From: an uncultured virus (IMG/VR IMGVR_UViG_3300020599_000006)
Taxonomy: Duplodnaviria > Heunggongvirae > Uroviricota > Caudoviricetes
Strand: one strand, 5' to 3'
Length of the DNA: 64,000 bases
IMG/VR virus record: IMGVR_UViG_3300020599_000006
This document shows, piece by piece, positions 1 through 64,000 of this stretch. Numbering within the stretch: the first letter of the stretch is position 1; the number at the start of each line of letters is the position of its first letter. The notes beneath the pieces are model-generated. The model had not been told where the DNA came from. It saw only the letters and a list, made by a program, of their open reading frames with translations, and made no database searches. A program made the translations under genes and the position numbers.

Positions 1-135
1 GCTGAAACCGGCAACTGGACCGCTACCTCCCCCGCTGATCAGCCGACCGGCACTATCAGTGTCGTGGCCAAGGACGCTGCCAACAACGTCAGCGAACCGG
101 CTACCGCCCCCTGGACCCACGTCGAGCCGCAGTAA
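1..135 (+). CDS. 3' end of a probable Ig-like domain virion protein (partial)
   Basis: Frame 1 reads AETGNWTATSPADQPTGTISVVAKDAANNVSEPATAPWTHVEPQ*, resembling bacterial Ig-like repeats (GNWT...VVAKDAAxNxS); followed by a hairpin. Confidence 0.6.
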   Translation, partial: AETGNWTATSPADQPTGTISVVAKDAANNVSEPATAPWTHVEPQ

Positions 136-154
136 TCGGCATAGGCAAGGTCAC

Positions 155-190
155 CATAAAAGCCCGGCATGTAGCCGGGCTTTTATGCCG
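155..190. terminator. Hairpin with CATA/TATGCCG flanks
   Basis: CATAAAAGCCCGGC-ATGTA-GCCGGGCTTTTATG-CCG inverted repeat. Confidence 0.75.
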
Positions 191-242
191 TCTGTCAAAG
201 AAAACACAGAGGACAGATGGTACGTATCTAGGAGAATTCTGC

Positions 243-1004
243 ATGAAACTGCCCGATAAAATCTACCTGGAACTGAGTCGAGGTCGTTACCTGGAAGTCG
301 AAGAGTACCTGATGGAGAAGTACGCCGAGCACTTTGGCGTACCGTGCGAGCGTTTCTCTCTGAAACACATGGAGCGTAACCGCATCAAGTTGGGTCCGAA
401 CGATTTCGTGGTAGGTAGCATTCAGGCCATCAGGGCAGCGATGCGCCAATACGGCAAGAAACTGGTTGAGCATACCCCTTATCCAAACGCCCTGAAGCAT
501 CTACTTCACCGTGAGGTAAGGTACTTCAATTCGCTGGGAGAAGCCAAGCAACTGCTAGACAAGGGTGAGTCGTATTTCATCAAACCGGCGAACTGGAAAA
601 GTTTCACAGGGTTCGTGACGTCTGTGAGCGACGACCATCGTTTCTTCGGTACGTCTAATCGGATACCGGCCTATGTTTCTACAGTGGTGCAATTCCAAAG
701 TGAATGGCGCTGCTACGTGGCCGATGGTGAATGGTTGGCTATCAGCTTTGCGGGTGATGAGAAAGCCGATCGTTATCCAATGCCGGATAAAGATGTAATC
801 CGCGAAGCCATCACTGAACTCACTGCCTCCGGGGAAGCCCCGGCCGGTTATGCCATTGACTTCGGGGTCCTCAATACCGGTGAAACAGCGCTGGTCGAAC
901 TCAATGACGGCTTCTCCATCGGTGCTTACGATGACGTAAACTTTACGCATTACGGCCAGGTTATCTATAGCCGTTGGCGTGAACTGATTGCAACCAAGGA
1001 ATAA
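243..1004 (+). CDS. ATP-grasp domain protein
   Basis: YFIKP..KSFTG, EWRCYV, YAIDFG, LVELNDGFSIGAY motifs; AGGAGA RBS. Confidence 0.75.
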   Translation: MKLPDKIYLELSRGRYLEVEEYLMEKYAEHFGVPCERFSLKHMERNRIKLGPNDFVVGSIQAIRAAMRQYGKKLVEHTPYPNALKHLLHREVRYFNSLGEAKQLLDKGESYFIKPANWKSFTGFVTSVSDDHRFFGTSNRIPAYVSTVVQFQSEWRCYVADGEWLAISFAGDEKADRYPMPDKDVIREAITELTASGEAPAGYAIDFGVLNTGETALVELNDGFSIGAYDDVNFTHYGQVIYSRWRELIATKE

Positions 1005-1006
1005 AC

Positions 1007-1471
1007 ATGGAAAACAAGACACCGTACACTTCGCTCCTCCAGAAACTGATCCTCGCTCACATCGAGTGGAACAACGAGATGCATGGTCGTTGTGACGTAT
1101 TTGTTGACACCGAAGGCACGGGAGACCCTGTGCTGCGTCAACACTCCTCCACGGACAACAAGATCGTGCTCAACCTGGGTGGCAACGCTACCAGCCGTCT
1201 AACCTTCCTCGATGAGGGCATCTCGGCGGGACTGTCGTTTGGCGGGAGGCAAACCCAGGTCTTCTTCCGTTACGACCAGATTATCGGCATCCGTGACTTC
1301 AATGGCAATCTGCATCCGGTCTGCACCCAGCTGGTATTGCACCCGATGGGTGTCATGCAGATTAACCTCTGCCCCAACCAGATCGTGGAAACGGAACGAC
1401 CAAAGGGTGACGATAGCCCTGAGGGCAAGTCGAAACCGGGTAACCGCCCTTCGTTGAAGGTGGTGAAGTGA
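1007..1471 (+). CDS. sspB: SspB-like ClpXP adaptor protein
   Basis: IVLNL..AT..L......S..LSFGG core and C-terminal RPSLKVVK resembling the SspB ClpX-binding tail. Confidence 0.7.
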   Translation: MENKTPYTSLLQKLILAHIEWNNEMHGRCDVFVDTEGTGDPVLRQHSSTDNKIVLNLGGNATSRLTFLDEGISAGLSFGGRQTQVFFRYDQIIGIRDFNGNLHPVCTQLVLHPMGVMQINLCPNQIVETERPKGDDSPEGKSKPGNRPSLKVVK

Positions 1472-1734
1472 TGGAGATCAATGTACAGCTGCGGGGAGAC
1501 TGTCAGGCTGAACTGGACGCCCAGCATCTTCGTACCAAGGCTGATCTAGAGCAACAAGGCTTCCATGAGTACACCATGGACAAGCTCGAACCGGGTGTCA
1601 TCAAGCTGACCTACGTGGACAGTAAGACCTGGGAGCGCCTGCGTGAGCAACTCGAAGCCTCTTGTCGGAACTCTCTCGGTAACATAGGACACGATATCAT
1701 TACTTCCGGCCTCACCGGCATCGCTCTTACCTGA
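1468..1734 (+). CDS. hypothetical protein
   Basis: 88-aa ORF overlapping the previous stop. Confidence 0.55.
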   Translation: MMEINVQLRGDCQAELDAQHLRTKADLEQQGFHEYTMDKLEPGVIKLTYVDSKTWERLREQLEASCRNSLGNIGHDIITSGLTGIALT

Positions 1735-1758
1735 TTAACCAACAAGGGGTGTAACACC

Positions 1759-2178
1759 ATGCGTAACTATATTGCTGCTGACGTACAAGCTTTCGCCGAA
1801 GGCCTCCGTGACAAAGACGGGCTGATTCCCGTGTACGACATCCGGGGTACCCATACCCGCTGGAATTACCAGGACCGTCCCGATCCGGAGAACGAAGGTG
1901 CTATCATCACCACCTGCCAACCCGATCCGACCTCCCTCACCCATGACCTGAAGATCAAGAAGATCGCGGTCTACGAAGGCCATAACGCTGTACTCAGCTA
2001 CGATCGCGTGGCCTTCGAAGTCGGCGGTGGTTGGCAGAAACGCCCGAACGAGAAGGGTGTGCTGGAAGATCACTACGTCCATGGTGTCAAGCGGGTGCTG
2101 TTCATCAACGAGGTCACCCCGCTGGATGGCGGTAGCGCCATCAAGACTCTCTGCGTCGACGAAGACTGGATCAACTGA
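1759..2178 (+). CDS. hypothetical protein
   Basis: ORF with AAGGGG RBS and phage-like codon use. Confidence 0.7.
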   Translation: MRNYIAADVQAFAEGLRDKDGLIPVYDIRGTHTRWNYQDRPDPENEGAIITTCQPDPTSLTHDLKIKKIAVYEGHNAVLSYDRVAFEVGGGWQKRPNEKGVLEDHYVHGVKRVLFINEVTPLDGGSAIKTLCVDEDWIN

Positions 2179-2179
2179 C

Positions 2180-2509
2180 ATGGGACGGGACATCGGCCTC
2201 TACCAGATCGACAAAGAACATTTCGACGCACATGTCGAACCCGGCACCCGTCAAGCAGATAACTTCATGGACAATCGGTCGGGGAAAGTGAAGGAGATCG
2301 CTGACTTCCGGAACCGTTACGACATCTTGAAAAAGCTCGAATATACCTTCGGTGGGGAGTCACGGCAGTGTTACTACTGTGAACTGTCACTGGAGACGTT
2401 GAAGCGACTGCTGGAAAGCCACATACCGGCAGACTTACGGGCTACCATCGATAGTCTGCTACGTACGGTCGATTTCAGCAAAACTGTTATCGCATTCAAG
2501 TGGTGCTAA
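2180..2509 (+). CDS. hypothetical protein
   Basis: ATG directly after the previous stop (MGRDIGLY...). Confidence 0.6.
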   Translation: MGRDIGLYQIDKEHFDAHVEPGTRQADNFMDNRSGKVKEIADFRNRYDILKKLEYTFGGESRQCYYCELSLETLKRLLESHIPADLRATIDSLLRTVDFSKTVIAFKWC

Positions 2510-2528
2510 TCGAACGCTAGGGGGCGTA

Positions 2529-2765
2529 ATGAATCGCCGAGACTTCCTCGGCGGGTTGATCAAGACAGCTGCTGCGGTAGCTGTCTTGGGACCCGTTGTG
2601 CTTAAACCGACTGCTGCGGTAGCCGTAGCAACACAAGAGGAACTTGTAGCTGCCTGGAAGGAGCAGATCACGGAAACCCTGATCAATCAACTCCGCGAAT
2701 GCATTTACGATGAGCTACAAAATTCCAACTACCATCGGATGATCGAACAAGGATACCTGAAATGA
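2529..2765 (+). CDS. small protein with twin-arginine-like N-terminus
   Basis: MNRRDFLGG followed by a hydrophobic stretch; stop overlaps the thyA start. Confidence 0.6.
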
Positions 2766-4204
2766 AAGCCTACTTAGATTTGATGCGTCACATTCGAGAC
2801 TTCGGCGTTTTCAAAGAAGATCGGACGGGTACGGGAACCCTCAGTGTGTTTGGCTACCAGATGCGCTTCGATCTAAGCGAGGGTTTTCCCCTCGTTACGA
2901 CCAAGAAGTGCCACCTGAAGTCGATCATCCACGAACTGCTGTGGTTCCTCAAGGGCGAGACCAATGTCCGCTACCTGAAAGAAAACGGCGTCTCCATCTG
3001 GGACGAGTGGGTCGATCCTGATACTGCTGTTTACAAGGAACTCTCTGTCCAAGAACGTCTGGATACCATCAAGAAGTCTGACGAGGCGACGATCGGGAAG
3101 GTCCTCGCATTCTTCAAGAAGTACGAGGGTAACCCCGAGCTGGAAGCGCACGAATACCTGCTGGCCGGTAATCGATACCTGATCAACCGGAACGGCTATG
3201 ACTTCCTGCCGGATTTCCTCGACAAGTGCGGTATCGATGATGAGAAACTGGTCTCTGGTGAACTGGGACCTGTCTACGGCAAGCAATGGCGCTCCTGGCC
3301 GAATCCCACTCGTCCGAAGGAGCTGGAAACCCCCCAGCGTATCGATCTGTGGAACCAACACGCCACGGCCAACTTCCCGTATTCAGGCGAACTGCTGAAG
3401 GAAATGGCCGACATCATCGACGACACGGCCACCAATTTCAAGCCGTGGGTGTTCGCCGACTACTCGAAGAAGGCAGCCCAAGTGTGGGGCTACCAAGAGG
3501 GCATCTCCAAGCTGTTTGCTATCTTCGACGTACCGACACATGTCGTCGATCCGGAAGGTTCCATCGACCAGATCAGCAACCTGATCGACATGCTGAAGAA
3601 TAATCCAGACAGCCGTCGTCTGATCGTTTCGGCCTGGAACCCAGCACAGGTGGACATAATGGCCCTCCCACCTTGCCACTGCCTATTCCAGTTCTACAGT
3701 GCTCCGTTGTCAATTAAGGAGCGCAGCAAGCTCGTCTCGAAGAAGGGTCAGGAGGCGCTTGATCAGTTCGCAGAACACATCTTGGCCGTTCGTGGTCCGG
3801 TAGGTGAGATGAAAGAACTCGATGTAGAAGTTGAGCGGCAGCATCATGAGTTCCTCGACAACATGGGCATTCCGTCCCGTAAGCTTTCCTGCCAACTGTA
3901 CCAACGCAGCATGGACGTTTTCTTAGGTTGCCCCTTCAACATCGCGTCCTACGCGTTGCTAACCATGATGATCGCCCAGGTCACCAATCATGTCGCTGGT
4001 GAGTTCATTCACACCTCTGGGGATACCCATCTCTATTCCAACCATTTGGAACAAGCTGATCTACAATTGTCACGTACGCCGCACAAGCTGCCGACCATGA
4101 AGATCAATCCGGAAGTTACCAATCTCTTCGACTTCCAGTACGAGGACTTCGAGTTGGTGGGTTACGAGTGCGACCCGGCTATCTCTGCCCCGGTGGCGGT
4201 GTGA
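2762..4204 (+). CDS. thyA: thymidylate synthase with three large insertions
   Basis: [35 protein letters not shown], YQRSxD, PFNIASY, GDTHLY motifs; 480 aa. Confidence 0.97.
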
Positions 4205-4449
4205 TCCAAGGAACGCGGGCCCAAGCGACCCGCGACTTCCATAAACGACTCATGGGTGAACGTCTGCGTAAAGCCCGCAAGGGTGCTGGTTTCACCCAGA
4301 AGGAGTTTGCCAAGAAGCTCAACATCAGCGTCAGTACGCTTTCGCTTGTTGAGTCAGGTGAACACGTAATGGCCCATTCATTGGACTATTACGTCAAGCT
4401 TATCTGTCAGGAACTGAATATCAACATCAGCGAAATCACTGACGGATAG
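4201..4449 (+). CDS. XRE-family HTH protein
   Basis: [35 protein letters not shown] start overlapping the thyA stop. Confidence 0.75.
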
Positions 4450-4471
4450 AGTTAAGGTTTTTTCATGAGGT

Positions 4472-4789
4472 ATGCAAATGGACAATAAAGAGTCTACCAA
4501 TCCTTACAAAGTGTATTCTTGCCGGTTTGAATTCTCGCACGACTACACGGCATTTTTGGTCCAAGCTGATAAGCAGGGAATCCAAGTATCGACCAACAAA
4601 TTCAGGTCAGTTTGCGCCGAGAACGGGTTCGTGCTTCCTGACGTTCACGTCGAGTTTCGCGCAGAAGCTGAACTTGAAGCTCTGCGCAACGTCATGCGCG
4701 CCGGTAGCGATTTGCATGTAGGGCTTCAGACACTCAGACCGGTGGTTCTCGATGAGAATTCATTAGAGCGTGATTGGGACATTCGTTAA
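4472..4789 (+). CDS. hypothetical protein
   Basis: 105-aa ORF with GAGG upstream. Confidence 0.6.
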   Translation: MQMDNKESTNPYKVYSCRFEFSHDYTAFLVQADKQGIQVSTNKFRSVCAENGFVLPDVHVEFRAEAELEALRNVMRAGSDLHVGLQTLRPVVLDENSLERDWDIR

Positions 4790-4882
4790 GGCTACCGGGG
4801 AGCTTAGGCTCCTCCGTCCTGATGGCAGTCTCGACATCTTCAAAGTTGTCACCCAAGTTGAGCAGAAGAAGGCAAGTAAACC

Positions 4883-5296
4883 ATGAGTAAGAAAGCACAA
4901 ACCGTCACTGTTGAGTTCCTCGGCACTGATGTCAAGATCGAGAACGTGCGTGTGGTGGATATCGGTCGTGGTAACGGCGGTTCGATGATCCATCTTGACG
5001 TACGGCATCAGGCAGTTATCCTGCACTCTGCCTTTGCCTGCGTCAACCGCGTATTGGTTGAGCCGGTCGAGTTCACCTTGCATCGTCTCCTGGATGGTCC
5101 GCGTTACTTCCAGGAAGAAGGTGGTACTGTCAAGATAGACATCGATGCTTACACAGTTGTCAAGGTGTCCAATCCGTGCTTCCACCTGGATCGTATCGGT
5201 GAGGGTTATCGACTCACCCATTCGACTCCTGAGGGCTTCATCCAGGAGATGGCGTCAGTCACTGGTATCCGTCTGACACCAACCGATTCGAATTAA
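4883..5296 (+). CDS. hypothetical protein
   Basis: 137-aa ORF collinear with neighbours. Confidence 0.65.
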   Translation: MSKKAQTVTVEFLGTDVKIENVRVVDIGRGNGGSMIHLDVRHQAVILHSAFACVNRVLVEPVEFTLHRLLDGPRYFQEEGGTVKIDIDAYTVVKVSNPCFHLDRIGEGYRLTHSTPEGFIQEMASVTGIRLTPTDSN

Positions 5297-5297
5297 G

Positions 5298-5321
5298 TTC
5301 AACGAAACATTATTCTCCTGA
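5298..5321 (+). promoter_or_regulatory. putative phage promoter (TTC-N6-ACATTAT-N5-TGA)
   Basis: TTC AACGAA ACATTAT TCTCC TGA, intergenic; same spacing at other sites. Confidence 0.55.
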
Positions 5322-5359
5322 CTTTATCGAACCACTAACTTATTACACGGGGGTGTAAC

Positions 5360-5632
5360 ATGCTCAATGGCATGGTGATTTCACTGGATCGTCTTCTCAA
5401 CTTAGGCAAAGAGGAAGAACCCCGGATCACTTACTATCTGGGTATAAGCAACGACCCTAAAACCCATCTCCCCTGGGAATTCACCAGCGAGACCAATGCT
5501 CGGGCTACGCGGGATATTCTTCAGGAGATGACCGTAGTGGAACGTGTTTCTGTCTTCACTGGAGTGGTGGATCACCCCGTGGTGATGGCAAACGAGCGTC
5601 TGCTGAAGATATTTCGCCGTAACCCTAAGTAA
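5360..5632 (+). CDS. hypothetical protein
   Basis: ORF with GGGGG RBS downstream of the promoter motif. Confidence 0.6.
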   Translation: MLNGMVISLDRLLNLGKEEEPRITYYLGISNDPKTHLPWEFTSETNARATRDILQEMTVVERVSVFTGVVDHPVVMANERLLKIFRRNPK

Positions 5633-5651
5633 GCGCACAAGGACCAGCTAG

Positions 5652-5918
5652 ATGACCACCGTTACACCGGAAGAGTTCATGAAACAGTTCCGTCAACATG
5701 AGCGTGCACTGGTAGTGCTGCATGGGAAGATTCCCGATCAGGTGCCGTGCTACCTGACGAAATATCCAACGCCTCTTCCGGACGATGCTCCGGCGAGTAA
5801 GCTCTTTACTCGTCTGCAAAACCTCCTGCCAGTGGGTACCTGGAACCTGCTGAAGGCTGACAAAATGCGCATCATGAACCGTAGAGCCTTACTCAAGGGT
5901 ATCCGGTTCAAGGAGTGA
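5652..5918 (+). CDS. hypothetical protein
   Basis: ORF with AAGGA RBS. Confidence 0.6.
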   Translation: MTTVTPEEFMKQFRQHERALVVLHGKIPDQVPCYLTKYPTPLPDDAPASKLFTRLQNLLPVGTWNLLKADKMRIMNRRALLKGIRFKE

Positions 5919-5919
5919 C

Positions 5920-6549
5920 GTGATGAAAGGATTGCCCTTTGCTTTTCGTAGAAACATGGTTGAACGGCTCAAGCTGACCGAGAAGAATATAGGAATAGTC
6001 CTCTCGACCAGCTTATCGGACCTGTGTGGATGGGAGATGCTACCGGATGTACTGCATCGTGAGGAATCCATTGGCGATAACTTCCGTGCTGCTCTGCGCA
6101 TCCGCATCAAGCCAGCTTTCCCGGAGCTGACCATCGGTGATTCCGCTGGCATGGAACTTGAGTTCTGTTCTGACATCCGTTGTATCCTGGATAACGTGGA
6201 GATGAACAGCATCAAGCCCTTTATGACAGTGCGCATGTTCTGCGGGACGATACCGACCATTCTTAAGAATGATTCGGCCGTCAATGAGAGGATCGAAGCC
6301 TTCTTTGACAGATACCTTACCCGACCAGGTATTTCGGAGGCTGTCTGGGAGCATTTGGTCTATATGCTCAAAGTCCGTAATTTCCTCATTATCAACGCCC
6401 GGTGCGTTGTCCTCGAAGAGACAGATCTGACCATGCGGGTGAATGCCACTCTCCCGGGAAGAGACGGTTACATCGCAGTCACCTGGGACTTTGAGCGAGC
6501 CATTGACGATCTCGCCACCACCGGTCAATACCCTGCTTCAACTACCTAG
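5920..6549 (+). CDS. hypothetical protein
   Basis: 209-aa ORF with AAGGAG RBS. Confidence 0.65.
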   Translation: MMKGLPFAFRRNMVERLKLTEKNIGIVLSTSLSDLCGWEMLPDVLHREESIGDNFRAALRIRIKPAFPELTIGDSAGMELEFCSDIRCILDNVEMNSIKPFMTVRMFCGTIPTILKNDSAVNERIEAFFDRYLTRPGISEAVWEHLVYMLKVRNFLIINARCVVLEETDLTMRVNATLPGRDGYIAVTWDFERAIDDLATTGQYPASTT

Positions 6550-6557
6550 GACATTTC

Positions 6558-6755
6558 ATGACCCGAGAAGATCTCACCCGTGCCATCCTGGATGCGCAAG
6601 TCACCAAGCCTGCTGGCATCATCACCGGCACCAGTAACTGGGCCGCCTGGATTGCCGATCAAGTGATCCAAGCCAGTAATACACCGATGGACGTCTGCGC
6701 TGAACAGACTGAACTCCCTGTCCACGTGCCAATGTGTCCGATCGAAAAGACCTGA
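6558..6755 (+). CDS. hypothetical protein
   Basis: 65-aa ORF with AGGA RBS. Confidence 0.5.
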   Translation: MTREDLTRAILDAQVTKPAGIITGTSNWAAWIADQVIQASNTPMDVCAEQTELPVHVPMCPIEKT

Positions 6756-6828
6756 TCCACCCAAGGACCGTAGAAGGGGTGGCCTTCTACGCAATCCTAG
6801 ACCTCGGCCCACCACTAGACCTGGATAT

Positions 6829-7305
6829 ATGACCATGAAAAAGAAACAGTTCGACTGGGGTAACGTCTACAAAGCACTAGTACCGGTGCTGGACCACTCT
6901 GCATCCCTTGAGGGGAATGCGAACATCAGCTTCCAACTGGAAGACACGCGAACCATTGCCATGGGCGGTGGGCGGCAAGTCGGTCTCACCTCCTGGGCCA
7001 TCCGAGAGCTGGTTAAAGATGACAATGCCATCCTGATCTCTCTGGATCGCACACATCGACTCCAGCATGTGCTCCAGTTCAAGGAACTCTACGGTAACGG
7101 TGGTGCACTCAAGGCACGCCGTAAGTTCTTCACGGCCACGGACTTCGAATCCATGGATGAGGCATTGCTCAGCAAGATTCTTAAGAAAACCAAGCGGGTT
7201 TTCATCGATGATGCTGGCGCCAACCATCGCTGCGGTATGGTCTACAACTACCTGGCTGAACACGTCGATGCCAAGAGCGTGATCATCGTGAAAATGGGAG
7301 TTTGA
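6829..7305 (+). CDS. hypothetical protein, possible degenerate P-loop fold
   Basis: GGGRQVGLT and VFIDD motifs. Confidence 0.55.
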   Translation: MTMKKKQFDWGNVYKALVPVLDHSASLEGNANISFQLEDTRTIAMGGGRQVGLTSWAIRELVKDDNAILISLDRTHRLQHVLQFKELYGNGGALKARRKFFTATDFESMDEALLSKILKKTKRVFIDDAGANHRCGMVYNYLAEHVDAKSVIIVKMGV

Positions 7306-7311
7306 AGTACC

Positions 7312-8115
7312 GTGGACAAGAGTGTAGTCGAACTGATGAAACTGCTGCTCCTCGAGACGAATGACCCCACCGGGTTGACGTTTATCGACAAGCTGGAGCG
7401 TTTTGTCAACCCTCTCCCAGAGGTCGAGCGTACCAACCGTGGGATTACCGTAACCTGCGTGGATGATTTACCGCAATGGCTGTACGGTCTCTATGGACCT
7501 GAAGTCGAGCGTGGTATCCGCCTTATGTACTACGGCGCGTATGGTAAAGAAACCGATCCTAAATCCTGGTACGGTCGCTTCATTATCTGGCTGGCTAAGC
7601 GGTACGCCATCTATCACCATGACCGCATCAACCAAGTGCGGCGCTACACAGGGGGACCTTACTGGAAGCATCCTGAAGAGGTGGCCCTCATCATAGCGAG
7701 GCGGGGTGGTTCTGCTGAGCAGATTGCCGCTGCATGGCTACATGACGTAGTGGAAGACACAGAAGCCACCATGGATAGTGTTTACCGCTGGTTCGGTTGG
7801 ACCATAGGCCATATGGTCGAAGGTCTCACGGACGTCTCGCGCCCCGAAGACGGAAATCGCGCGATCCGTAAGGCCATCGATCGACATCATTTGTCTCAGC
7901 AGATTGACAAGGTCAAAAGGATCAAGCTGGTCGACCTTGAGTGCAATGCACGAGGTATCTTCAAGCACGACCCTGACTTCGGTGTAAAGTATGCCAGTGA
8001 GATGGAGCTGTGTGTGCCTCTGTTGGCCTCCGCCGACGAAGAGCTGGCAGGTCACATTCTTGGGCTGATCGCTGAGTTCAGGAAACGCCGTTTCGGTAGT
8101 GAAGAAGAGCAATAA
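7312..8115 (+). CDS. HD-domain hydrolase, SpoT/Mesh1-like
   Basis: PYWKHPEEVA, AAAWLHDVVEDT, VEGLTD, IKLVD..CN motifs. Confidence 0.8.
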   Translation: MDKSVVELMKLLLLETNDPTGLTFIDKLERFVNPLPEVERTNRGITVTCVDDLPQWLYGLYGPEVERGIRLMYYGAYGKETDPKSWYGRFIIWLAKRYAIYHHDRINQVRRYTGGPYWKHPEEVALIIARRGGSAEQIAAAWLHDVVEDTEATMDSVYRWFGWTIGHMVEGLTDVSRPEDGNRAIRKAIDRHHLSQQIDKVKRIKLVDLECNARGIFKHDPDFGVKYASEMELCVPLLASADEELAGHILGLIAEFRKRRFGSEEEQ

Positions 8116-8162
8116 GGCATACAGCCAGGGACCTTCGAGGTCCCTGGCTTATTCCCTTTTTA
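8116..8162 (+). terminator. intrinsic terminator
   Basis: AGCCAGGGACCT-TCG-AGGTCCCTGGCT followed by a T-rich tract. Confidence 0.75.
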
Positions 8163-8168
8163 TTTCGT

Positions 8169-8192
8169 TTCGATCCTACATTATCGGATTGA
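8169..8192 (+). promoter_or_regulatory. putative phage promoter
   Basis: TTC GATCCT ACATTAT CGGAT TGA. Confidence 0.6.
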
Positions 8193-8222
8193 TGCGATAA
8201 CCAATAAATAAAGGGGTGCTCC

Positions 8223-8864
8223 ATGACAACTGTTTTCTTTGACGGCCAAATCATAGCCGTTGACAGCATGTCGACTATGAAGAAGGCTACTACCAACCGC
8301 TGCATCGAGTGCGGAACCAATGCGTCAGAATTGGCGGAATATCGCAGCAAGATCAGGGTGCCGAAGTGGGAAGGTAAGTCTGTAATTTATCCTGGGACAA
8401 CGCACACTATCCTAGGCTTGACGGGCGCGGGCGACGGTTACCTGATAGACGCCGTATCGGAAGGCCTGGCGCGCGGTCTGCCGCTCAATGGAGTAGTAGC
8501 TACCATCTTCACCTCCAAAGGAAAGGGTCAGGGTGCGAAGATGACAGAAACTAGCATCTTGTTAGCCACCACTCATGGCGTATTCAATTATCACATAGGC
8601 ACTAACGGAAAAGTGACTGTGGATCGAGAAGAGGGCCCTTACGCATCTGGTAGCGGTCGGACTGCCGCTATGCTGGCCTATCGCTACCTTAACCAGAATG
8701 CCATCGGTGCGGTTGCCATGGCCACGCTGGTGGATAAGTGGTCGGCCGGACCGATCAATTACCTCGATCTCAGCGATGAGAAACCCGAGGTGAAACGCTG
8801 GGCACCCACCAAAGAAGAACTCGAAAGTCTGTTTGAGGAATTTCATCGTGCTGAGACTAAGTGA
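8223..8864 (+). CDS. HslV/proteasome-beta-like Ntn hydrolase
   Basis: M-TT start, IAVDS, ASGSGRTAA, DKWSAG motifs. Confidence 0.65.
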   Translation: MTTVFFDGQIIAVDSMSTMKKATTNRCIECGTNASELAEYRSKIRVPKWEGKSVIYPGTTHTILGLTGAGDGYLIDAVSEGLARGLPLNGVVATIFTSKGKGQGAKMTETSILLATTHGVFNYHIGTNGKVTVDREEGPYASGSGRTAAMLAYRYLNQNAIGAVAMATLVDKWSAGPINYLDLSDEKPEVKRWAPTKEELESLFEEFHRAETK

Positions 8865-9282
8865 TACGGCGCTGCTGTTTGCCAGTTGCGAAGACAAAAT
8901 TGGTGCACTGGAGTACGCTCTGGAAGTGCACGACATGCCCCTCACCACCGACCTCATCAGTCTTGGCGATGTCGAATTAGACACACTAATCGATACCGTA
9001 CGTTCGATGGCAGCACTGAACGATCTGCGGCTGACAGCGATCAAGGTCCCAGGCGGCGGCTACCGTCTGCGCACTGCATTTCTGTTGTCGGGTGAAACAG
9101 CAGACACCCCGGTCTGGGGCTATGTGGTAACAGTGAACCGCGCCAATCCCCTCGCCCTCCCTCCTCGCAACAACTGGGAGTTACTCTACAGTCTCGTTTG
9201 CACGCAAGAGGGGCTGGCTGCGACGGCTGGCTTGCGCACTAGCATCGCTTGCCACAAAATCAAGTCTGGAACATCCGCATGA
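8848..9282 (+). CDS. hypothetical protein (start uncertain)
   Basis: ORF filling the gap; GAGGA upstream of an in-frame GTG. Confidence 0.5.
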   Translation: MLRLSDTALLFASCEDKIGALEYALEVHDMPLTTDLISLGDVELDTLIDTVRSMAALNDLRLTAIKVPGGGYRLRTAFLLSGETADTPVWGYVVTVNRANPLALPPRNNWELLYSLVCTQEGLAATAGLRTSIACHKIKSGTSA

Positions 9283-9743
9283 ATAGGCCCTATGAAGACG
9301 TAGAAGTCTACACCTACGTGCGAGACTTCAAGTTGCCCTACAAGGACAACACGCCGATTGCTCACGACGACCCCATTACCTGCATGGCCATGGAGGAGTT
9401 TCTGGAGCGCGTACGGCGCCCTCAGGCGATGTTTGGCGAGAAGACTTCGCCTGAACCAAAAGAAGGCATGTCCGCTCTCGATTTCTATCACCGTATACTG
9501 GAGATTGATGCGAACCAGGTAGGCATCATCATCTTTGCTGGCCAGTACAGCATGGATGGCGTGCTCACACTGTACTGGCAGCCGCACTTTGCTTTCCGTG
9601 GCATCGGGGTAGACTTCGAGAAATCTCAGCTTGCACCGCGCATGGAGTGCGAGCCATCCGAACTCCCTGGTTACAGCCGCATAACCCGCCTAATCACCTG
9701 CGACTTGATCGCAGCTCCACTTGACCCCAAGGAAGTGTCATGA
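9279..9743 (+). CDS. hypothetical protein
   Basis: ATGA overlap with the previous stop. Confidence 0.6.
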   Translation: MNRPYEDVEVYTYVRDFKLPYKDNTPIAHDDPITCMAMEEFLERVRRPQAMFGEKTSPEPKEGMSALDFYHRILEIDANQVGIIIFAGQYSMDGVLTLYWQPHFAFRGIGVDFEKSQLAPRMECEPSELPGYSRITRLITCDLIAAPLDPKEVS

Positions 9744-10546
9744 CGATGCAAAACACGCACTACAACCAACGCGACATCGAAGAACGCCTGGAAGCTAGCG
9801 GTCTGAACACCGCCCTCGCACTGGCGATTCAGCATGCCGCCCCCAGCCGACGTATCAGCTCGAGTGTCGATGGTCACGAGCACTGGTGGCCGAAGGCTCA
9901 CGTTGAAGCCTGGATCAAACTCTTCACTGAAGAGGAGCCGGTATCGACCAGCCCTGATGTGATCGAGAGCTGCGCCGACTTCATCGTCAGCCTGCTCAAC
10001 AAGAAGGGTCTGATGGTACCCGAATACGAGCGTCGTCAGTTCGTGGCCGAATTGTCCAACAAGATTATCCGCGTAGTGGTGCCTTCCGACAATCAGACTT
10101 CACCGGAGAAAATACTCTTCAACGCGCTGGTCGCTGTACTGGACAAGCTGCAAGGTTCGGTGGTCGATATGCCGTCGGAGGAAGCCTATCCGATCTACAA
10201 GTCAATCGACATCGTACGCCAGGCTCTGTTCGACTACGCCGACAAAGTCGAACTGAAATCTCGCCAGGTGCGCTGGAACTGGCAAGGTGAAGGCAAACGT
10301 CCACTGGATACCCGTGAGTGCCACGACCATCCGGCGGTGCGTGGAACCACCTACATGGAAATCTCCGATCTCCTGGGCACCTCCGGCTGCTCCAAGGAAG
10401 AACCCTACTGGGTCTGGAGCTGCATGGGTATCATCGAGACCAACCGTGGTAAGCAGGTGGTCTGCCCGGGTGATTGGATCGTCGAGCCCATCAAGGGTCT
10501 CTATCAGGTTCTGACCCACGAGCAGTTTATGGTTCTCTACCAGTGA
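9740..10546 (+). CDS. hypothetical phage protein
   Basis: 268 aa; C-terminal IETxxG..V.PGDWIV motif common in phage proteins. Confidence 0.7.
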   Translation: MTMQNTHYNQRDIEERLEASGLNTALALAIQHAAPSRRISSSVDGHEHWWPKAHVEAWIKLFTEEEPVSTSPDVIESCADFIVSLLNKKGLMVPEYERRQFVAELSNKIIRVVVPSDNQTSPEKILFNALVAVLDKLQGSVVDMPSEEAYPIYKSIDIVRQALFDYADKVELKSRQVRWNWQGEGKRPLDTRECHDHPAVRGTTYMEISDLLGTSGCSKEEPYWVWSCMGIIETNRGKQVVCPGDWIVEPIKGLYQVLTHEQFMVLYQ

Positions 10547-10554
10547 GGTGAAGC

Positions 10555-11193
10555 ATGTCCGAGGTAATGTCGTTTGGCGAAGTCTATCGGCGTCTACATG
10601 AACTGTGCCGGGAAAGGGTGATCCATCCCTCAGCTTCACGGCAATTGAGTGGCGATAAGTGGTCGATGGTGCTGACCTTACCTCGGAAGGCTACCTTTGA
10701 GGTTGTCAAAGGCAGTCGGGTAAGGGAGGTCCTTGAGAAAGCCATCAAGTACATCGAGGACAACCCCACCTTGGGTGAAGGTGATATCCCGGTGCTTGAC
10801 CCGGCCAAGTTGTTCAGCATCGGTGGCGGTGCTTCGAAGAAGAAACTAGGATCTGGCCATCAGATCGAACTACCGTCCAGACAGGTCATCCCTGAAGAGG
10901 AGGAAGCTCGTCGAGCGCCAATGTACTTCGGGTACGACATGGCAATCACCGATGAGGAGGCCGTCTTCGAGGGCGATTACTCGGAAGTCTATTTCCCTGA
11001 GCCCGAACCGATAATAGAGCCTAAGCCTATACTCACGGGTGGTTTTACCATCCACGAAGACGATGAAGAGGAGGAGGAAGACGATACCATCCATTTCAGT
11101 AGTCCAGCAATACCCGTAGAACCTGTCATTATAAAAGACGATCCGAGGCGGTTCATTCGTGCCTCGTTCCGTCGACTTAACAGAAGAGCTTAA
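10555..11193 (+). CDS. hypothetical acidic protein
   Basis: GAGGTG RBS; EDDEEEEEDD tract. Confidence 0.65.
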   Translation: MSEVMSFGEVYRRLHELCRERVIHPSASRQLSGDKWSMVLTLPRKATFEVVKGSRVREVLEKAIKYIEDNPTLGEGDIPVLDPAKLFSIGGGASKKKLGSGHQIELPSRQVIPEEEEARRAPMYFGYDMAITDEEAVFEGDYSEVYFPEPEPIIEPKPILTGGFTIHEDDEEEEEDDTIHFSSPAIPVEPVIIKDDPRRFIRASFRRLNRRA

Positions 11194-11203
11194 GGAGTGA
11201 ACC

Positions 11204-11755
11204 ATGGTAACCATCACCCACGACCTACCGGACGCCCCCACTGAAGTAGAACGCGATCTCATTCAGACCCGCGATGCGGGGGAACGGGCTGCTAACCTGA
11301 TGCGTTCCCGAATGAAGCAGGCTGCTCGTAGGGCGCTCGTCCGTACCTGGACCATCTTCTCCCTGCTGCTGTTCCTGGGCACGGTCACAGCAGCAGGCCT
11401 GGGTTACTATTTCTGGCAACACCGTACGATCACTCACGTGACCTATGAGCGGAACTGTCGCTGGCCCATCAACGACAAACTCGAAATCACAGGTCGTCGT
11501 ACCTATGACTTCCAACAGAACGAGCTCTTCGGCATCCGCTGGAATGACGCCAAAGGTGTCACTGAACAGACACGGGTTGATGTGGTCGGTAAGCAGATGT
11601 TGGTCATAGGCCTCACGGCAGACGACAAGTGGTGGGCGTATCCTATCTCCATGGGAGAGCGGGGGATTCAGCCGCTGAAGTCAGCGAGCAGTTACGTCTT
11701 CGTCGTTGATGGTGACAAGGTGGGGGCTGCCAAGTACGAAGAATTCTGTAAGTAA
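11204..11755 (+). CDS. hypothetical single-pass membrane protein
   Basis: AAGGAG RBS; hydrophobic segment WTIFSLLLFLGTVTAAGLGYYFW. Confidence 0.7.
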   Translation: MVTITHDLPDAPTEVERDLIQTRDAGERAANLMRSRMKQAARRALVRTWTIFSLLLFLGTVTAAGLGYYFWQHRTITHVTYERNCRWPINDKLEITGRRTYDFQQNELFGIRWNDAKGVTEQTRVDVVGKQMLVIGLTADDKWWAYPISMGERGIQPLKSASSYVFVVDGDKVGAAKYEEFCK

Positions 11756-11808
11756 TGACCGATTAATACGATGCCTATGGGGTTAAACCTGCATTTAGGA
11801 GCGTTACC

Positions 11809-12261
11809 ATGGATGTATCTGTAAGACGTCTGCGTGTTAACTGTTCGTCTCGTAGCGCGGATACTCTCGGCGAGATGCGCAATGCTGTTCAGATCGATCC
11901 CAGACGCCTGTGTGTGGACGATCTCTTCGTGCTGAAGATCGGTGATAACGACGGCATCCCCAGTGCTTTCCAGGTACTGGAAGAGGAGGAGGTCTGGGTC
12001 AACCTCCCCAACCGCAAAACGCCAGACTACGGCAGCACTACGTTGCCAGTAAAGCGTGAGAAGCGGCTGACGTTCGCATGCCTGACCAGCCAGTGGCGAG
12101 GGTATCTGTTCCCACGCACCGGCGAGGTCTTCTATTGCGACTGGAACGGTGCCACCATGCTCCTGCGCAGTCGTTTCACCCTGGGTCAGCGCGATAAGAT
12201 CTATCTCCTGATCCCTGAAGCCACCCCAGTGCTTTCTACACCCAATCCCACCCCCGTATAA
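11809..12261 (+). CDS. hypothetical protein
   Basis: AGGAG RBS. Confidence 0.65.
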   Translation: MDVSVRRLRVNCSSRSADTLGEMRNAVQIDPRRLCVDDLFVLKIGDNDGIPSAFQVLEEEEVWVNLPNRKTPDYGSTTLPVKREKRLTFACLTSQWRGYLFPRTGEVFYCDWNGATMLLRSRFTLGQRDKIYLLIPEATPVLSTPNPTPV

Positions 12262-12322
12262 CCGCATAAAGACAGGGACGTCATGTCCCTGTGTATGCCC
12301 TCTTCATTAGGAGTAAAGTACC

Positions 12323-12712
12323 ATGGAACGCAAGAGCTACATGACTGTGGCAGGTCGTAACTTCAATTACGCCAACAACGTGGATGACCTCAAGCGCGAC
12401 AAGTACAAGGAAGCGCTGGTCATCATCGAACACAACGAGACCGGTAAGCTCGATGTGCAGATCGTCAACCGAGCGTGCGACGCTTTCTCTCGACTGAACA
12501 AGAACGAACTGCTCTGCGTTGATCATCGCGCCATGGTCGATGAGAAGCAACCGCTGCATCGTCAGTTCTCCCTGTACTTCTACACAGGTCCGATGAGCAG
12601 CACGCGCAAGCTGGACCAGTGGCAAGTGCTCAATGAGCTGGCCGATCGTCTGGCTGGTAAGCAAATCCGACCGACACGCCTGTCCTCGGTCAAACTTAAA
12701 GTCCGTAACTAA
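12323..12712 (+). CDS. hypothetical protein
   Basis: AGGAG RBS. Confidence 0.65.
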   Translation: MERKSYMTVAGRNFNYANNVDDLKRDKYKEALVIIEHNETGKLDVQIVNRACDAFSRLNKNELLCVDHRAMVDEKQPLHRQFSLYFYTGPMSSTRKLDQWQVLNELADRLAGKQIRPTRLSSVKLKVRN

Positions 12713-12734
12713 ACATCAACAGGGGTGTTGAATC

Positions 12735-13781
12735 ATGAGTAAACTTAAAGAAGTACGCTGGGACAGTGGCACCATGGGTGCGTCCTATTACACCAAGGAG
12801 GAGTGCCTGGCATTCGTGCGCAATATGGGTCTGGAAGTAGCCGTGGATTTCCACGGCAACCCGATCCTGGATCGTCTGGATGAAGATGACGAAGAAAGCG
12901 GTGTCGATCCAGTGCAACACGTCGTCTTCCACAAGAAGTACTGGCCGAAGTGGCAAGTGCAGTGGTGGGTGGCGCAGCAGCTGGAGAAGACCGGCCGTAA
13001 CGTCATCCGTGTACGCCTACACGGCGAAGACAAGAAGGGCTATCGGTTCCTCTCGCAGAGCCTGTACGACACTCTGACCGAACAAGGTATCCGTGCACTG
13101 GACTACAGTGCCGAATACGCTCGCTCCCCTGACTGCACCGTCGAACTCGAACTGGGCGAAGAATCCCTCAGGGAAAGTATCGTGCTGTTCGAACGTCGTG
13201 AAGGTAAGAACGGTGAAGTCGTGGGCGACCGTGTGCTGAAAGAAGCTCGCATCGCCCTGGATTACTTCGGTGCACCGAAGTACATCCTGGATCAGCTCAA
13301 GGATGCGGTGGAAGGGATGCCGTTGCATCGTGAAAGCATCCTACCGATCGACACGGTGGGTGTGCCTGAAGAGGATATGGTCTATGTCAGCATCGGCCGT
13401 AATAAAGATGAAGACGTGGTCGTCTACAAGGGCCGCAATATCAACATCTGTCCGATTGCCGTGGATTTCCCGGTAAACCCGCACATGGGCATCCCGGTGG
13501 TCTACTGTAACAAGCACGGGATGCTGGGCATCGACAAGGAGACCAGTTTCCTGGGTGAGCACCACGCCTACACCCACCTGATCACCGAGAACGGCAACCC
13601 GTACACCGGTTACCAGACTCGCATGTCCGTCGGCTTCTTCACCACGCTGGACTGCCTGAAGCAGATGTTCTACTTCTTCACCCAAACACCGATAAGTCGT
13701 ACGCCGTATGGCGACGACATCGAGGCAGCCTGGGCGGCTCAAGGAGTGATCGACGAAATGAAAGAGCTGAGTAAGAAATAA
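12735..13781 (+). CDS. hypothetical protein
   Basis: 348-aa ORF with strong C/G third-position bias. Confidence 0.75.
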   Translation: MSKLKEVRWDSGTMGASYYTKEECLAFVRNMGLEVAVDFHGNPILDRLDEDDEESGVDPVQHVVFHKKYWPKWQVQWWVAQQLEKTGRNVIRVRLHGEDKKGYRFLSQSLYDTLTEQGIRALDYSAEYARSPDCTVELELGEESLRESIVLFERREGKNGEVVGDRVLKEARIALDYFGAPKYILDQLKDAVEGMPLHRESILPIDTVGVPEEDMVYVSIGRNKDEDVVVYKGRNINICPIAVDFPVNPHMGIPVVYCNKHGMLGIDKETSFLGEHHAYTHLITENGNPYTGYQTRMSVGFFTTLDCLKQMFYFFTQTPISRTPYGDDIEAAWAAQGVIDEMKELSKK

Positions 13782-13904
13782 CCCACCTCGCTACAGGTAC
13801 CGCCTCCAAGATGAGCGTGGTACCTGTTCAATAAAAACGTAAAGCTGATAGTCTTTGAGAGAAATCTCCGTTTATTCCGTCATTTCGTTCCTAAGGGGGA
13901 ACCA

Positions 13905-15563
13905 ATGGAACTGACTCAAACTCAACAACCGTTGTCCCGTAAAGACTACAAGTCCGCGGGTAACTACGACGAATTCCTGCAAGCGGTGCGGGCTACCTTC
14001 GAGGAACGCCTGTCGCTGTATGGCAACAAGCTGTTCCGTACCCACAACGGTGCACTGGACAGCAGCCCCTACAACACCCTGTACATCGATGGTATCGGTG
14101 AACACGGCGACGATGAGAAGCAGCACTACAACTGTCGCTGCTGCCGTCGCTTCATGAACCACTTCGCCGATCTGGTCTTCGTAGACGGTGATGGTAAGGC
14201 TGTCTCGGCCTTCTGGGATGTCAACACGGTACCCGAGTTCTTCAAGCCGGCCGTAGCGGCCATGCAAGCCAAGGTCGAGCGCTCGGCTGTCCAAGCGGTT
14301 TTCGTGCCGTCGCAGCGTGAGCTGGGCATCGCCTTCGCCGGTAACTTCAACCACTTCGCGGTGGTAGTGCCGGAGTTCATGGTCTGGAACCGCAAGGACA
14401 TGGACGCGCACGAGAAGGAAGCCCTGTTTGCCCAGGACTTCGAAGTCCTCGAGCAATCCCTGAAGGACTACCCGGTAGAAGTGGTGCGCAAGGCAAAAGC
14501 CCTGCTCAACACGCCGGCTGCTTTCCGGGGTGAAAAGGCCGATGGTCCGATCGCGTACTTCCTGGAAGTGGCTGAGAAAGCCGCTGAACTCAAGGGTACC
14601 GATCGCCGCAACTACATCTGGTCCAAGATCGCCTACGCACCGTCTGGCTTCGCCAAACCACGTAGCACGGTGATCTCCATCGTCCTGGACGGCATCAAAG
14701 AAGGTCGCGATGCCAACCTGGTCCTGAAGTCCTTCAACAAAGAAATGGACCCGATCAAGTACCAGCGCGGTGAAGAGGAAGAAGTCAAGAAAGGTCAGAT
14801 CGATGCTGCTGAAAGGCTGGTCGAGAAACTGGAGCTGGCTACGGCCCTGGCCCGTCGGGCAGCCCGTGTGGAAGAGCTGCCGATGAAGTTCTGGTCGCCG
14901 AAAGCGGCGGTAGAAGCCGCTCCGGTCAAACCGGCCAGCATCTTCGATGCACTGCGTAAGGAAACGACCGACAAATCCACCGACCTGTCCGGTACCGTCA
15001 TCCAGGGCGGTCGTATCACCTGGGCGAAGTTCAAGGACACCGTCCTGCCGAGCGCCGAGTCGATCAAGGCGTACATCCCGAACGCCAAGCTGGGCATCCG
15101 CAACTACATCACCGCAGTTGATCCGGAAGCTAACCGCCTGTGGCGCTGGGAGAGTGACGAGGCCCGTTGTCCGTTCTCCTCCTACCTGTACCAGCACGGT
15201 TCCGATCCGCGCCACTACAACCTGCAACTGGACTCCTGGGTTGACGTGACTGCTATCGTGCCGATGCCTTGGCACATGGGTACTGGCGGCGAATCCTTCG
15301 GTCTGAACGAAGGTGCCTGCTTCATCCTCCAGGGCGCCTGGGACACGAGGGAACCTGGCACGGCCATCTTCGCCGAGAACCTGCGCACCGAGCTGCATCC
15401 GGTGGGTAACGTGATCGCGGCGCTGGGCGCCAAGACCCCGCTGGCCGAATGCGACCTGGGTACCGCAGCTGGTATCGACATCGGTGAACTGGGTGGCGGC
15501 ATCCAAGTCAAGGTGAACAACGGCGTGCTCGTGACGTCGTACATCATCGACCGCTGGAACTAA
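13905..15563 (+). CDS. hypothetical phage protein with Cys/His motif
   Basis: 552 aa; QHYNCRCCRRF motif; AAGGGGGA RBS. Confidence 0.8.
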   Translation: MELTQTQQPLSRKDYKSAGNYDEFLQAVRATFEERLSLYGNKLFRTHNGALDSSPYNTLYIDGIGEHGDDEKQHYNCRCCRRFMNHFADLVFVDGDGKAVSAFWDVNTVPEFFKPAVAAMQAKVERSAVQAVFVPSQRELGIAFAGNFNHFAVVVPEFMVWNRKDMDAHEKEALFAQDFEVLEQSLKDYPVEVVRKAKALLNTPAAFRGEKADGPIAYFLEVAEKAAELKGTDRRNYIWSKIAYAPSGFAKPRSTVISIVLDGIKEGRDANLVLKSFNKEMDPIKYQRGEEEEVKKGQIDAAERLVEKLELATALARRAARVEELPMKFWSPKAAVEAAPVKPASIFDALRKETTDKSTDLSGTVIQGGRITWAKFKDTVLPSAESIKAYIPNAKLGIRNYITAVDPEANRLWRWESDEARCPFSSYLYQHGSDPRHYNLQLDSWVDVTAIVPMPWHMGTGGESFGLNEGACFILQGAWDTREPGTAIFAENLRTELHPVGNVIAALGAKTPLAECDLGTAAGIDIGELGGGIQVKVNNGVLVTSYIIDRWN

Positions 15564-15628
15564 GCGACATAAGACCGATACCGGTAAAACGGTATCGGTC
15601 TTTATGCCATTGATTAAGGGGAAAGAGC

Positions 15629-16285
15629 GTGACTTATATTTTTGTTGCGGGTAAAGAACTGACAGTATTGACTGAAGCAAAAGCAGGCGATCGGTGTCCA
15701 TTCATCAATGTCGAGATTATCGAGTTCGATCCTGCGCAGGTGATCAAGCGCCCCATCACCGTACAGTTCTTTGGCAGTCAAGAGCATCGGGCCAGAGCCG
15801 AGTTCCAGGAACTGCAAATTTCCAGTGTCTTGGTGATAGGGGACGTCTATTGGGTAGCATTCTGGCAGACCTTGTGCGAAGCTCTGAGACAAGGGAGTGA
15901 CTCCGCAAAACTGGTGCTAGAAAGCCCCACTCACGTTGTCGGTCGGGTCGAGTCAGGGCGCCGGGCCATACTGACCACCAGCGTGGGTCGTTTGGTCATC
16001 TCGGAGGATCGTTTTGGTGGCTGGAATCTGATCGGTGCTCCGGCCGACATCAATCAGTTCCAGGAGATCAACTCCAGCTACTCGGATGGTCTTAGGATAC
16101 TGGGTGATTACTGCCCTGAGAAGTGGAAACTGATCATGAACGTTATGGGACGACAGGGCTGCGGCCCATTCGAGGCCATGGTTTCTCTGGAGAACCTGGG
16201 TGTTCCAGTCTACGATCCAACGACTCAGCGACTGGTCAGAATCCCATACTTTGACTTCGGCAATAACACTGCGGACGAGGAATGA
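15629..16285 (+). CDS. hypothetical protein
   Basis: 218-aa ORF after a hairpin. Confidence 0.6.
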   Translation: MTYIFVAGKELTVLTEAKAGDRCPFINVEIIEFDPAQVIKRPITVQFFGSQEHRARAEFQELQISSVLVIGDVYWVAFWQTLCEALRQGSDSAKLVLESPTHVVGRVESGRRAILTTSVGRLVISEDRFGGWNLIGAPADINQFQEINSSYSDGLRILGDYCPEKWKLIMNVMGRQGCGPFEAMVSLENLGVPVYDPTTQRLVRIPYFDFGNNTADEE

Positions 16286-16515
16286 CCATGCAAATCGCGG
16301 CTGTGATGTTGCTCAGTAGCATCATCTTCAACGACGGGGTTTCTCAGGTGAGTGCACCGTTCAACGACATGGAAAGCTGCATGAAAGCAGCCAGGGCGCT
16401 ATTACCGAAAAACGCCGAGGTACAAGTGGACAGCAATAGCATCCGTAGTACCTACAACGGCATCCAGGGGCGAACTGTTATTTACACCGTAACCTGTAAC
16501 AAAACCGACCGCTAA
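16282..16515 (+). CDS. small secreted-type hypothetical protein
   Basis: Hydrophobic N-terminus; F..MESC..A motif and C-terminal Cys. Confidence 0.55.
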   Translation: MTMQIAAVMLLSSIIFNDGVSQVSAPFNDMESCMKAARALLPKNAEVQVDSNSIRSTYNGIQGRTVIYTVTCNKTDR

Positions 16516-16541
16516 CCCGACCCTGCGTCTAAGGATAGATC

Positions 16542-17240
16542 ATGACCGCCTCGGTAAATCCTGCGCTGTATCCGATACTGCCCATCACCACTCCCTCGTA
16601 CCAGATGGAGATGTTTCGTCTGGATCATTACGAGGCCGCGTTGGAGATGGGTATTTGTCGAATGCCGGATTGCTGTTTCACCGTGACTGATCACAAGTCA
16701 AAAACCAAGAAGAAATATGGTCTAGGCTTGCGAATCCGTCGGCGTGTGGGAAAGGGACCGGATGATGAACCTGCTCGGTACGCTGATACCAAGCGGGGTC
16801 TTATGTGGGCACTGGATGCGTTTGGCCAGCAGTTTGGCATGGACTTCCACACCAAAGGTTACTTAACCGATGTGCTCAAAGAGGTTGAGCGGCAAATGTT
16901 CCCTGTGATGCCGGACATCATCTACGGCACAGAGGACAAGGAACGCTTCATGTCTATGCACCTGGGCAGTGGGCTGATGTTGCGTGTTAACCGTACTGAT
17001 CCGACGGGTCACCTCAATGGCAAAGGTGGCTACCGAGTGGACTTCACAGTACGAGGTCGCAGGTTTCCGGGTGCCGTGCATCACCCAGGGATCGTTGCCA
17101 CGCAGCATGTTACCGCTGAAACAGTGGAGGCTACCATCAATAGCCGCCTCTATGACCAATGGCCGATGCTCTTCGACTATGGCATCCAGTACGCCAAGGT
17201 GGTGGGTATCTACGAGGCATCCAGCGCATCGTCAGCCTAG
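16542..17240 (+). CDS. hypothetical protein
   Basis: AAGGA RBS; 232 aa. Confidence 0.65.
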   Translation: MTASVNPALYPILPITTPSYQMEMFRLDHYEAALEMGICRMPDCCFTVTDHKSKTKKKYGLGLRIRRRVGKGPDDEPARYADTKRGLMWALDAFGQQFGMDFHTKGYLTDVLKEVERQMFPVMPDIIYGTEDKERFMSMHLGSGLMLRVNRTDPTGHLNGKGGYRVDFTVRGRRFPGAVHHPGIVATQHVTAETVEATINSRLYDQWPMLFDYGIQYAKVVGIYEASSASSA

Positions 17241-17289
17241 GACGGGCGAGGGGAGCAATCCCCTCGTCTATGCCGTCTTCTTATTTCTT

Positions 17290-17313
17290 TTTGGTCGTAC
17301 ATTATCGACTTGA
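17290..17313 (+). promoter_or_regulatory. putative phage promoter
   Basis: TTT GGTCGT ACATTAT CGACT TGA, just after a terminator-like hairpin. Confidence 0.6.
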
Positions 17314-17345
17314 TTCCACCATCAACTCTACAAGAGGTGTTTTAC

Positions 17346-18302
17346 ATGGATCAGAAAATCATCGATCAGTGCATGCTGGACCTGCCGATCGGCAATCTCA
17401 AAGCAGGCGAACTGTTTGTCATCGCGGATAACGCACTGCGTGCTAAACGAGATTTCAACCTCTACGGGCTGGCCGATATGGTCGCCAATCGACCCGAGAT
17501 CGGTCTGCTGGACTACCTGGAAGAGCATGGTCTACTCGACGATCTTCCCGAAACTGAGGAGCAGCTCGCCGAGGAGTGGCAGAGCCTGACCATCGATCAA
17601 CAGCATAACCGTATCTTCGAGCCGGCAGACGGCTTCCCGACGGTCTATGCACTCCAGCACATGGCCAAGTACCTGCCCGCTGCTGACAAGCTGCTGAACC
17701 ATTCGCAGTACCTGACCATCGCCACTCACCTGGATTTCAACCTGGTCGACGATGTGCCCATTCACGACTATCTCATCAACATGGTCGATGAACTGCGCGC
17801 CAACAAACAACACCTGGTCGACATCGTCATCCAGATCAACGGTGCCAAGGTGAAGCACCAGACGGATCAGTTGCGTGCCATGCATGGCTGGTTCGTCACG
17901 GGTGTCTTTGACGAACATGGCACTGGTCCTAGCTATGCATATACCAAAGGCATGGCTGCTCAGGAAGCGTTCGGTTTCAGTATGTTCGCTGTCATCCATG
18001 GTTTAAGCCTGAATGTCCTGGGTAGCGTCATCAACGCTGTCGCTGAGAAGCACAAGAACGGTGAGGACATCTACAAGGAGTTCAACGACGTCCTCACCCT
18101 CAGGTCTGGCGAAGGTGTCCGCATGAAATGCATCAAAGCCGACTACCTGGTGGCCAAGGAACATGGCTGCGACCTGTACACCGAAGACATGGGCGGTGAT
18201 CTGGTGCAAATCCTCATCGCCGACGAAAAGAACATCCTTCCCGACGAGGAAGGTTACAACCAGGCTGAGTTGTATCAGCCCGTCTGCATCAAAACCAATT
18301 GA
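17346..18302 (+). CDS. hypothetical protein with DUF4262-like C-terminal domain
   Basis: HGWFVTGV....P.YAYTKG motif; GAGGTG RBS. Confidence 0.65.
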   Translation: MDQKIIDQCMLDLPIGNLKAGELFVIADNALRAKRDFNLYGLADMVANRPEIGLLDYLEEHGLLDDLPETEEQLAEEWQSLTIDQQHNRIFEPADGFPTVYALQHMAKYLPAADKLLNHSQYLTIATHLDFNLVDDVPIHDYLINMVDELRANKQHLVDIVIQINGAKVKHQTDQLRAMHGWFVTGVFDEHGTGPSYAYTKGMAAQEAFGFSMFAVIHGLSLNVLGSVINAVAEKHKNGEDIYKEFNDVLTLRSGEGVRMKCIKADYLVAKEHGCDLYTEDMGGDLVQILIADEKNILPDEEGYNQAELYQPVCIKTN

Positions 18303-18330
18303 TCCATCTCTTTTCACGAGGTACTACCGC

Positions 18331-18990
18331 ATGAACGCACTTCCCTTCATCCTTTGGCGCAATGGCGAACTGGTCATGGGCGTCCCGTCCAACTGCCGTA
18401 CCGCTGGTACCAACCTGGAGCTGCCGAACCTGGCTGCCTCCTTCAAGGTCGCTGTCTTCGATGATGGCAACTGGCACGAAGAGAACCAGGAGTTCATCGT
18501 CAGTCGCCTGATCGCCTGGGGACGTCCGGTGCACATGCTGCTGATCGACGCCCTGGTCAACAGCATCATCAACAACCAACTCACCCCCGGTATCGAGGGT
18601 GGCGAACAACCCTTCCTGGGCAGCTCACTGGATCTGCTCACCGAACTGGTGCGTGAGAGCGAACCGTTGTGCATCCTCTTCCTGACCAACCGGGGTCTGC
18701 TGACCATCTCGCCGGAAGTGAACAACGTCTGGCAGCTCTACGAAGCCACGGACGATCTCTACCTCAACACCAGCGAAGCGGTCTACAGCGTCATGAACCA
18801 CCAGAAATGCCGCGACTCCGCCACCATCGACCTGATCCGCATGATCGAAGGCCTGGGCGTGCTCGGTGCTAACATCCCGGCGATCGACTACATCCACTAC
18901 GACAAGTACGACTGGAACCCGGACGCCAATCTGGCGGACGATCTGGGTAAGAAAAAGTCGCAGAACGATCCGACCGACGACGCGGTTTAA
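18331..18990 (+). CDS. hypothetical protein
   Basis: GAGGT RBS before MNALPF. Confidence 0.65.
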   Translation: MNALPFILWRNGELVMGVPSNCRTAGTNLELPNLAASFKVAVFDDGNWHEENQEFIVSRLIAWGRPVHMLLIDALVNSIINNQLTPGIEGGEQPFLGSSLDLLTELVRESEPLCILFLTNRGLLTISPEVNNVWQLYEATDDLYLNTSEAVYSVMNHQKCRDSATIDLIRMIEGLGVLGANIPAIDYIHYDKYDWNPDANLADDLGKKKSQNDPTDDAV

Positions 18991-19038
18991 ATCCCCCCAG
19001 GGGTCTACGGGAAATCTCGTAGACCTCTCTCACCTGGA

Positions 19039-19659
19039 GTGACCATGGCTAAGAAAGACTTCCTTCCACCGACGCTACGTGTCATGGAGGGCATGAGCCC
19101 TCTGCCCACTGCTACCGTGTCAGTGCGTAAACATGCGCCTTTGCTGCGTGCGTACAACATCGTGACCCATTACCTGCACCAACTTGGTATCCATCAATCG
19201 GAATGCGATTACCGCTACGACGTGCTCGATGCCAGGATAGAAGAAGGTGTCGAGACTGGCCGCTTCTTGGCATCGGTCCACGACGGTCAAATCCTCATCG
19301 AGTTCGTCAACAACATCAGCACACAAGAGATCCACGACCGTACTCAAACGGGTGTGCTGTCCGGGTCGTACTCACTGCGCGTCAATGTAGCCGATGAGGA
19401 AACCAAGAGCAATGAGAAGTACGGTGTGGCCAAAGTGGTGCAGATGGCCTACAGCCAATTCGCTCAGGTGTGGGAGCGCATCCTGCTGGATTTCGGCTAT
19501 GTCATCGGCACCAATAAACTGCCGCATGAACGCAATACCATCGAGGCCTACTGCATCCTGCCGCTGACTTGCCGTGTGCGCATCCATTTCCCAGAAGAGC
19601 GCGTGGAAGTGATAGTGCGTGGCAATTATCACGACGGTCAAGTCTCGCCCCTGTTCTAA
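19039..19659 (+). CDS. hypothetical protein
   Basis: GGAG RBS; 206 aa. Confidence 0.65.
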   Translation: MTMAKKDFLPPTLRVMEGMSPLPTATVSVRKHAPLLRAYNIVTHYLHQLGIHQSECDYRYDVLDARIEEGVETGRFLASVHDGQILIEFVNNISTQEIHDRTQTGVLSGSYSLRVNVADEETKSNEKYGVAKVVQMAYSQFAQVWERILLDFGYVIGTNKLPHERNTIEAYCILPLTCRVRIHFPEERVEVIVRGNYHDGQVSPLF

Positions 19660-19729
19660 AGCTTTTCAGCCCCATATTACCCCTTTGCTTTAACAACCAC
19701 ACGCTTTCTCGCGAACCAAGGAGCTTTAC

Positions 19730-20587
19730 ATGCCCGCCAAGAAACCCGCTGCCGACAAGACCACCCCTCGCGCTACCAAGCCGGTGACCACCCGTGCCCC
19801 GCGTTCCGCTCGTAAGCAAGCCGGGTCCGGTGCAATGCCCAGCATCCCCGCGCCAATGCCGAAAGGCCTCAGTGAAAAGATTACCCAGTTCGCCGAGAGC
19901 CCGGTGCTCTTCCAGACCCTGCTGTTGCCGCACAACCTGGGTGTGATCCGCCTGTACCGCCCGGAGCATCTCACCCAGATCAACGCCGTCGATCAGCTGC
20001 CGCAGATCTACTTCCAGCGCGTTTCGACGCAGAACTTCGGTTTGGTTTGGTTTGGTCTCTCCCTTATCAAGGGCGATAACTGGCCTGAAACGGCTGGCGC
20101 TGATCTGATCAAAGTCCTCACCAACCTCGTGGAAGATGCCCTGGCTGGTTACAAAGCCCTGGATGAGATTGACAGTGCCATCAGGGAATGCAAATTCACG
20201 TCGCGCGAGAACGGCTATGTGGGCTTGAGTGCCGAGATCGCTCGCCTGATTCAGGATAGCGTAGGGGTCTCCTATATCGACCCGACAGCCAGGCAAGGTC
20301 ATCTGGCGTTTGGCACCCGCTGCGGTAAACCTTACCTCGACATCAGCGCTGAACTGGGCTCTGGTCTTGGTTTGCGTAATTGCTACTACCCTCATGTTGG
20401 TGAAGTAGCCTTGAAAGTGATCATCACCCTCCACGGTGCCGATATCGTGGCCTACGTGACGCTCGACGCACCGATCAAGGTCAGTCAGCTCAACCCCAAC
20501 GAGGTCTGCGCCTTCGTGGCTGAACGTCTGGCTACATTGCTCCAACTGCTCAACGCGCCGTCCATCAGCGTCAAGGTCGCCGAATAA
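19730..20587 (+). CDS. hypothetical protein with basic N-terminal tail
   Basis: AAGGAG RBS; K/R/P/A-rich first 45 aa. Confidence 0.7.
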   Translation: MPAKKPAADKTTPRATKPVTTRAPRSARKQAGSGAMPSIPAPMPKGLSEKITQFAESPVLFQTLLLPHNLGVIRLYRPEHLTQINAVDQLPQIYFQRVSTQNFGLVWFGLSLIKGDNWPETAGADLIKVLTNLVEDALAGYKALDEIDSAIRECKFTSRENGYVGLSAEIARLIQDSVGVSYIDPTARQGHLAFGTRCGKPYLDISAELGSGLGLRNCYYPHVGEVALKVIITLHGADIVAYVTLDAPIKVSQLNPNEVCAFVAERLATLLQLLNAPSISVKVAE

Positions 20588-20598
20588 CTTCATCCATT

Positions 20599-20649
20599 CG
20601 GCATAAACAGGAGGACCTTCGGGTCCTCCTGTATGCTCTTTTCTTTTTG
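20599..20649 (+). terminator. terminator hairpin (near-duplicate of 29852-29903)
   Basis: ACAGGAGGACC-TTCG-GGTCCTCCTGT followed by a T tract. Confidence 0.8.
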
Positions 20650-20678
20650 TACAGAACCTTCCCTATTTTTTATTAACA

Positions 20679-20702
20679 TTCGGTCGTACATTATGAGAGT
20701 GA
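20679..20702 (+). promoter_or_regulatory. putative phage promoter
   Basis: TTC GGTCGT ACATTAT GAGAG TGA. Confidence 0.6.
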
Positions 20703-20736
20703 GCACTTATAACCTACTGGTTCGGGGGAACGATAC

Positions 20737-21234
20737 GTGCAAGAAAAAGCAACAATGAGACTCGACTATTTCATAGGGTTGCCCGATGACGATGACTTCG
20801 TGGGGTACACGAAGCGCTTCATGGCAGAGTTCGCCCGTCGAGCTGAGATCGGTGCCAACAACATCGGTGTGCAACTGATTGAGCTGTCTCAAGAGCCCCG
20901 TGTGTGGGCAGTCAATTACCTGATCGGTAAAACAGCCCAGATGGCATTTCATTGCCAAGTCACCACCAACGACATGTACGAACTCTTTCAACTGTCCGTC
21001 GTGCCTCGGTGCCAGATCGCTACACTCGGCGATGTGTTCACTGACGATGAGAAGCTGCATTACCTGCGTTGCTGCTCATTAATGACCATCTACGAGAAGC
21101 TCCTGCATGAGCGTGGCTTCTTCCTGACGGAATCGGAGACAGCCGTCGCTGCCTGTTTGCCCTACGATCCGCCGATCGCGGTCAATCTGGTCTCCACCCT
21201 GCCCGAAATCACGTACAACTGCTCAAGGACTTAA
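20737..21234 (+). CDS. hypothetical protein
   Basis: 165-aa ORF downstream of the promoter motif. Confidence 0.6.
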   Translation: MQEKATMRLDYFIGLPDDDDFVGYTKRFMAEFARRAEIGANNIGVQLIELSQEPRVWAVNYLIGKTAQMAFHCQVTTNDMYELFQLSVVPRCQIATLGDVFTDDEKLHYLRCCSLMTIYEKLLHERGFFLTESETAVAACLPYDPPIAVNLVSTLPEITYNCSRT

Positions 21235-21245
21235 GGGAGTACATC

Positions 21246-22184
21246 ATGCTCTGCATCTGGCATGAAGACTGTTTCGACGGGTTGCTGGCTGCCTGGACCG
21301 TTCGGCGTAAATACCCGGACGCTTCCTTCTACGCCTCGCATTACGGTGCGCCACCACCCCCCATCGCCAACGGTGAAGTCGTTTATATCGTGGACTTCTC
21401 CTACCCACCGGAAACACTGATCGAGATCTGCCACAAGGCTGAACAGGTGTACCTGCTGGATCATCACCAGCAGTTCATTGACCGTATCCAAAGCTACTTC
21501 GATGATCCTGATATGCCCGACAGGCCGGACAACCTGCATCTGACGCTAGATGCCTGTCGTTCCGGCGCCGGGCTGGCCTGGGACTTCCTCTTCAGCGATG
21601 AACCGCGTAACTGGCTGATCGACCGTATCGAAGACCATGACCTGAACCGTCGGGGTATGCGGGGTACCGAGGAGGCGGTGGCTTACCTGGGTGCTTTACC
21701 CATGGCATTCGAATCGGTGGACTTCATCCTGGAGCGTGGACTGGAGGAGGTCATCTCGGCCGGCAAGATACTCCTGGAGAAGAACCGTCGGGAAGTGGAA
21801 TGGCACATCAAGTATGCCACTGACACCCAGCCGTTTGCCGGATTCCAGGTACCGGTGTGTAATGCGCCTCACTACCTGGCCACCGACATTGGGAGAGCCC
21901 TGGCGACCAAGGGCAATCCATTCGCCGTGATCTACTACGACGAACCCGGACAGCGCAAGTTTAGCTTACGGGGTGCACCCGATTGCCAAGTAAACCTGGC
22001 CACACTGGCTAGCATGTATGGCGGTGGCGGTCATCCGAAGGCCGCTGGGTTCCGTCTACCCCTGACCAGCATCTACGAACACGAGAGTAAGAAACACACC
22101 CAGCCGGTGCGTAAGTGGTTGGTGGTAGCGCTACTCTTTGCCACCGGGCTTGCTGTACTGGCCTCTTGGGCAGGGAGAAGCTAA
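21246..22184 (+). CDS. DHH/DHHA1 family phosphoesterase
   Basis: H.DC.DG, IVDFS, LLDHH, FSLR, GGGGHPKAAGF motifs; hydrophobic C-terminal tail. Confidence 0.88.
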   Translation: MLCIWHEDCFDGLLAAWTVRRKYPDASFYASHYGAPPPPIANGEVVYIVDFSYPPETLIEICHKAEQVYLLDHHQQFIDRIQSYFDDPDMPDRPDNLHLTLDACRSGAGLAWDFLFSDEPRNWLIDRIEDHDLNRRGMRGTEEAVAYLGALPMAFESVDFILERGLEEVISAGKILLEKNRREVEWHIKYATDTQPFAGFQVPVCNAPHYLATDIGRALATKGNPFAVIYYDEPGQRKFSLRGAPDCQVNLATLASMYGGGGHPKAAGFRLPLTSIYEHESKKHTQPVRKWLVVALLFATGLAVLASWAGRS

Positions 22185-22666
22185 TGTCCATTCGCCTGAT
22201 GGTGTTTGGCTTCAGTGCTATCCCTGAGCGTCGGGCGATCCATGAATACCTTGACCACGTGCGCAAGTACCGTGGTCAAGGGGTTTATGCCCCTGTGCAA
22301 GAGAAAGTCCATGCCACCAGTAATTGGCACCTGTCCGTGTTTGACATCGACGATGAAGATGACGATGGACAAATCTACGGACTGTACTTGGTCACTCCCC
22401 AGGAGTGGGAGTACGAAGGCATCAAGAAAATGATGCTCTGCATGTCCAAGGCAGTGGAGGAAACCTTTGCAGGACAACTGCATGAAGTCATTCATTTCCA
22501 ATCTAATACGCTTTGTGCGTACAAGGGTGCTGACCTGTCTCTCTTCTACCAAGAGTTCGAAGCAGGACTGGGACAGCTCGTTGACAATATCCGAACCCGA
22601 ATGGAGGGACGCAGTGAACCCATCCAACACCCCAGTCCCCCTGAGACTGATCCTGCTGACGGATGA
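22184..22666 (+). CDS. hypothetical protein
   Basis: TAATG coupling with the previous gene. Confidence 0.6.
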   Translation: MSIRLMVFGFSAIPERRAIHEYLDHVRKYRGQGVYAPVQEKVHATSNWHLSVFDIDDEDDDGQIYGLYLVTPQEWEYEGIKKMMLCMSKAVEETFAGQLHEVIHFQSNTLCAYKGADLSLFYQEFEAGLGQLVDNIRTRMEGRSEPIQHPSPPETDPADG

Positions 22667-23144
22667 ACGGTGCCCCCTCACGGATGAGTACTGGCGAGGT
22701 GTACTGAACCGTATCTGCCAGGATATCTACTTCCGTCAGCCTAGCATGTCCATGATTGACGATGTGATCAACATCGAACTCCAGATGAAGGATAAGTCTC
22801 GCTACATTCATCTCTTCATGGAATCCAGTGCCACGGAAGAGAGCGACGTGTATTTCATCTACCTGGCGGATGAAGTTATTGTCCAGGGCATCTCTCGAGA
22901 AGTGGTGCGAGAGTTCACCCGTTGGAACTCCATTCCGTTCAAGGTCAGGTCTCCACAAACGTTTGCTGAAGAGCTGAACATGTGGGCCTGGTATTTCCTG
23001 GATGAGTGTGGGTGTAAGCCTCAGCGTATCCACATCAAGCCTGGCTATCTATCCTACCGTGCCCACGGGGGACAGGAGAGCATGTGCTTCCGTAAGTTCT
23101 TCCTCAACAAGCGCAGACGTGTTGTGCTCAAGGCGGTGAAGTGA
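22467..23144 (+). CDS. hypothetical protein (true start probably nearer 22650)
   Basis: Long ORF filling the gap before 23144. Confidence 0.5.
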
Positions 23145-23473
23145 TGGTCAAGGAAACATTCGAGCGTAATCGCCCTCACGTCAACGTGGGAACCATCGGG
23201 CATGTCAGCCACGGCAGGACCTCCCTGGCAGCTGCCATCCTAAAAGCCACCAGAGACGCTTCTGGTGGATCGATCGGCTCCAACGCCAACCCTGCCTATG
23301 ATCCGTACCGGATGTGCTCTGGAGCGCTTCCTAGCACGCCTCCCACCTATGCCGAGGGTTCTGCTGAACGCTTCGCAGAGCTGATCCAGGAGACCCCTCT
23401 GGCTACCCACGAGGTGACCAACGTACGGGTCGTGGACGGTAAAGTCATTGCCGACGTCAAGGAGCTGAAATGA
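23144..23473 (+). CDS. protein with EF-Tu N-terminus-like segment
   Basis: [32 protein letters not shown] versus EF-Tu [32 protein letters not shown]; remainder unrelated. Confidence 0.75.
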
Positions 23474-23784
23474 GCCAAGTAACCTCTGTTGAATTTCTCG
23501 TTGAGGCCAATGTCCGTGACTCTGACTTCTACGACGTGGAGGCCTGGTTGCGGGATGCATCCATTCCCAATGTGCGCCCTCTGTACAACGTCTTCGTTGA
23601 ACACCGGGACGAGAAACTTACAGCCGCAGCTCTGGTGCGTGTGAACTACGCCGGGGGCTGTGACTATCAACTCCATCTGATGCATAACGGCTTCCTGAAG
23701 ACCTTCGAAGTAACAGGTCGTACGGTACCGGAGAGGGAGAGATTCCAAGACATCGTCATCCAACGCATCCACGGGGAGCGCTAA
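23470..23784 (+). CDS. hypothetical protein
   Basis: ATGA overlap; AAGGAG RBS. Confidence 0.6.
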
Positions 23785-23786
23785 GC

Positions 23787-24764
23787 ATGAGTCACTTCTT
23801 AGTGGTAGTCGTTGGCGATAACGTCGACGAGCAATTGAAACCCTACAACGAGCAGGACGAAGAGTACACCGTCACCGAGCTCGTCACCGAGCTGCGCCGT
23901 ACCAGCGATGGTCACTTCCCCTATCGTGAGATGCGTGGCCGTATCCGCGATATCGTCATCGATAAGGGTGCTGTGGCCATCATCCCTGAGGACACTTCCA
24001 AATGGGAGATCAGGGAGATGGTGGATGCTGGGATTGACCATTTCGTGACCTGTGATGAAAAAGGTCACTTCCATGCGTTCCATCGGGTCTTTAACGAGAC
24101 CGGTAAGTGGGACTGGTACGTGGTGGGTGGTCGGTGGGATGGATGGCTCAAAGGCCTCCCTGGGGCTCCTGCTGCATCGGGTGAAATCAAAGCCAAGCAA
24201 CCATCGAAGGTTAATGGCTGGGACAAGCCGTTGGATATCAATGGCTACACGGCTTTGCCGAAGTGGAAGGTGGATCATGAGGCCATGTATCAAACCCGAT
24301 TCGAGGAGCTCTACAAGGTCTGGTCGATTCTGCGGGATATTGGGGTACTGGGTAAGATTCGTCTCTACAAGGACATGTACGAGGAAGCTGAGGCAGCGTT
24401 AAAGGATCTCGATGAGAAGGAGAAAAGATTCAACCATAAAAGCGTGGGTGATGCGTACCTGAAACAGGTCGATCTGGTACGTGCCAATGAGATGATCAAG
24501 AAGAAGCTCGGTCCTGACTGGTGGTGGTGGGATATTGAGCTTAGTCTGATCCTGGATGAGGAAGCGCTGCGTAAGCACGCTCGAGAGACCTCGATACCCT
24601 TTGCCTTTGTGAAGGATGGTCGTTGGCATGAGCGTGCTCAGATGGGATGGTTCGGTATGGCGTATAACGAGATGCCGAATGATCAGTGGTACGAGGAGTG
24701 GATGCAGATGTGGAATAGCCTGGATGATAATACTCTGCTGACTGTGGTAGATTGTCACATCTAG
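23787..24764 (+). CDS. Trp-rich phage protein
   Basis: MSHFLV.V, KWDWYVVGGRW, PFAFVKDGRWHE..MGWFG, VVDCHI motifs. Confidence 0.8.
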   Translation: MSHFLVVVVGDNVDEQLKPYNEQDEEYTVTELVTELRRTSDGHFPYREMRGRIRDIVIDKGAVAIIPEDTSKWEIREMVDAGIDHFVTCDEKGHFHAFHRVFNETGKWDWYVVGGRWDGWLKGLPGAPAASGEIKAKQPSKVNGWDKPLDINGYTALPKWKVDHEAMYQTRFEELYKVWSILRDIGVLGKIRLYKDMYEEAEAALKDLDEKEKRFNHKSVGDAYLKQVDLVRANEMIKKKLGPDWWWWDIELSLILDEEALRKHARETSIPFAFVKDGRWHERAQMGWFGMAYNEMPNDQWYEEWMQMWNSLDDNTLLTVVDCHI

Positions 24765-24854
24765 TAAACTTTTACTGATGTGTTGGTTTTATATAGACAA
24801 CACGTCAAACTACTGGATCAATATCTGGTAAGGCTAAAGGGTTTTTTGCTCTTT

Positions 24855-24993
24855 ATAAACAGGGGTACGTAGTACCCCTTTCCTTATTCTTCTTTTGATC
24901 TTGATCTTGCTCTAATAAACGGGATAGGGGTTTATCCCCTATCCCTTCCTTGTTCCTTCTTTTTAGCCTAGGAGGGGATAAACCCCTCCTAGG
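24855..24993. repeat. cluster of three inverted repeats in an AT-rich intergenic region
   Basis: AGGGGTAC/GTACCCCT; GGGATAGGGG/CCCCTATCCC; CCTAGGAGGGG/CCCCTCCTAGG. Confidence 0.85.
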
Positions 24994-25017
24994 TGATTAT
25001 GTCGTTAGGGGTGTAAG

Positions 25018-25617
25018 ATGAACTGGTTTGATCGAGCTATGCAACGATTAGGGATGGGTATCCGAAGGGAAGATGATCCAGAACCTAAGCTGATCTTGAA
25101 GGTGATTAAATGGCCTAAGGGATGGGAAGGAGCAGCTGCCTTAACGCAGTGCATCGAGCATCGAGTGCAACAGGTGACAGATCTGGAGCTGGAGTATCAT
25201 GGGCTGAAGGATAGCACACCTCAGTACAGTGAAATCGAACTGATCTTTAGTCAGGACGAGAAAGCGTTAGTGGCGTGTATGCAATCCTACCGAGCGTGGT
25301 GTGAGGAGCAGTGCTTTAACATCAATACTGTCTATCATCCTCATGCACAGGAGCGTGAGGATCTGTGGGATAGGGGACTGAGTATCCTGGCTTACTTACC
25401 GTCCTATGATCGTAAGGACGTGGCTAAGGCCTGGTTGATCGATGATGCAGTCCTCTACCGTCTGTATCAGCCGTCACTCTGCATGGATAAGAATAAGACG
25501 CAGGACAGTACTGATCTGGACTATCGCCTTAAGTTAGGCTGTTTAGTAAGCAGTAGTGAGGTTACGATGCATACGGCCAGGGTGTTGTGGGCTAAGCAGA
25601 CCCGGACGGATGAATGA
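25018..25617 (+). CDS. hypothetical protein
   Basis: AGGGGG RBS; 199 aa. Confidence 0.65.
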   Translation: MNWFDRAMQRLGMGIRREDDPEPKLILKVIKWPKGWEGAAALTQCIEHRVQQVTDLELEYHGLKDSTPQYSEIELIFSQDEKALVACMQSYRAWCEEQCFNINTVYHPHAQEREDLWDRGLSILAYLPSYDRKDVAKAWLIDDAVLYRLYQPSLCMDKNKTQDSTDLDYRLKLGCLVSSSEVTMHTARVLWAKQTRTDE

Positions 25618-25804
25618 CATGAAGAATGCACCCCTGACACTGCTGGCGATAGCGTTGGCAGAGGCACCGAGCAGTCTGATTAAGACTGACTTGCACATCG
25701 GTAATCTGTTTGCACCTCCCAAGCATCATGAGGTGAACCGGCGTAATGGTCTGGATAAAGACGGTATGCCACGCCGTAAGAAGAAAGGCCAAACCTGGAG
25801 ATAA
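25610..25804 (+). CDS. small basic hypothetical protein
   Basis: ORF overlapping the previous stop. Confidence 0.45.
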   Translation: MNDMKNAPLTLLAIALAEAPSSLIKTDLHIGNLFAPPKHHEVNRRNGLDKDGMPRRKKKGQTWR

Positions 25805-25816
25805 AGGAGTCCCACC

Positions 25817-26161
25817 ATGCCCATCGTCACTGTAAGCGGTCATCCACTGGAGGGTAGTGCAGCTGAGCTGGTAATCGCTGCCCTGAAGTCCATCGTGCCG
25901 CAGACGCCAGATTACTACGAGTTTGGTAACGGCCTGGATCAGGCACCGACCCGCTTTACTCGTTTTACGGCAGAGGATCTGCATCAGGTGCAGGTGCTGG
26001 CGCAGGGAGATGGAACGCAGTTAGCAGAGCAGGTGCCGCAGGCGTACACGGCTTTTCTGGAAGCGGCTGAGAATGGGGAAGGTCCAGGTCTAAGGCAGGT
26101 GCAGACCTGGCTGAGTGCGGTGCAGCCACTGTGCAATGCCGGTGGTTATGTTTTGAATTAG
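25817..26161 (+). CDS. hypothetical protein
   Basis: AAGGAG RBS. Confidence 0.6.
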   Translation: MPIVTVSGHPLEGSAAELVIAALKSIVPQTPDYYEFGNGLDQAPTRFTRFTAEDLHQVQVLAQGDGTQLAEQVPQAYTAFLEAAENGEGPGLRQVQTWLSAVQPLCNAGGYVLN

Positions 26162-26170
26162 GGGCTGGGT

Positions 26171-26527
26171 ATGGAAGAGGATGCGCTGTCGGATCTGGAC
26201 ATGAAGATCCTCGAGGGTGCGGTGGAGGATTACCGGGAGAACGGCAACAATGTCCCCGTGATATTGGTGATGGATGCAGACTTTACCCGCACCACCCAAC
26301 TCAAGGTGGATGCTGTCCATCGGAAGCTGGAGCAGTTAGGGATAGCCGTGACCATCATGTCTCGTGAGGACTTCAACAAACTCCACACTGTCCGTCCGGA
26401 CTTGGAGAGCGTGTTGAAGGAGCGGCTAAAGCAAGTGGTCTGCATCAGCAACCCCAAGACTACCCGCTCTGAACGAGTTCCCCATATGCAGCGCGGTGGG
26501 TTGGAGAAGTGGCGTCTGCCACGTTAA
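26171..26527 (+). CDS. hypothetical protein
   Basis: AGGGG RBS. Confidence 0.6.
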   Translation: MEEDALSDLDMKILEGAVEDYRENGNNVPVILVMDADFTRTTQLKVDAVHRKLEQLGIAVTIMSREDFNKLHTVRPDLESVLKERLKQVVCISNPKTTRSERVPHMQRGGLEKWRLPR

Positions 26528-26591
26528 AGACATAAGCGGGGGCGTTAAGCCCCCGTCTATGCCGGTTATACCGGTTTGGATTCCAAATCTT

Positions 26592-26615
26592 TTCAATGAT
26601 ACATTGTATTCTTGA
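26592..26615 (+). promoter_or_regulatory. putative phage promoter upstream of the AmrZ homolog
   Basis: TTC AATGAT ACATTGT ATTCT TGA. Confidence 0.5.
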
Positions 26616-26676
26616 TCCTGCCACACTGATGGATCATTCACTAGCTGTTTACCGCTCAAGACTTAAGGAGTTATCC

Positions 26677-27030
26677 GTGAAACAACGTGATGCCAGTTAT
26701 ACCAGCCGTACCGCTGACAAGTTCGTCGTTCGTCTGCCTGAAGGCATGCGTGACCAGATCGCTGATGTTGCCCGTAACCACCATCGGTCGATGAACAGCG
26801 AGATCATCGCTCGCCTTAAAGCGAGTCTGGATGGCGTGGGTCCGCAGCCTAAATCGGTGCCGCATGATCCCCAGCATCCCTGGACGCCGATGGTCGGCAT
26901 GCCGGTCTATCATGGTGATGAACTGTACGTGATCCAGCGCCTGCGTGTGGTGGGCGGTGATCACCTGCAAGTCATCCTGGATGGGTCCCAATGGATCGAT
27001 GCCGATGAACTGACCCCGTACCACCAGTAA
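26677..27030 (+). CDS. amrZ: AmrZ/AlgZ-like Arc-family ribbon-helix-helix regulator
   Basis: [40 protein letters not shown], nearly identical to the Pseudomonas AmrZ N-domain; AAGGAG then GTG start. Confidence 0.88.
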
Positions 27031-27111
27031 CACCACCGGGGGAGCTAAGCTCCCCCATCCCTTAACTACCCCGCCCTAACCCAAGCTGTACATTCGCTCA
27101 AGGAGTTTCAC

Positions 27112-28026
27112 ATGAACGTAGCCCGTGTTATCACCATCGCTGCTGTCGCCACCGTCTCCTGTGCTGGCGTGGCCTTTGCCATCAAGAAGTACAACGACAC
27201 CAAGAAGATCACCAAGGCCGACGTGCACTCCCTGAAAGCTGAAATCGAAGCGCGTCGTGCTGCTGAGGAGCCCAAGAGTGTCCTTTGCCGGGTGGTGTCG
27301 GATGAAGAAACCCCAGCAGCTGAGGAACAGACCACTGCCGAGGTGATCATCGATCCGATCTCGCGCATGACTGACGAAGGTCTGGCCCTGCTGCCGCAAC
27401 TGGCCCATGTTGGTACCGACATCCTCGAGACCAAAGACACGATCGTGGAGAATGGCATAGTGCTGGAGAAAACCGGCACTGACTTCACCCAGGTCTCGTC
27501 GGCTCGTCTGGGCAATGGGGTCGATCGTAACCCAGTGGAGATGCGCCAACCACCGCGGACACGTCGTCGGATGCAGGTGGACAGCTTTGCCGAGATGGCT
27601 CGCGTGATGCGTAACAACAACGTCGATCTGGAATCGGGTAAGCCCCAGCCGTCCTCCAACCTCGAGAACTTTGAACATTACGAGGAGATGGAACTGTTCC
27701 TGGATTTCTTCGAGAAACTGCAACAACGTGGTAAGGAGATGGAGTTCGATCGCAAGTGGCTGGCAGGTGACTACATGGACAACGTCGTTAACGTGAAAAT
27801 GGCTGGCGGCTACTACGCCACCCAGGATCATGTCAGCCATCGTAAAGCCATCATCCACAGCACCAAGCGTGGCAACACCATCATCTTCCAGCGCTACAAG
27901 AACGGCCAGAATGGCATCCTGGTCTGGAATGGCCCGGAAGATGCCAACCTGGGCGACAACATGATCGACCTGGCGCACATGAAGCGCTTTATCGACGGCA
28001 CTTACCTGCAAGTCCGCAAGTCGTAA
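27112..28026 (+). CDS. hypothetical protein with N-terminal membrane anchor
   Basis: AAGGAG RBS; hydrophobic N-terminus. Confidence 0.75.
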   Translation: MNVARVITIAAVATVSCAGVAFAIKKYNDTKKITKADVHSLKAEIEARRAAEEPKSVLCRVVSDEETPAAEEQTTAEVIIDPISRMTDEGLALLPQLAHVGTDILETKDTIVENGIVLEKTGTDFTQVSSARLGNGVDRNPVEMRQPPRTRRRMQVDSFAEMARVMRNNNVDLESGKPQPSSNLENFEHYEEMELFLDFFEKLQQRGKEMEFDRKWLAGDYMDNVVNVKMAGGYYATQDHVSHRKAIIHSTKRGNTIIFQRYKNGQNGILVWNGPEDANLGDNMIDLAHMKRFIDGTYLQVRKS

Positions 28027-28095
28027 TACAGGGGGGCTTCGCCCCCTAACGCTGACCTTCCTCTTACCTAGCTGCATTAGCTTAAGGATTACTAC

Positions 28096-28293
28096 ATGAG
28101 CAACGAACCTATCATCAACCAGATCGCTGCGATGATCGAGGAGAGTAACGACTGCTTCCGCAATGATGTCGCTGATGCGCTGTCCGATTTCTTCGGTACG
28201 CGTATCGAGCCTAGCCGTGTCGACGCCTTACAAGCGCTGCTGCAAGCGCGCGGTTTGGAAATCGTCGGCATCGACAGCGACGAAGACGAATAA
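28096..28293 (+). CDS. small acidic hypothetical protein
   Basis: AAGGA RBS; followed by a UUCG hairpin and T tract. Confidence 0.6.
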   Translation: MSNEPIINQIAAMIEESNDCFRNDVADALSDFFGTRIEPSRVDALQALLQARGLEIVGIDSDEDE

Positions 28294-28351
28294 ATTACAC
28301 CCCACCTTCAGGGACCTTCGGGTCCCTTTCTTTTTTCTGGAGTGATGGAAC

Positions 28352-28942
28352 ATGAACAACATTCACGAAGTCTTCAACAAGCGTTTCGAGCAAATCCTCA
28401 AACAACAGGATCTCCCGTTCCAGATCATGGGACGTAGCCAAGTCGCTGACTATGCCATGGCTCAGTTCACGGCATGGTTCGTCGGTGATGACACCAAAGA
28501 AACCGACCGTAGCCTCACGCTCAAACACACTTACCGTCTGAGCAATGTGATCGCCTACACCGGCCAGCATGGTCAGTGTATTGGCGTCCATTTCTACGGG
28601 CTCCTGGCGTTCCAGATTTCTCTGAGTACTGAGAATGACCAGGAGCTGTTGGTCCTGATTGATCCGACCATCTACGAGGGGATCGTCGAAAACTTCTCCG
28701 AAGAACGTGCCGCCGAAGTGGCCACTATCATGGCCATGTCGGTGAGCCTGTCGGTACTGCTTTGCCTGCCGATGGACCAGTTGATGGACGTTATCAACTG
28801 GTCCACTCGTATCGGTGAGGGCGATGATGTCGAGTACTATCTCGACGAGCTCGAACATCTTCTGGCCACCATCCAACTATTGACCAGCCAGATGTTCTCC
28901 AACCCTGTCACTGCCCTCTGCCTTCAATACCAGGAGGACTGA
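28352..28942 (+). CDS. hypothetical protein (paralog of 28945-29523)
   Basis: N-terminus IHEVFNKRFEQI resembles the neighbour. Confidence 0.65.
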   Translation: MNNIHEVFNKRFEQILKQQDLPFQIMGRSQVADYAMAQFTAWFVGDDTKETDRSLTLKHTYRLSNVIAYTGQHGQCIGVHFYGLLAFQISLSTENDQELLVLIDPTIYEGIVENFSEERAAEVATIMAMSVSLSVLLCLPMDQLMDVINWSTRIGEGDDVEYYLDELEHLLATIQLLTSQMFSNPVTALCLQYQED

Positions 28943-28944
28943 TC

Positions 28945-29523
28945 ATGACCCTGCACGAGCTGTTCGATTCGCGTTTCCAGGAAATCACCGCCACTGCCAA
29001 CCTGGGCTACCCTCTGGTCGACATTCACACGGCGTCGTCCTACGCGTTTGCCTACTTCCAGAGCCTCAGCTACGACGCATCGTTGCTGGGACAGGGCGGT
29101 GATTACCACCCCGATTGCCTCATCACGGCTGGCACTGCGGACAATGGTGCCATCGTGGTGCACAAGCTGGGCGAAATCGTCATGGTCATCCACAAGGACA
29201 CTGAGTCTAACAAGCTGATCCTCTCCATGTCCGACAACGTGGAAGACGGGCTGTCTGAACACTTCCTGAACCCTGACTTCCTCTGCATCCGCGACACCAT
29301 CCTCTACACTCTGGGGGCTATGGTGCTCCTGAAGATGCCGATGGCCTGGGTACTGGGTGCCGTCGACCGCATGACCAGCTACGGGAACGAGGACCTCAGT
29401 GTCGGGCATCGTGCCTACGACGAACTGACCACCTACCAAGAGATCATGCTGATCCTGTTCGACAAGCTGATCCTCGAATCCACACCTTTCATCTTCCAGA
29501 CCATCGATCTGGTAAGGAGCTAA
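28945..29523 (+). CDS. hypothetical protein (paralog of 28352-28942)
   Basis: N-terminus LHELFDSRFQEI; AGGAGG RBS. Confidence 0.65.
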   Translation: MTLHELFDSRFQEITATANLGYPLVDIHTASSYAFAYFQSLSYDASLLGQGGDYHPDCLITAGTADNGAIVVHKLGEIVMVIHKDTESNKLILSMSDNVEDGLSEHFLNPDFLCIRDTILYTLGAMVLLKMPMAWVLGAVDRMTSYGNEDLSVGHRAYDELTTYQEIMLILFDKLILESTPFIFQTIDLVRS

Positions 29524-29527
29524 GAAA

Positions 29528-29851
29528 ATGACCATGACGTTTGATGAAGCCAAAGAACTGCTCTCCAACTGCCGTCGCTCCGAGCTGCGTGATCACGCTT
29601 TCGGCGATCGTGAGATCTTCTTCACCGATGCCAGTGGTAATACCGTGGCCGAAGGCTACAGCGGTTCCAGTGGTACCAGCGTGTACGTCAATGGCACCGA
29701 GTTCGAAGGGAAACAGGGTGAGTACCTGGCGACCCTCGGCCATCTCGGTGACGTGGAGCGTAATGACTCCACGGGTCCTGAGGAGTACCGTGAAGGCGAG
29801 TGCATGTCAGGTCTGACCCACGACGGTGTACTGGACGAGCTCACACGTTAA
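29528..29851 (+). CDS. hypothetical protein
   Basis: AAGGAG RBS. Confidence 0.65.
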   Translation: MTMTFDEAKELLSNCRRSELRDHAFGDREIFFTDASGNTVAEGYSGSSGTSVYVNGTEFEGKQGEYLATLGHLGDVERNDSTGPEEYREGECMSGLTHDGVLDELTR

Positions 29852-29903
29852 CGGCATAAACAGGAGGACCCGAAGGTCCTCCTGTATGCTCCTTTCTTTT
29901 TTG
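29852..29903. terminator. terminator between convergent genes
   Basis: ACAGGAGGACC-CGAA-GGTCCTCCTGT (UUCG loop on the minus strand). Confidence 0.8.
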
Positions 29904-29904
29904 G

Positions 29905-30201
29905 TTATTCTCCGACGGGGATGTCCGGCAGATCGATGGTCTGATTGGCGTATGAGTGATTGCAATCACTCAGGTACTGGATCTTTCCATCGCGGATGAA
30001 GTAGTGGCATTCACACGGTCGACCTTTGCTGCTGTAACCACCATGCTTCAGACTCGGCGCCAGCGTGGGTTTGCCATCGATGCACGTATAGTCCCATCCA
30101 TTGCCGATCTGCCCGGACGGATTGACCGGTACGGTGTGTGTGACTTCACAGCCTGGACACCAGTGGGTGAAACGATTGTCACCACTTAAGCGAAAGTTCA
30201 T
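29905..30201 (-). CDS. DUF6527-like Cys/His protein
   Basis: WCPGC...H, PTLAPS, CHYFIRDGKIQYLSDC.H motifs. Confidence 0.7.
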   Translation of the reverse strand: MNFRLSGDNRFTHWCPGCEVTHTVPVNPSGQIGNGWDYTCIDGKPTLAPSLKHGGYSSKGRPCECHYFIRDGKIQYLSDCNHSYANQTIDLPDIPVGE

Positions 30202-30240
30202 GGTCAGAGTTCCTCTTCCGGGATATCGGGTAGGTCGAGC

Positions 30241-33200
30241 CTACTGAGTCATCCCTACTGGATAAGACTGGCGGATATGTTCCAGAAAGACAGCCGCGCT
30301 GCGCTCCAACGGAACAGAGCTGTGCATCATGCTCTCCAAACTGGTCTCCAGATCAGTCGGGGTATCGATCCCCATGATCGCAGAGACCTGTTCACGGCTC
30401 CACTCCAGGATGTCTTTGGAACGGGTGGAGATGTTCGGGTCTCCCTGAGTATCCAGGAAGCAGTCGAACACGTACACTTGCTCATCCTGACCCAGACGGT
30501 TACAGCGCGAGATCGTCTGATCACGCTCATGGTCCCGAAATGGCGAGTTGAGCATGATGAGGGTGTTGGCCATGATCAGTGGTACGGCAGTCGACAGCGA
30601 TGGGAAGGTGGCAATCAGGGGATTGGTGTCCTCATCTGTCTCGAACTGCCGGATGATAGCGGCCAGGTTCTTGTTGGTATCACCGTACACCAGTACCGGC
30701 TTGTACCCTAACTCCTTCAAGACCTTCTCCGTTTTCTGCACCACTTCCACGTAACTGGTAAAGATGACGGTCTTCTTGACGGAGTTGTCAATGATCTCCT
30801 GGAAAGGGACGTAATCGACCATCTCCAAGTGACAGCGCGAGCGAGCTTTACCCAGAATACCGCCTAATGCCTCACCCATGACCTTCAAGTTGACGTACTT
30901 GATGATGGACCTGACGCTCTTGAACTCTTTCTTGAGCTGATCCGGCAGAGAAGGAATGATTTTCCGCAATTCGTAAGAGTTGCAGAACATCACCTCGACC
31001 TTCATCTCCTTTGGGTCGTAGAACTTACGGATCATTTCCACGTACTTCTTGTACAGTTGGAAATCCCGTTCGTCTTGGCTGTTACGGATCGACTTCTCAT
31101 GCAGCTTCAAGCAGTCGTCGAAAAGGCGTTCATAATCCTTCATGCCCTTGCGATAGAACTCCAGACGCTGTTCGATGAACTTCGTCATGTCCTCACGAAC
31201 CCGTTCCAGTGTGAAGTCCTTCGCGTTAGGCGTCTTGATGTTCACTTCCTTGACAGTGGGCGTGCCATCGACCACTTGTTGCTTCGGTACTTTGAAGGTC
31301 AACAGGCCGATGCGGTTCTGGAGGATATCCAGGGCTCGTTTAGCATCACGACCGTAGATCTTCTTGAAGCGCTCTTCGACATGAGCAGGGAAGTCACCAC
31401 AGATGGTGCGTAGCAGAGGGATACATTCGTAACCCATAGCCTTGATCGGGGTACCCGATGCCCAAAGGATGTTGGTGGACTGGGTCAACTTGCACAGTTC
31501 GATGAAATTCTGGGTTCGTTGAGAGTTGATCTCATTGAAATTGTGCGATTCGTCCAACGCAATGAAGACATCATCGCCCTTTTCTTTAAGGCGCTTAGCC
31601 AAATCCAGTGCCCGATCCAGTGCTTCGTAGTGGAAGACGTAGAAACGCCGCCCTACAGGCGCTGCTTGACCGGGCATATTGGAAATCCAGTAGCTCGGCG
31701 ACTTGGGCATGTTGTACTTGATCGTTGCTTCCCACACCCGCTCGATGGAATTCTTCGGTGCGATGATGATACCGACCTTAACCTTGAGACAAACTGCCAG
31801 GGCGAGGTCGGTGACGGTGTTGTGGGTCACCACGTAGTCATCAATGACAAACAACTTCGATGGGTGCTCCACACTGATGCACACTGCTTCATCAACATCG
31901 ATTGGCTCGATACTCCGAATACGCAGTTTCAGCCCTTTGGAGTACTGGTTTTCCTCCTTAGCTAGCTCCTTCTTACGAGGTAGTCTGAAGCAATCGGCAG
32001 GGCATTTCATCCGAATAGACAGAACATAGTTAAGTCGACCCTGACGACGTTCACCGTTGTGGGTGTAGTGCGGCAGTTTTGTACCAATTCGGCAAATACC
32101 ACCGAGGGACCAGACAAGTTTTTGCACATTCGCAGCCAGCTCAGGACTGCTTGTGCTATAAGTCACACCACCAGCCTTGCCTACAGTTCCATCGGTGTCC
32201 ATCAGACCTTGGAGAAGGGCCAGTCGTTGTTCATGACTACCGTCTAGGTACTCAGGCGGAATGAACTTTTCGAAAGAATAGCTTCCGAACAAATTCATAT
32301 CGCGAATAGCGTTTGTTACCTGGTTGGTTCTAGGTTGGTTCGCTATCCGTTCAGCCACCACTTGATAGTCGACACTATCACGATGTTCAAGTGAGTGTCC
32401 ATTTGGGAGCAACCTCTGTACTTCACTGCGAATGAACTCGTCCGGGGTGCTAAGCATGGTACACGTCCGCATAGAGCCGTCGCCTAGCAATACACCCATT
32501 AGGTAAGGATCGAGCGGAAGGTCTTGGTCCGGACCAATTTCGCTGCGAGCAAGGGGAACGTAAAGCATGTCGTCATTGTCTTTACCAAGAAGACTCATCA
32601 GCTCCTTGGTGTTACGAACCTTCCATTCGTCTCTATTACCGCCATTACGGCGGTTACTCCACCACAGATGATCGGCACAGACGTCAGCCACCCGCCCATC
32701 CCAAAAAGTCACGCGATAGAGTTGTAATTTACCCTGCGGGTAAACACCCGTAACAGCAGTGGCAGTGCCATCAACCGAAATAACTTGGTCACCGATTTTT
32801 AGTTTATCGATCCTGCGCCACCCACCAGGGATTTTCACCCGCGTGTCAGCACGACAGGCCTTACCCGAGCCAGGGGGTGCTGCCAGGAGCATGCCCTTAA
32901 GCTGATACTGCTGGCGGATGCGGTCGTAGGTGTTCAGGAAATCCTTTTGGTGGGGCAGCAGAGGAAAGCCGATCTCATCGAGTTTACTGTAATCCAGGAT
33001 CGACTGGGTGGGAGGCTCCATGATGCCTTTCAACCAAGTCTTTTCCTTAAGCTCCTCGATGATCTTACCGATGGCTCGACGAGAAGTGCGAGTTTTCCTG
33101 TCCTCGTAGAGCTGCTCAAACATGTAGAGCACGTCCACTGCGAAGAATTGGTGGAAAACCACCTTACTGCGCGTGGCTGAGGTGAACATGTTCATGCTGA

Positions 33201-33330
33201 TCCGAGAGGTGGACCAGAAACGTTGGATGTCGTTGAGGATTTCCCAGCCAGGGATACCATCGATGATGATAGACCCCTTCACTTCCTCAACCCGTACAAG
33301 GCCTATTAGCCGTTTAATGCCAGAAAGCAT
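30241..33330 (-). CDS. SNF2-like superfamily 2 helicase with intein
   Basis: LLPHQ, GSGK[intein]T Walker A, LDESH, ASGTP, QTISRCNRLGQ motifs. Confidence 0.9.
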   Translation of the reverse strand: MLSGIKRLIGLVRVEEVKGSIIIDGIPGWEILNDIQRFWSTSRISMNMFTSATRSKVVFHQFFAVDVLYMFEQLYEDRKTRTSRRAIGKIIEELKEKTWLKGIMEPPTQSILDYSKLDEIGFPLLPHQKDFLNTYDRIRQQYQLKGMLLAAPPGSGKACRADTRVKIPGGWRRIDKLKIGDQVISVDGTATAVTGVYPQGKLQLYRVTFWDGRVADVCADHLWWSNRRNGGNRDEWKVRNTKELMSLLGKDNDDMLYVPLARSEIGPDQDLPLDPYLMGVLLGDGSMRTCTMLSTPDEFIRSEVQRLLPNGHSLEHRDSVDYQVVAERIANQPRTNQVTNAIRDMNLFGSYSFEKFIPPEYLDGSHEQRLALLQGLMDTDGTVGKAGGVTYSTSSPELAANVQKLVWSLGGICRIGTKLPHYTHNGERRQGRLNYVLSIRMKCPADCFRLPRKKELAKEENQYSKGLKLRIRSIEPIDVDEAVCISVEHPSKLFVIDDYVVTHNTVTDLALAVCLKVKVGIIIAPKNSIERVWEATIKYNMPKSPSYWISNMPGQAAPVGRRFYVFHYEALDRALDLAKRLKEKGDDVFIALDESHNFNEINSQRTQNFIELCKLTQSTNILWASGTPIKAMGYECIPLLRTICGDFPAHVEERFKKIYGRDAKRALDILQNRIGLLTFKVPKQQVVDGTPTVKEVNIKTPNAKDFTLERVREDMTKFIEQRLEFYRKGMKDYERLFDDCLKLHEKSIRNSQDERDFQLYKKYVEMIRKFYDPKEMKVEVMFCNSYELRKIIPSLPDQLKKEFKSVRSIIKYVNLKVMGEALGGILGKARSRCHLEMVDYVPFQEIIDNSVKKTVIFTSYVEVVQKTEKVLKELGYKPVLVYGDTNKNLAAIIRQFETDEDTNPLIATFPSLSTAVPLIMANTLIMLNSPFRDHERDQTISRCNRLGQDEQVYVFDCFLDTQGDPNISTRSKDILEWSREQVSAIMGIDTPTDLETSLESMMHSSVPLERSAAVFLEHIRQSYPVGMTQ
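31819..32859 (-). mobile_element. intein with LAGLIDADG homing endonuclease (class-3 type), 347 aa
   Basis: GSGK|ACRADTRV...DHLW...LMGVLLGDGS...LLQGLMDTDGT...AVCISV...VVTHN|T; removal restores GSGKT. Confidence 0.92.
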
Positions 33331-33387
33331 GGTATGACCCTTTTGGGATGTGTTAAAATTCATAAGATTTTCTAGCGAGGCCTAACC

Positions 33388-34425
33388 ATGCCAAGCGTTT
33401 CTGAGAAACAGCGCCGTTTCTTCGCCATGGCGCACAAAGACCCGGCTTTTGCCAAGAAAGCGGGCATCGATCCTAAAGTGGCGAAGGAGTTTTACGAGGC
33501 AGACGAGGCATTGACTGAGGAAGAGCGCGAAAAGATCTACAAGGAACACGCCAAGAAGAAGCTGGAGGAGATGGGTGAGAGCGCCTCGGCCGAATCCTTC
33601 ATGGAACTGTGCGAATTCCGCACTGCGTTGGAATCCTTGATGCGCACAGGCCAGACCCTGCTGCAAATACCATCCCTGGAAGACTCGGCGGTCTCTGATT
33701 ACAAAGAAATTGCCAACCAGGTGCTGGCACCGGCAGGTCTGACGGTCGATATTCCTGGCACCATCAGCGGTGTGGACCCCAATACCGATCTGGAAGTAAC
33801 CCTTGAGGCGATTTACCACTATAGCCTCATGACCGAAGACGCCATCCATCGCGCTGTGGGTCTGGAAGCCAAGCATAAGGCTGCATTGGAAAACTTCCAG
33901 ACCATGTTTGGCGATCCTTTCAAGGAATCGGCCAAGATGCCGGCTGTGTCCGGGACGTCTGCTGTTACCCTGAACCCTTTTACGCGTGATCTGTCGCAAT
34001 ATCCAGATGCGAATGCCATTCGCTGGATTGAAGCGCGTAAGAATCTCGATTCCCTCGCCATCCTGCTCAACGGTATCCCGAACATCCCCACGGGTAAGCT
34101 CTCCGGGGACGAGTTCAACGCCGTCAAGCGTCTGGTGAAGGCTACCATGTGCAACATCGGCTTCTACGTCGACGAAGTAGATTACGCCACCGACATTACC
34201 TCGCTCTCCGAGGTGCTGGGACGGGCGATCCAGATCGTCACGGCGAAGATGCAGGCTTCCTGGAAGCCTGGCATGCCAGGTTACGGGATCGAGTCCCTGG
34301 ATCTGAACGAGTACGATAACGAGTACTACGGCTTCTTCTCCAAAGAAGCGGTCATGGCTATGTTTGGCAGTTCTCACACTCGGAAGAAGAACCAGGCAGA
34401 TCAACCCTCAGAAGGAGACGCCTGA
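33388..34425 (+). CDS. probable virion head protein
   Basis: Multiple S/A/G-X-E motifs (ALES, SLED, GLEA, ALEN) like phiKZ prohead protease sites. Confidence 0.55.
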   Translation: MPSVSEKQRRFFAMAHKDPAFAKKAGIDPKVAKEFYEADEALTEEEREKIYKEHAKKKLEEMGESASAESFMELCEFRTALESLMRTGQTLLQIPSLEDSAVSDYKEIANQVLAPAGLTVDIPGTISGVDPNTDLEVTLEAIYHYSLMTEDAIHRAVGLEAKHKAALENFQTMFGDPFKESAKMPAVSGTSAVTLNPFTRDLSQYPDANAIRWIEARKNLDSLAILLNGIPNIPTGKLSGDEFNAVKRLVKATMCNIGFYVDEVDYATDITSLSEVLGRAIQIVTAKMQASWKPGMPGYGIESLDLNEYDNEYYGFFSKEAVMAMFGSSHTRKKNQADQPSEGDA

Positions 34426-34431
34426 TGAACA

Positions 34432-34792
34432 TTGGCGTGGGCGAAGGTTAGCCAAGTCCAAGGAACACGGTAAATAATAATGGCACAATGACACCATTAT
34501 ATGCAGGACTCCACTGTCCTCGTGTTCCTTAACAAATGATCGGTCTCCCTGAACGGACTTTCGAGTCCTGCCACAGGCCACCCCTAAAGCGGGATAACCG
34601 CTCCTAAGTGCTCCTACGACGTTCGAGCACCGCCATCGGAAGTCTGTAGCCTGATCGTTCGGAAAGCGCATTCAGTCATTGGTCCCCTGTCCTTTAACCC
34701 GCGCTAGGCCAACCAGCTACACCTGTCCTTTGGTAACGCACAGCCGTGCACAGCCCACCTCGGTAGGTAACTGCCGAGGTGGGTCTATACCG
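34432..34792 (+). ncRNA. structured non-coding region (putative ncRNA or 3' trailer)
   Basis: AAGGAACACG/CGTGTTCCTT helix enclosing two hairpins; UUCG and GTAA tetraloops; no credible ORF. Confidence 0.55.
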
Positions 34793-34799
34793 CGTCTTC

Positions 34800-35070
34800 T
34801 AATTTGGGAAGCTGCTACTTCCCGAGTCTCTTGTAACTCACCGTGTAAACAAGAGTATTGCCTGCCAGCAACAGTGCTGCGACAACGCCCAACCATTTCC
34901 AGAGGCCGCGTTGCAAAAGCGAACGGTACGACCATTAAACCGCGTTGCCGCGCGGTGGTAAGTTGTGTAGTTAGCAGAGGTTCAACTCTGAGCTAGTGCG
35001 CAGCCTTCATGCATTTGCCCACTGTCCAAAGGACTCTGGTGAAATCCATGAGGGAAGTGCATTGGAGGCA
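34800..35070 (+). ncRNA. structured non-coding region with T-loop-like hairpins
   Basis: Successive hairpins with G-U pairs on + strand; AGAG-GTTCAA-CTCT and TGG-TGAAAT-CCA. Confidence 0.55.
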
Positions 35071-35232
35071 CCGCGATGGAAAGAAGAATAAAAAGCCAAC
35101 ACGACCATCCCGCCTATTACATCCTGGCGATGTTTGTACTGTTCTTCCTGGATGGTCCCACCTCCTTCTATGAACGCGCTGTACCCACCCGGGTCCAGTA
35201 TCCCATGGTTTGTCCCATCCAGGTAACGAAAT

Positions 35233-35514
35233 ATGCCCTCGCCATCGATCATCCAGGTCCCACCCTCAGTCCAGCCCGTGCAGTCGTTCGAGTTCCGTGA
35301 GCCGCTTTATGCTCGCGACGACATCGTCAAGCACTACAAGGGTCAGCACTACCGTGTGATCTTTACGCCGGCTGACGGTTTCCGTACCGAGGCCAGCAAC
35401 GAACCTGCCTATGCGTATTGCAAGGCAGAATCAGCACCCAATCCTACCACGAACCCTATCTGGGTGCGTGTTCAGAACGAGTTCGAAGACACGGCGAAAT
35501 TCATGCCTGTGTAA
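35233..35514 (+). CDS. DUF1653-like protein
   Basis: VKHYKGQHYRV...Y...IWVR...EF motif; start uncertain. Confidence 0.6.
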   Translation: MPSPSIIQVPPSVQPVQSFEFREPLYARDDIVKHYKGQHYRVIFTPADGFRTEASNEPAYAYCKAESAPNPTTNPIWVRVQNEFEDTAKFMPV

Positions 35515-35737
35515 TTTTTTACTGATCATGCCGATGTTTTGAAGGAAGGCAACGGCCAGAATCCTCTACCTGCTCGTCAAGCCTTCCTTCACGCCTTACT
35601 ACCTTCAACGGTCGCTCGGGATGTGGCCAATGCTGGTGGTAAGGCACCTATTCCAGTTTGCTCCAGACGGTTCTTCCCAGTGCGCTCGTTTCCCCCGGCG
35701 ATAGCATCAACTCCTAGCCGTCTGGAGCCCCTACAGT

Positions 35738-35910
35738 GTCACCTTTAGCTCATCGGTAGAGCACTGCTATCCATTTGCTGCGTCGACATGCAGCGAGTCA
35801 GGCCCCGATCTCGATCGGACATGCCTGGCTGTTCGGTTCCCCAGCAATGGGAGAACTGGAAGTCACCGACATGGCAGAGGTAGATGGTTCAATTCCATCA
35901 AGGTGCCCCA
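35738..35910 (+). ncRNA. tRNA-like RNA with ~100-nt structured insertion in the anticodon loop
   Basis: GTCACCTT-TA-GCTC..GGTA-GAGC-A-CTGCT[insert]GGCAG-AGGTA-GATGG-TTCAATT-CCATC-AAGGTGCC-CCA. Confidence 0.8.
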
Positions 35911-36218
35911 ATCTTTACCAGAGCTTGCCAAATGCAGCTCGGGTTTGTGGAGTAAGTGTCACGGCTTTCCTCTCGCCCTGGGAAGCGAGAATCGGCATGA
36001 CATGACGCAGGCTCAGGCCGCTGTCTCCAGAAACAAGTGAACGAGTACCCGCTCCAGTAGCGAGGCCTGGACGAATTAAAGAACTTCTGTTAGAGAAACG
36101 ACATTCAACGAGTACCAGCCGGTGGCTCGAGTGGACGATTAAGGTTGTTCTCGGCGGCCGTTCTAACAGGAATGAGAGTGATTCGGTGTACTCCCCGATG
36201 AGCAAGCCGAGAACGATT

Positions 36219-36380
36219 TTGAGACGATGCCGACGAGTGGCGGAATAGAAACATCGGAATACGCGGGGATCGCATCCCCAGGTAGGAGATATGACTCCGG
36301 CGGCCTGCCTGTTGGTCCCTACGTGGCTTGTGGGTTCGAGCCCCACCTCAGAGAGAACAGGACACTAGGCATCGTCTCAA
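36219..36380 (+). ncRNA. tRNA-Leu-like core enclosed by a 13-bp terminal stem
   Basis: TGGCGGAA...TACGC D-arm-like region; GTGGG-TTCGAGC-CCCAC T arm; TTGAGACGATGCC/GGCATCGTCTCAA closing helix; no CCA. Confidence 0.7.
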
Positions 36381-36388
36381 CTTTTTAT

Positions 36389-36463
36389 TCGCCCTTAGCA
36401 AAGCGGTAATGCGCACGACTGTTAATCGTGTTATCCTAGGTTCGAATCCTAGAGGGCGAGCCA
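36389..36463 (+). tRNA. tRNA-Asn (GTT)
   Basis: Canonical cloverleaf: TCGCCCT/AGGGCGA, CACGA-CTGTTAA-TCGTG, TTCGAAT loop, G-CCA. Confidence 0.95.
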
Positions 36464-36470
36464 TTTCCAT

Positions 36471-36548
36471 GACTCACTTAACTCAGCGGGTAGAGTGCTG
36501 CCTGGCACATGGCAGAAGTCGGTGGTTCAAGTCCATCAGTGAGTCCCA
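36471..36548 (+). tRNA. atypical tRNA with 8-nt anticodon loop (TGGCACAT)
   Basis: GACTCACT/AGTGAGTC-CCA; CTGCC-TGGCACAT-GGCAG; GGTGG-TTCAAGT-CCATC. Confidence 0.75.
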
Positions 36549-36565
36549 ATTTCCATCAGTTCCAT

Positions 36566-36718
36566 GAAATCGCTTAGCTCACCGGTAGAGCGCTGACATA
36601 CTGGTTCGACTCCAGACCTTGCCCCGCCTCCGGGCCACGGCGAGGGTTCCATCCTTCGGGTTGGGACATTCGGTAAACTTGTCAGAGGTACCTGGTTCGA
36701 TTCCAGGAGCGTTTCCCA
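36566..36718 (+). ncRNA. tRNA-like RNA with ~80-nt insertion in the anticodon loop containing a second T arm
   Basis: GCTC..GGTA-GAGC-G-CTGACA[TA-CTGG-TTCGACT-CCAG...]TGTCAG-AGGTA-CCTGG-TTCGATT-CCAGG-AGCGTTTC-CCA. Confidence 0.8.
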
Positions 36719-36725
36719 TTTCCAT

Positions 36726-36794
36726 GACGCATGTAGTTTAGTGGTAAAACGTCGCCCCCTCAATGTGTCACGGGTTCGAGTCCCGTCTGCGTCA
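36726..36794 (+). ncRNA. tRNA-like element lacking an anticodon stem
   Basis: GACGCA/TGCGTC acceptor, GTTT-AGTGGTA-AAAC D arm, ACGGG-TTCGAGT-CCCGT T arm. Confidence 0.65.
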
Positions 36795-36796
36795 TT

Positions 36797-36871
36797 GGCG
36801 CAGTAGCTCAGATGGTAGAGCAATTGAACCACTTGGCGAAGTCACCGGTTCGATTCCGGACATACGTCCCA
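36797..36871 (+). ncRNA. degenerate tRNA-like element
   Basis: TAGCTCAGATGGTAGAGC D arm, CCGG-TTCGATT-CCGG T arm, CCA end; anticodon and acceptor stems poorly paired. Confidence 0.6.
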
Positions 36872-36879
36872 ATCGCGAG

Positions 36880-37164
36880 ACAGTCAGGTCTAACCTGATT
36901 GTATGTGCGCCAGCTGCTGTTTTCCTTGGCGGTTGCTGGCGCCAGTGGTGACTGAGTCTGTCGCGAGACTCGAGAGTCATCACAGCTGGACCCTGCGGCA
37001 ATGTAGCACGGCCGTTGTCGCGGATCGTCCAGCACGCCCTGGCCGTCACTGATGGCCGACCCTGCCGTTGCGCCGGCGAGCCTCCTGGACACACCCCCTG
37101 GGACGGCTCGCCGGCGGCGGCCCCTATTATGGAGCCCCTGCCTAATGGCAGGGGCTTTATGCCG
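36880..37164 (+). ncRNA. run of long GC-rich hairpins ending in a terminator-like element
   Basis: Six consecutive stems then AGCCCCTGCC-TAAT-GGCAGGGGCT-TTATGCCG. Confidence 0.55.
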
Positions 37165-37233
37165 CATTGGTATGTGGAAGACCCCCCCCTTTTATGTACG
37201 CCAACCCAACCATCATTGCAAGGACACTTCTCC

Positions 37234-38709
37234 ATGTCTTTTGATATCCTCAAAGACCTCAAGGCCTCCCTGGAAGAACAGGACACGGCGTACGAGGGTA
37301 CCGACCAAGAACTGGCCTCTGACATCGCTGTCCTCCAGGCGGATGCCAGTGAGGGCACTACGTCCCTTTCCGACGCCCTGGACAAGCAAGCAGAAAGCAC
37401 TGCTCTGGCCGATTCCTTCGACCAACTGGCTACCCGTGCAGAGGAAGTCATTGGCACTGACAACGCTGATGTCGCCATTGAACATCTGGCGTTCGGTCTG
37501 ACCACGTTGATGGCTTCCAAGGGCGTGCAGTACCAAGGGGCTTCCATGGAGTCTCTGACTTCCGTAGCCACCACTGCTCGCACCATGTCCAGTAACGTGC
37601 GTAAAGCGGCTCGTGTCAGTCTGGAAGCCACCTTCCGTGAGGTACAGAACGAGATCGAAGGTACGGTGGACGATACCGTGACCAGCGCGGGTCTGCTGCA
37701 ACAAGCGATTGCTCGTATCGCCAGCAAGGCTAAGGACATCGAAGCCAACGGTGTGGTGCTGAACCACAAGGGCGTCTACCAGTTCCTGCATCGCGATGGC
37801 AAGTCGCTGTCCACGCTCTCGGGTGCCATGGCTGGCGACCTTAAGACCATTAAGGACCTGATCGCTGCAGCCCGCGAGATCAACAGCCAGTACGAGAAAC
37901 TGGCAGACGACATCATCAAGACCGGTGATGACATCAACGGCCTGCGTAAGGTCGTGGCCAGTCTGCTGGCGTTTGACAGCCGTAAAATTCTGACTCGCTT
38001 TGTCGGTGTCAAGACCCTGAACAACGGTTACTTCGAGGTAACCCGCGGGGGCAACATCGGAGAAGATGGCGATTCAATGGACGTCTACCCGCACCTGTAC
38101 TGGGACTACGACATTGTTTCCAGCGATGGCTCCAAAGCCCCGCTCAAAGAGCGCGTATCGGGTGCTCTGAAAGTGGGTGCTGCTGTGGGCATCGTTACCG
38201 GTGCCATCGGCGGAATGGTGGGTAATGTTCCGGGTATCGTTATTGGCGGTATCGGCGGTGCGTTGATGGGTGCCAAGGCGGGTTCTAGCGGTGCCAACCA
38301 CCAACATGCTGGTTCCTTGACTGAGAGTACCACCTCTATCAAGGACATGATCAAGTTCCTGAAGGACATCCAGTCGGCTGCCAAACTCATCTGGGAAGTC
38401 AACAGCCTGCTCGACAGTGCCTATGATGACTCCGCACGGGTGGACAAGCTGTTTGGCATCATGACCCACATCGGTGACATGGACTCCGATGACAGCGTCA
38501 CCAAGTTCCTGCAAGCCTTCTCCAGCGCAATGACTGGCGTATCGGCCAGCTCTCCGGCTGAGACCAGGCTGGACCGTCTGACCACCGTCCTGCATCAGAA
38601 GACCGACGAGATGTACGCCGCCCACATGTCTCTGCTTAACGCGGCCAGCGAGATAGCAGAAACCGCAGTGGACAATGGACTGACCATTGCCCGTACTCTG
38701 CTGAAGTAA
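37234..38709 (+). CDS. phiKZ-like internal head protein
   Basis: Acidic N-terminal region with ASLE, ASME, VSLE motifs; Gly-rich hydrophobic segment; AAGGA RBS. Confidence 0.7.
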   Translation: MSFDILKDLKASLEEQDTAYEGTDQELASDIAVLQADASEGTTSLSDALDKQAESTALADSFDQLATRAEEVIGTDNADVAIEHLAFGLTTLMASKGVQYQGASMESLTSVATTARTMSSNVRKAARVSLEATFREVQNEIEGTVDDTVTSAGLLQQAIARIASKAKDIEANGVVLNHKGVYQFLHRDGKSLSTLSGAMAGDLKTIKDLIAAAREINSQYEKLADDIIKTGDDINGLRKVVASLLAFDSRKILTRFVGVKTLNNGYFEVTRGGNIGEDGDSMDVYPHLYWDYDIVSSDGSKAPLKERVSGALKVGAAVGIVTGAIGGMVGNVPGIVIGGIGGALMGAKAGSSGANHQHAGSLTESTTSIKDMIKFLKDIQSAAKLIWEVNSLLDSAYDDSARVDKLFGIMTHIGDMDSDDSVTKFLQAFSSAMTGVSASSPAETRLDRLTTVLHQKTDEMYAAHMSLLNAASEIAETAVDNGLTIARTLLK

Positions 38710-38761
38710 ACGTCATACAGCGAGGGGAGCAATCCCCTCGCTTATACGGATAGGAGTCAGA

Positions 38762-39166
38762 ATGAAGAACACTACGATTTATAGCGCCCGGCTAGCGTTA
38801 GGCATTTCCACCACTGCGATGGCTGAGAAAATGTGCATTGCTAAGCGCACCTGGGAAGTTTGGGAGAATGGTCAGCGTAAGCCGGATAAACGCACACTGA
38901 TGCAGATTGCCCAACTGATCAACCAGGAGGGTAAACAAGATATTGTTGGTCTGAAGTTTGTGGGTGATGAAAGCGTGACCTATCTTCATCGTCGCCACTT
39001 CATCGAATTGCGTAAACTGGACGATCACCATCGCTGGCTCATGCGGTACGTAGACCTGCGTGCAAGCGAGCACGGTCAACCCGATCCACGTATCTGTGAG
39101 TGCATGTTGTCAGAAGTTGTTCAAGCCGATGCTGACGTCTTGGAAGTTGTTATGAACTGGAGTTAA
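38762..39166 (+). CDS. XRE-type HTH protein
   Basis: ARLALGIS...MAEKMCIAKRTWEVWENGQRKP. Confidence 0.7.
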   Translation: MKNTTIYSARLALGISTTAMAEKMCIAKRTWEVWENGQRKPDKRTLMQIAQLINQEGKQDIVGLKFVGDESVTYLHRRHFIELRKLDDHHRWLMRYVDLRASEHGQPDPRICECMLSEVVQADADVLEVVMNWS

Positions 39167-39235
39167 CTCCACCTATTACTTATGCTGTAATATTTTACTA
39201 ATCAGCAACTTCCTATGCAAAGAGGAGACATCATC

Positions 39236-39334
39236 ATGGCCTGCGGTATCTATGAAGCACCCCTGTCTACCCGCAAGAAGAAAGTCAAGAACATCAGCCT
39301 GAACATGATGGCACTGCTGTCACGTTCTCGCTAA
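39236..39334 (+). CDS. 32-aa basic peptide (not in ORF track)
   Basis: AGAGGAGA RBS; MACGIYEAPLSTRKKKVKNISLNMMALLSRSR*. Confidence 0.55.
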   Translation: MACGIYEAPLSTRKKKVKNISLNMMALLSRSR

Positions 39335-39339
39335 CCAGC

Positions 39340-39660
39340 TTCGGGATAGGTGATTCAATTCACTGCGTGGATCGGATGCGAAAAGACATCTGTCCCGAAC
39401 TTAATCGCAGATGCGATCTGACGGTCCTCTCTATCGTTCTCTGACCGGGCAGTATATCGAGGAAGAGATTCGCACCCTCTTCTAAAGAGCGATACGATCG
39501 TGGCGTCGCGAAACGCTGCGGTAAGCTGTAGAGCTGGCTGTACACTGAGGCGGTCCTTTGCTGGCCGTAAGGTGGGCTGCCCCTGCGGGGGCTTTACCAG
39601 ACTGCAACCTGCAAGTCCTTTAGTGTGCTGGCGCCAGTGCTATAAGGGCCTTGTGGGTTG
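39340..39660 (+). ncRNA. putative ~320-nt structured ncRNA
   Basis: TTCGGGATAGGTG/CATCTGTCCCGAA, TATCGTTCT/AGAGCGATA, GTACACTGAGG/CTTTAGTGTGC and further nested helices with G-U pairs. Confidence 0.6.
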
Positions 39661-39692
39661 AGTCCTGGATTTATTCCCTTTTAGGAGTGACC

Positions 39693-40313
39693 ATGAGTAC
39701 CATCGCTGTTAAAATCCCGCTGATCCAGCCGGGGCTGCTGAGCCTCTTCAACATGACTCGCGACTGGCCCGATGCGTCCCTCACTGACTCCATCGGCAAA
39801 ATCGTCCTTGGTGACGTTCTCAACGAGGATGGCACCCCCAATGCGACGTACCTGGTGGCATTCCATTCGGACAGTAACGAGAACTCCCGTAGTCCGTCTA
39901 TCACCGTCTTCGAAGGTCGTGTCAGCGCCGATGCGGTAGTGGCCAACGTGATCATCAGTCGGGAAACCGGTCTGATCAATGTCTACACCAAGCATGACCT
40001 GAATGGTCTGTCGCTGGAACTGGGTGTAGAACGCGTGAACTACAACCGCAGCCCTGCTCGCCTGGAAGACCGCTCCAACATCCTCCAGGTAGCATTCAAC
40101 GACTGCGTGGGCGATGCCACCCTGACCCGCGAACAGCTGGTCGCCAAGGTCGAAGAACGCGTCAAGCAGATCATCGACGAACGTCTGGGTGACCCGAACT
40201 TCAAGACCAAGGTCTCGATCAAGGACATGCAAGCTGATGGAGGTTATCAGTGGAGTGTTCTGGTTGCGATCGATCCCCTGGAACTGACTCTCGACCGTCA
40301 GACTGAGGGTTAA
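39693..40313 (+). CDS. hypothetical protein
   Basis: AGGAG RBS before MSTIAV. Confidence 0.7.
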   Translation: MSTIAVKIPLIQPGLLSLFNMTRDWPDASLTDSIGKIVLGDVLNEDGTPNATYLVAFHSDSNENSRSPSITVFEGRVSADAVVANVIISRETGLINVYTKHDLNGLSLELGVERVNYNRSPARLEDRSNILQVAFNDCVGDATLTREQLVAKVEERVKQIIDERLGDPNFKTKVSIKDMQADGGYQWSVLVAIDPLELTLDRQTEG

Positions 40314-40316
40314 GCC

Positions 40317-40769
40317 ATGGCACAGGTACCTACGACGTATGCGGTCTTTGATCAGTGCGTGCAAGGCCTTACTGAAATCAGTCAAGCCGCAGTGGCGCGT
40401 GCTGTCGAAATGGGGTTATCCCCCATCGACATCTTGCGGGACTTTAAGACCTACGGGTTCCACGTTCCAAGGCAGACAGGTGCGTTGAGCTGGGTAACGC
40501 TTAATCTCGTCAAGAACCCCAGGGCTATCGCCATTGTTCTCGATCACCGCATCAAGGAAATGGTTTACGGCGTTCATACCTGCGATAATCGTTTTCTGAC
40601 CTATCGAGAAGTCCAAGGTATGGTCGGAGACCTCGGGAAAGTCTGGGACGTGGATACGATCTACATCTACGACTCAGCACGTGTCTTTTCCAAGTTGCGT
40701 ATTCAGAAGTTCTACGACTGGCTAGCGACCTGGGATAAACTGCCCGAGAAGATCATCCGCATCAACTGA
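40317..40769 (+). CDS. hypothetical protein
   Basis: GAGGG RBS; 150 aa. Confidence 0.65.
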   Translation: MAQVPTTYAVFDQCVQGLTEISQAAVARAVEMGLSPIDILRDFKTYGFHVPRQTGALSWVTLNLVKNPRAIAIVLDHRIKEMVYGVHTCDNRFLTYREVQGMVGDLGKVWDVDTIYIYDSARVFSKLRIQKFYDWLATWDKLPEKIIRIN

Positions 40770-40775
40770 GTTAAT

Positions 40776-40861
40776 GCCTGGGTCGCATAGCGGCCGATTG
40801 CACCTGATTCGTAATCAGGACCCGTAAGGGCACGTGGGTTCGAATCCCACCCCAGGCTCCA
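40776..40861 (+). tRNA. tRNA-Thr (CGT) with long variable arm
   Basis: GCCTGGG/CCCAGGC, CCTGA-TTCGTAA-TCAGG, CCC-GTAA-GGG variable arm, TTCGAAT loop, T-CCA. Confidence 0.88.
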
Positions 40862-41162
40862 TATTGGCCTATAAGCCCACTGCTAGCTTACCACTGACAC
40901 GTCCCACTGAGTGCACGCAGTTGGGAACGCAGCTTGCGAGGCTCCTCCGCAGGTGTGGCGTAGTGTTATCCTGAGGGGTTGTCCGAGAGCCTTCATGAAG
41001 GATAGGGCATGTGACTTGTAGGTGGAATAGATAACCGAGGTAGGATGGGGTGGCTAAATGCCACCCCATCTATGCCGTATCTCCCGTATTTATTGGTAAA
41101 AAATTAAGAAATAGTATGGGTTCTCTGGATTCCCCAGAGGGCTATAAAGGAGACCTCCCGTC

Positions 41163-41693
41163 ATGAAAATCAATGCTTCGCTGTCTACTCTGGCGAACAT
41201 CATCGCTCTGGTCAACGGCGTCAACGCCGGTCTGAACCTGACCGATGAGCAAGTGACCATCGGTCAGGCTTCGGCCTACGTACCCGGTGAGGGTGATCTG
41301 AACAGCCAGATCACGCTGTCGGGTGTGAACGGCAAAGGCTTCCAGGGTGACGTTACCATCCACTACAAGCGCCCGGTGCTGCAACCGGGTGGTGCCTGGG
41401 GCAATGCCCTGGGGGATGGCATCCCGTCTGTACCGTCCGCTGCCACCCAAGCCCAAGCCCTGACCCTGGCTGCCACCCACCTGGGTCTGGTGGAATCCGA
41501 GCTGGACGCCTCGGCCTTCACCGCGCCGGCAGACGAGCTGACCAATGGCAGCATCACCATCACTGCCAAGGACGGTAGCCCGCTGTATACCGGCAGCTAC
41601 GTCCTGACCCTGGTGGGTCAGGACACCGATCAGAACCTGGCTGATGCCGTAACCGTCACCGACATGGACGGTTTCGACGACGCCGACGCCTAA
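41163..41693 (+). CDS. virion structural protein (paralog family)
   Basis: N..ALVN.VN, NS.....G.G..G...HYKR pattern; C-terminal V..MDGFD. Confidence 0.7.
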   Translation: MKINASLSTLANIIALVNGVNAGLNLTDEQVTIGQASAYVPGEGDLNSQITLSGVNGKGFQGDVTIHYKRPVLQPGGAWGNALGDGIPSVPSAATQAQALTLAATHLGLVESELDASAFTAPADELTNGSITITAKDGSPLYTGSYVLTLVGQDTDQNLADAVTVTDMDGFDDADA

Positions 41694-41749
41694 TCGGCCA
41701 CCCGTGCTCTTTTAGGAGGGCACGGGTTTTTTATGCCCTGGAGACTTTC

Positions 41750-42042
41750 ATGAAAGTAGATCTCACAAAGTCAGTAAAGGAGAACGTGGCCCTGCTGATC
41801 AATGAGGCTAACCCCACGTTAAATCCCCCGCTGACACCTGACATGTTCAACATCGTTTCAATCAGCAATCCCAAGTCCAAGCTAAAGTGGCCAGCGCAAT
41901 CGGTGTGGGCAATCAGTACAACTTGAACTTGACAGATCTGGTTATGCCCACTGAAGACGTCCAAGGGTCTGTCAACGTAGCTGCCTGGGAAGGCAATGAA
42001 TACTACTACAGTACGGTCAAGTCCGTGATCCTTACCCTGTAA
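41750..42042 (+). pseudogene. internally deleted, frameshifted structural paralog
   Basis: MKVDLTKSVKENVALLINEANP in one frame; ...VQGSVNVAAWEGNEYYYSTVKSVILTL* in the -1 frame. Confidence 0.55.
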
Positions 42043-42077
42043 CGGCATAAACGGGGGCTATCCCCCGTTTATGCCGA

Positions 42078-42608
42078 CTAGGCGTTATCAAACCCGTCCA
42101 TGTCACGGACGGTGATGGCGGCGGACAACACTACATCACCCGACAGCGGTACAGTGAACTGCGTACCAGGAATAAACCCCGGTGAGGTGTTAGCGGCCGT
42201 TAGAACGATCTGAGTATCCGATAGTCCAACAGCCCCATCCACCACATCCAACGGGTCTAGCACCACACCATACAACGTATTGATCGCCTCCAAGAACCCA
42301 TGAATGGTTCCCGTCGCCCTGGGCAGAGAGTAGTCGCCGACTGGGAAAATCAACGGGAAGTTAATCCGGTTGTACTTGAACGTGATCGACTTGGTGTAAT
42401 GGAACCCTGGTTTAGGCTTTACGACCACTGTGCTGTTGTACCCAGGTTCATCCGTATAGACGTTGGGTGCCTCGATCAGGATGTCATCCAACGTCAAGTC
42501 CCTGTTCAGTACAGAGCGATTGACGTTTCGATTGATCAGTGCCAGCAGGTTGTCTTTCGAGGAGACCTGAGTGTCAAACACCGGCGATGTGACGACAGCA
42601 AACGCCAT
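42078..42608 (-). CDS. virion structural protein (paralog family)
   Basis: SKDNLLALIN, YNRINF, MDGFD motifs. Confidence 0.7.
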   Translation of the reverse strand: MAFAVVTSPVFDTQVSSKDNLLALINRNVNRSVLNRDLTLDDILIEAPNVYTDEPGYNSTVVVKPKPGFHYTKSITFKYNRINFPLIFPVGDYSLPRATGTIHGFLEAINTLYGVVLDPLDVVDGAVGLSDTQIVLTAANTSPGFIPGTQFTVPLSGDVVLSAAITVRDMDGFDNA

Positions 42609-42680
42609 CGTCTGTCGTACCTGCCAATTCCCAGTGTCTCGTATTACAGCGTAGACCTTGTCCTGTCTTACCCTCATGGC

Positions 42681-43790
42681 TTAGGTCCCCGTTCTGAGCC
42701 TCAGCGTGGCATTGGCTACCTTGCTCTTGTTCCATGCCAGACCGTCAGGTGCCGTGTCGGCATTGATCGTCCGGTATGTATCACTGGTGGTGGCGGGTGT
42801 GATCGAGGATTCGGTGCCACCTACGATGCTGGATTTGAGCGGTTGACCGGAGGTACTTTCGCGCCTCACCCGGGTGCCCATGAGCACGGTTTTAACCTGT
42901 GCCAGATCGGGGATAGCACTGACATCGACCTTGATGTCCAGGTTCTTCGCCGAGGCACTGCTGGCTTCATCACAGTTCAGGTAAGGCGTTTCCAGGTCCG
43001 TGTTGGTCAGCGGTTTGTTCAACACCTCCACCTTGTCGGCCGCAGTGCCCTGGATAGTCCAGTCGTCGCCTACGGCCGACACCACGGGTAAGGGGATGAT
43101 GCGAATCGGACCTAAACGTTCACCTACACCGACCGTATCGGTCAGGTTGTAGTCGAAGTAGATATCGCGCATCCAGTGTGTACCGGCCATGTTCACGTTA
43201 TCGCCAGCGGCATCCGAACCGCCACCACCCCACAGTAGCCACCAGCTACCACTGGTGTTGTTGATCGCAGTACGGAACGCCGATGCAGCAGCGCCATCAT
43301 AGATGACTTGGTCATCTAGCCAGCACGACAGCCAACCAGTGCTGGCAAAGTACTTCATTTCGAAGTAGTGTTCTTTGCCGTCGTTGATTTGATCGATCGT
43401 GAGCAGGTTCTGGTAGTTGTATACGCCTGCTGTTACCAGTCCATACATGCGCAGGATGGGTTTACTGGTGGTGCCCGTGTAGTTCTCGACCTTGACCCGA
43501 CAGCCAAAGCGCAGCAGACCTTTAGGAGTGGTCGAGAGCTTCTTCAGGTCCCAGATACCGCGCATGGTCTTGGTGCCAACCTGTTTGGAGGTAGCCACCA
43601 TCTTCAACCAGCCGTTCTCAAGGGAGAAAGAACCCCCATCAGATGCTACGTAGTTGTAGAGCTGGCAAGCAAATCCAGCTGCGTTACCTGCCTGGGCGTT
43701 GGCCAGTCGCCACATTTCAGCGCCATAGCCGCTGACAGCAGCACCCCAACTGGTACCTTCCGGAAAGCCTTCCATTGGGAGGAAGTTCAT
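42681..43790 (-). CDS. probable virion structural protein (beta-rich)
   Basis: 369 aa, Trp/Gly-rich, inside the structural cluster. Confidence 0.65.
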   Translation of the reverse strand: MNFLPMEGFPEGTSWGAAVSGYGAEMWRLANAQAGNAAGFACQLYNYVASDGGSFSLENGWLKMVATSKQVGTKTMRGIWDLKKLSTTPKGLLRFGCRVKVENYTGTTSKPILRMYGLVTAGVYNYQNLLTIDQINDGKEHYFEMKYFASTGWLSCWLDDQVIYDGAAASAFRTAINNTSGSWWLLWGGGGSDAAGDNVNMAGTHWMRDIYFDYNLTDTVGVGERLGPIRIIPLPVVSAVGDDWTIQGTAADKVEVLNKPLTNTDLETPYLNCDEASSASAKNLDIKVDVSAIPDLAQVKTVLMGTRVRRESTSGQPLKSSIVGGTESSITPATTSDTYRTINADTAPDGLAWNKSKVANATLRLRTGT

Positions 43791-43804
43791 GACTGTTTAC
43801 CCTC

Positions 43805-44134
43805 TCAGTTGTAATGGATAGCCATTACGCCGGTGAGCGTCTGGTTAGACGCAGGGAACCTTAGCAGGAGTACGTTGGCGAACGTGGAGTTCGACGGCAG
43901 CATCTGGAGGTTCTTTCCATTATGCACCACTTGGGTGCCGGCCAGACTCAGCTTGTCACTGATCGCTTCATCGGTCCAGTTACCCTTGGTCTCGGGGTTG
44001 GTGTCGATATCGTTCAACGCAGCAGCCAAGAAGTGGCGATGCGTGTCATCCAGCTCACCGAGCGGGATGGTGGAAAGTTCTTCCTGGAACGGGGTGAAAT
44101 CCGAACGGAAGAAGTGGTTGTTCCACTTTTTCAT
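43805..44134 (-). CDS. virion structural protein (C-terminal-domain-only paralog)
   Basis: Ends with IHYN like family members. Confidence 0.6.
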   Translation of the reverse strand: MKKWNNHFFRSDFTPFQEELSTIPLGELDDTHRHFLAAALNDIDTNPETKGNWTDEAISDKLSLAGTQVVHNGKNLQMLPSNSTFANVLLLRFPASNQTLTGVMAIHYN

Positions 44135-44148
44135 TAGGTGTCTCCGAA

Positions 44149-44631
44149 TTAGAAGCCGACCAGGGCATTGCTCGTAAAGAGCGTGCTGATGTCAGGGTAA
44201 GAGGCCAGTTGCAGCGTGTAGCTACCCGTGAAACCGAGGGAAGTGGGCTTAGCCTCCAACATCACCTGGATCATCGAACCCATTTCTTCCACCTGATGGT
44301 CGACTAGGTCATCCTGGGTGAAAGTCACACCAATCATGTTACGGATGATGTCAAGCACCGTATAGACCGACACGTTTGGATCGACTGAGTTCTTGGTGAA
44401 GGTGAAGTTGCCCAATTGCGAGAGGTCTAGACGATCGTAGTAGACCTTCGACCTACCCTGGAAGGGGCTGCTGGTGTTGGTGATGACCCAGACTTCGGTG
44501 TTCTTTTGACTGACGCTGCCATCGTGTGGTTTTAGTCCGACAAAGGACACCATGGAATCCGAGAGGGTAGAACCCGCCGCGGTGGTCAGCATCAGGGCAA
44601 TGTCTGCTGACGACTGTTGGAATGTCGACAT
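44149..44631 (-). CDS. virion structural protein (N-terminal-domain paralog)
   Basis: NT.V....SPFQG..VYYDRLDL, AKPTSLGFTG motifs. Confidence 0.7.
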   Translation of the reverse strand: MSTFQQSSADIALMLTTAAGSTLSDSMVSFVGLKPHDGSVSQKNTEVWVITNTSSPFQGRSKVYYDRLDLSQLGNFTFTKNSVDPNVSVYTVLDIIRNMIGVTFTQDDLVDHQVEEMGSMIQVMLEAKPTSLGFTGSYTLQLASYPDISTLFTSNALVGF

Positions 44632-44634
44632 AGA

Positions 44635-45534
44635 TCACCCGTTGTAGTGGAGGTACATGACGCCCTGGAACCAGGACGTTGCCTGGGCCGTGAGCATCAG
44701 CACTTTGCTGTACTTGGCGGAGTTAGCAAATGGATAAGACGCGTTCGGCAGAGCAGAGAGTCGAGTGTAAGCCAAACCGCCCATACCCCCCTGGACACTG
44801 TGTGCCTGAGAGGCATCGAACAGGTTCGACCCCATTTGCTTATTCATCTCCGCCACGATTGCTGTCAGGTTTGCGTTACCCGCGGCCATGGAACCAGAAG
44901 CAGCCAAGCCGTTGATCGTAGCTGCTACAGCAGAGAGATCCATGCCATAGGTCAGGTAGTCGCCTTGGGTCTTACGACCGCCATCAAAGGTGTTTCCACC
45001 CTGCCAGAGACGTCCATTGAGGTCATGACTGCCCCCATTGTTCGAGACGATGGCATCGTCCAGATCCCGCTTAGCTTTGACATAGCGAGCACTGAACTGA
45101 CCGATGAAACACTGAGAGCCCGTACACGTCATGGCCGTGGAAGTGCTGCCTATCCCCGCACTGTTGCTTGGGAAGTCTTCCACGCGCAGGTAGAGTCCAA
45201 AGCGCTGGTTGATCTCTGCGATGACTTGTGCAATCGGCAAAGCGGTAGCGCTGTTCCAGGTCGTGAGTGTGATCGGCGAGATGTTCTTAAAGAGTTTTGA
45301 CAGGTCAATCCGTCGATACTTGATATCCAGCACACCAATGGCGGCAGTCCCAGGTGCTGCCCGCAGGCGAGCAATGGTGTTTGCAATCTCACCGGCTTGC
45401 GGGGTGTAGCTGCGCAAGTTATCGATGACGAAACTGCCTTTGGCGAACTTGTCCTTGAACCCAGGGTTAGCCTCTTCGATCAAGTCGTAAAGAAGGTCAT
45501 CCTGTGGCTTACGAAAGTCGGTCATGTTGGCCAC
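44635..45534 (-). CDS. virion structural protein (paralog family)
   Basis: LLYDLI..AN, YRRIDL, YLHYN motifs. Confidence 0.75.
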   Translation of the reverse strand: MANMTDFRKPQDDLLYDLIEEANPGFKDKFAKGSFVIDNLRSYTPQAGEIANTIARLRAAPGTAAIGVLDIKYRRIDLSKLFKNISPITLTTWNSATALPIAQVIAEINQRFGLYLRVEDFPSNSAGIGSTSTAMTCTGSQCFIGQFSARYVKAKRDLDDAIVSNNGGSHDLNGRLWQGGNTFDGGRKTQGDYLTYGMDLSAVAATINGLAASGSMAAGNANLTAIVAEMNKQMGSNLFDASQAHSVQGGMGGLAYTRLSALPNASYPFANSAKYSKVLMLTAQATSWFQGVMYLHYNG

Positions 45535-45585
45535 CTTGTAGAATGAATGACGGGGTGAATGATCACCCCGTCTATGCCGCCACTA

Positions 45586-46461
45586 TCAGAAGTCGTCCGG
45601 GTTGAACGGATCGTTGAAGTGGAAGTACAGGGTGCCAGCAGGGGTCGTAACACCCGACGCGAGGGTCAGGGCTACGACGTATTTGTACAGCGGGTTGGTT
45701 GGCATGGTCTCAGGGTCATTCAGACCGCTATAGACCACAGTGGCGCCGTTCAAGCACCAGGCAGTCTGACCAGGGGTGTTGTTCCACAGGGTGGCACCAG
45801 CCGAGACGTCCAGTGCTTTGAGTGCTGTCACCAGGACATCTGCTGTTTCGTTAGGCAGAGCCCCCTCTTCGATGGCAATCAGAGTATCGAAGTAGGCCGT
45901 AAAGTCATACCCGTAAGTATAGACTAGACCGTAGGTGTCAGCATCACTTGCAGTCGGATAGTTCAGACCCGGCAGGTCAGTCATAGTCACATTCTCATCG
46001 ATAAGAATGCCACCTTGACCTACTTCAACTTGCAGACTGCCTACCCAGCCCAGCGAATTAGGTTTGGCTGACAGCACCGCCTTGCGCTTGCTGTCAGTGT
46101 CGATGAATACGGGAGTGTCTTCCAGGTCATCGACACTGAAGCGAATGCCCGTGTACAGCTGGATGGTTTCCAGCAAGTCGTGCACCGTGGCAGGGTCATC
46201 TGCCAGTACCCGGAACCCAGGGATATGGGTCAGGCTACTGATGTCCAGACGGTCGTAGAGCACGACCTGACGACCCTGGTAGCCTCTGGCCTCCACACCC
46301 ACCAGGCGTACGGCGCTGTTATGGGCAGTGGCTTGTTCACGCCAAGTACCGTTCACTACTTGCGGGTTGGAGAAGGTAACGTCTCCCGCCTTGAAAGTGG
46401 TGCCGTTCAGGGCGTTCACGTAGGACAGGATGCTGTCCTGATCGGGAAGTTGGTACGACAT
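45586..46461 (-). CDS. virion structural protein (paralog family)
   Basis: YDRLDI, AKPNSLGWVG, LPGLNYP, YFHFN motifs. Confidence 0.75.
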   Translation of the reverse strand: MSYQLPDQDSILSYVNALNGTTFKAGDVTFSNPQVVNGTWREQATAHNSAVRLVGVEARGYQGRQVVLYDRLDISSLTHIPGFRVLADDPATVHDLLETIQLYTGIRFSVDDLEDTPVFIDTDSKRKAVLSAKPNSLGWVGSLQVEVGQGGILIDENVTMTDLPGLNYPTASDADTYGLVYTYGYDFTAYFDTLIAIEEGALPNETADVLVTALKALDVSAGATLWNNTPGQTAWCLNGATVVYSGLNDPETMPTNPLYKYVVALTLASGVTTPAGTLYFHFNDPFNPDDF

Positions 46462-46473
46462 GAGTCGGCCTCG

Positions 46474-47415
46474 TTAGGCGTTAAAGTGGATGAAGATCTT
46501 ACCGATCACGCCTTTGCTACCCTCAGCTGGTGGCTCGAGAACGAGCACGCGGTTGGCGTAACGTGCGTTGGCCTCTGGAACGCTGGCCAAACTACCCGGC
46601 AAAGCGTAGCAGGTGTGGGACCAGACATTGTAGAAGGTACCGTCCCACACCAACTCTGCCCCGAGGTCAGCATTCATTTCATCGATCAGCCATTTGTAGA
46701 ATGCTGTCAACGTCGTGTTAGAGGCAACTAACGTTTTGGCGAAAGCAGCCTTGTTCCAGTTAGTTGCCAGTTCAAAGACCTTGTCGGTATGATCGATCGC
46801 GTAGTGCCAGCTGTTAAGCACTGCCAGATGGGTCTCATCGAAGACGTTGCCACCCGGGAACGCACGACCACCCAGTTCAGTCTGAGTGATCATCAGGGAG
46901 ATGTCCTGTGGTGCTTGTACCCAGCGGAACGTGAAACTGCCAACGAACGCCAGAGAAGTGGCTTTAGCAGAGACGGTTACCGTGTTGTAGTAATAACCAT
47001 CGCTGTTCTGAGTGTTACCTCGAGTGATGTTGACATCGTTCAGATCGTCCTGAGTGAACGACATGCCGTACTTGGTATTCAGATCACCCAGCAGCTGGTA
47101 CAGCGTATAAGCAACGGTGTTCTGGTTACCGGCCGCAGCCGCAGCAGAGTACTTGTTGATCTGCACGATGACCGACCGGAAGAGGTTGGACAGATCGATA
47201 CGGCGGTAGGTGATTTCCTGTCTGCCCATGAACGGGGAGTTCGCTGGGGCATTGAGAATCATCTTGGTGTTCTGAATCTTACCGCCGGATGGCGTGATGG
47301 CCGTCGGCGTATTCAGGTTCATGGTCGAGGGACTGGCAGCCACCGGCAGATCCGGGTTGCTCTCATTGATCAGGTCATAGACCAGATCCTTCGACTGGTT
47401 GGCAAAGATAGGCAT
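46474..47415 (-). CDS. virion structural protein (paralog family)
   Basis: SKDLVYDLINESN, YRRIDL, VPEAN, FIHFN motifs. Confidence 0.75.
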   Translation of the reverse strand: MPIFANQSKDLVYDLINESNPDLPVAASPSTMNLNTPTAITPSGGKIQNTKMILNAPANSPFMGRQEITYRRIDLSNLFRSVIVQINKYSAAAAAGNQNTVAYTLYQLLGDLNTKYGMSFTQDDLNDVNITRGNTQNSDGYYYNTVTVSAKATSLAFVGSFTFRWVQAPQDISLMITQTELGGRAFPGGNVFDETHLAVLNSWHYAIDHTDKVFELATNWNKAAFAKTLVASNTTLTAFYKWLIDEMNADLGAELVWDGTFYNVWSHTCYALPGSLASVPEANARYANRVLVLEPPAEGSKGVIGKIFIHFNA

Positions 47416-47429
47416 GCTTCAGCCCTCAG

Positions 47430-48200
47430 TTAAAACGGATTGTAGTGGAAGTACAGCGGACCTTGCATGAGACCGCTGGTGACCGTGTTCTGAATGACCA
47501 CTCGCTGGAAGGCCTGGTTTGCCGCGGGTACTGCGCTGGTGGCCTGATCGGTAATCTTACCCTTGACCCACGAGGGGATGCCCAGCACGCTACACAGCGC
47601 CTGCACAGTGTCCCAGTCGGTGTAGTCACCATTCTTGGTGGGCTTAAGTGCCGTCTGGATGCCCGAAAAGTCGTATCCCCACGTGGCCATACGGCCGTAA
47701 GTCTTACTGGGTGACGGGTTAGGATGCTTTAGCCGGTCCAGTGCGGTCTTAGTGACCGAGGCATCAAGCCAGGCTTTACCGTATTCCAGGTAGCACTGCA
47801 CCGAACCAACCCATTGAATGGATTCTGGCTTTACATCGATCGTGATAATGACATTCTGCCCTTCTTCCAGGACAGGTATATCAAAATCCACGAAGTCGTC
47901 GGGGTTGATATCCAAATCGTAGCGGGCTGCCAGGTTATTGATGACGATGTCTTTGGTCATCTGCTGGTCGCTACGGAAGGTGAATTCCGTGAGGTAGTCC
48001 GACAGTTGCAGTCGGTTGTAGTAAACCTCTACGCCACCGTAATACCCTTTACCAGGAATACCATCGATCTCGAGCTTGGTGTTGCGCTCGTTCTCAGTGG
48101 TGACCTGAGCCTGACCGAACGTCAATCGTTTGTCCGTGAATTCCTTAGGGGGCAGGAATTGCTCGTTGAGGACCAGAACGAGCCGATCGCTGTTGGACAT
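47430..48200 (-). CDS. virion structural protein (paralog family)
   Basis: YNRLQL, VPAAN, YFHYN motifs. Confidence 0.75.
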   Translation of the reverse strand: MSNSDRLVLVLNEQFLPPKEFTDKRLTFGQAQVTTENERNTKLEIDGIPGKGYYGGVEVYYNRLQLSDYLTEFTFRSDQQMTKDIVINNLAARYDLDINPDDFVDFDIPVLEEGQNVIITIDVKPESIQWVGSVQCYLEYGKAWLDASVTKTALDRLKHPNPSPSKTYGRMATWGYDFSGIQTALKPTKNGDYTDWDTVQALCSVLGIPSWVKGKITDQATSAVPAANQAFQRVVIQNTVTSGLMQGPLYFHYNPF

Positions 48201-48211
48201 GACAGGCCTCC

Positions 48212-49054
48212 TTACAGGTCAGGGGTGTTGTAGTGCAGCACCAGTTCACCCGTGAGGCCCAGGCAATAAAGGTCATCCAGTTCCACCCGTACAAACTTGT
48301 CGTATTGGGTGTTGTACTGACCCGGGAAGTCCAGAGTGTTGCCGACTTCCTGAACCGCTGCACCTTGCAGACTGTAGCGACTGGAACCTGTCAGAACCCA
48401 GGGGTCGCTCGGATTACGCGCCTTGAGGGCATTAAGCACCTGCTGCATCTGGTCCTCTCCGACTTGCACCTGGATCAGGTCCTCGTAGGAGGCGCTGTAG
48501 TCCTGTGGGTACGAATAGAGGTACGCATAGGGGCGGGTGGTAACCGGCGAGGGATAATTAAGACCCGGCAGGGTAATGGTAGAGACATAATCCTGCAAAC
48601 GGTAGCCACCTTCACGCGTACCAATGGTGACTTGGCCGATCCAGCCTAGAGAAGTAGGCTTAGCTTCGAGGGTGATGCTACCGGGGTAGAGCTTTTCTTG
48701 TTCGGTCAGTGCCCTGCTGACGATGTCATCGCCGGTTAGGTTCAGACCAAAGAGCTTGTTCAGCACCGCCACCACGTCCAGAGTGGTGGTATGGCCGTGG
48801 ATCGGCACATTGGACAGATCGACCTGAGTGGACAGATCAGCCAGATCCAGTCGCCGGTACTGCACGTCCACAGCGCCAGCGTAAGCACTTTGGCTGTCTT
48901 TCGCCGAGACGTTGAGGGTGGTGTTAACGAACCCCGTGGCACCATCGATCGGAACAGGTGTGCCGAAGATGTATTGACTGGCCACAAGGTCGAGTTTGTT
49001 CAGTCGGTTGACAGATTCAACCACCTGCGCTAAGGGGTCGGTATAGATCGACAT
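48212..49054 (-). CDS. virion structural protein (paralog family)
   Basis: YRRLDL, AKPTSLGWIG, LPGLNYP, LHYN motifs. Confidence 0.75.
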   Translation of the reverse strand: MSIYTDPLAQVVESVNRLNKLDLVASQYIFGTPVPIDGATGFVNTTLNVSAKDSQSAYAGAVDVQYRRLDLADLSTQVDLSNVPIHGHTTTLDVVAVLNKLFGLNLTGDDIVSRALTEQEKLYPGSITLEAKPTSLGWIGQVTIGTREGGYRLQDYVSTITLPGLNYPSPVTTRPYAYLYSYPQDYSASYEDLIQVQVGEDQMQQVLNALKARNPSDPWVLTGSSRYSLQGAAVQEVGNTLDFPGQYNTQYDKFVRVELDDLYCLGLTGELVLHYNTPDL

Positions 49055-49058
49055 GTCG

Positions 49059-49883
49059 TTACCCTGTGACCACGTTATAATGGAAGTAGGCCGTGCCCTC
49101 GTACGAAAGACCCGTGGCACCCTCTAGCGATTGCACCAGTACGCGGTCATAGTCCTGGTTCGCTTCGGGTACTTCGGAGGTGGCGTAGTCGACCAGCGGC
49201 CATTTAGAGCCATATGGCCAACTCGCCCAGCCAAAGAGCTGGAGCATCGCGGCACGCTGTGCACTGGGGTTGGCGGGCAGATTGTAGCGATCGTGTCGCC
49301 GGATGGCCGGGTAGTAAGGCGTGAAGTCTGTCGAGAAGGTCTTCATGTTGACCTGCTCTTTACCGGTATTGGAGTCACCGGGGAACCGCAGCACGTCCAG
49401 CACAGTGGTGGACATTACATCCCCAAGCAGGTACCGACGCCGTGTGAAAAGGATGACCCCTTCACCGACATAGGACAGCGACCCTGGGTCTGCTTTAAGT
49501 TGCAGGTTGATCTGCTCATCCGGGTCGATGTAGGAATAGTCGGTCTCGATGATGTCCTCAGGGTATAGCTCTATCCCAAGTTTCTCCGAGAGCAGCGGCA
49601 ACAGTGCATGCAGACTGCCGCTGCTGGCACCTTCTATGCGGGGGCGGATGTCGCCGAAAGCCGACGTCAGATCCATGCGTTGGTATTTGACTGGCAACGC
49701 CCCTTCGAACGGGGAGTTTGGCAAGCCAATGACCATGACCTCAACCATCGTCGGGTTAGGACCTGATACGGCTTTAGGCGGGGAAATGAACACGTCGTCC
49801 GACGTCAATGGGCGTGGGAACTCGACAGCATCGTTGAGTAGACCAACGATCACGTCTTTGCCGCGGCCAGGAACAAGGAGCAT
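49059..49883 (-). CDS. virion structural protein (paralog family)
   Basis: YQRMDL, VPEAN, YFHYN motifs; AGGAGG RBS. Confidence 0.75.
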   Translation of the reverse strand: MLLVPGRGKDVIVGLLNDAVEFPRPLTSDDVFISPPKAVSGPNPTMVEVMVIGLPNSPFEGALPVKYQRMDLTSAFGDIRPRIEGASSGSLHALLPLLSEKLGIELYPEDIIETDYSYIDPDEQINLQLKADPGSLSYVGEGVILFTRRRYLLGDVMSTTVLDVLRFPGDSNTGKEQVNMKTFSTDFTPYYPAIRRHDRYNLPANPSAQRAAMLQLFGWASWPYGSKWPLVDYATSEVPEANQDYDRVLVQSLEGATGLSYEGTAYFHYNVVTG

Positions 49884-49955
49884 CGCGCTTCCTCCTAAAC
49901 CGAATAAACGGAGGTGGGGAAGACCCCACCTCCGTCGCGGTTAATGGTGAGTGGG

Positions 49956-50486
49956 TCAGGCCGGCAGTTCGAGACCGTTGAGGACCAGGTTGGTGATAAC
50001 GCTGGACAGCTCGATGTCTTCGGCGTGCAGGGTCAGTTGCAGCGAACCCAGGAAGCACAGGGAATCGGCTGCGATGGGGATGGTGATCACCTTGCTCTCG
50101 TTGGGGGTGCCTTCCCACTCGCCGATGGGACCGTCGACGTAGTCGGCCGCGGTCAGATTGATGCCCAGGGCCGTGTTGATCTCAGGGATCAGGTCCGAGA
50201 AGTTCTCGGCATCGCCGACCGGCAGGTTCAGACCGTCCGGGAAGGTACCCGGCTTGACGAAGTCCTGGATTTGCAGACGGTTGTACTGGACGACCACCGA
50301 GCCCTTGTAACCGGAACCGGCTTTGGCGGAGACTTCCAGCTCGGTGTTACGCGCCGGAGAGCCGCCCGTGGCGGCAGTGGGTAGGCCTAGCTGAAGCAGG
50401 GCGGTGGTCAGGGCGGTGCCGTTGTCGGCGTTGATCAGATCGATGACGATCTGATCGGGGGCTTTCGTGAAATCGGAGGCTGCCAT
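49956..50486 (-). CDS. virion structural protein (paralog family)
   Basis: DLINADN, RNT.L, YNRLQI motifs. Confidence 0.75.
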   Translation of the reverse strand: MAASDFTKAPDQIVIDLINADNGTALTTALLQLGLPTAATGGSPARNTELEVSAKAGSGYKGSVVVQYNRLQIQDFVKPGTFPDGLNLPVGDAENFSDLIPEINTALGINLTAADYVDGPIGEWEGTPNESKVITIPIAADSLCFLGSLQLTLHAEDIELSSVITNLVLNGLELPA

Positions 50487-50615
50487 TTTGATACTCTCAT
50501 GAGAGGGAAGGGAAGGGTGTAAACCCAATGCACGTTGGCCTATGCATACGATAAGTTAAAAAATACAGACAGTAAGTAAGTACAGAACTGCCCGATAATC
50601 TGAGTACTAAAAAGC

Positions 50616-50639
50616 TTCAATCGTACATTATCTACTGGG
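50616..50639 (+). promoter_or_regulatory. putative phage promoter upstream of the ligase
   Basis: TTC AATCGT ACATTAT CTACT GGG. Confidence 0.5.
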
Positions 50640-50662
50640 TAATGTACTTAGAGTAGATCACC

Positions 50663-52642
50663 ATGACGCCCAAGAATACAATCGATTTATTAACGATGGA
50701 GTTGCTCCGCCACTGTGAGGCGTATTACGTCAAGGATGCACCGATTATCTCGGATGCCGAATATGATCGCCTGTATCGTGAACTCATGGTGCTAGAAACC
50801 AAGTACCCCGAATTCGCACGGGAAGATTCCCCGACCAAACGGGTCGGTTATCTGAATGCTGAGAAGGAAGGGATTGCGTTTGACAAGCCCATGCTCTCCC
50901 TCAGCAACCTCTTCAGTTACGAAGAGATCGCCGAGAAGCTCGATGAGTGGGCTATCAAACTGGAGACTGATGTCGCGGTTTATTACGCCGAGCCTAAACT
51001 GGATGGGTTGGCTTGCCGGATCGTTTACAAGAAAGGCTTCTACAACCAGGCCACCACGCGTGGCAATGGTAAGATCGGTGAGGACATCACGGTCAATGTA
51101 GCCCAGATCAGCAATGTCCCCATGGAGCTTACGGGCGACTTCCCCGACCAGTTGGAAGTCCGCGGTGAGATCGTGGCCAGTGTAGACACCTACGAAGTCA
51201 TCAATCATGAACTTATCGCGCAAGGTAAGAAACCTTACGTCTCACCACGTAACTACGCCGCAGGTGTGGTGCGGCAGAAAGACCATAAACAAATCCGTGC
51301 TATGGGCCTTTATTTCATCTGCCACGGCGTGGTAGAGGGCGAGAAAATCGCTCCTACTCGTAATGAGGTGCTTAAGAAAGCAACATCATGGGGAATACAA
51401 TGTAATCAGACCCATCTCTGTTACGACTACTCTTCTTTGATTAGCGTGATCGACCAGATCGGTCGATTAAGGGGACTCGGAGACATCGAATGGGATGGCG
51501 TGGTAATAGGACTGGAAAGCTATTATCATCAGAGAATGTTGGGTGAAGCCGTTAAGACCCCTCATTACGCCACTGCCTACAAATTCCCAGCTGAAGAGAA
51601 GGAGACTCTTCTCAAGGACATTCGTTGGCAAGTAGGTCGCACGGGCGCACTGACTCCTGTGGGGTTACTGGAACCGGTGACGCTGGCAAATGCGTTGATC
51701 AGTACGGCTAACCTTAAGAACTACGAAGAAATTCAACGCCTCGGTGCAGGTCCTGGTGCTACCGTACGTCTTGTTCGATCAGGTGAAGTCATTCCAGATA
51801 TAAAGTCCGTGGTCAAGGAAGGCATGGGTATCTTTCCAATGCCGACAACCTGTCCTGCATGCACCTCGGTGCTATTTCGCAGGGGACCTGAGTTGTACTG
51901 CACGAATGATGATTGCATAGGGCGTAAAGTGGCAGGGTTGTTGTATTTCGCCAGTCGTGGCTGTGCGTACATTAAAGGTCTGGGTGAGGTGCGCATCATG
52001 GCCCTGATCGAGGTGTACGACATCAAACGACCTTCTGACATCTACCGACTGACACTGGATCAGCTGATCGATCTTTTCGGCACAGGTGATGGCAGTAACA
52101 TCTATGCGGAGATTCAACTGAGCAAAGGCATGTCGTTGGAGAAATTCCTGATCTGTCTGGGAATTCCTGATCTGGGTCCGACGCGGGCAGAGACAGTGGC
52201 GCGTTTTTACAAGACGCTTAAATGTTTTCTCGACGATGATAAACTACGTGATACTCTGACGCTGCTCTCAGGGGTGGGAGAAGGCGTGGCTAACTCAGTC
52301 GCCAGTTGGCTTGAAGACATTCGCAATCGCGACGAAATTGACCGATTGCTGAAACTAGGCGTTACAACCGGTGAGGCCAATGCCGTTGAAGGCGGTAAAT
52401 TAGAAGGAACTTTATGGGTGGTAACCGGTTCGATTCCTGGCTACACCAAGGACTTCGTCAAGCAGTTCGTGCAACAACATGGTGGTCGTTACTCGACCAA
52501 TCTGAGCAAGGAAACCACTCACCTAATCGTGGGTGAGAACGCTGGCTCTAAGGTCGAGAAGGCTAAAAAATACAACACTGCGCTGGTAACTCCCGAAGAG
52601 TTTGCCAAGCACGTAGAGGAGCTGAGCAATGTCACTGGCTGA
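50663..52642 (+). CDS. ligA: NAD-dependent DNA ligase
   Basis: YYV.DAP.ISDAEYD, MLSL, EPKLDG, TRGNG..GED, EVRGE, AYKF, CPAC zinc finger, HhH and BRCT regions. Confidence 0.97.
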   Translation: MTPKNTIDLLTMELLRHCEAYYVKDAPIISDAEYDRLYRELMVLETKYPEFAREDSPTKRVGYLNAEKEGIAFDKPMLSLSNLFSYEEIAEKLDEWAIKLETDVAVYYAEPKLDGLACRIVYKKGFYNQATTRGNGKIGEDITVNVAQISNVPMELTGDFPDQLEVRGEIVASVDTYEVINHELIAQGKKPYVSPRNYAAGVVRQKDHKQIRAMGLYFICHGVVEGEKIAPTRNEVLKKATSWGIQCNQTHLCYDYSSLISVIDQIGRLRGLGDIEWDGVVIGLESYYHQRMLGEAVKTPHYATAYKFPAEEKETLLKDIRWQVGRTGALTPVGLLEPVTLANALISTANLKNYEEIQRLGAGPGATVRLVRSGEVIPDIKSVVKEGMGIFPMPTTCPACTSVLFRRGPELYCTNDDCIGRKVAGLLYFASRGCAYIKGLGEVRIMALIEVYDIKRPSDIYRLTLDQLIDLFGTGDGSNIYAEIQLSKGMSLEKFLICLGIPDLGPTRAETVARFYKTLKCFLDDDKLRDTLTLLSGVGEGVANSVASWLEDIRNRDEIDRLLKLGVTTGEANAVEGGKLEGTLWVVTGSIPGYTKDFVKQFVQQHGGRYSTNLSKETTHLIVGENAGSKVEKAKKYNTALVTPEEFAKHVEELSNVTG

Positions 52643-53105
52643 TAATTACAGGGTAAACGTTTATCCGGTAGGTCGCGGTAGCTGGATGTGCGACATCCTG
52701 GAGAACTACATCGTCGGACTCGGCATCACTCGCTGGAAGCCTATTAGCGAAGACCTGTTCAAGGTGGTACAGAAGAAAGCCTTCGAACAAGGTTCCAATG
52801 CCGATGTGTTTACATTCTTCAATCCAAGGACGCGGTATCCGGTCACGGCGTCCTTTACCCCGAACAACGTCGTGCTGCTCGACGCCATCCCGGCGTTGAC
52901 AAGTCTTCTGCGCTACCTTAAGGGAGTGGAGGGTGCCACACAACCTAACCCTGGCGTTGACGACTTGCAAATCGTCTTTATCGAAGAGTTGGAAGACGGT
53001 ACGCGTTTGACGCGTAAGATCACCAAGGAAGACACTCGTTTCTACAAGCTACAGGACATCATCGATCAGCTGCAAGCCGTCTATGACCAGCTAGTGACCC
53101 CTTAA
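52629..53105 (+). CDS. hypothetical protein
   Basis: GAGGAG RBS; overlaps ligase end. Confidence 0.65.
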   Translation: MSLADNYRVNVYPVGRGSWMCDILENYIVGLGITRWKPISEDLFKVVQKKAFEQGSNADVFTFFNPRTRYPVTASFTPNNVVLLDAIPALTSLLRYLKGVEGATQPNPGVDDLQIVFIEELEDGTRLTRKITKEDTRFYKLQDIIDQLQAVYDQLVTP

Positions 53106-53122
53106 CGCCATTGGGAGAGTCG

Positions 53123-53482
53123 ATGATCGCCTACACCATCCAGCTCTCCCAATGGCGGAGGGCTAAAGCGCAAGGCATCTTGGTGTTGGACACCACCGTG
53201 CGAACAGGGGATAAGGTCTTTGCGCCCTCCTGGGACATCGTTACCCAGATTAAGGCAAATGTGATCACTCCTGAGCAGTATACGGTGGTCTATAAGCGGA
53301 TGATGGTGGAAAGCTTGCGTAACCATACGGCGCGCTGGTCCGAAGTCATCCGTGGAGAACCAGTGGCAATCGCTTGCTACTGTTCAAAGGACAAGTTCTG
53401 TCACCGACACTTGCTGTGCGGTTACTTTCGAGAACTGTGCTTAGCACGAAACATTCCATTTGAATACAGAGGGGAGCTCTGA
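53123..53482 (+). CDS. DUF488-like phage protein
   Basis: FAPSW and ACYC....FCHRHLL motifs. Confidence 0.65.
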   Translation: MIAYTIQLSQWRRAKAQGILVLDTTVRTGDKVFAPSWDIVTQIKANVITPEQYTVVYKRMMVESLRNHTARWSEVIRGEPVAIACYCSKDKFCHRHLLCGYFRELCLARNIPFEYRGEL

Positions 53483-54192
53483 TGGGTGAGGTAGTAGAAC
53501 TCGACGTTTTCCGGGAGAAGAAGAAAGCCGAACAGGACGAAAAGTTCTTGAACAGCCGCATGCCGGACTTTCTCCGCGAATCTGTAGACAATATCCGTCA
53601 AATCGCGGCCACTGCTCCAACGGGGAGTGCGGCGTGCTTTCTTTCCGAAGCATTGGCTGGTGCGTGGGAAGATTGGTACCGTGTACTGCCAGATGTCCAG
53701 GATGACCTGTTCCGTGAACATACCCAGCTACTCTTCCAGCCGCTGGTGAATAACGATGCTGAAGTGACGGTTCGGTATGTGTTTGCCTATGGTGACTCGG
53801 ACGATCCTGATGAGGCCGAGAGCGGGTCTACCTACGAAGCCTGCAAGATCGCTGTAACGCTGGAAAAGAAGAGCGAAGCTTCGGACGAGTTCCGTAACGA
53901 GTACCAACCCACTGTCAACCAGATGAGCCAGATAGCACAGCGGGTGGACGAGTTACTCGAGGGCGAACATGCAGGCGCCGGCGGTCTGACCTTTCCCATC
54001 TTCAGCATCATCGATCGGTTCGAACGTAAAGGCCTTCAGTACACTGTTCAGCGTACTTGGAAGAAGGACCGAGTGTTTGCCATCCTTCGACACGAAGTGG
54101 ATAATGACCACGTCATGACCATGACGATCGACATCTTTGCTTCGGCCCTCAAGAACGCTTACTCCACCCTCCGGGAGCTGCACGGAATATGA
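53482..54192 (+). CDS. hypothetical protein
   Basis: TGATG coupling; 236 aa. Confidence 0.7.
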   Translation: MGEVVELDVFREKKKAEQDEKFLNSRMPDFLRESVDNIRQIAATAPTGSAACFLSEALAGAWEDWYRVLPDVQDDLFREHTQLLFQPLVNNDAEVTVRYVFAYGDSDDPDEAESGSTYEACKIAVTLEKKSEASDEFRNEYQPTVNQMSQIAQRVDELLEGEHAGAGGLTFPIFSIIDRFERKGLQYTVQRTWKKDRVFAILRHEVDNDHVMTMTIDIFASALKNAYSTLRELHGI

Positions 54193-54566
54193 ACCTTCAG
54201 ACTTACCTCCTCGTCAAGACCATCGAGGAGGCTAACGAGCTGAGTCATGCTGGCTGTAAGGCGGTTCTGAACGGCTTGTCTGACATCAACCCGAAAGAGC
54301 AGTGTACCTCGCTTCAGCACTTCATCAATGAGTTCAATGACATGTTCGCCATGGCGCAAATGCTGCAAGATCATGGTATCGAACTGCCAGGTCTGAAAGA
54401 CCCCATGGCCATCATGAAAAAGAAACTCAAGGTTTACCGCTACATGCGTGCTCCCATCAATAATGGCATCCTCCAGCTTACCCCGAAAGAACTCGATAAG
54501 CGCACGTTCGATATGATGACCCTGTCGCAGATTATCGAGGGAAGCCATGATGCTGAACAGCCCTAA
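54189..54566 (+). CDS. MazG-like NTP pyrophosphohydrolase fold protein
   Basis: EEANEL...K and E.ND motifs. Confidence 0.5.
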   Translation: MNLQTYLLVKTIEEANELSHAGCKAVLNGLSDINPKEQCTSLQHFINEFNDMFAMAQMLQDHGIELPGLKDPMAIMKKKLKVYRYMRAPINNGILQLTPKELDKRTFDMMTLSQIIEGSHDAEQP

Positions 54567-54936
54567 ACCCCACCGGGTGCTGCCCGCTTACATCGAGCCC
54601 ATCAAGGGTCTACGGTTCATTTTCGACTCTCCCATCTATCGGGTGGTCAAGGGTACTGAGGACGGTGCGTTCTTGATCAAGACACGTTACCCGTCCTCCG
54701 AGGCTGAAGAAATCTGGAGTTCAGCTGCCAAAGTGGTACGCTTTCGTCTCATCAACACGCTCTGTCAGAATGAAGAACTGAAGATTTTCGACTCCGTGAA
54801 CTTCAACTACTACTTAAAGCACCACATCGAGAAGGTCAGTGGTGACATGGCTCATGTCTTTGTGATCGAGTGGAAAGGTGACTATCCCTTCGAGGATATC
54901 GAATTTACTGCGAGCGATCCCTGGCCTGTCAAATAA
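54547..54936 (+). CDS. hypothetical protein
   Basis: 129-aa ORF. Confidence 0.6.
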   Translation: MMLNSPKPHRVLPAYIEPIKGLRFIFDSPIYRVVKGTEDGAFLIKTRYPSSEAEEIWSSAAKVVRFRLINTLCQNEELKIFDSVNFNYYLKHHIEKVSGDMAHVFVIEWKGDYPFEDIEFTASDPWPVK

Positions 54937-54985
54937 CCCTTTAGGGACGTCCACCCGGTATTTTTCTAACGAAGAGGGTAAGTGT

Positions 54986-55189
54986 ATGGAACTTGGCATC
55001 GAAAGGAGCGATGTGGTTGATTCCTTGGGTTTTTACCGCAACGCCCAGACTCTCAGAAAAGTACACTCGGTAAAACGGGTGACGTCAATAATGGCAGAGT
55101 TTTACAACCCTCTGCTGCAAGAGCGCGGTTTGGAGCCTGTTACTGAACAGGATGTCCGGCACGTTCTGAACGAAACTGCAAACACCTAA
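54986..55189 (+). CDS. hypothetical protein
   Basis: GAGGG RBS before MELGIE. Confidence 0.5.
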   Translation: MELGIERSDVVDSLGFYRNAQTLRKVHSVKRVTSIMAEFYNPLLQERGLEPVTEQDVRHVLNETANT

Positions 55190-55334
55190 AGGGACTTGGG
55201 GAGGTTTTGAACCTCCCCGTCTATGCCCTTTCACCGCTGGGGCGAAAAGAGCTGACTCCACAGATTTTCAGTCATACATGGTTATTCGTGAGACGCCTGG
55301 ATTAACAGGATAAAAACCACACGGAGACGCCATT

Positions 55335-55535
55335 ATGAAACTGATTCATCTGCGCATTAACAACAACTTCAAAGAGTTGCTTGCCGCAGGTCTGGAACGG
55401 TCGGTGGCAGTGGCCATCGCTGTCCGGATGAGAATGCGGGTGATCCTGAACGTTGCTGTTGCTGACACCGGAGTGACCGTTTCGTACTACGAAGACCGTG
55501 CTGAAAAGCGGACGGTTTTCAAGTTCGAAGCCTAA
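55335..55535 (+). CDS. hypothetical protein
   Basis: GGAG RBS; promoter-like motif upstream. Confidence 0.55.
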   Translation: MKLIHLRINNNFKELLAAGLERSVAVAIAVRMRMRVILNVAVADTGVTVSYYEDRAEKRTVFKFEA

Positions 55536-55827
55536 GCTTATTCAACCTGACTTACCACTCTCATAAAGCCGTTGAGGTATAAGTTGGCTAACCCTAACCC
55601 TTAGTTAGCCTCACCGATGATCACATATCGGATGGGGCACTGTAATCCTGGAGACCATCGCATGGCGACCAGATGTTCCCCTAAGATAGCGCTTTGGAAG
55701 AAGCGTGTAAAAGAAGAGCTGGCAAAGACTCAGCCGGATCAAGACACGATCATCGGACTCCTTGAAGAGGCCCTGCGGCTTCGACATGAGAGATGTAAGT
55801 CTGGAAAGTTCTGACGGAGACTAAATC

Positions 55828-56139
55828 ATGCAAGACCTGATCGACGCCCTCCGGCAACTCGACTACTCGTCGATTCCGGACAACTACAACGCCAACCTGA
55901 ACGATCCCCACAGTGCGATCGACCACGTGGACGGTGGACGTATCCTGCTCGACCGTATTGACGAGCTGGCTAGCGAACACCTGGTCTACAATGAAGGTCG
56001 CCTGCAAGGTCGTCCTGACCAGTACAACCAAGAGGTCCTCAGAGATGAAGGCTTCACGGTGACTGAACTGGGTGACAACCGAGGTGGGATGTTCCGTGGA
56101 GTCATCCACACCAGGAAAGGTAAGATTGTCTTCGGATGA
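55828..56139 (+). CDS. hypothetical protein
   Basis: GGAG RBS; followed by hairpin and T tract. Confidence 0.65.
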   Translation: MQDLIDALRQLDYSSIPDNYNANLNDPHSAIDHVDGGRILLDRIDELASEHLVYNEGRLQGRPDQYNQEVLRDEGFTVTELGDNRGGMFRGVIHTRKGKIVFG

Positions 56140-56219
56140 TCGTGACTGCCCTCCCCGCTCTTGGGGAGGGCAAGATACCTTTTCTTTTTTTGGGTGAATA
56201 AAGATGATGAACACAGAGA

Positions 56220-56260
56220 CGGCATAAAGGCCCAGGGTTATCCCCTGGGCCTTTATGCCG
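56220..56260. terminator. bidirectional hairpin with CGGCATA/TATGCCG flanks
   Basis: CGGCATAAAGGCCCAGGG-TTATC-CCCTGGGCCTTTATGCCG. Confidence 0.8.
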
Positions 56261-56261
56261 C

Positions 56262-56720
56262 TTAGGCAACGAGTTGCAACTGGATATCTTCAACAACCGC
56301 CATTGGTGTCCAGTCAACCTTCTTCTCGGAGAAGTGGGCATTACCGCCGACTCGCACACCCGCGTAGAACATCCAAGCACGCCAGCGGGCTACGCCCTCT
56401 GCCCTGAGCGCTCGGTAGAGGACTTGATCAGCCTCCTTACGAGTGGGGTAGTAGATGCTACCGTCGGCCTTACGGATGCCGTAACCCGAGTAAAGCCAAT
56501 CGTGGATGGTTGCCGACTTGTCGCCGTAATCGGCCAGCAGGGCGTAGAAGATGAACAGCAGGATGTTGCGCAGGCTATCGAGACTGGCGTAGTTGGTGAT
56601 GAAGGTGGCTTGTGCCTCAATCAGACCGTGAACGCTGTCCAGATAGCCCAGGGTTTTGTTCAGCTGGAATGTCCGACGATCAACCTCGGTCGTGCTCAGC
56701 TGTGTGAACGATTTAGACAT
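56262..56720 (-). CDS. DUF1353 family protein
   Basis: FITNYAS, IHDWLY, RKEAD, MFYAGVRVGG motifs. Confidence 0.8.
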   Translation of the reverse strand: MSKSFTQLSTTEVDRRTFQLNKTLGYLDSVHGLIEAQATFITNYASLDSLRNILLFIFYALLADYGDKSATIHDWLYSGYGIRKADGSIYYPTRKEADQVLYRALRAEGVARWRAWMFYAGVRVGGNAHFSEKKVDWTPMAVVEDIQLQLVA

Positions 56721-56733
56721 GGCATCTCCCTGA

Positions 56734-57363
56734 TTATTCCGTTTCCGGTGTAGTGACAGTGGGTTGTTCTGGCAGGGTTAAGGTGAAGTCCCAGGTTACG
56801 TCCAGGATGTCTTCCACCTCACCGGCTTCCAGCGCCAGGTAGAGGTCTTGTTCAGCCTTGTGCCGTCGGGCCGTCAGAGACGCAATCGCAGGGCTGTAGA
56901 TGGCGTCGTTGTTGAGGATCCTGGACACCAGATCAGCTAGGCCATTACCTACACCAACGGCGTCCCTGGCAGCTGACAGGTCGCTCAGGAAAGGCGTGAG
57001 CGGAGCATCGCCAACGCTGCCGCCAGTCACCCAATCTTGGTAGCTCTTGGCTTCCGCCAATTGCACGGGCCAAGTGGATGTTTCTGCTTGTGGATAGGTA
57101 TCGCGTAGCTGACTCACCGCCATCTCATAATCCATGTTCAGACGTTGAATCTGGCCACGGAATGCCTCGGACTTCGTGGGCGCTGCTGGAGTAGGTGCCG
57201 GTACGAAGATTGGTTGTCCATTCTCATCTGCACCCAGGGAGGAACCTGGGTTCGTTGAGAGTTGATCCAGGAGTTGGTTGTGCACCTCGTCACTGACCTC
57301 AACACAATCTTCCCAAACGGGCGTACTGGCGAATGCTTTTTGTGATGCGGAGAAGAAAGGCAT
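56734..57363 (-). CDS. tail fiber assembly-like protein
   Basis: FFSAS..AF...D.VEVS..H..LL...ADENGQP N-terminus; YP..E..TW..Q..EA motif. Confidence 0.7.
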   Translation of the reverse strand: MPFFSASQKAFASTPVWEDCVEVSDEVHNQLLDQLSTNPGSSLGADENGQPIFVPAPTPAAPTKSEAFRGQIQRLNMDYEMAVSQLRDTYPQAETSTWPVQLAEAKSYQDWVTGGSVGDAPLTPFLSDLSAARDAVGVGNGLADLVSRILNNDAIYSPAIASLTARRHKAEQDLYLALEAGEVEDILDVTWDFTLTLPEQPTVTTPETE

Positions 57364-57375
57364 GCTTACTCCCGT

Positions 57376-57894
57376 TTAGAAATAAAGGTTGTAGGTACCC
57401 GAAACTGGCAGTTGTGCAGCGAATTTGTACGTGTAAACAGTGACGTTGTAGGGACTGGCAGTGTACTGGCCGTTACGGATGATCCCAATGGAGGTTTGTC
57501 CATTCCAAGTGATCTTAGGAATATCCATCCCTGACTGATTGCCATTGAAATAGACGTCAAACCACAGACGTGCCCCAGTGCCATCAGTGGCAGCTGGTTC
57601 GCCCGTCTGCATGTTGGCAACTAACATCCCAGTGGTCAGGTACTTGTTGGACATGGCACCTATAACAGAGCTGCCGTCAGTGTTATTCTGAGCACCGTAG
57701 TAGGGGCCAGTGCCGACGAACATGAACGATTGAAGGGTGATGTTCGAGTTAAACAGCAAGTCTTTCTTCCTGAAGAACCTACGCCAGGTACCGCCGACGT
57801 TAACCCAAGCCTGCGTCGACTTTTTCCATGCCCCACCGACCCTGACCCATAAATCCACGGGGGCTTTCCATGCCCCACCGACTCGCGCTTGCAT
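57376..57894 (-). CDS. putative fiber tip / receptor-binding protein
   Basis: Three VGGxW repeats then a beta-rich C-terminal domain, directly after the fiber gene. Confidence 0.6.
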   Translation of the reverse strand: MQARVGGAWKAPVDLWVRVGGAWKKSTQAWVNVGGTWRRFFRKKDLLFNSNITLQSFMFVGTGPYYGAQNNTDGSSVIGAMSNKYLTTGMLVANMQTGEPAATDGTGARLWFDVYFNGNQSGMDIPKITWNGQTSIGIIRNGQYTASPYNVTVYTYKFAAQLPVSGTYNLYF

Positions 57895-57909
57895 GGGAGC
57901 CTCCTATCC

Positions 57910-59466
57910 TTAACTGTACTGAATCCAGATATCCCCATCCGCACCACCCGATGGTGCAGCCGTACTGATCGTGACGTTACGCGTGGCCATAGAGCCAATG
58001 CCCAGACCAGAACGAGCCGTGGCCTGATCAGTACCCCCAGTACCGCCCCGCGCTACCGGGATCGAACCACTGGTGATCTTACCGGCATCCAGATTAGGGA
58101 TATCACTTGCTGCCAGACCAGCTCCGGCGGTAACGATACCCTTGGCGTTGACTGTGACTTTTCCATAGGTACCTGCGGTTACACCGCTATTGACCAGAGT
58201 CAGGGCAGCTGACGCATTGGCAGAACCGTCAAAGCTCATACTGCCGGTGGCGTCGCCGGTGAGGCTCAGGGTTCGTGCCGTGGCCAATTTTACCGCTGCA
58301 ACAGCCGTGGCGCCACTGGCCAACTTACCCGCTAATGCGGTGTCCAACCCATTGACTTGACTGGTTTCGATGTTCGGAATATCGGCCGGTGCCAAAGCAG
58401 CCCCACCTGTGACCAAACCCTTAGCGTTTACAGTGACCTTCCCGTACGTACCCGCTGTGACACCGGAGGCTGCTAAGGTTAATACACCAGAGGCGTTTGC
58501 AGTGCCATCGAAGCTCATACTCGCAGTGCCATCACCAGTAAGGTTCAGGGTGCGAGAGGTGGCCAGCTTGGTAGCGGCTGCTGCCGTCGCAGTGGCATCG
58601 AGTTTACTCGATTGCAGCGCCGTGATCTGAGCTTGTAGTTTACCCAAAGCAGCCAGCAGAGTGTCTGTCGCAACCACAGCCGTCGAAACCGCGAAACTGA
58701 TTCCCGTCAGTACACTCCCACGAACTGTAGTGGCAAAGTCAACCCAGCTCTTTACGCCAGACCAGAATTGAGCGGAGGTCCCGGCGGCGATGGCAGGTTC
58801 TTTGGTACTATCCGCAATCGTGATGTTTGCAGTACCGTTGAATGATACACCGTTGATCGTACGGGCAGTAGCCAGTTTAGTGGCTGTGTCCGCATTACCG
58901 GCAGTCGCTGCTTTGCCAGCGAGTGCTTGAGCGATAACTTGTGCTAGCGTAAAACCTTGGAACAGTGAGGTATCAGCGGCGATACCCGTTTTGTCCAGTT
59001 TGTTGTCGAGCGATGACAGTAACGCAGCGATGGTGTCATCGTCCTCTGCCAACTTGTCGGCGATTTCCTTCAGCGTATCGAGCGCCGTAGGTGCACCGTT
59101 GACCAGCGCGGTGACAGCCTCATTGACCATTTGCTTGGTACGCACGACAGTCATGTATTTGTCGCTGGCGGTGCCGGTGGTTACATCCTGGGTGCTGGCG
59201 ATGTCGTAGTTCTGCACATTGCTCAGCCCAACGGTAGTCTTGGTGACCATCGCCACGATGTCGTTAACCGTTTTGTCTTGCAGCAGCAGTGCATTGTCCG
59301 CAGTGCCAGCTTCACTGGCTTTACCTGCCAGTGCTTGAGTAATCACTTCGTCGAGGGTCTTACCCTCCAGTTTTAACGCATTGGGGTTGACGACGACTTC
59401 GGAGACGGCCTGCCCCAGGTTGCCGATTGCCGCTAGCAGTCTTTCCAAGGAAGTGGGTTCGGGCAT
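57910..59466 (-). CDS. tail fiber protein
   Basis: APTALDTLKEIA, KLATARTI, duplicated SGVTAGTYGKVTVNAKG, PSGGADGDIWIQY motifs. Confidence 0.88.
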   Translation of the reverse strand: MPEPTSLERLLAAIGNLGQAVSEVVVNPNALKLEGKTLDEVITQALAGKASEAGTADNALLLQDKTVNDIVAMVTKTTVGLSNVQNYDIASTQDVTTGTASDKYMTVVRTKQMVNEAVTALVNGAPTALDTLKEIADKLAEDDDTIAALLSSLDNKLDKTGIAADTSLFQGFTLAQVIAQALAGKAATAGNADTATKLATARTINGVSFNGTANITIADSTKEPAIAAGTSAQFWSGVKSWVDFATTVRGSVLTGISFAVSTAVVATDTLLAALGKLQAQITALQSSKLDATATAAAATKLATSRTLNLTGDGTASMSFDGTANASGVLTLAASGVTAGTYGKVTVNAKGLVTGGAALAPADIPNIETSQVNGLDTALAGKLASGATAVAAVKLATARTLSLTGDATGSMSFDGSANASAALTLVNSGVTAGTYGKVTVNAKGIVTAGAGLAASDIPNLDAGKITSGSIPVARGGTGGTDQATARSGLGIGSMATRNVTISTAAPSGGADGDIWIQYS

Positions 59467-59555
59467 GGTTTCGTTCTCTTAAGTTAGAAGAGCCCTCCCC
59501 AGCCTAAACCAGGAAGGGCGATATTACTTGGATAACCTCATGTTACCGACGCGCT

Positions 59556-60233
59556 CTATTCGAGCGTGAAACTGACATCAGTAGTAGCACCGTTAGCAGG
59601 CAGACCTGTGTCGTCACCTGAGATGAGCCATGCAGTTACATCGGGGTCACCCAGGTACCCTATTGCTTGACTGGTTGCCAGTGTGACACCGTTAATGGTA
59701 ATCGAGGGTACATTGTACTGCTCCTGATTACCCGCCAGCAGCAAATAGAGACTGGCTATGCCACCGCTCACCGACCATGTGATGACGACCACTTCGATGC
59801 CATTGACAGTGTTGGGGGTGAGGCTACCAAAAGGTGCACCACTGACGAAGGAAGATCCAGCTGCCGCAGCATAGCCGATCATGCCGTCGCCTGGCTGAGC
59901 ACCTATCACCATGCTACCACTGTAGGCATTGTTGACAGGCGGATCTCCGCCGTCATTCGTAAGGGTGTCCACCATGTCCTGAATAGCGGCGGTCAGCTGA
60001 TCCAGGACATCCCCTACTCCAGCAGGGGTGATGAACTTATCAGTGATAGCACCTTCCGTGGACTCTTCACTGGAGGCGGTCAGATCGACCTGGGTTTTAC
60101 CTGCCAGTTTGGCAGTGTCCACCGCTTGTTCTGTTTTCCCCAGCTTATCAGCCAGCTTCCCTGCCACCGCTTGACCGAACTGCTGGAACTTCGATGCCAG
60201 TTCAGGCAGATTTATCGTCATGTTTAGCTCCAT
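59556..60233 (-). CDS. short tail fiber-related protein
   Basis: KLGKTEQA.D.AKL.GK.Q.DLTAS...DKF.TPAG module plus a distinct C-terminal domain. Confidence 0.7.
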   Translation of the reverse strand: MELNMTINLPELASKFQQFGQAVAGKLADKLGKTEQAVDTAKLAGKTQVDLTASSEESTEGAITDKFITPAGVGDVLDQLTAAIQDMVDTLTNDGGDPPVNNAYSGSMVIGAQPGDGMIGYAAAAGSSFVSGAPFGSLTPNTVNGIEVVVITWSVSGGIASLYLLLAGNQEQYNVPSITINGVTLATSQAIGYLGDPDVTAWLISGDDTGLPANGATTDVSFTLE

Positions 60234-60277
60234 GATAGCAAGAAAGGGGAGGGCTTAGCCCTCCCCGCTCTATGCCG

Positions 60278-60931
60278 TTAGGACAGCGACCCGGTGTACT
60301 TGAGTTCTACTGCCACGTTGCCGCTGGTGGGTACGGAACTGAGGTCGCTGAAGGTGAACACGATCTTGGTGTCCGTGCCGTCCAGGGTGGCAGTGACCGA
60401 TGTGCTCAGTTGACCGCCCAGTTTCAGCGATAGCCATTCGACCGCGGTCAGATCTGTTTCGTAGAACCAGATCTCGGCCGTGTTACCCAGCGACCAGGTC
60501 AGTTCGTCGACCGTGTGACTTCCCACTGCCCCAGGCGTCAGGGTACCACGGTCGTCCTTTTCGTAACCATAGGTGGCAAACCCGCCCTGCTCGCCGAAGC
60601 TCCCCGGAACCAGGGTGCCGGTCCAGGTGGTGCCACCGTCACCGCTACCAGTGATAGCAGCGATGGCATCTTCGAACGCTGTGGTCAGTTGGTCCAGGGT
60701 GTCACCCAGTCCTGCTGGTGTCACGAACTTGTCCGTGACGGTACCGGCACCGGTTTCTTCGTTGCTGGCCGTCAAGTCAGCCTGTGACTTACCGCCGAGC
60801 TTGGCAGCATCGGCCGCCTGTTCTTCCTTACCAAGCTTGTCGTTGAGCTTAGTGACGATGTTCTGACTGAATTCACCGAACTTCGTCGCCATCTCCGACA
60901 GTTTTTGCGCAATGGACATGACTTTCTCCAT
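60278..60931 (-). CDS. short tail fiber-related protein
   Basis: Same N-terminal module as 59556-60233, different C-terminal domain. Confidence 0.7.
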   Translation of the reverse strand: MEKVMSIAQKLSEMATKFGEFSQNIVTKLNDKLGKEEQAADAAKLGGKSQADLTASNEETGAGTVTDKFVTPAGLGDTLDQLTTAFEDAIAAITGSGDGGTTWTGTLVPGSFGEQGGFATYGYEKDDRGTLTPGAVGSHTVDELTWSLGNTAEIWFYETDLTAVEWLSLKLGGQLSTSVTATLDGTDTKIVFTFSDLSSVPTSGNVAVELKYTGSLS

Positions 60932-60974
60932 TTAAAACTGAGGTCAGGGACATCCCTGACCCCATGGGGGATGG

Positions 60975-63104
60975 TTAGACGGGATCGTTGTTCAGTGCAT
61001 CGATCGCATCGTTCAGCGCTTGGGTCATGGAGTCGACCACCTCTTCCAGCTCAGCGCTGGTGGCGAGGGTATCGGTCACCGACTTCAGACCCGCCGGGGT
61101 GACGAACTTGGCAGTCTCGGTACCGGTCTGAGTTTCGACATCCGATGCCGTCAGATCGGCCTGAGTCTTACCGCCCAGTTTTGCGGAATCCGCAGCCTGT
61201 TCGGTCTTACCCAGTTTCTGGCCCAGCTGGGTCACCAGGGCAGCCAGCGCGTCGTCCTGATCGGCCAGTGCATCCGCCAGCTCTTTCAGAGTGTCGTAGG
61301 CTTCCGGCGCGCCGTTGACGAGGGCGTTGATCGCATCATCCACCTTGGCCTTCAGAGCCAGCGCAGTGATGTATTTCTCGTCGTCAGTACCAGCGATTGC
61401 CTCAGCCGAGGAAGCCTTCTTGGCAATGAAGCCGTCGATGGCATCACGCAGGGTCTTCAGGGTTTCGTCGGCATCGCCACCGTCGATAAAGCGATCGACC
61501 AGTTCACTGTTCGCCGCAGCGACCGCCGTATTTACGAAGTCCTGGGTCGCCATCGTGCCCCAGCTGGGGCGCATTGACCCACCGCCGTTCGAGGCGTAGC
61601 TGCCGTAATGGTACAGCGTGACGTTGGAGACCCCGTCAGCGGAGGCATTCCCGAGGATCTGGACCTTGCGAGAGACTTCCACCCCACCTGGCAGTTTCTT
61701 CGACGGCACGATCCAAACGGTCATCACGCCGGATTCGTTGCCCGTGAGTCCGGGAATTTCCGGCCAGACCGCGCTCAGGTCGGGAATTTCACCCGTGTAG
61801 ACACCCGTGGGAATGGTAGCCCAGTTCCAGGAAATGTCCTGTACAAAGGCCCTGTACGGATCTTGGGTAAAGTCCACCAGTGCCGTGCTGGCCGGGATAT
61901 CGGACAGGATGTCGGCCTTGGCATCAGCGTAGGTCTTACCGTCGAACTTGGCGCTGTCAGCGGCCTGTTCCTGTTTACCGAGTTTACCGTCCAGGTCAGC
62001 ACGCAGGCTGCTCAGGGTGTCGGTATTCGGCGTACCGCCGCTACCTGCCAGGGTGAAGAGGTTGACCCAGGTATCGGGGCTGGTTTCCACCTCGATTAGG
62101 GCATCGAGGTTGGTGAGGTCGTAGTTCGGGTAATCACCGCGCACCATGAAGTACGGTGCTGCTGCACTGAACGCGAAGGTGTAGGTGTTACCCTGGGATA
62201 CGTTCGACCAGTTGGCACTGGTGGGGCTGGTGGCTGCCGGGTTGGCAGTGAAGCCCACGTAGTTGTTGTTCGGACCACCCGAGGTGATGCCGTCGATACG
62301 GATACGGACGCCCTGACCTTCGGTCAGACCGGTCAGGTTCCACGCCAAACCACGGACGTTGTTGTAGGTGGCGTTGAGCATCCAGTACAGCGTATCGTCA
62401 TCAGCGGGCTCGTAGCTGAAGTTCAGGCTGTCCGGGTTCGTGGCGGCGTCGTACAGGTTGACCTGATCGAGCGTCGGACGAGCCAGCCCCAGGGCCAGGT
62501 TCAGTCCGCCACCGGTACCAGGGCCGCGCAGATCGCTGGTGACGGCGTCGATGATTTCCTGCTTGGTGCTACCGCCGAGCAGCGCGGAGTCGGCTGCTTG
62601 CTCGGTCTTGCCGAGTTTGTTGTCCAGCGCCAGCGTGATGGCGGCGATGGCATCCTGGTCATTGGCCAGGGCGTCTGCCAGTTCCTTGAGGGTATCCAGC
62701 GCAGTGGGGGCGCCGTCGACCAGATCGGCGATTGCCTTGTCGGTGGCAGCCTTGAGGCTCAGTGCGGTGATGTACTTGCTGTCGTCGGTACCGGTGGTAG
62801 CGTCTTCAGCCGTGGCCTTGTTGGCGATGAAAGCATCCAGCGACCCCTTCAGGCCAGTCAGCGCTGCTGCCAGGGTCTGGGTGGTGCTGTTCCAGGTGAC
62901 GTTATACGCACCGAAGTCGTCGGTCTTCTTGGTATAGTCCGACAGATCAGTGCCAGCGGCCGCTTGATCGATGACTTCTTGCAGGGTTTTACCGGCCAGC
63001 TTCAGCGAGTCGGGAGCCTGGCGGGTGTTGATGGCGGTGTTGACCGCAGTCGAGAGCGCTGCAATGGCTTCGACCAGCGCCTGCAACTTAGTGAGATCAG
63101 ACAT
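60975..63104 (-). CDS. tail fiber protein with internal duplication
   Basis: Two GTDD.KYITAL.LKA...GAP.A.DTLKELADALA units and three KLGK.EQAADSA units. Confidence 0.85.
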   Translation of the reverse strand: MSDLTKLQALVEAIAALSTAVNTAINTRQAPDSLKLAGKTLQEVIDQAAAGTDLSDYTKKTDDFGAYNVTWNSTTQTLAAALTGLKGSLDAFIANKATAEDATTGTDDSKYITALSLKAATDKAIADLVDGAPTALDTLKELADALANDQDAIAAITLALDNKLGKTEQAADSALLGGSTKQEIIDAVTSDLRGPGTGGGLNLALGLARPTLDQVNLYDAATNPDSLNFSYEPADDDTLYWMLNATYNNVRGLAWNLTGLTEGQGVRIRIDGITSGGPNNNYVGFTANPAATSPTSANWSNVSQGNTYTFAFSAAAPYFMVRGDYPNYDLTNLDALIEVETSPDTWVNLFTLAGSGGTPNTDTLSSLRADLDGKLGKQEQAADSAKFDGKTYADAKADILSDIPASTALVDFTQDPYRAFVQDISWNWATIPTGVYTGEIPDLSAVWPEIPGLTGNESGVMTVWIVPSKKLPGGVEVSRKVQILGNASADGVSNVTLYHYGSYASNGGGSMRPSWGTMATQDFVNTAVAAANSELVDRFIDGGDADETLKTLRDAIDGFIAKKASSAEAIAGTDDEKYITALALKAKVDDAINALVNGAPEAYDTLKELADALADQDDALAALVTQLGQKLGKTEQAADSAKLGGKTQADLTASDVETQTGTETAKFVTPAGLKSVTDTLATSAELEEVVDSMTQALNDAIDALNNDPV

Positions 63105-63107
63105 GAT

Positions 63108-63581
63108 TTACTCCATGGGTTGAAATGAAGAGGCTTGTTCATTGATGGCGTCGGTCAGGGTATCCAAGATCTGATCGATGTCAGTGTTCTTGGTATACTC
63201 CGAAGCATCCAAGCCACCCAACTTGTTCGAGTCAGCCACAGTCCCATTGCGTGCTTCATCGATAACTTCTTGCTTGGAACTTCCTTCAAGTCTTCTTGAG
63301 TTTACAGCGATGTCGGAGACACCCAGTTTCTGTTGGAGGAACTGGACGATCTCTTCTTTGGTGTAGGCGCCCACTTGGGCAGCCGTCACCTGGTTGGGGT
63401 TGTTCCTTAGCGCACCGTAGACTGCCAGCACATGGTTGATGGTAGTACGGTAGGATTTCTTTCCGTTACCACCACCATCGGCACGTGTAGCAATCGTGAT
63501 CTCAATACTTTCATCACCATCAATGGTGTCCATGAGATCTAGCGCATCGATTGTTACACCATCTTGCGGGCTAATGGACAT
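63108..63581 (-). CDS. tail fiber-related protein
   Basis: NPNQVTAAQVGAYTK and DSNKLGG motifs; AGGAG RBS. Confidence 0.7.
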   Translation of the reverse strand: MSISPQDGVTIDALDLMDTIDGDESIEITIATRADGGGNGKKSYRTTINHVLAVYGALRNNPNQVTAAQVGAYTKEEIVQFLQQKLGVSDIAVNSRRLEGSSKQEVIDEARNGTVADSNKLGGLDASEYTKNTDIDQILDTLTDAINEQASSFQPME

Positions 63582-63713
63582 GGGGTTACTCCTAAAAGCA
63601 TAACCAATAGAGCTGGCCAATGCATATCATCGACTGTATTTTTTAACAGCAAACCTTATATAAGCGGCATAAAAGGATAGGGCAGTACACCCTATCCTTT
63701 AGGAAACAAAGGG

Positions 63714-64000
63714 TTACTGGACCATAACGGTGGCACCACCGGGAAGGTACAGACCATCCAAGAGGGTAACAGGGATTACTTCAGAGAGGTCGATGTCAAT
63801 GTCTTTGAAGACGACTTCCAGCTCTCCCACGAATGCGATCGACCCAGGAGCGAACTTGAGACGGTAAGTATGGGGAAACTCCGTGACAGGCTCGATGTCC
63901 TCAACGATGATATCACTTTCCACTAAGGACAGTGCATAGCGAGTGTTCAGCCGCGCCATCACCTCCAATGAATTGACGATATCCGTCCCTGGGATGTCAA
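63714..64000 (-). CDS. 3' end of a virion structural paralog (partial)
   Basis: LNTRY.L.L...DI, FAPGSIAFVG, LDGLYLP resemble the 41-50 kb family. Confidence 0.6.
   Translation of the reverse strand, partial: DIPGTDIVNSLEVMARLNTRYALSLVESDIIVEDIEPVTEFPHTYRLKFAPGSIAFVGELEVVFKDIDIDLSEVIPVTLLDGLYLPGGATVMVQ

What the first reader, a model, noticed from the sequence alone, without database searches (positions are those of the whole stretch)
35540..37164. Array of tRNA-mimic RNAs with conserved elbows but remodelled anticodon and acceptor arms
Seen: within about 1.6 kb only tRNA-Asn is canonical. Six other units keep D arms and TTCRA T arms but alter the decoding or acceptor end. These are a ~100-nt insert (35738), an ~80-nt insert (36566), an 8-nt loop (36471), no proper anticodon stem (36726, 36797), and a core sealed in a 13-bp helix (36219). 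The inserts are themselves well paired, which random decay would not produce. Established: host anticodon nucleases (PrrC, RloC, PARIS AriB, retron-linked PtuAB) cleave tRNAs during infection, and phage tRNAs can counter this. Inference: a phage RNA system that uses tRNA scaffolds, matured by host enzymes, to display novel domains as decoys, sponges or ribosome/EF-Tu ligands.
Basis: partly seen in the sequence, partly recalled or inferred. Interest (0 to 1): 0.88.

Follow-up and report, generated by a model that had tools for sequence, protein, structure and literature searches.

The report
Phage tRNA frames carrying extra domains
A giant phage carries a row of tRNA-shaped RNA genes whose anticodon loop is split open and filled with extra folded RNA, in one case a second tRNA-shaped body, so they most likely imitate tRNAs rather than read codons.

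Summary
The 1.7-kb gene-free stretch 35540-37170 of this jumbo-phage window holds 8 T-loop motifs (0.69 expected in the whole window). Only one tRNA in it (Asn) is fully canonical.

I changed the parsing. The two "stemless" units at 36726 and 36797 are the halves of one 146-nt nested RNA. An outer tRNA frame ends in CCA. Its anticodon loop is replaced by a circularly permuted, YrlA-like tRNA module.

This nested fold recurs in three other jumbo phages. In the alignment 95% of cells pair, and 24 of 39 pairs change on both sides. A tandem reading fails, with its acceptor helices 36-43% paired.

Units at 35738 and 36566 are paralogous frames with other inserts. In 13 of 13 insert-bearing units from five phages the insert follows position 33. 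The next three bases read NAC (valine-type, 9 units) or CAT (4 units).

No Rfam family reaches its threshold (YrlA 48 bits against 69). Complete relatives lack a Ro60 gene. Contigs from RNA libraries lie on the cluster.

The most likely reading is non-decoding, tRNA-Val-derived mimics matured like tRNAs. Their function is untested. Splicing remains possible for unit 35738.

This scan has noted the same kind of RNA before on other DNA. My paper searches found no published description.

The parts
35540..35737 (+). Structured leader segment of the cluster. It has three long hairpins, including 35540-35550/35581-35591 and 35660-35670/35718-35728. It is not tRNA-like.
   Evidence: MFE -86.7 kcal/mol, z -7.26, 0 of 200 shuffles. 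Inverted repeats I4 and I5. RNA-library contigs start at 35554, 35564 and 35603.
35738..35910 (+). Unit U1: a tRNA frame with a 97-nt insert (35772-35868) after A32-U33. The insert folds into three hairpins plus a mini-hairpin. GAC-AT precedes the 3' strand of the stem, and the unit ends C73-CCA.
   Evidence: ARAGORN -i reads Val(cac) with a 97-nt intron. The MFE fold reproduces the acceptor, D arm, extended stem and T arm, z -3.56. Triplet table. Its 3' half is paralogous to the units at 36472 and 36566.
36219..36380 (+). Unit closed by a perfect 13-bp helix, holding one T arm (GGTTCGAGCCC at 36333-36343). Its inner fold is not resolved.
   Evidence: Inverted repeat I1. T loop. z only -1.40. 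No homologue found by blastn-short among 8 loci. RNA-library contigs lie at 36193-36412 and 36144-36375.
36389..36463 (+). Canonical tRNA-Asn(GTT).
   Evidence: ARAGORN. Rfam tRNA 67.3 bits.
36472..36548 (+). tRNA-like unit with an 8-nt loop TGGCACAT on a perfect 5-bp stem. It is a paralogue of U1 without the insert. It carries CAC-AT, G-1 and C73-CCA, and no G3:U70.
   Evidence: ARAGORN 'Ala(ggc)' needs a stem with two G.T pairs and a C.A mismatch. Rfam tRNA 49.7 bits. 77% identical to the 3' half of U1. Triplet table.
36566..36718 (+). Unit U4: a tRNA frame with a 76-nt insert after A32-U33. The insert holds an inner T arm (36601-36615), an extended 7-bp hairpin and a UUCG hairpin in the D-arm position. 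AAC-TT follows, and the unit ends C73-CCA.
   Evidence: ARAGORN -i. The MFE fold reproduces all these helices, z -1.93. Triplet table. Its D arm is 91% identical to that of U1.
36726..36871 (+). Unit N1: nested double tRNA.
- Outer acceptor 36727-36733/36861-36867
- Outer D arm 36736-36750
- Stem 1 36752-36756/36835-36839
- Stem 2 36761-36764/36823-36826
- Inner T arm 36770-36786
- Inner closed acceptor-like hairpin 36787-36803
- Inner D arm 36806-36821
- CAC 36830-36832
- Outer T arm 36844-36860
- CCA 36869-36871
   Evidence: ARAGORN -i reads 'Glu(ctc)' with a 71-nt intron. YrlA model 48.1 bits on 36749-36845. Model R1/R2 finds homologues at 111-137 bits. 95.2% of cells paired and 24 of 39 pairs covarying. 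The tandem model fails.
36872..37170 (+). GC-rich, very strongly structured 3' segment of the cluster, ending in a 15-bp hairpin (about 37127-37158) followed by TTTAT. It has the deepest RNA-library contigs.
   Evidence: MFE -178.8 kcal/mol, z -10.39. Contigs 36874-37087 (depth 13.8) and 36883-37094 (depth 26.1). No Rfam match better than 18.7 bits.

Best explanation
The gene-free stretch 35540-37170 is a phage cluster of stable non-coding RNAs on the + strand. Its core is a family of tRNA-Val-derived frames.

**Shown**
- Each frame keeps what tRNA-processing enzymes read: a 7-bp acceptor stem, D and T arms able to form the elbow, and an encoded N73-CCA end.
- The anticodon loop is split after position 33 and filled with a folded module.
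- In unit N1 (36726-36871) the module is a circularly permuted tRNA body: T arm, closed acceptor-like hairpin, D arm. This is the layout of the tRNA-like domain of the Y RNA YrlA. The RNA therefore has two tRNA elbows joined tail to tail through the two anticodon-type stems.
- U4 (36566) has a partly tRNA-like module. U1 (35738) has three plain hairpins. The unit at 36472 has only one extra base.
- The nested pairing is conserved and covaries in other jumbo phages.

**Inferred**
- The units are cut out by RNase P and 3' processing like tRNAs, and persist as stable RNAs.
- They cannot decode. Most lack U33 or a purine at position 37, and none has a 7-nt loop.
- They act as tRNA mimics that occupy tRNA-binding proteins.
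- The conserved A35-C36 after the insert, together with CCA and C73/G-1, suggests that ValRS (or HisRS) may still recognise them, as it does plant-virus tRNA-like structures.
For: **Architecture**
- ARAGORN with introns allowed finds three tRNA frames with 97-, 74- and 71-nt inserts.
- MFE folds of U1 and U4 reproduce the frame and the insert helices unaided.

**Conservation of the nested fold**
- A model built from N1 finds full-length matches in three other phage records. They are IMG/VR contig L017 (two units, 88.5 and 73.6 bits), contig L028 (67.4) and Burkholderia phage FLC9 (63.8).
- After rebuilding the model these score 111-137 bits. The best pair of ordinary neighbouring tRNAs scores 59.7.
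- On the 5-sequence alignment 95.2% of cells pair, against 36.6-47.6% when the 3' partners are slid.
- 24 of 39 pairs change on both sides, against 2-7 when slid. The covariation score is 0.690 against at most 0.169, and 0 of 500 shuffles reach it.
- The outer acceptor covaries at 6 of 7 pairs, stem 1 at 4 of 5 and the inner hairpin at 3 of 5.

**Rival topology**
- With each half given its own acceptor, those helices are 42.9% and 35.5% paired. Complementarity is 6-7 of 7 nested against 3-5 of 7 tandem.

**Simple-insert frames**
- FLC9, FLC4-3B and FLC1-1B share a frame in which 3 of 5 stem pairs are compensated.

**Insert position and triplet**
- In 13 of 13 units the insert follows position 33. 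The next triplet is NAC in 9 of 9 units from the window and the FLC phages, and CAT in 4 of 4 from L017/L028.
- Position 37 is a pyrimidine in 10 of 13.
- A35 and C36 are the bacterial valine identity set (Table 1 and the valine section of PMC9976931, passages seen).

**Known families**
- No known family fits. At gathering thresholds Rfam gives only tRNA. YrlA scores 48.1 bits against a cut-off of 69.

**RNA libraries**
- Contigs from three soil metatranscriptome libraries lie at 99% identity or more on 35554-36412 and 36874-37094.
- A contig from a 90-95% relative (36771-36953) carries six changes inside N1. By my mapping these keep stem 1 paired through G.U and turn the A.A mismatch of the outer T stem into T-A.

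**Family growth**
- U1, the unit at 36472 and U4 are paralogues (77% and 62% in the 3' half, 91% in the D arm) separated by a repeated spacer CATTTCCATGA. The family therefore grew by duplication with different inserts.
Against: - No transcript ends, processing sites, modifications or charging were observed. Contigs cannot show them, and an RNA library can hold DNA.
- Covariation rests on 5 sequences from about 4 lineages (two are close relatives), in an alignment fitted to the model.
- For N1 alone the thermodynamic optimum is another fold: -47.8 against -35.7 kcal/mol for the nested one.
- Removing the insert of U1 gives a flawless anticodon loop A-U-GAC-A-U.
- The FLC9 array has no ordinary tRNA-Val among ARAGORN's 8 calls. 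Both points would also fit interrupted tRNA-Val genes.
- Valine acceptor determinants are mostly missing. There is no A73, and G3-C70 occurs only in N1 (read off).
- The sealed unit 36219-36380 has neither a significant fold nor a homologue.
- The tertiary 15:48 pair supports the swapped elbows only weakly: 8 of 10 nested against 4 of 10 tandem, with two rows not independent.
Confidence: 0.6

Rival explanations
1. They are interrupted tRNA-Val (and, in the L017 group, tRNA-Met/Ile) genes. The inserts are introns of an unknown small type, placed between positions 33 and 34. They are removed by an endonuclease, the exons are joined by an RNA ligase, and the products decode.
For: - The insert sits at exactly the same position in 13 of 13 units. 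The next triplets are GAC, CAC and AAC, three of the four valine anticodons.
- U1 would become a flawless loop A-U-GAC-A-U.
- FLC9 encodes RtcB.
- ARAGORN calls no ordinary tRNA-Val in the window or in the FLC9 array.
Against: - After removal, 10 of 13 units would have a pyrimidine at position 37 and 7 of 13 would lack U33.
- A34 (AAC) is, as far as I recall, not a bacterial valine anticodon.
- The inserts are 35-97 nt, which I recall to be well below the size of known group I introns.
- No intron or self-cleaving ribozyme family appears among the 14 Rfam matches at E up to 10.
- By inspection the two loop strands face each other (4 x 8 nt in N1). That is not a bulge-helix-bulge.
- RtcB is absent from the complete L017 genome, from the incomplete L028 record (69%) and from both Ralstonia phages (0 of 5 records, which also covers BONAISHI).
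- The inner module is itself under selection: its helices covary. A spacer to be discarded would not need that.
Confidence: 0.15
2. N1 and its relatives are true Y RNAs (YrlA). They would be partners of a Ro60/Rsr protein of the phage or the host, tethering it to a nuclease for structured-RNA decay, with a tRNA body grafted on.
For: - The YrlA model matches 36749-36845 end to end at 48.1 bits, E 4.6e-9.
- The order T arm, closed acceptor-like stem-loop, D arm is the YrlA layout (PMC4201824, passages).
- Phages do carry YrlA-like modules next to Ro60-type genes. Vibrio phage BONAISHI has two modules beside a TROVE-domain gene. Microbacterium phage FuzzBuster has one beside a 'Ro-like RNA binding protein'.
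Against: - The score is below the gathering cut-off of 69 bits.
- The paper itself warns that dimeric tRNAs can be false positives.
- No TROVE domain was found in the 58 of 89 window ORFs scanned, which include all ORFs of 300 aa or more that PHROGs left unassigned.
- None was found in FLC9 or in the complete L017 genome, L028, FLC4-3B and FLC1-1B (0 of those 4).
- The GNCGAAN0-1G motif occurs once, at 36835, on the wrong (3') strand. It is not kept in the four homologues.
- The Ro-binding helix is replaced by a tRNA body.
Confidence: 0.1
3. They are decaying or recombined remnants of an ordinary tRNA array: pseudogenes, or two separate stemless tRNA-like RNAs with no joint fold and no function.
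For: - Phage tRNA arrays grow by duplication, and the units here are paralogues with a repeated spacer.
- In N1 the first half can also pair with itself, 5 of 7 by my count. Rfam calls 36727-36793 a tRNA at 33.2 bits.
- The sealed unit and U4 fold no better than many shuffles.
Against: - The nested helices are kept through changes on both sides in phages whose proteins are about 44% identical to the window's.
- The self-acceptor model is at chance level.
- The frames keep CCA ends and the NAC triplet while the inserts differ completely.
- RNA-library contigs lie on the cluster.
Confidence: 0.05

Closest known systems
YrlA, the tRNA-like bacterial and phage Y RNA (Rfam RF02553; Chen et al. 2014, PMC4201824, passages read)
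   Same: The inner module of N1 has the same permuted order, with canonical T and D loops: T arm, closed acceptor-like stem-loop, D arm, closed by a stem. The YrlA model aligns to it end to end. M. smegmatis YrlA, which has a 7-bp acceptor-like stem, is cut by RNase P and receives CCA. The 7-bp inner hairpins of the L017, L028 and FLC9 units could therefore be cut too.
   Different: The score is below the family cut-off. There is no Ro60/TROVE gene nearby or in complete relatives, and no conserved Ro-binding motif. Where YrlA has its Ro-binding helix and free ends, this RNA continues into a complete second tRNA frame with its own acceptor stem and CCA.
Valine-accepting tRNA-like structures at the 3' ends of plant RNA virus genomes (TLS-Val, e.g. 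TYMV; review PMC9976931, passages read)
   Same: Both are non-decoding viral tRNA mimics. Both keep a valine-type CAC triplet with A35-C36 and a CCA end, have A73 or C73, and can form an N-1:N73 pair. The window units N1, 36472 and U1 have G-1 and C73.
   Different: TLS-Val are part of an RNA genome and build the acceptor arm with a pseudoknot. They have an intact pseudo-anticodon loop and no second domain. Here the RNAs are separate genes of a DNA phage with ordinary acceptor stems and a split loop. Charging is untested.
Phage T4 species 1 and 2 RNAs (rnaC, rnaD)
   Same: They are small stable RNAs of unknown function encoded inside a phage tRNA gene cluster (annotation). rnaC ends with a T arm followed by an acceptor-type strand (my reading). 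A passage of PMC9697503 calls them RNAs 'of yet unknown functions'.
   Different: There is no detectable homology: model R1 gives 16.4 bits on rnaC with filters off. They show no nested second tRNA body and no NAC triplet layout.
Engineered 'tRNA scaffold' for expressing recombinant RNA in E. coli
   Same: Both share the design principle: a foreign structured RNA is placed in the anticodon stem of a tRNA. The chimera is then processed and protected like a tRNA.
   Different: That is a laboratory construct. Here the design is natural, conserved and paralogously expanded.
Circularly permuted tRNA genes of the red alga Cyanidioschyzon merolae (recalled; only a search listing of PMC9602550, a related paper on atypical C. 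merolae tRNA introns, was seen)
   Same: The 3' half (T arm, acceptor 3' strand) precedes the 5' half (acceptor 5' strand, D arm) in the gene.
   Different: Those are matured through a circular intermediate into normal decoding tRNAs. Here the permuted body has no anticodon loop and sits inside another tRNA frame.

Membership tests
Canonical tRNA (RF00005) | 7-bp acceptor stem, D arm, T arm with GTTCRANYC loop, N73-CCA | tested here: met
   ARAGORN -i drawings for U1, U4 and N1. There are 8 T loops. The 3' tails end in CCA.
Canonical tRNA (RF00005) | 5-bp anticodon stem closed by a 7-nt loop with U33 and a purine at 37 | tested here: not met
   The loops hold 71-97 extra nt in U1, U4 and N1, and 1 extra nt in the unit at 36472. 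N1 has C33 and T37, and U4 has T37. Default ARAGORN rejects U1, U4 and N1.
YrlA Y RNA (RF02553) | Score at or above the curated gathering cut-off (69 bits) | tested here: not met
   48.1 bits on 36749-36845. No YrlA hit at gathering level in the window or in 20 related loci.
YrlA Y RNA (RF02553) | tRNA-like domain in the order T arm, closed acceptor-like stem-loop, D arm | tested here: met
   N1 36770-36821. The order is conserved in 5 of 5 aligned sequences, and the hairpin covaries at 3 of 5 pairs.
YrlA Y RNA (RF02553) | Encoded next to a Ro60/Rsr (TROVE) gene | tested here: not met
   No TROVE domain in the 58 window ORFs scanned. None in FLC9 or in the four records carrying these frames (L017, L028, FLC4-3B, FLC1-1B). 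The rest of the window's own genome is not held.
YrlA Y RNA (RF02553) | Ro-binding helix with the GNCGAAN0-1G motif on its 5' strand | tested here: not met
   The motif occurs once in 35500-37250, at 36835. That is on the 3' strand of stem 1, and it is absent from the four homologues.
Group I intron in a tRNA anticodon loop | Match to the group I catalytic core | tested here: not met
   No intron family among the 14 Rfam matches at E up to 10 on 35000-37600. The inserts are 35-97 nt. That known group I introns are much longer is recalled, not tested.
Archaeal/eukaryal protein-spliced tRNA intron | Bulge-helix-bulge motif at the exon-intron borders, usually at 37/38 | tested here: not met
   By inspection of the N1 structure, the two loop strands (4 and 8 nt) face each other between stems 1 and 2. 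The insert lies at 33/34 in 13 of 13 units. A splicing endonuclease gene was not searched for.
tmRNA | tRNA-like domain plus a tag-peptide reading frame | tested here: not met
   ARAGORN -m finds 0 genes in 35001-37600. No tmRNA match in Rfam.
Viral valine-accepting tRNA-like structure (works like, not a member) | A35-C36 in a pseudo-anticodon position and a CCA 3' end | tested here: met
   NAC in 4 of 4 window units and 9 of 9 units with the FLC phages. The window units all end in CCA. Identity set taken from PMC9976931.
Viral valine-accepting tRNA-like structure (works like, not a member) | Valylation by ValRS | not testable with these tools
   This needs an aminoacylation assay.

The most novel reading that the evidence does not exclude
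The nested units are two-headed, chargeable tRNA mimics. The outer frame is matured to a CCA end. It is recognised by ValRS (or HisRS) through the retained A35-C36 and the G-1:C73 pair.

RNase P also cuts the 7-bp inner hairpin, as it does in M. smegmatis YrlA. The product would be a two-strand, domain-swapped double tRNA with two acceptor ends and no anticodon. The phage would use it to capture or bridge tRNA-binding host proteins, such as synthetase, EF-Tu or tRNA-cleaving defence nucleases.
Probability: 0.12. Interest if true: 0.9.

Novelty: new variant of a known kind. Interest (0 to 1): 0.72.

Why it matters
Phage tRNA arrays are usually read as codon-usage aids or as spare parts against anticodon nucleases. 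This cluster shows that part of such an array can be a family of RNAs that keep the tRNA outline but cannot decode.

One member joins two tRNA bodies tail to tail. This is a natural counterpart of the laboratory tRNA scaffold, and a link between tRNAs and Y RNAs.

The design is conserved in cultured phages (Burkholderia phage FLC9, Ralstonia phages FLC4-3B and FLC1-1B). It can therefore be tested at the bench.

The retained valine-type triplet gives a concrete first experiment: charging and synthetase binding. Standard annotation misses these genes or mislabels them, for example as 'tRNA-Ala'.

Tried and rejected
**Searches for relatives of the window phage**
- Megablast of 12 kb found nothing.
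- blastn of the 2.1-kb region found one 61-nt tRNA match.
- The search for related loci with two flanking proteins found none.
- An alignment of five paralogous virion proteins was too divergent to search with.
- blastn-short of 35500-37250 against 8 related loci found only T-arm and D-arm words, plus a 13-nt match at 37154-37166 with E 0.62.

**Pattern scans**
- Three scans found few units of the nested kind: viral contigs gave 7 and 7 stretches, and metagenomes gave 117 stretches with 80 loci read.
- Of the 80 metagenome loci, 2 scored 60 bits or more with R1. L098 is the same contig as L028. L111 belongs to a different RNA with two modules.
- 30 of the 80 have a 7-bp hairpin between T arm and D arm. 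By eye they look like free YrlA-type modules.
- L016 and L019 turned out to be tandem repeats with identical acceptor stems. They say nothing about nesting.
- Model R1 over five whole phage records found no further nested unit outside the arrays.

**RNA-library contigs with no cover**
- No RNA-library contig lay on 34000-35553, on 36413-36770, or on most of 37095-39000. One 173-nt contig lay at 37805-37977. The DNA run covered all 30 bins.

**Weak or failed tests**
- The 15:48 tertiary pair gave only weak support for the nested model.
- The GNCGAAN0-1G motif at 36835 is at chance level and not conserved.
- Sigma-70 promoter scan found 0 sites. The terminator scan found 2, both on the minus strand, no more than in shuffles.
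- Valine acceptor-stem determinants (A73, G3-C70, U4-A69) are not kept in the window units, read off.
- T4 rnaC/rnaD show no homology.
- The ORF downstream of the YrlA-like module in L014 looked Ro60-like by eye. I did not test it.
Full report
**Context.** The window is part of a jumbo phage.
- It holds eight paralogues of a virion protein family (phrog_1037), a helicase/primase, an NAD-dependent DNA ligase and tail fibre genes.
- The nearest record in the phage collection is Burkholderia phage FLC9, at 44% protein identity. SPN3US-like phages follow at 33%.
- There is no nucleotide-level match, and no whole genome is held.
- The finding lies in a 1.7-kb stretch without a credible ORF. It sits between a 93-aa ORF ending at 35514 and a gene starting near 37234, both on the + strand.

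**The observation.**
- Default ARAGORN sees only tRNA-Asn and a 'tRNA-Ala(ggc)' in the stretch. Rfam adds a weak tRNA at 36727-36793.
- The T-loop word GGTTCRANYCC occurs 8 times within 35886-36857, against 0.69 expected for the whole 64 kb.
- With introns allowed, ARAGORN reads three long tRNA frames. They are 35739-35910 with 97 extra bases, 36568-36718 with 74, and 36727-36871 with 71.
- The 13-bp helix around 36219-36380 is exact.
- The 'Ala' unit has no G3:U70. Its best stem, CTGCC/GGCAG, leaves an 8-base loop.

**Re-parsing the two 'stemless' units.**
- ARAGORN's third frame joins the 5' acceptor strand and D arm of the unit at 36726 to the T arm and 3' acceptor strand of the unit at 36797.
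- The '71-nt intron' is the T arm of the first unit, a hairpin, and the D arm of the second.
- That inner part is what the Rfam YrlA model matches: 36749-36845, 48.1 bits, E 4.6e-9, against a cut-off of 69.
- YrlA is a Y RNA whose tRNA-like domain has this same permuted order (PMC4201824, passages).
- The 146-nt RNA N1 (36726-36871) would therefore be a tRNA frame whose anticodon loop is replaced by a permuted tRNA body. It would have two elbows joined tail to tail through a 5-bp stem 1, a 4 x 8 internal loop and a 4-bp stem 2.
- Thermodynamics alone does not decide. The nested fold costs -35.7 kcal/mol and the optimum is -47.8.

**Comparative test.**
- FLC9 has the same odd units in its tRNA array.
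- I built a covariance model from N1 and my structure. It found full-length matches in an IMG/VR contig of 278 kb (L017, two units, 88.5 and 73.6 bits), in a 186-kb contig (L028, 67.4 bits) and in FLC9 (63.8 bits).
- On the 5-sequence alignment 95.2% of cells pair, against 36.6-47.6% when the partners are slid.
- 24 of 39 pairs change on both sides, against 2-7 when slid. The covariation score is 0.690 against at most 0.169, and no shuffle of 500 reaches the observed values.
- The helices that exist only in the nested topology carry the signal: outer acceptor 6 of 7 pairs, stem 1 4 of 5, stem 2 4 of 4 (unpaired in FLC9), inner hairpin 3 of 5.
- The rival topology gives each half its own acceptor stem. 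Those helices are then 42.9% and 35.5% paired, which is chance level.
- Caveats: there are five sequences from about four lineages, and the alignment is fitted to the model.
- The rebuilt model separates nested units (111-152 bits) from the best pair of ordinary neighbouring tRNAs (59.7 bits). It does not separate U1, U4, FLC9's second nested unit or L017's first (40-59 bits).
- The family is rare in what I could scan: 7 + 7 viral stretches and 80 metagenome loci yielded no further lineage. Whole-record scans found no copies outside the arrays.

**The other units.**
- U1 and U4 fold, unaided, into the tRNA frame plus their inserts.
- U4's insert starts with a canonical T arm, then an extended 7-bp hairpin, then a UUCG hairpin where the D arm would be. 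U1's insert is three plain hairpins.
- U1, the unit at 36472 and U4 are paralogues. Their 3' halves are 77% and 62% identical, the D arms of U1 and U4 are 91% identical, and a spacer CATTTCCATGA recurs three times.
- FLC9 and the Ralstonia phages FLC4-3B and FLC1-1B share a frame with a 35-39-nt hairpin insert capped by a GNRA loop in the two Ralstonia phages. Between FLC9 and the Ralstonia phages, 3 of 5 pairs of the anticodon-type stem are compensated.
- The sealed unit 36219-36380 has a T arm, but I could not resolve its fold (z -1.40) or find a relative.

**A shared rule.**
I therefore tabulated 13 units from five phages.
- In all 13 the extra RNA begins after position 33 of the frame.
- The three bases that follow it, five bases before the 3' strand of the stem, are NAC in 9 of 9 units from the window and the FLC phages. 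In the window these are GAC, CAC, AAC and CAC. They are CAT in 4 of 4 units from L017/L028.
- A35 and C36 are the anticodon determinants of bacterial valine identity. CAU is the methionine set (PMC9976931, Table 1 and valine section).
- Position 37 is a pyrimidine in 10 of 13 units, and U33 is absent in 7 of 13.
- The frames therefore descend from tRNA-Val (or tRNA-Met/Ile) and keep the synthetase-recognised bases. Most could not decode even if the insert were removed.
- The same review notes that plant-virus valine-accepting tRNA-like structures have CAC, A73 or C73, and an N-1:N73 pair. The window units have C73, and three of them have G at -1 (and the sequence).
- This resemblance is a lead, not a test.

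**Is it a Y RNA?**
- True phage YrlA-type modules lie next to Ro60-type genes. Vibrio phage BONAISHI has two beside a TROVE-domain gene. Microbacterium phage FuzzBuster has one beside a 'Ro-like RNA binding protein'.
- The phages with nested units differ. No TROVE domain was found in FLC9, in the complete L017 genome, in L028, or in the two Ralstonia phages. None was found in the 58 window ORFs scanned.
- The Ro-binding motif is not conserved.
- RtcB occurs only in FLC9.

**Expression.**
- Twenty public runs hold part of the stretch, three of them recorded as RNA.
- Contigs of three soil metatranscriptome libraries lie at 99% identity or more on 35554-36412 and on 36874-37094. The libraries carry three study codes but share year and habitat, so they may be one campaign. 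The second stretch has the highest depths, 13.8 and 26.1.
- One contig from a relative, 90-95% alike, spans 36771-36953. Its six changes inside N1 keep stem 1 paired and repair the A.A mismatch of the outer T stem, by my mapping.
- Contigs show presence in an RNA library. They do not show ends, strand or processing.

**Literature.**
- Five full-text searches listed no paper whose title or abstract start describes a tRNA frame carrying a permuted tRNA or other domain in a phage.
- The passages read in five papers did not describe one either.
- T4's RNAC and RNAD, which lie in the T4 tRNA cluster, are still 'of yet unknown functions'. They are not homologous.
- This scan has noted the same kind of RNA at least six times on other DNA. 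One of those notes partly fell on a later check, and I do not know which part.

**Verdict.**
- The structure is real, conserved and not a member of any described family.
- The most likely role is a set of non-decoding tRNA-Val-derived mimics matured like tRNAs.
- The specific target (synthetase, EF-Tu, defence nuclease, Ro60) is open.
- Splicing of U1-type units into tRNA-Val is not excluded.

Noticed in passing
window 36872-37170: This is a 299-nt GC-rich run of long hairpins directly after the CCA of N1. It is extremely stable (z -10.39) and has the deepest RNA-library contigs of the cluster (36874-37087, 36883-37094). It has no Rfam match and no look-alike in earlier notes. It may be a separate abundant RNA.
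   Followed up: partly
window 35540-35737: The cluster begins with three long hairpins with perfect 11-bp arms (z -7.26). RNA-library contigs begin at 35554-35603.
   Followed up: partly
window 36462-36472, 36557-36567, 36717-36727: The spacer CATTTCCATGA (one copy CAGTTCCATGA) recurs before three units. Its G is the -1 base that could pair with C73 in N1 and in the unit at 36472.
   Followed up: partly
window 36040-36052 and 36107-36119: There are two copies of AACGAGTACC[C/A]GC, 67 nt apart, in the spacer between U1 and the sealed unit. They appear to be part of a repeated hairpin motif of about 45 nt.
   Followed up: no
window 40776-40861: A tRNA-Thr(CGT) of 86 nt has a paired extra arm in the variable region. 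As far as I recall this is unusual for a threonine tRNA.
   Followed up: no
window 2762-4204: This thymidylate synthase ORF is 480 aa, and the Pfam domain matches in two stretches around a large insert. The insert may be an intein or another inserted domain.
   Followed up: no
window 30241-33363 (- strand): This 1040-aa helicase/primase-like ORF holds a LAGLIDADG_3 domain at residues 378-429, which suggests an intein.
   Followed up: no
loci L080, L113, L117, L111, L093, L099, L074, L075, L102 (metagenome contigs): This is a conserved non-coding region with two consecutive 'T arm, hairpin, D arm' modules. A third tRNA-like piece follows, upstream of a gene starting MKRVTINTNYVGLVFK... At gathering level Rfam gives only partial tRNA hits. 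It may be a multi-module tRNA-like RNA of bacteria.
   Followed up: partly
L162 1983-2119 and 2172-2308 (Vibrio phage BONAISHI, MH595538.1): Two unannotated YrlA-like modules lie directly upstream of ORF49c, which is annotated 'RNA binding protein' and carries a TROVE domain.
   Followed up: partly
L017 1019-1189: In the first nested unit of this contig, the inner permuted body also has a complete anticodon-type arm (ccagg-tgtaaaa-gcctgg, GTA like tRNA-Tyr) and a type II D arm. The link to the outer frame therefore sits at the variable-arm position.
   Followed up: partly
window 37154-37166; L160 2376-2388; L161 2378-2390: The 13-nt word GCTTTATGCCGCA ends the non-coding cluster in the window and in both Ralstonia phages (E 0.62, may be chance). 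It could be a promoter of the next gene.
   Followed up: no

Follow-up and report, generated by a model that had tools for sequence, protein, structure and literature searches.

A tRNA-Val-like RNA with a large anticodon-arm insert in a jumbo phage, and its relatives in cultured phages: a possible non-decoding mimic of tRNA-Val

The window analysed here is a 64,000-nucleotide (64 kb) stretch of jumbo-phage DNA, which forms part of a phage contig of 276,567 bp (~277 kb). The phage is uncultured and is found in soil and wastewater. Pfam matches in the window are to a thymidylate synthase, an NAD-dependent DNA ligase, an SNF2 helicase with a LAGLIDADG domain and about 12 DUF7941 paralogs. Burkholderia phage FLC9 is the nearest named phage, as judged from one DUF7941 protein with 44% identity.

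A non-coding RNA island of about 1.7 kb lies on the + strand at 35545..37233, and the adjoining 491-aa protein has a single relative (78% identity), which lies on a 161-kb contig. The island contains four tRNA-Val-like RNAs, named here W_a, W_c, W_d and W_e, a normal tRNA-Asn (36389-36463, + strand) and further strongly structured RNAs with z scores of -5.4 and -5.0; eight T arms occur between 35883 and 36860. A promoter search found no sigma-70 promoter. The island shows no synteny with the flanks of the FLC9 tRNA array, and its sole blastn match among phages is a piece of the tRNA-Asn. The usual explanations for tRNA genes in phages are codon supply and escape from defences that cut tRNAs. 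Of the seven tRNA-like genes in the window, four are of Val type, a share that codon supply does not account for.

W_a is a chimera of 172 nt (35739..35910, + strand), delimited by its fold, by a coordinate-based parse and by continuous contigs. Its minimum-free-energy fold has -69.1 kcal/mol and a z score of -3.56, and none of 200 shuffles was equally stable. It consists of a tRNA body, with acceptor, D arm, T arm and encoded CCA, in which the anticodon stem is opened by an insert. The first part (35739..35762) comprises the acceptor 5' strand (35739-45), TA at positions 8-9 and the D arm (35748-62). The last part (35873..35910) comprises the GGCAG strand of the anticodon stem, a variable loop AGGTA, the T arm (35883-99), the acceptor 3' strand (35900-06), a discriminator C (35907) and CCA (35908-10). 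The acceptor helix of the minimum-free-energy fold (35740-45/35900-05) has six of seven pairs, with a U1.C72 mismatch; the D stem (35748-51/35759-62) is complete at four pairs and the T stem (35883-87/35895-99) at five, with the loop TTCAATT. The G at 35738 is able to pair with the discriminator C. The anticodon stem CTGCT/GGCAG is extended to a 7-bp helix (35764-70/35871-77) by two A-U pairs, since the AT that follows CTGCT in the 5' strand (35764..35770) can pair with the AT at 35871-72.

The insert folds into three hairpins. Hairpin 1 (35776..35795; stem 35776-83/35788-95) carries a GACATG at 35785, in which GAC has an unpaired probability of 1.0 and AUG is mainly paired; an alternative fold of this hairpin, with a 5-bp stem and an 8-nt loop, resembles the anticodon arm of W_c. 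Hairpin 2 (35796..35830; stem 35796-803/35823-30) has an inner helix CCGAT/ATCGG (35805-09/35814-18) and carries a GACATG at 35818, with ACAU unpaired immediately 5' of the 3' strand. Hairpin 3 (35832..35860; stem 35832-43/35848-60) is without GACAT. The sequence-only reading had proposed a scaffold resembling tRNA-Val whose anticodon loop houses a large insert, and the cloverleaf, the three hairpins, the z score and the parse bear this out. All of the helices that it named within the anticodon stem exist in the sequence; one of them, TCGGT/ACCGA, is feasible but loses in competition with the more stable hairpin 3.

The strands of the anticodon stem are separated by 104 nt, made up of a 97-nt 5' part that holds the three hairpins and an anticodon-like 7-mer CCGACAT (35866..35872, + strand), in which GAC takes positions 34-36 if the numbering runs backwards from the T arm. 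The insert proper is thus about 95-97 nt long and sits 5' of the anticodon, between positions 31/32 and 33/34. W_a lacks a 7-nt anticodon loop, and the 7-mer has C33 and A37. This main GAC is mainly paired in the fold (unpaired probability 0.11-0.17), in a weak 3-bp GUC/GAC helix. On the + strand of 35738-35910 ARAGORN makes no call, including no tmRNA, and Rfam gives no match at the gathering score or at E values up to 10.

GACATG occurs at 35785, 35818 and 35868, as the sequence-only reading had it, and the eight GACAT that it counted are likewise present, at these three places and at 35999, 36100, 36595, 36665 and 36859. All three copies of GACATG fall within 83 nt; no other triple in the window is tighter than 1,444 nt. 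GACAT occurs 101 times on the + strand of the 64 kb (1.58 per kb), and the 1,079-nt stretch with eight copies is the richest in the window. The enrichment over shuffled sequence is modest in size. GACATG is observed 60 times in the whole window against 46.7 +/- 7.3 expected, and 60 is reached by 4 of 100 shuffles; GACAT is observed 178 times against 150 +/- 12; and some 6-mer is present three times in 111 of 2,000 dinucleotide shuffles of the 172-nt W_a. The count is real and modestly above chance, and it is the structural placement, not the count, that lends the motif its weight. In hairpin 1, hairpin 2 and the main arm, (C/G)GACAU lies each time directly 5' of a 3' strand that begins with G. 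The five GACAT downstream of W_a lie in unrelated contexts, namely a stem strand, a T-arm/acceptor junction and other RNAs.

The three sibling RNAs are all on the + strand of the island. W_c (36472..36548), identified by ARAGORN, Rfam and the parse, is a tRNA whose 8-nt anticodon loop contains CAC and which has a G-1:C73 pair; its insert is one extra base, and ARAGORN calls it Ala(GGC). W_d (36568..36718) has a tRNA body in which three hairpins, the first of them T-arm-like, make up a 76-nt insert before the 7-mer TAAACTT. W_e (36727..36871), with the 7-mer ACCACTT and 40 canonical pairs, is a dumbbell made of an outer tRNA body and a circularly permuted inner tRNA-like domain, joined through the anticodon stem of the outer body. 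W_e is 73% alike over 89 nt to an RNA of FLC9 (F1).

W_e is also the place at which a Y RNA-type particle, with YrlA-like partners of the Ro60 (Rsr) protein, has to be considered. The Rfam YrlA model gives 48.1 bits (E 1e-8) on W_e, and the order of T arm, closed acceptor and D arm is as in YrlA. This score is explained by the permuted tRNA-like domain of the dumbbell; it falls below the 69-bit gathering cut-off, and the model has no match on W_a. Searches for YrlA are known to pick up tandem tRNAs falsely (PMC4201824), and the model gives weak matches in 13 of 14 control genomes. A TROVE protein is encoded by none of the 81 window ORFs scanned, nor is one found in FLC9 (0/1), and the GNCGAA(N)G motif is missing from W_a and, by reading, lies on the 3' strand in W_e. 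We regard a Y RNA-type particle as extremely improbable. There is nevertheless a likeness to YrlA (RF02553; Chen et al. 2014, PMC4201824), a non-coding RNA that contains a tRNA-like module; this module is recognised by tRNA enzymes, and its permuted order is that of W_e. YrlA differs in that its free 5' and 3' ends lie on a Ro60-binding stem and in that it adjoins rsr, and W_a is without such a module.

Related RNAs are found in the tRNA arrays of the Ralstonia phages RP12, RP31, FLC1-1B and FLC4-3B and of Burkholderia phage FLC9. FLC9 has two dumbbells and one insert-bearing tRNA, and the other four phages have one insert-bearing tRNA apiece, with the RP31 copy identical to that of RP12. BcepSaruman and RVTF4 have solely normal-length tRNAs. 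The RNAs are without annotation in the five published genome records. In the extracts of the papers on RP12/RP31 and on FLC1-1B/FLC4-3B, all tRNAs reported are canonical, with one tRNA-Asn for RP12 and five tRNA genes for FLC1-1B and FLC4-3B. We found no description of this Val-like insert tRNA family in the main texts of the literature; the supplementary tRNA tables of the RP12 and FLC papers could list extra predictions. Closer relatives of W_a were found neither in IMG/VR, where the matches are only to an unrelated normal tRNA and to RP12 itself, nor in JGI metagenomes or GTDB genomes.

The shared design was obtained from a coordinate-based parse of nine RNAs, four from the window and five from cultured phages, to which FLC9 F3 was added by eye to give ten. 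Two RNAs with different bodies were left out of the count: one of type II shape in RP12 (L020, about 2283-2393), which has no NAC at the matching place, and FLC9 'F4'. The nine RNAs use eight different sequences for the anticodon stem that encloses the insert, and all 45 cells of this stem are paired; with F3 included, the stem is fully paired in all ten family members, with compensatory changes. The seven bases 5' of the 3' strand of this stem read N-N-N-A-C-N-N in nine of nine, and with F3 A35-C36 is kept in ten of ten. Positions 32, 33, 34, 37 and 38 vary in the parse, and 35-36 are invariant. N34 takes all four letters, so that GAC, CAC, AAC and UAC, all four valine anticodons, occur. U33 is present in none of the nine, and a purine at 37 in two. 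The discriminator is A in the five parsed RNAs of cultured phages and C in the four RNAs of the window, three of which have a G at -1 that is able to pair with C73. One or two acceptor-stem mismatches occur in most family members. Size and sequence of the insert are free, from the one base of W_c to a whole tRNA-like domain: it is a single hairpin with a GAAA or GUAA loop in FLC1-1B and FLC4-3B, a nested hairpin in FLC9 F2 and three hairpins in W_a and W_d.

Covariation among four of the cultured-phage RNAs supports the common fold. Paired cells make up 94.9% against 35-51% with slid partners, and three of the five anticodon-stem pairs are changed on both sides. A covariance model built from these four RNAs gives W_c as its top match (42.6 bits), above the canonical tRNA-Asn (24.3 bits) and tRNA-Thr (23.2 bits) of the window; W_d, across its insert, has 20.2 bits. 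On W_a the match is weak and partial (13.2 bits, E 0.019), so the membership of W_a in the family rests on the structural parse. W_a has a class I tRNA body, a 5-bp stem that encloses an insert 5' of N-A-C and a location in a tRNA array, which together define the family. A blastn search of W_c and of the W_a 3' half against E. coli genomes gave nothing useful, and the description of the body as Val-like therefore rests on anticodon and discriminator, not on overall similarity.

Four sequencing runs were examined for expression. X10 and X14 are soil metatranscriptome runs from different studies, and X4 is a probable RNA run. The contigs of X10 and X14 are 100% identical to the window; those of X10 cover 35554-35906, 35920-36139, 36193-36412 and 36874-37087 together with one coding piece (37805-37977), and those of X14 cover 35564-35803, 36144-36375 and 36883-37094. 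The coding DNA at 34000-35502 has zero depth in both runs, and 37173-39000 is bare except for 37805-37977; this bare coding DNA around the island argues against DNA carry-over. The stretch 36505-36838 is without cover in the RNA runs and was not weighed as evidence. The W_a insert is continuous in contigs of X10 (35554-35906) and X4 (35574-35907), and the unspliced form is the one assembled in three runs. Contig data carry no information on RNA ends, strand or abundance; within these bounds, the island of W_a is represented among the assembled metatranscriptome sequences, and the insert is retained there. X4 is a mix of strains, and the sparse differences in the RNA region among the 40 of 174 differences listed were likewise given no weight. 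A strain with 3% divergence was seen in run X3.

These data bear on the possibility that W_a is an intron-bearing pre-tRNA-Val, in which the insert of ~95 nt between U33 and G34 is excised by some activity of phage or host origin, after which RtcB, for instance, joins the halves to give tRNA-Val(GAC). In W_a, and only there, excision of 35771-35867 would give a perfect loop AU-GAC-AU. RtcB is present in two of four related phages (FLC9 and RP12), and the tRNA genes of Lak megaphages are reported to have 'enigmatic introns', one of which possibly encodes a tRNA (PMC6784885). Splice joints were found in none of the four runs, which is a weak argument against an intron, as it comes from contigs only and a spliced product of 76 nt would not assemble. 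The splicing endonuclease (PF01974) is found in none of the four related phage genomes and RtcB is missing from FLC1-1B and FLC4-3B, excision in the relatives would leave a pyrimidine at 37 (W_d, F2, R1, FLC4-3B, RP12) or C33 (RP12), and the single extra base of W_c cannot be an intron. The fold shows no bulge-helix-bulge (3-nt bulge, 4-bp helix, 3-nt bulge), and the usual archaeal and eukaryal site is 37/38. The sequence-only reading judged the insert to be shorter than typical group I introns, which is borne out, and Rfam gives no Intron_gpI match at E values up to 10 in 35000-41500. An intron is, in our judgement, quite unlikely.

The Lak tRNA introns are the nearest published phage precedent. 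In Lak megaphages tRNA genes are interrupted in the anticodon region, and the insert that may itself encode a tRNA can be compared with W_e (Devoto et al. 2019, PMC6784885). The Lak genes differ in being from other phages and hosts (Prevotella, 26% GC) and of other tRNA types (Thr, Tyr and others), and their introns were located by tRNAscan in eukaryote mode (PMC6784885). Excerpts of that paper, with which we compare by description, report no conserved Val signature, family-wide covariation or unspliced expression (PMC6784885).

Expression and conservation also speak to the view that these are dead tRNA genes, broken by selfish hairpin DNA or by simple decay. The mismatched acceptor stems would fit decay. 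However, four phage lineages share the insertion site and the stem around it, with compensatory changes, contigs of the RNA runs cover W_a, and no intact replacement tRNA-Val lies beside it. A selfish element would also fit poorly with the window, which contains the W_a insert only once (the next-best match is 17 nt long, E 0.077). Dead genes are very improbable as an explanation.

The diversity of the inserts could instead mean that the insert is the working part, made of protein- or RNA-binding hairpins, that the tRNA body serves as a chassis for processing and stability and that the Val letters are leftover. Insert content differs strongly by lineage (one hairpin, three hairpins or a tRNA-like domain), as swappable cargo would; the inserts fold well, and the island holds the other highly structured RNAs described above. 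Leftover letters should drift, however, and 35-36 never do although their neighbours vary; the discriminator is uniform inside each lineage, and the cargo-free W_c is kept beside the others. We consider such a chassis unlikely. A man-made parallel exists in the engineered tRNA scaffolds of Ponchon and Dardel, in which foreign RNA placed in the anticodon stem is reportedly processed and protected by the cell. In those scaffolds the anticodon is removed, whereas the phage RNAs keep A35-C36.

A further explanation, which sharpens the decoy idea of the sequence-only reading, is a decoy that soaks up the anticodon nuclease of a defence system attacking tRNA-Val. To our knowledge, the anticodon nucleases described so far recognise the wobble base together with its modification, whereas N34 is free in the family, and we know of no tRNA-Val-specific nuclease. 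An intact acceptor end with CCA would be needless for a decoy of a loop-cutting enzyme, and the extra displays of W_a are not kept in relatives. What suggests a decoy is that W_a has three anticodon-arm-like displays of GAC-AU, that the RtcB of two of the four relatives is an RNA-repair ligase and that phage tRNAs have been proposed as a counter to tRNA-targeting defences (PMC10264068). We find a nuclease decoy decidedly unlikely.

We tentatively favour another reading, in which W_a is an expressed, non-decoding mimic of tRNA-Val and is a member of a small family of RNAs conserved in jumbo phages. Thanks to the tRNA body, the RNA would be matured out of the array transcript and stabilised by the host's RNase P, 3' trimming and CCA enzymes. 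Decoding by the family RNAs would be barred by their insert, the missing U33 and the pyrimidine at 37. A35-C36 together with A73 or C73, here with a possible G-1:C73 pair, would be read by a protein that recognises tRNA-Val, and the conservation of A35-C36 in all ten members agrees with a protein, and not the ribosome, as the reader of the RNA. The most likely partner of A35-C36 is, we infer, valyl-tRNA synthetase (ValRS). The RNA would be charged, or would at least bind ValRS, as the valine tRNA-like structures of plant viruses do, and the outcome would be sequestration or an aminoacyl-RNA that serves outside translation.

In this phage GAC-AU is shown three times, in hairpin 1, hairpin 2 and the main arm, and this may raise avidity. 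The triple display is lineage-specific. The sequence-only reading had suggested a multivalent decoy or protein-binding RNA with GACAT copies conserved in homologs. The invariant A35-C36 is in keeping with its protein-binding part; multivalency is not conserved in relatives, and the expected conservation of the GACAT of the insert fails, as relatives carry other hairpins or a tRNA-like domain and GACAU within the insert is peculiar to W_a among the family RNAs compared.

Valine identity consists of A73, A35, C36, G20 and G45, and irregular acceptor helices impair the valylation of E. coli tRNA-Val (PMC9976931). Against a mimic of tRNA-Val, the RNAs of the window carry C73 and not the A73 of bacterial tRNA-Val, and with G-1 their acceptor end is His-like; the acceptor-stem mismatches in most family members also run counter to the rule on valylation (PMC9976931), and the main GAC of W_a is mainly paired in its fold. 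The conservation of A35-C36 could come from another reader or from an RNA-RNA contact.

The valine tRNA-like structures of plant viruses (TLS-Val) keep A35 and C36, have A73 or C73, allow an N-1:N73 pair and have no role in protein synthesis; the N-1:N73 pair makes them substrates of HisRS as well (PMC9976931). The phage RNAs are like TLS-Val, for example that of TYMV, in being viral mimics of tRNA-Val without decoding, with an A35/C36 pseudo-anticodon, A73 or C73 and a possible N-1:N73 pair. TLS-Val is the 3' end of an RNA genome and has a pseudoknotted acceptor arm, whereas the phage RNAs come from free-standing genes of DNA phages, have a normal 7-bp acceptor and genuine D and T arms, carry an insert in the anticodon arm and are putatively charged. 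A likeness also exists to the E. coli thrS operator, in which ThrRS binds more than one mimic of the tRNA-Thr anticodon arm on a single RNA, in a role other than decoding (PMC9976931). The operator is an mRNA leader without an acceptor arm, in contrast to W_a with its full tRNA body and CCA.

A further-reaching proposal, which is doubtful at present, is that the family is the DNA-phage counterpart of TLS-Val. It would then consist of free-standing, aminoacylatable, non-decoding tRNA-Val chimeras, including tRNA-in-tRNA dumbbells, that capture ValRS (perhaps HisRS or EF-Tu) or bring valine to a non-ribosomal reaction during infection, with the Val anticodon element displayed three times in this phage.

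Tools that find tRNAs miss this class of Val-like insert tRNAs. Its members are present without annotation in five cultured phage genomes, so experiments are possible now. These conserved and expressed phage RNAs keep the features recognised by tRNA enzymes and the valine identity letters, yet they are built not to read codons. If they are charged or bind ValRS, mimicry of tRNA-Val would be common to plant RNA viruses and bacterial DNA viruses, and the family would open to experiment a new level at which phages control the translation factors of their hosts.

The tRNA-Val-like RNA W_a is preceded by a leader (window 35545-35738, + strand) that folds into three long hairpins. The fold has a z-score of -5.4, and none of 200 shuffled sequences was equally stable. 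Leader and W_a are continuous in contigs from three RNA runs, these contigs start at positions 35554, 35564 and 35574. Another highly structured RNA (z -5.0) lies at window 36874-37094 on the same strand, and no other part of the stretch is covered as deeply in either of the two soil metatranscriptome runs (depth 13.8 and 26.1). The gene downstream of this RNA really begins at about 37234, and its database protein is 491 amino acids long; the TTG at 37015 is not its start codon. In the probable RNA run X4, a fragment covering 36221-36366 is flanked by adapters and has about 117-fold depth. An 11-bp stem (36221-36231/36369-36379) encloses a domain with a T-arm-like hairpin at 36330-36346, and a T run follows the domain. 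Window 36221-36379 (+ strand) may be another discrete small RNA.

Three siblings of W_a, named W_c, W_d and W_e, are each preceded by a spacer with the sequence ATTTCCATG or TTCCATG (window 36463-36472, 36551-36567 and 36719-36727). The arrays of the cultured jumbo phages FLC9 (Burkholderia) and RP12 (Ralstonia) have separate repeated spacers of their own, which are rich in GTAGTAG. The spacers of all three arrays may be processing signals.

W_c (window 36472-36548, + strand) is labelled Ala(GGC) by ARAGORN and has an anticodon loop of eight nucleotides, TGGCACAT. Its acceptor stem is extended to 8 bp by a G-1:C73 pair. W_c may belong to the frameshift-type tRNAs or be non-decoding. Elsewhere in the window, a tRNA-Thr(CGT) of 86 nt (40776-40861, + strand) carries 11 extra nucleotides in its variable region, which is unusual among class I tRNAs.

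W_e (window 36727-36871, + strand) is a tRNA-in-tRNA 'dumbbell', in which an outer tRNA body with acceptor, D and T arms and a CCA end encloses an inner tRNA-like domain. An internal loop of 3 x 7 nt separates the outer anticodon stem (TCGCC/GGCGA) from the inner stem (ATTGA/TCAAT). The inner domain runs from a T arm through a 7-bp acceptor capped with a 3-nt loop to a D arm. The FLC9 dumbbell RNA F1 is a homologue of W_e (73% over 89 nt).

Other features are found among the protein-coding genes of the window. A LAGLIDADG domain lies within an SNF2-type helicase ORF (30241-33363, - strand). In the thymidylate synthase ORF (2762-4204, + strand) the first 154 profile positions are matched across 312 residues, a spread that points to an insert in frame, such as an intein or a comparable element. 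About 12 DUF7941 paralogs stand in a row at 41163-50528, their relatives in SPN3US-like phages are annotated as virion structural proteins.

The cultured phages also contain unannotated insert-bearing tRNA-like RNAs whose bodies differ. The one in RP12 (L020 about 2283-2393) is a type II-like tRNA whose anticodon loop holds about 25 nt, and the one in FLC9 (L017 about 2590-2420, - strand) has a 13-bp terminal stem and a T arm. Long non-coding stretches beside the arrays are conserved between Ralstonia phages FLC1-1B (L018 3120-3400 and 4060-4850) and RP12 (L020 2610-2880). These stretches share the 12-mer CAAGTGAACGAG with window 36043-36054, and they may be homologous structured RNAs.

What the first reader, a model, noticed from the sequence alone, without database searches (positions are those of the whole stretch)
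36566..36718. tRNA-like RNA with a second T arm nested inside its anticodon loop
Seen: CTGACA/TGTCAG encloses CTGG-TTCGACT-CCAG, a near-copy of its own T arm CCTGG-TTCGATT-CCAGG. It also encloses a CCTTGCC/GGCGAGG helix and a UUCG-capped hairpin. No anticodon loop is present, but the CCA end is encoded. Inference: a double-elbow RNA that could titrate elbow-binding proteins or modification enzymes.
Basis: partly seen in the sequence, partly recalled or inferred. Interest (0 to 1): 0.72.

Follow-up and report, generated by a model that had tools for sequence, protein, structure and literature searches.

The report
Two-headed anticodon-less phage tRNA look-alike
A giant soil and wastewater phage carries, in its row of tRNA genes, three tRNA-shaped genes whose anticodon loop is replaced by extra folded RNA (in the flagged one, part of a second tRNA body), so they probably imitate tRNA and do not read codons, though their job is unproven.

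Summary
Window 36568-36718 (+) encodes a tRNA-shaped RNA with acceptor stem, D arm, T arm and an encoded CCA. Its anticodon stem (36593-36598/36680-36685) closes a four-way junction instead of a 7-nt loop. That junction carries a T-arm copy (14 of 15 nt identical to its own T arm), an abutting 7-bp acceptor-like hairpin and a UUCG-capped hairpin.

It is not alone. A paralog at 35739-35910 has a 100-108-nt three-hairpin insert. A third at 36727-36871 is a complete "dumbbell" with a circularly permuted tRNA body (T arm, closed 7-bp acceptor, D arm, own anticodon stem) inside an outer tRNA. All sit in one tRNA row of an uncultured jumbo phage (contig 276,567 bp).

Compensatory changes among the paralogs preserve the outer stems (80 of 84 cells paired). 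Each unit keeps NAC(A/U)U, a valine-anticodon remnant, before the 3' anticodon-stem strand.

No family in Rfam, ARAGORN, group I intron or tmRNA models fits. The YrlA model hits only the third unit, below threshold, and no Ro gene is in the window. I found no homologs, so the insert has no covariation test, and there are no usable RNA data.

Best reading (about 0.5): a processed, non-decoding tRNA mimic or scaffold. Rivals: an unusual intron, or a recombination relic.

The parts
36568..36574 (+). cand1 acceptor stem, 5' strand (AAUCGCU). G36566/A36567 can extend it to 8 pairs with U3 bulged.
   Evidence: 6 of 7 pairs with 36708-36714, one U-U mismatch
36575..36592 (+). cand1 U8-A9, D arm (GCUC-ACCGGUA-GAGC) and nt 26
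36593..36598 (+). cand1 anticodon-stem 5' strand CUGACA (5 bp plus A32-U38)
   Evidence: (pair probability 0.68)
36601..36615 (+). nested T-arm copy CUGG-UUCGACU-CCAG
   Evidence: (0.59); 14 of 15 nt identical to the gene's own T arm
36617..36645 (+). closed 7-bp acceptor-like hairpin CCUUGCC/GGCGAGG with a 15-nt loop, one nt after the nested T arm
   Evidence: (1.0)
36646..36667 (+). hairpin capped by a C(UUCG)G tetraloop, in the D-arm position of the inner module
   Evidence: (0.96)
36668..36679 (+). single strand AUUCGGUAAACU: a D-loop-like AUUCGGUA followed by the start of the AACUU valine-anticodon remnant
   Evidence: interpretation inferred
36680..36685 (+). cand1 anticodon-stem 3' strand UGUCAG
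36686..36718 (+). cand1 variable loop AGGUA, T arm, acceptor 3' strand, C73 and encoded CCA
35739..35910 (+). cand2: paralogous tRNA frame. Its 7-bp anticodon stem (35764-70/35871-77) encloses three hairpins. Ends in GACAU before the stem, then C73-CCA.
   Evidence: (z -4.12, 0 of 200 shuffles)
36472..36548 (+). uninterrupted paralog with an 8-nt anticodon loop UGGCACAU. ARAGORN calls it tRNA-Ala(ggc). By family likeness it is a Val(CAC)-type loop with one extra 5' nt.
36727..36871 (+). cand3: complete dumbbell. An outer tRNA (acceptor, D arm, stem UCGCC/GGCGA, T arm, C73-CCA) encloses a permuted tRNA body (stem UCAAU/AUUGA, T arm 36770-86, closed 7-bp acceptor 36787-803, D arm 36806-21).
   Evidence: YrlA model 48.1 bits at 36749-36845; the inner part folds this way as MFE
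36389..36463 (+). ordinary tRNA-Asn(GUU) in the same row
   Evidence: 67.3 bits
36719..36726 (+). 8-nt spacer UUUCCAUG, also at 36464-71 and as the last 8 nt before A36567. It marks unit-plus-spacer duplication.

Best explanation
36568-36718 is a tRNA-derived, non-decoding small RNA gene. It is one of three paralogous 'nested' tRNA look-alikes in the tRNA row of an uncultured jumbo phage.

Inferred life cycle:
- It is co-transcribed with the neighbouring tRNAs.
- Host RNase P cuts the 5' side and 3' trimming stops at the encoded CCA.
- It folds as an L-shaped tRNA body whose anticodon arm ends in a four-way junction instead of an anticodon loop.
- That junction displays a second T loop stacked on a closed 7-bp acceptor-like helix (a second tRNA 'top half') plus a very stable UUCG hairpin.

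Without an anticodon loop it cannot read codons. It most likely acts by imitating tRNA. It could occupy or divert proteins that recognise tRNA shape, such as processing and modification enzymes, synthetases, or host tRNA-targeting defence nucleases and toxins. Alternatively the tRNA frame serves as a stable, correctly processed scaffold for the inserted module.

Shown: the sequence anatomy, the fold, the paralog family and the preservation of the outer stems. Inferred: transcription, processing, the second elbow, and any binding partner.
For: Anatomy and fold:
- The anatomy and MFE fold agree.
- The nested T arm is not chance.

Family context:
- Two further nested units lie in the same row. 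cand2 has z -4.12, with 0 of 200 shuffles as good.
- cand3's inner part folds on its own into a permuted cloverleaf. It is the only place where the YrlA tRNA-mimic model scores well: 48.1 bits, E 1.2e-8, against 20 bits for an ordinary tandem-tRNA junction nearby.
- Across the four Val-type units, 80 of 84 outer-stem cells are standard pairs. 15 of the 21 stem positions show two or three pair types, so the stems are kept by compensatory change.

Population data:
- In a wastewater variant, all 7 located differences over 1397 nt fall outside the five tRNA or tRNA-like genes, which total 620 nt. My arithmetic gives p about 0.016.
- The one change seen in a soil variant turns an A-U of cand3's inner T stem into G-U.

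Against decoding or known splicing:
- There are no group I, group II or tmRNA hits at E up to 10, and no ARAGORN tRNA or tmRNA call for this unit.
- Precise removal of the insert would leave U37 in cand1 and cand3, and C33 in cand3.

The design recurs elsewhere:
- An IMG/VR contig has a complete tRNA-Ile nested in a Val(CAC)-type frame (L080).
- Another has a frame with an inner T arm plus a GAAA-capped hairpin (L136/L144).
Against: - I found no homolog of this RNA, so the insert's helices have no covariation support. They rest on one sequence and moderate z-scores (-1.9 and -2.4).
- There is no transcript evidence.
- The conserved NAC(A/U)U before the 3' stem strand in all four units and in L080 looks like a retained valine anticodon. 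A pure mimic does not obviously need one.
- Each nested unit has one acceptor-stem mismatch.
- A natural deletion variant removes 638 nt, including the 3' end of cand2, tRNA-Asn and the 5' part of the 8-nt-loop unit. Parts of the row are therefore dispensable.
- The D-arm partner for the second T loop is missing in this unit.
- No Ro/TROVE, RtcB or RNA ligase gene was seen in the 64 kb. No partner protein is suggested.
Confidence: 0.5

Rival explanations
1. Intron-bearing tRNA-Val genes. The three nested units would be precursors of tRNA-Val(AAC), (GAC) and (CAC), interrupted between positions 33 and 34. The insert would be removed by an undescribed route, for example cuts directed by the tRNA-like insert followed by a phage RNA ligase, to give decoding tRNAs.
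For: - The 5 nt before the 3' stem strand read AACUU, GACAU and CACUU. The uninterrupted paralog reads CACAU.
- cand1 and cand2 keep A32-U33 on the 5' side.
- No ordinary tRNA-Val was found in the window.
- L080 in IMG/VR has the same layout, with CACAU after a nested, complete tRNA-Ile.
- Devoto et al. 2019 (PMC6784885, passages read) report Lak-phage tRNAs with 'enigmatic introns', one of which may itself encode a tRNA.
- From recall: position 33/34 is where PrrC-type nucleases cut and T4 RNA ligase 1 reseals.
Against: - No group I or II intron signal appears at E up to 10. At 87-108 nt the inserts are far below group I size (from recall).
- No bulge-helix-bulge appears in the folds.
- The three inserts share no boundary motif.
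- Removal would leave U37 in cand1 and cand3, and C33 in cand3.
- All units have C73 and most have G-1, unlike bacterial tRNA-Val (A73, from recall).
- Closed, permuted inner modules cannot be released by end-processing enzymes.
- No RNA ligase or RtcB gene is in the window, though three quarters of the genome is unseen.
Confidence: 0.17
2. Non-functional relic. The unit would be a by-product of tandem duplication and unequal recombination among paralogous tRNA genes in a fast-changing phage tRNA row, with junk fixed inside a dead tRNA-Val copy.
For: - The nested T arm is a near-copy of the gene's own T arm.
- Repeated 8-nt spacers show duplication of unit plus spacer.
- A soil variant carries a 638-nt deletion created at a 10-nt stretch shared by two paralogs.
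- Each nested unit has one acceptor mismatch.
- The outer T stem of L080 is imperfect.
- No relatives were found anywhere.
Against: - The outer stems of all paralogs are kept by compensatory changes, 80 of 84 cells.
- The inserts are more stable than shuffles. They contain features not expected from junk: a 7-bp hairpin placed one nt after the T arm, and a C(UUCG)G cap on a long helix.
- In cand3 both anticodon-stem halves pair only across the two half-units (5 of 5 and 5 of 5 pairs) and not within them.
- All 7 located variant sites avoid the genes.
Confidence: 0.2
3. Y RNA of the YrlA type. It would work with a phage or host Ro60/Rsr protein, with the tRNA-like module tethering Ro to other enzymes.
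For: - The YrlA model (RF02553) hits 36749-36845 in cand3 at 48.1 bits, E 1.2e-8.
- The inner modules have the YrlA order: stem, T arm, closed acceptor-like stem, then the D position.
- M. smegmatis YrlA also has a 7-bp acceptor-like stem (PMC4201824, passages read).
- Some jumbo phages encode TROVE proteins (PMC7824862, passage read).
Against: - The score is below Rfam's gathering threshold of 69. cand1 itself gets no YrlA hit.
- Chen et al. warn that tandem tRNAs give false positives.
- The GNCGAAN0-1G motif near the 5' end is absent. GGCGAAG occurs only on the 3' side of cand3.
- No TROVE gene was found among the ORFs scanned in the window.
- The ends form a tRNA acceptor with CCA, not a Ro-binding helix.
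Confidence: 0.08

Closest known systems
YrlA, the tRNA-like bacterial and mycobacteriophage Y RNA (Rfam RF02553; Chen et al. 2014, PMC4201824)
   Same: A closing stem carries a T arm, then a closed acceptor-like hairpin, then a D-position element. This is a circularly permuted tRNA body without an anticodon. The M. smegmatis form has a 7-bp acceptor-like stem, as here.
   Different: The other end here is a whole second tRNA body with a free CCA end, not a Ro-binding helix. There is no 5' GNCGAAN0-1G motif and no rsr gene nearby. The Rfam score is below threshold for the neighbouring unit and absent for this one. In this unit the D arm is replaced by a long UUCG hairpin.
'Enigmatic introns' in Lak megaphage tRNA genes (Devoto et al. 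2019, PMC6784885; passages only, supplements not read)
   Same: These are large-phage tRNA genes made over-long by an insert in the anticodon-loop region. One insert is itself tRNA-like. The mechanism is unknown.
   Different: Lak inserts were read as introns at or near the canonical position of Tyr and Thr tRNAs, in a 26% GC gut phage. Here the frames are Val-type, the break is 5' of position 34, and the inner module is permuted and closed. The units carry C73, and most also G-1. No sequence relation was found.
Phage T4 species 1 RNA (rnaC) and species 2 RNA (rnaD), stable RNAs at the end of the T4 tRNA cluster (NC_000866 annotation)
   Same: They are small stable RNAs of unknown function encoded inside a phage tRNA row. 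rnaC is 139 nt and ends in a canonical T arm followed by a short strand that pairs with its 5' end. It is a tRNA frame around non-tRNA hairpins.
   Different: The folds show no second T arm and no D arm in rnaC. blastn of the region against phages found no T4 match.
Group I introns in bacterial tRNA anticodon loops (including the 33/34 position)
   Same: The insert lies in the anticodon loop just after U33.
   Different: There is no Rfam group I hit at E up to 10. The insert is 87 nt, whereas group I introns exceed about 200 nt (from recall). None of the group I core helices appears in the fold.
Engineered 'tRNA scaffolds' and naturally permuted tRNA genes (recalled, not checked here)
   Same: Replacing the anticodon loop of a tRNA by a foreign structured RNA gives a stable, correctly processed chimera. 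Permuted tRNAs have the 3' half before the 5' half.
   Different: The scaffolds are laboratory constructs and the permuted genes are eukaryotic algal genes that mature to normal tRNAs. Nothing here is known to be matured.

Membership tests
tRNA (RF00005 / ARAGORN) | Acceptor stem, D arm and T arm with conserved U8, A14, GG, UUCRA, plus a 3' CCA site | tested here: met
   all are present, with one U-U mismatch in the acceptor stem
tRNA (RF00005 / ARAGORN) | A 5-bp anticodon stem closing a 7-nt loop with U33 and an anticodon; recognised by the models | tested here: not met
   The loop is replaced by an 81-87-nt three-hairpin insert. There is no RF00005 hit on this unit at E up to 10 and no ARAGORN call.
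YrlA Y RNA (RF02553) | Score at or above Rfam's gathering threshold (69 bits) | tested here: not met
   no hit on 36566-36718 other than a 20-bit tandem-tRNA artefact at 36513-36596. The neighbour cand3 scores 48.1 bits.
YrlA Y RNA (RF02553) | tRNA-like domain in the order T arm, closed acceptor-like stem, D arm | tested here: inconclusive
   the T arm and 7-bp closed stem are present. The D arm is replaced by a UUCG hairpin plus a D-loop-like single strand. The feature is fully met in cand3.
YrlA Y RNA (RF02553) | GNCGAAN0-1G motif near the 5' end (probable Ro contact; PMC4201824) | tested here: not met
   absent from cand1. In cand3 GGCGAAG occurs only on the 3' side.
YrlA Y RNA (RF02553) | Encoded within about 4 kb of a Ro60/TROVE gene on the same strand | tested here: not met
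   no TROVE hit among the ORFs scanned (90 aa or more near the locus, 130 aa or more elsewhere in the window). The other 213 kb of the genome was not available.
Group I intron in tRNA | Recognisable group I core (Rfam Intron_gpI) and adequate size | tested here: not met
   no such hit at E up to 10 in 35000-42000. The insert is 87 nt.
Archaeal/eukaryal protein-spliced tRNA intron | Bulge-helix-bulge at the exon-intron borders; usually at position 37/38 | tested here: not met
   the borders lie in a four-way junction closed by a continuous 6-bp stem, with no 3-nt bulges. The break is 5' of position 34. No dedicated BHB tool was run.
tmRNA | tRNA-like domain without a D stem, pseudoknots, and a tag reading frame | tested here: not met
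   ARAGORN finds no tmRNA; no tmRNA family hit. A full D arm is present.
Phage tRNA genes with 'enigmatic' inserts (Devoto 2019; a description, not a curated family) | A phage tRNA-cluster gene with a tRNA frame and an unexplained insert in the anticodon loop, sometimes itself tRNA-like | tested here: met

The most novel reading that the evidence does not exclude
These are members of an undescribed class of phage RNAs: 'two-headed' tRNAs built on a valine-tRNA frame with a histidine-type G-1:C73 acceptor end. The nested, permuted tRNA top half would be a working part. It could act as a decoy that draws tRNA-targeting host defence enzymes or processing and modification enzymes away from real tRNAs. 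Or it could be a handle that directs RNase P-type cutting and re-ligation at position 33/34, a new protein-assisted tRNA maturation route that yields a set of tRNA-Val isoacceptors.
Probability: 0.25. Interest if true: 0.8.

Novelty: new variant of a known kind. Interest (0 to 1): 0.55.

Why it matters
Large phages carry many tRNA genes, and some are over-long for unknown reasons. These were called 'enigmatic introns' in 2019 and remain unexplained.

This locus gives a compact, well-defined example. Three grades of the same design lie side by side: a plain structured insert, a partial second tRNA body, and a complete permuted second tRNA.

If these are tRNA mimics, they would be a phage counterpart of bacterial Y RNAs. 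They could take part in the tRNA-centred arms race with host defences. If they are spliced, they would reveal a new bacterial or phage tRNA maturation pathway. Either outcome can be tested with a Northern blot or tRNA sequencing and an RNase P assay.

Tried and rejected
Homolog hunts, all negative for this RNA:
- blastn of 36200-37000 against GenBank phages gave one trivial T-arm hit.
- megablast of 22 kb gave none.
- tblastn of the downstream protein gave none.
- The search for related loci in IMG/VR with two window proteins gave none.
- A frame-plus-gap DNA pattern in IMG/VR gave 0 hits.
- The protein alignment A1 in JGI metagenomes gave 0 confirmed relatives.
- The frame-plus-gap pattern in JGI metagenomes gave 9 hits, all ordinary tandem tRNAs.
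- The inner-T-arm pattern gave 5 hits in IMG/VR and 6 in GTDB genomes. All were tRNA-like units without an anticodon arm followed by a tRNA.
- The protein database holds only one relative of the downstream protein (78% identity, 161-kb contig). I could not fetch its DNA.
- An alignment of six window paralogs was too divergent to search with (error), and I dropped that route.

Post-filtering gave analogues (L080, L136/L144, L087/L041, L029) but no homologs.

RNA evidence: contigs of two soil metatranscriptome runs laid on 35600-37000 do not cover 36413-36873. This says nothing either way. Their pieces start at 36874 and 36883, just after cand3's CCA, which is at most a weak hint of a processing site.

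Whole-genome searches for TROVE and YrlA were impossible because no genome is held.

The sigma-70 promoter scan found 0 promoter-like sites in 34900-37300, and only two minus-strand terminator-like sites at shuffle level.

The full-length MFE of cand3 is not the dumbbell (-47.8 against -39.3 kcal/mol). I keep the dumbbell because its inner part folds that way alone and because the cross-pairing is specific.

A pairwise MAFFT alignment of the cand1 and cand3 arms was uninformative.

I considered whether the 475 nt between cand2 and tRNA-Asn is a large structured RNA. Its z is -0.81, so I set that aside.

Literature searches for a described two-headed or nested phage tRNA mimic found only the Lak 'enigmatic introns' and YrlA (and passages in 71).

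Full report
**Setting**

The window is phage DNA.
- PHROG and Pfam scans find thymidylate synthase, NAD-dependent DNA ligase, a SNF2-type helicase carrying a LAGLIDADG domain, a run of DUF7941/phrog_1037 virion-protein paralogs and tail-fibre proteins.
- The protein next to the locus is recorded on a contig of 276,567 bp, so this is a jumbo phage.
- It has no close relative in GenBank phages or IMG/VR. No whole genome is held.
- Near-identical DNA occurs in soil and wastewater runs of 13 studies.

**The observation**

Helix probabilities run from 0.59 to 1.0.

Read as a tRNA, the gene runs from 36568 to 36718:
- a 7-bp acceptor stem with one U-U mismatch;
- U8-A9 and a canonical D arm;
- a 5-6-bp anticodon stem;
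- a 5-nt variable loop and a canonical T arm;
- C73 and an encoded CCA.

Instead of a 7-nt anticodon loop, the stem closes a four-way junction. In order it carries:
- two unpaired nt;
- a T-arm copy, 14 of 15 nt identical to the gene's own T arm;
- one nt;
- a closed 7-bp GC-rich hairpin;
- a hairpin of eight standard pairs plus one U-U mismatch, capped by C(UUCG)G;
- twelve unpaired nt.

A T stem followed directly by a 7-bp helix is the geometry of the acceptor/T 'top half' of a tRNA. The twelve unpaired nt contain AUUCGGUA, which resembles the D loops of the paralogs (AUCGGUA, ACCGGUA).

T-arm motifs are rare outside tRNA genes in this window. There are 19 in 128 kb of both strands, 9 of them in the tRNA regions, and shuffles average 4.3. 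The nested copy is therefore not chance. Thermodynamic support is moderate: z is -1.9 for the whole RNA and -2.4 for the arm.

**It is one of a family**

The same + strand row holds five units, in this order:
- cand2 (35739-35910);
- tRNA-Asn (36389-36463);
- a unit that ARAGORN calls tRNA-Ala(ggc), with an 8-nt loop (36472-36548);
- the finding, cand1;
- cand3 (36727-36871).

cand2 is a tRNA frame whose 7-bp anticodon stem encloses three hairpins. Its z is -4.12, with 0 of 200 shuffles as good.

cand3 is what Rfam and ARAGORN split into a weak tRNA plus a fragment. Its 5' acceptor strand pairs with the far 3' end (7 of 8 pairs). UCGCC pairs with GGCGA 79 nt downstream. Between them lies a circularly permuted tRNA:
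- anticodon-stem strand UCAAU, then a variable loop and a T arm;
- a closed 7-bp acceptor hairpin with a 3-nt loop;
- UA, then a D arm;
- anticodon-stem strand AUUGA.

That inner part folds exactly so on its own. Within each half-unit the anticodon-stem strands are not complementary. They pair only across the halves. The full-length MFE prefers another fold by 8.5 kcal/mol. I take this as a limit of the energy model for multi-branched tRNAs, but it is a caveat.

The units are separated by the same 8-nt spacer, UUUCCAUG. This points to growth by duplication of unit plus spacer.

**Selection on the frames**

I compared the four Val-type units: cand1, cand2, cand3 and the 8-nt-loop unit.
- 80 of 84 outer-stem cells are standard pairs.
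- 15 of the 21 stem positions show two or three different pair types. The cloverleaf frame is therefore maintained by compensatory change.
- The four non-pairs are one acceptor mismatch in each nested unit and one terminal T-stem position in cand3.

A wastewater variant differs at 7 located places over 1397 nt. None lies in the five tRNA or tRNA-like genes, which total 620 nt. My arithmetic gives (777/1397)^7, about 0.016. The piece table counts 11 differences, so four are not located.

A soil variant has one change, A to G at 36770. It keeps the first pair of cand3's inner T stem as G-U. The same run also carries a 638-nt deletion from 35868 to 36507, formed at a 10-nt stretch shared by cand2 and the 8-nt-loop unit. 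The row therefore recombines, and parts of it can be lost.

**Valine remnant and acceptor end**

In all four units the five nt before the 3' strand of the anticodon stem read NAC(A/U)U:
- AACUU in cand1;
- GACAU in cand2;
- CACUU in cand3;
- CACAU in the 8-nt-loop unit.

These are valine anticodons followed by positions 37 and 38.

All four units have C73. Three have G at -1 that could pair with it. cand1 has G at -2 and A at -1, with U3 bulged in the MFE. From recall, G-1:C73 is the hallmark of tRNA-His, not tRNA-Val. This is an inference, not a test.

**What it is not**

- Rfam at E up to 10 gives no tRNA, group I, group II or tmRNA hit on cand1.
- ARAGORN sees no tRNA or tmRNA there.
- The YrlA model scores 48.1 bits on cand3, against a threshold of 69, and nothing meaningful on cand1.
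- Chen et al. 2014 caution that tandem tRNAs mimic YrlA for the model. They define YrlA also by a 5' GNCGAAN0-1G motif and a nearby rsr gene (passages). Neither is found here.

**Analogues elsewhere**

Pattern scans of IMG/VR, post-filtered by script, found several analogues:
- a complete tRNA-Ile(GAU) nested in a Val(CAC)-type frame, again followed by CACAU (L080), although the outer T stem there is imperfect;
- a frame with an inner T arm followed by a GAAA-capped hairpin (L136/L144);
- tRNA frames with 90-110-nt inserts (L087/L041, L029, L123/L049).

Devoto et al. 2019 reported Lak megaphage tRNAs with 'enigmatic introns', one possibly encoding a tRNA.

T4 species 1 RNA (rnaC, 139 nt), a stable RNA of unknown function in the T4 tRNA cluster, also has a tRNA-type T arm and paired ends around non-tRNA hairpins.

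Earlier AI notes of this scan describe similar two-headed RNAs in other phages. I treat these as leads only.

**Mechanism**

My best reading, at confidence about 0.5, is a processed, non-decoding tRNA mimic or natural tRNA scaffold. The frame would ensure RNase P and 3'-end processing and stability. The junction would display a second tRNA top half.

The rivals are:
- an intron of unknown mechanism in tRNA-Val genes (0.17). It is favoured by the anticodon remnant. It is disfavoured by U37 and C33, by closed permuted inserts, by the lack of shared borders and by the lack of ribozyme signals;
- a recombination relic (0.20). It is favoured by the row's instability and the lack of relatives. It is disfavoured by the compensatory maintenance and the ordered inserts;
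- a true Y RNA (0.08).

**What is missing**

I found no homolog of cand1 in any accessible collection. Its insert therefore has no covariation test. The RNA-run contigs do not cover it. The supplements of the papers cited were not read.

**Verdict**

It is part of a three-member nested-tRNA family. It is a new variant of a known but unexplained kind, and its function is open.

Noticed in passing
window 36727-36871: A complete 'dumbbell': an outer tRNA with a CCA end whose anticodon loop is replaced by a circularly permuted tRNA body (T arm, closed 7-bp acceptor, D arm, own anticodon stem). Standard tools split it into a weak tRNA and a fragment. The YrlA model scores 48.1 bits on it.
   Followed up: yes
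window 35739-35910: A paralogous tRNA frame with a very stable three-hairpin insert (z -4.1) and no inner T loop. Removing the insert after U33 would give a perfect AUGACAU Val(GAC) loop.
   Followed up: yes
window 36472-36548: The gene called tRNA-Ala(ggc) has an 8-nt anticodon loop UGGCACAU, perfect stems and G-1:C73. By family likeness it is a Val(CAC)-type loop with one extra 5' nucleotide. It could be a frameshifting or non-decoding tRNA.
   Followed up: partly
window 35868-36507 (run X7): A soil variant carries a 638-nt deletion joining cand2 to the 3' half of the 8-nt-loop unit at a shared 10-nt stretch. It removes tRNA-Asn and leaves a chimera whose acceptor strands no longer match.
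   Followed up: partly
window 35911-36388: A 475-nt stretch without a convincing ORF lies between cand2 and tRNA-Asn. It ends in an orphan canonical T arm (36330-36346) with no matching 5' acceptor strand. It is not more structured than shuffles (z -0.81). It is possibly the wreck of another unit.
   Followed up: partly
window 40776-40861: tRNA-Thr(CGU) has an 11-nt hairpin-forming insertion in the variable region (class II-like arm), which is unusual for a threonine tRNA.
   Followed up: no
window 30241-33363 (-) and 2762-4204 (+): The SNF2-type helicase carries a LAGLIDADG domain (a likely intein). The thymidylate synthase matches its Pfam model in two stretches around a large insertion.
   Followed up: no
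L080 94-247 (IMG/VR contig): A complete tRNA-Ile(GAU) with its own CCA is nested in the anticodon loop of a Val(CAC)-type tRNA frame. It is flanked by a UUA-anticodon suppressor tRNA and tRNA-Asn.
   Followed up: partly
L001-L005, L136-L252, L253-L258: Many phage contigs and a few bacterial MAGs encode tRNA-like units with acceptor, D and T arms but no anticodon arm. In 65 of 93 loci evaluated, the unit's own acceptor closes right after the T arm.
   Followed up: no
window 36874-36883: Contigs of two metatranscriptome runs from two studies begin 3-12 nt after cand3's CCA, at higher depth than upstream pieces. This is a weak hint of a processed 5' end for the downstream mRNA.
   Followed up: no
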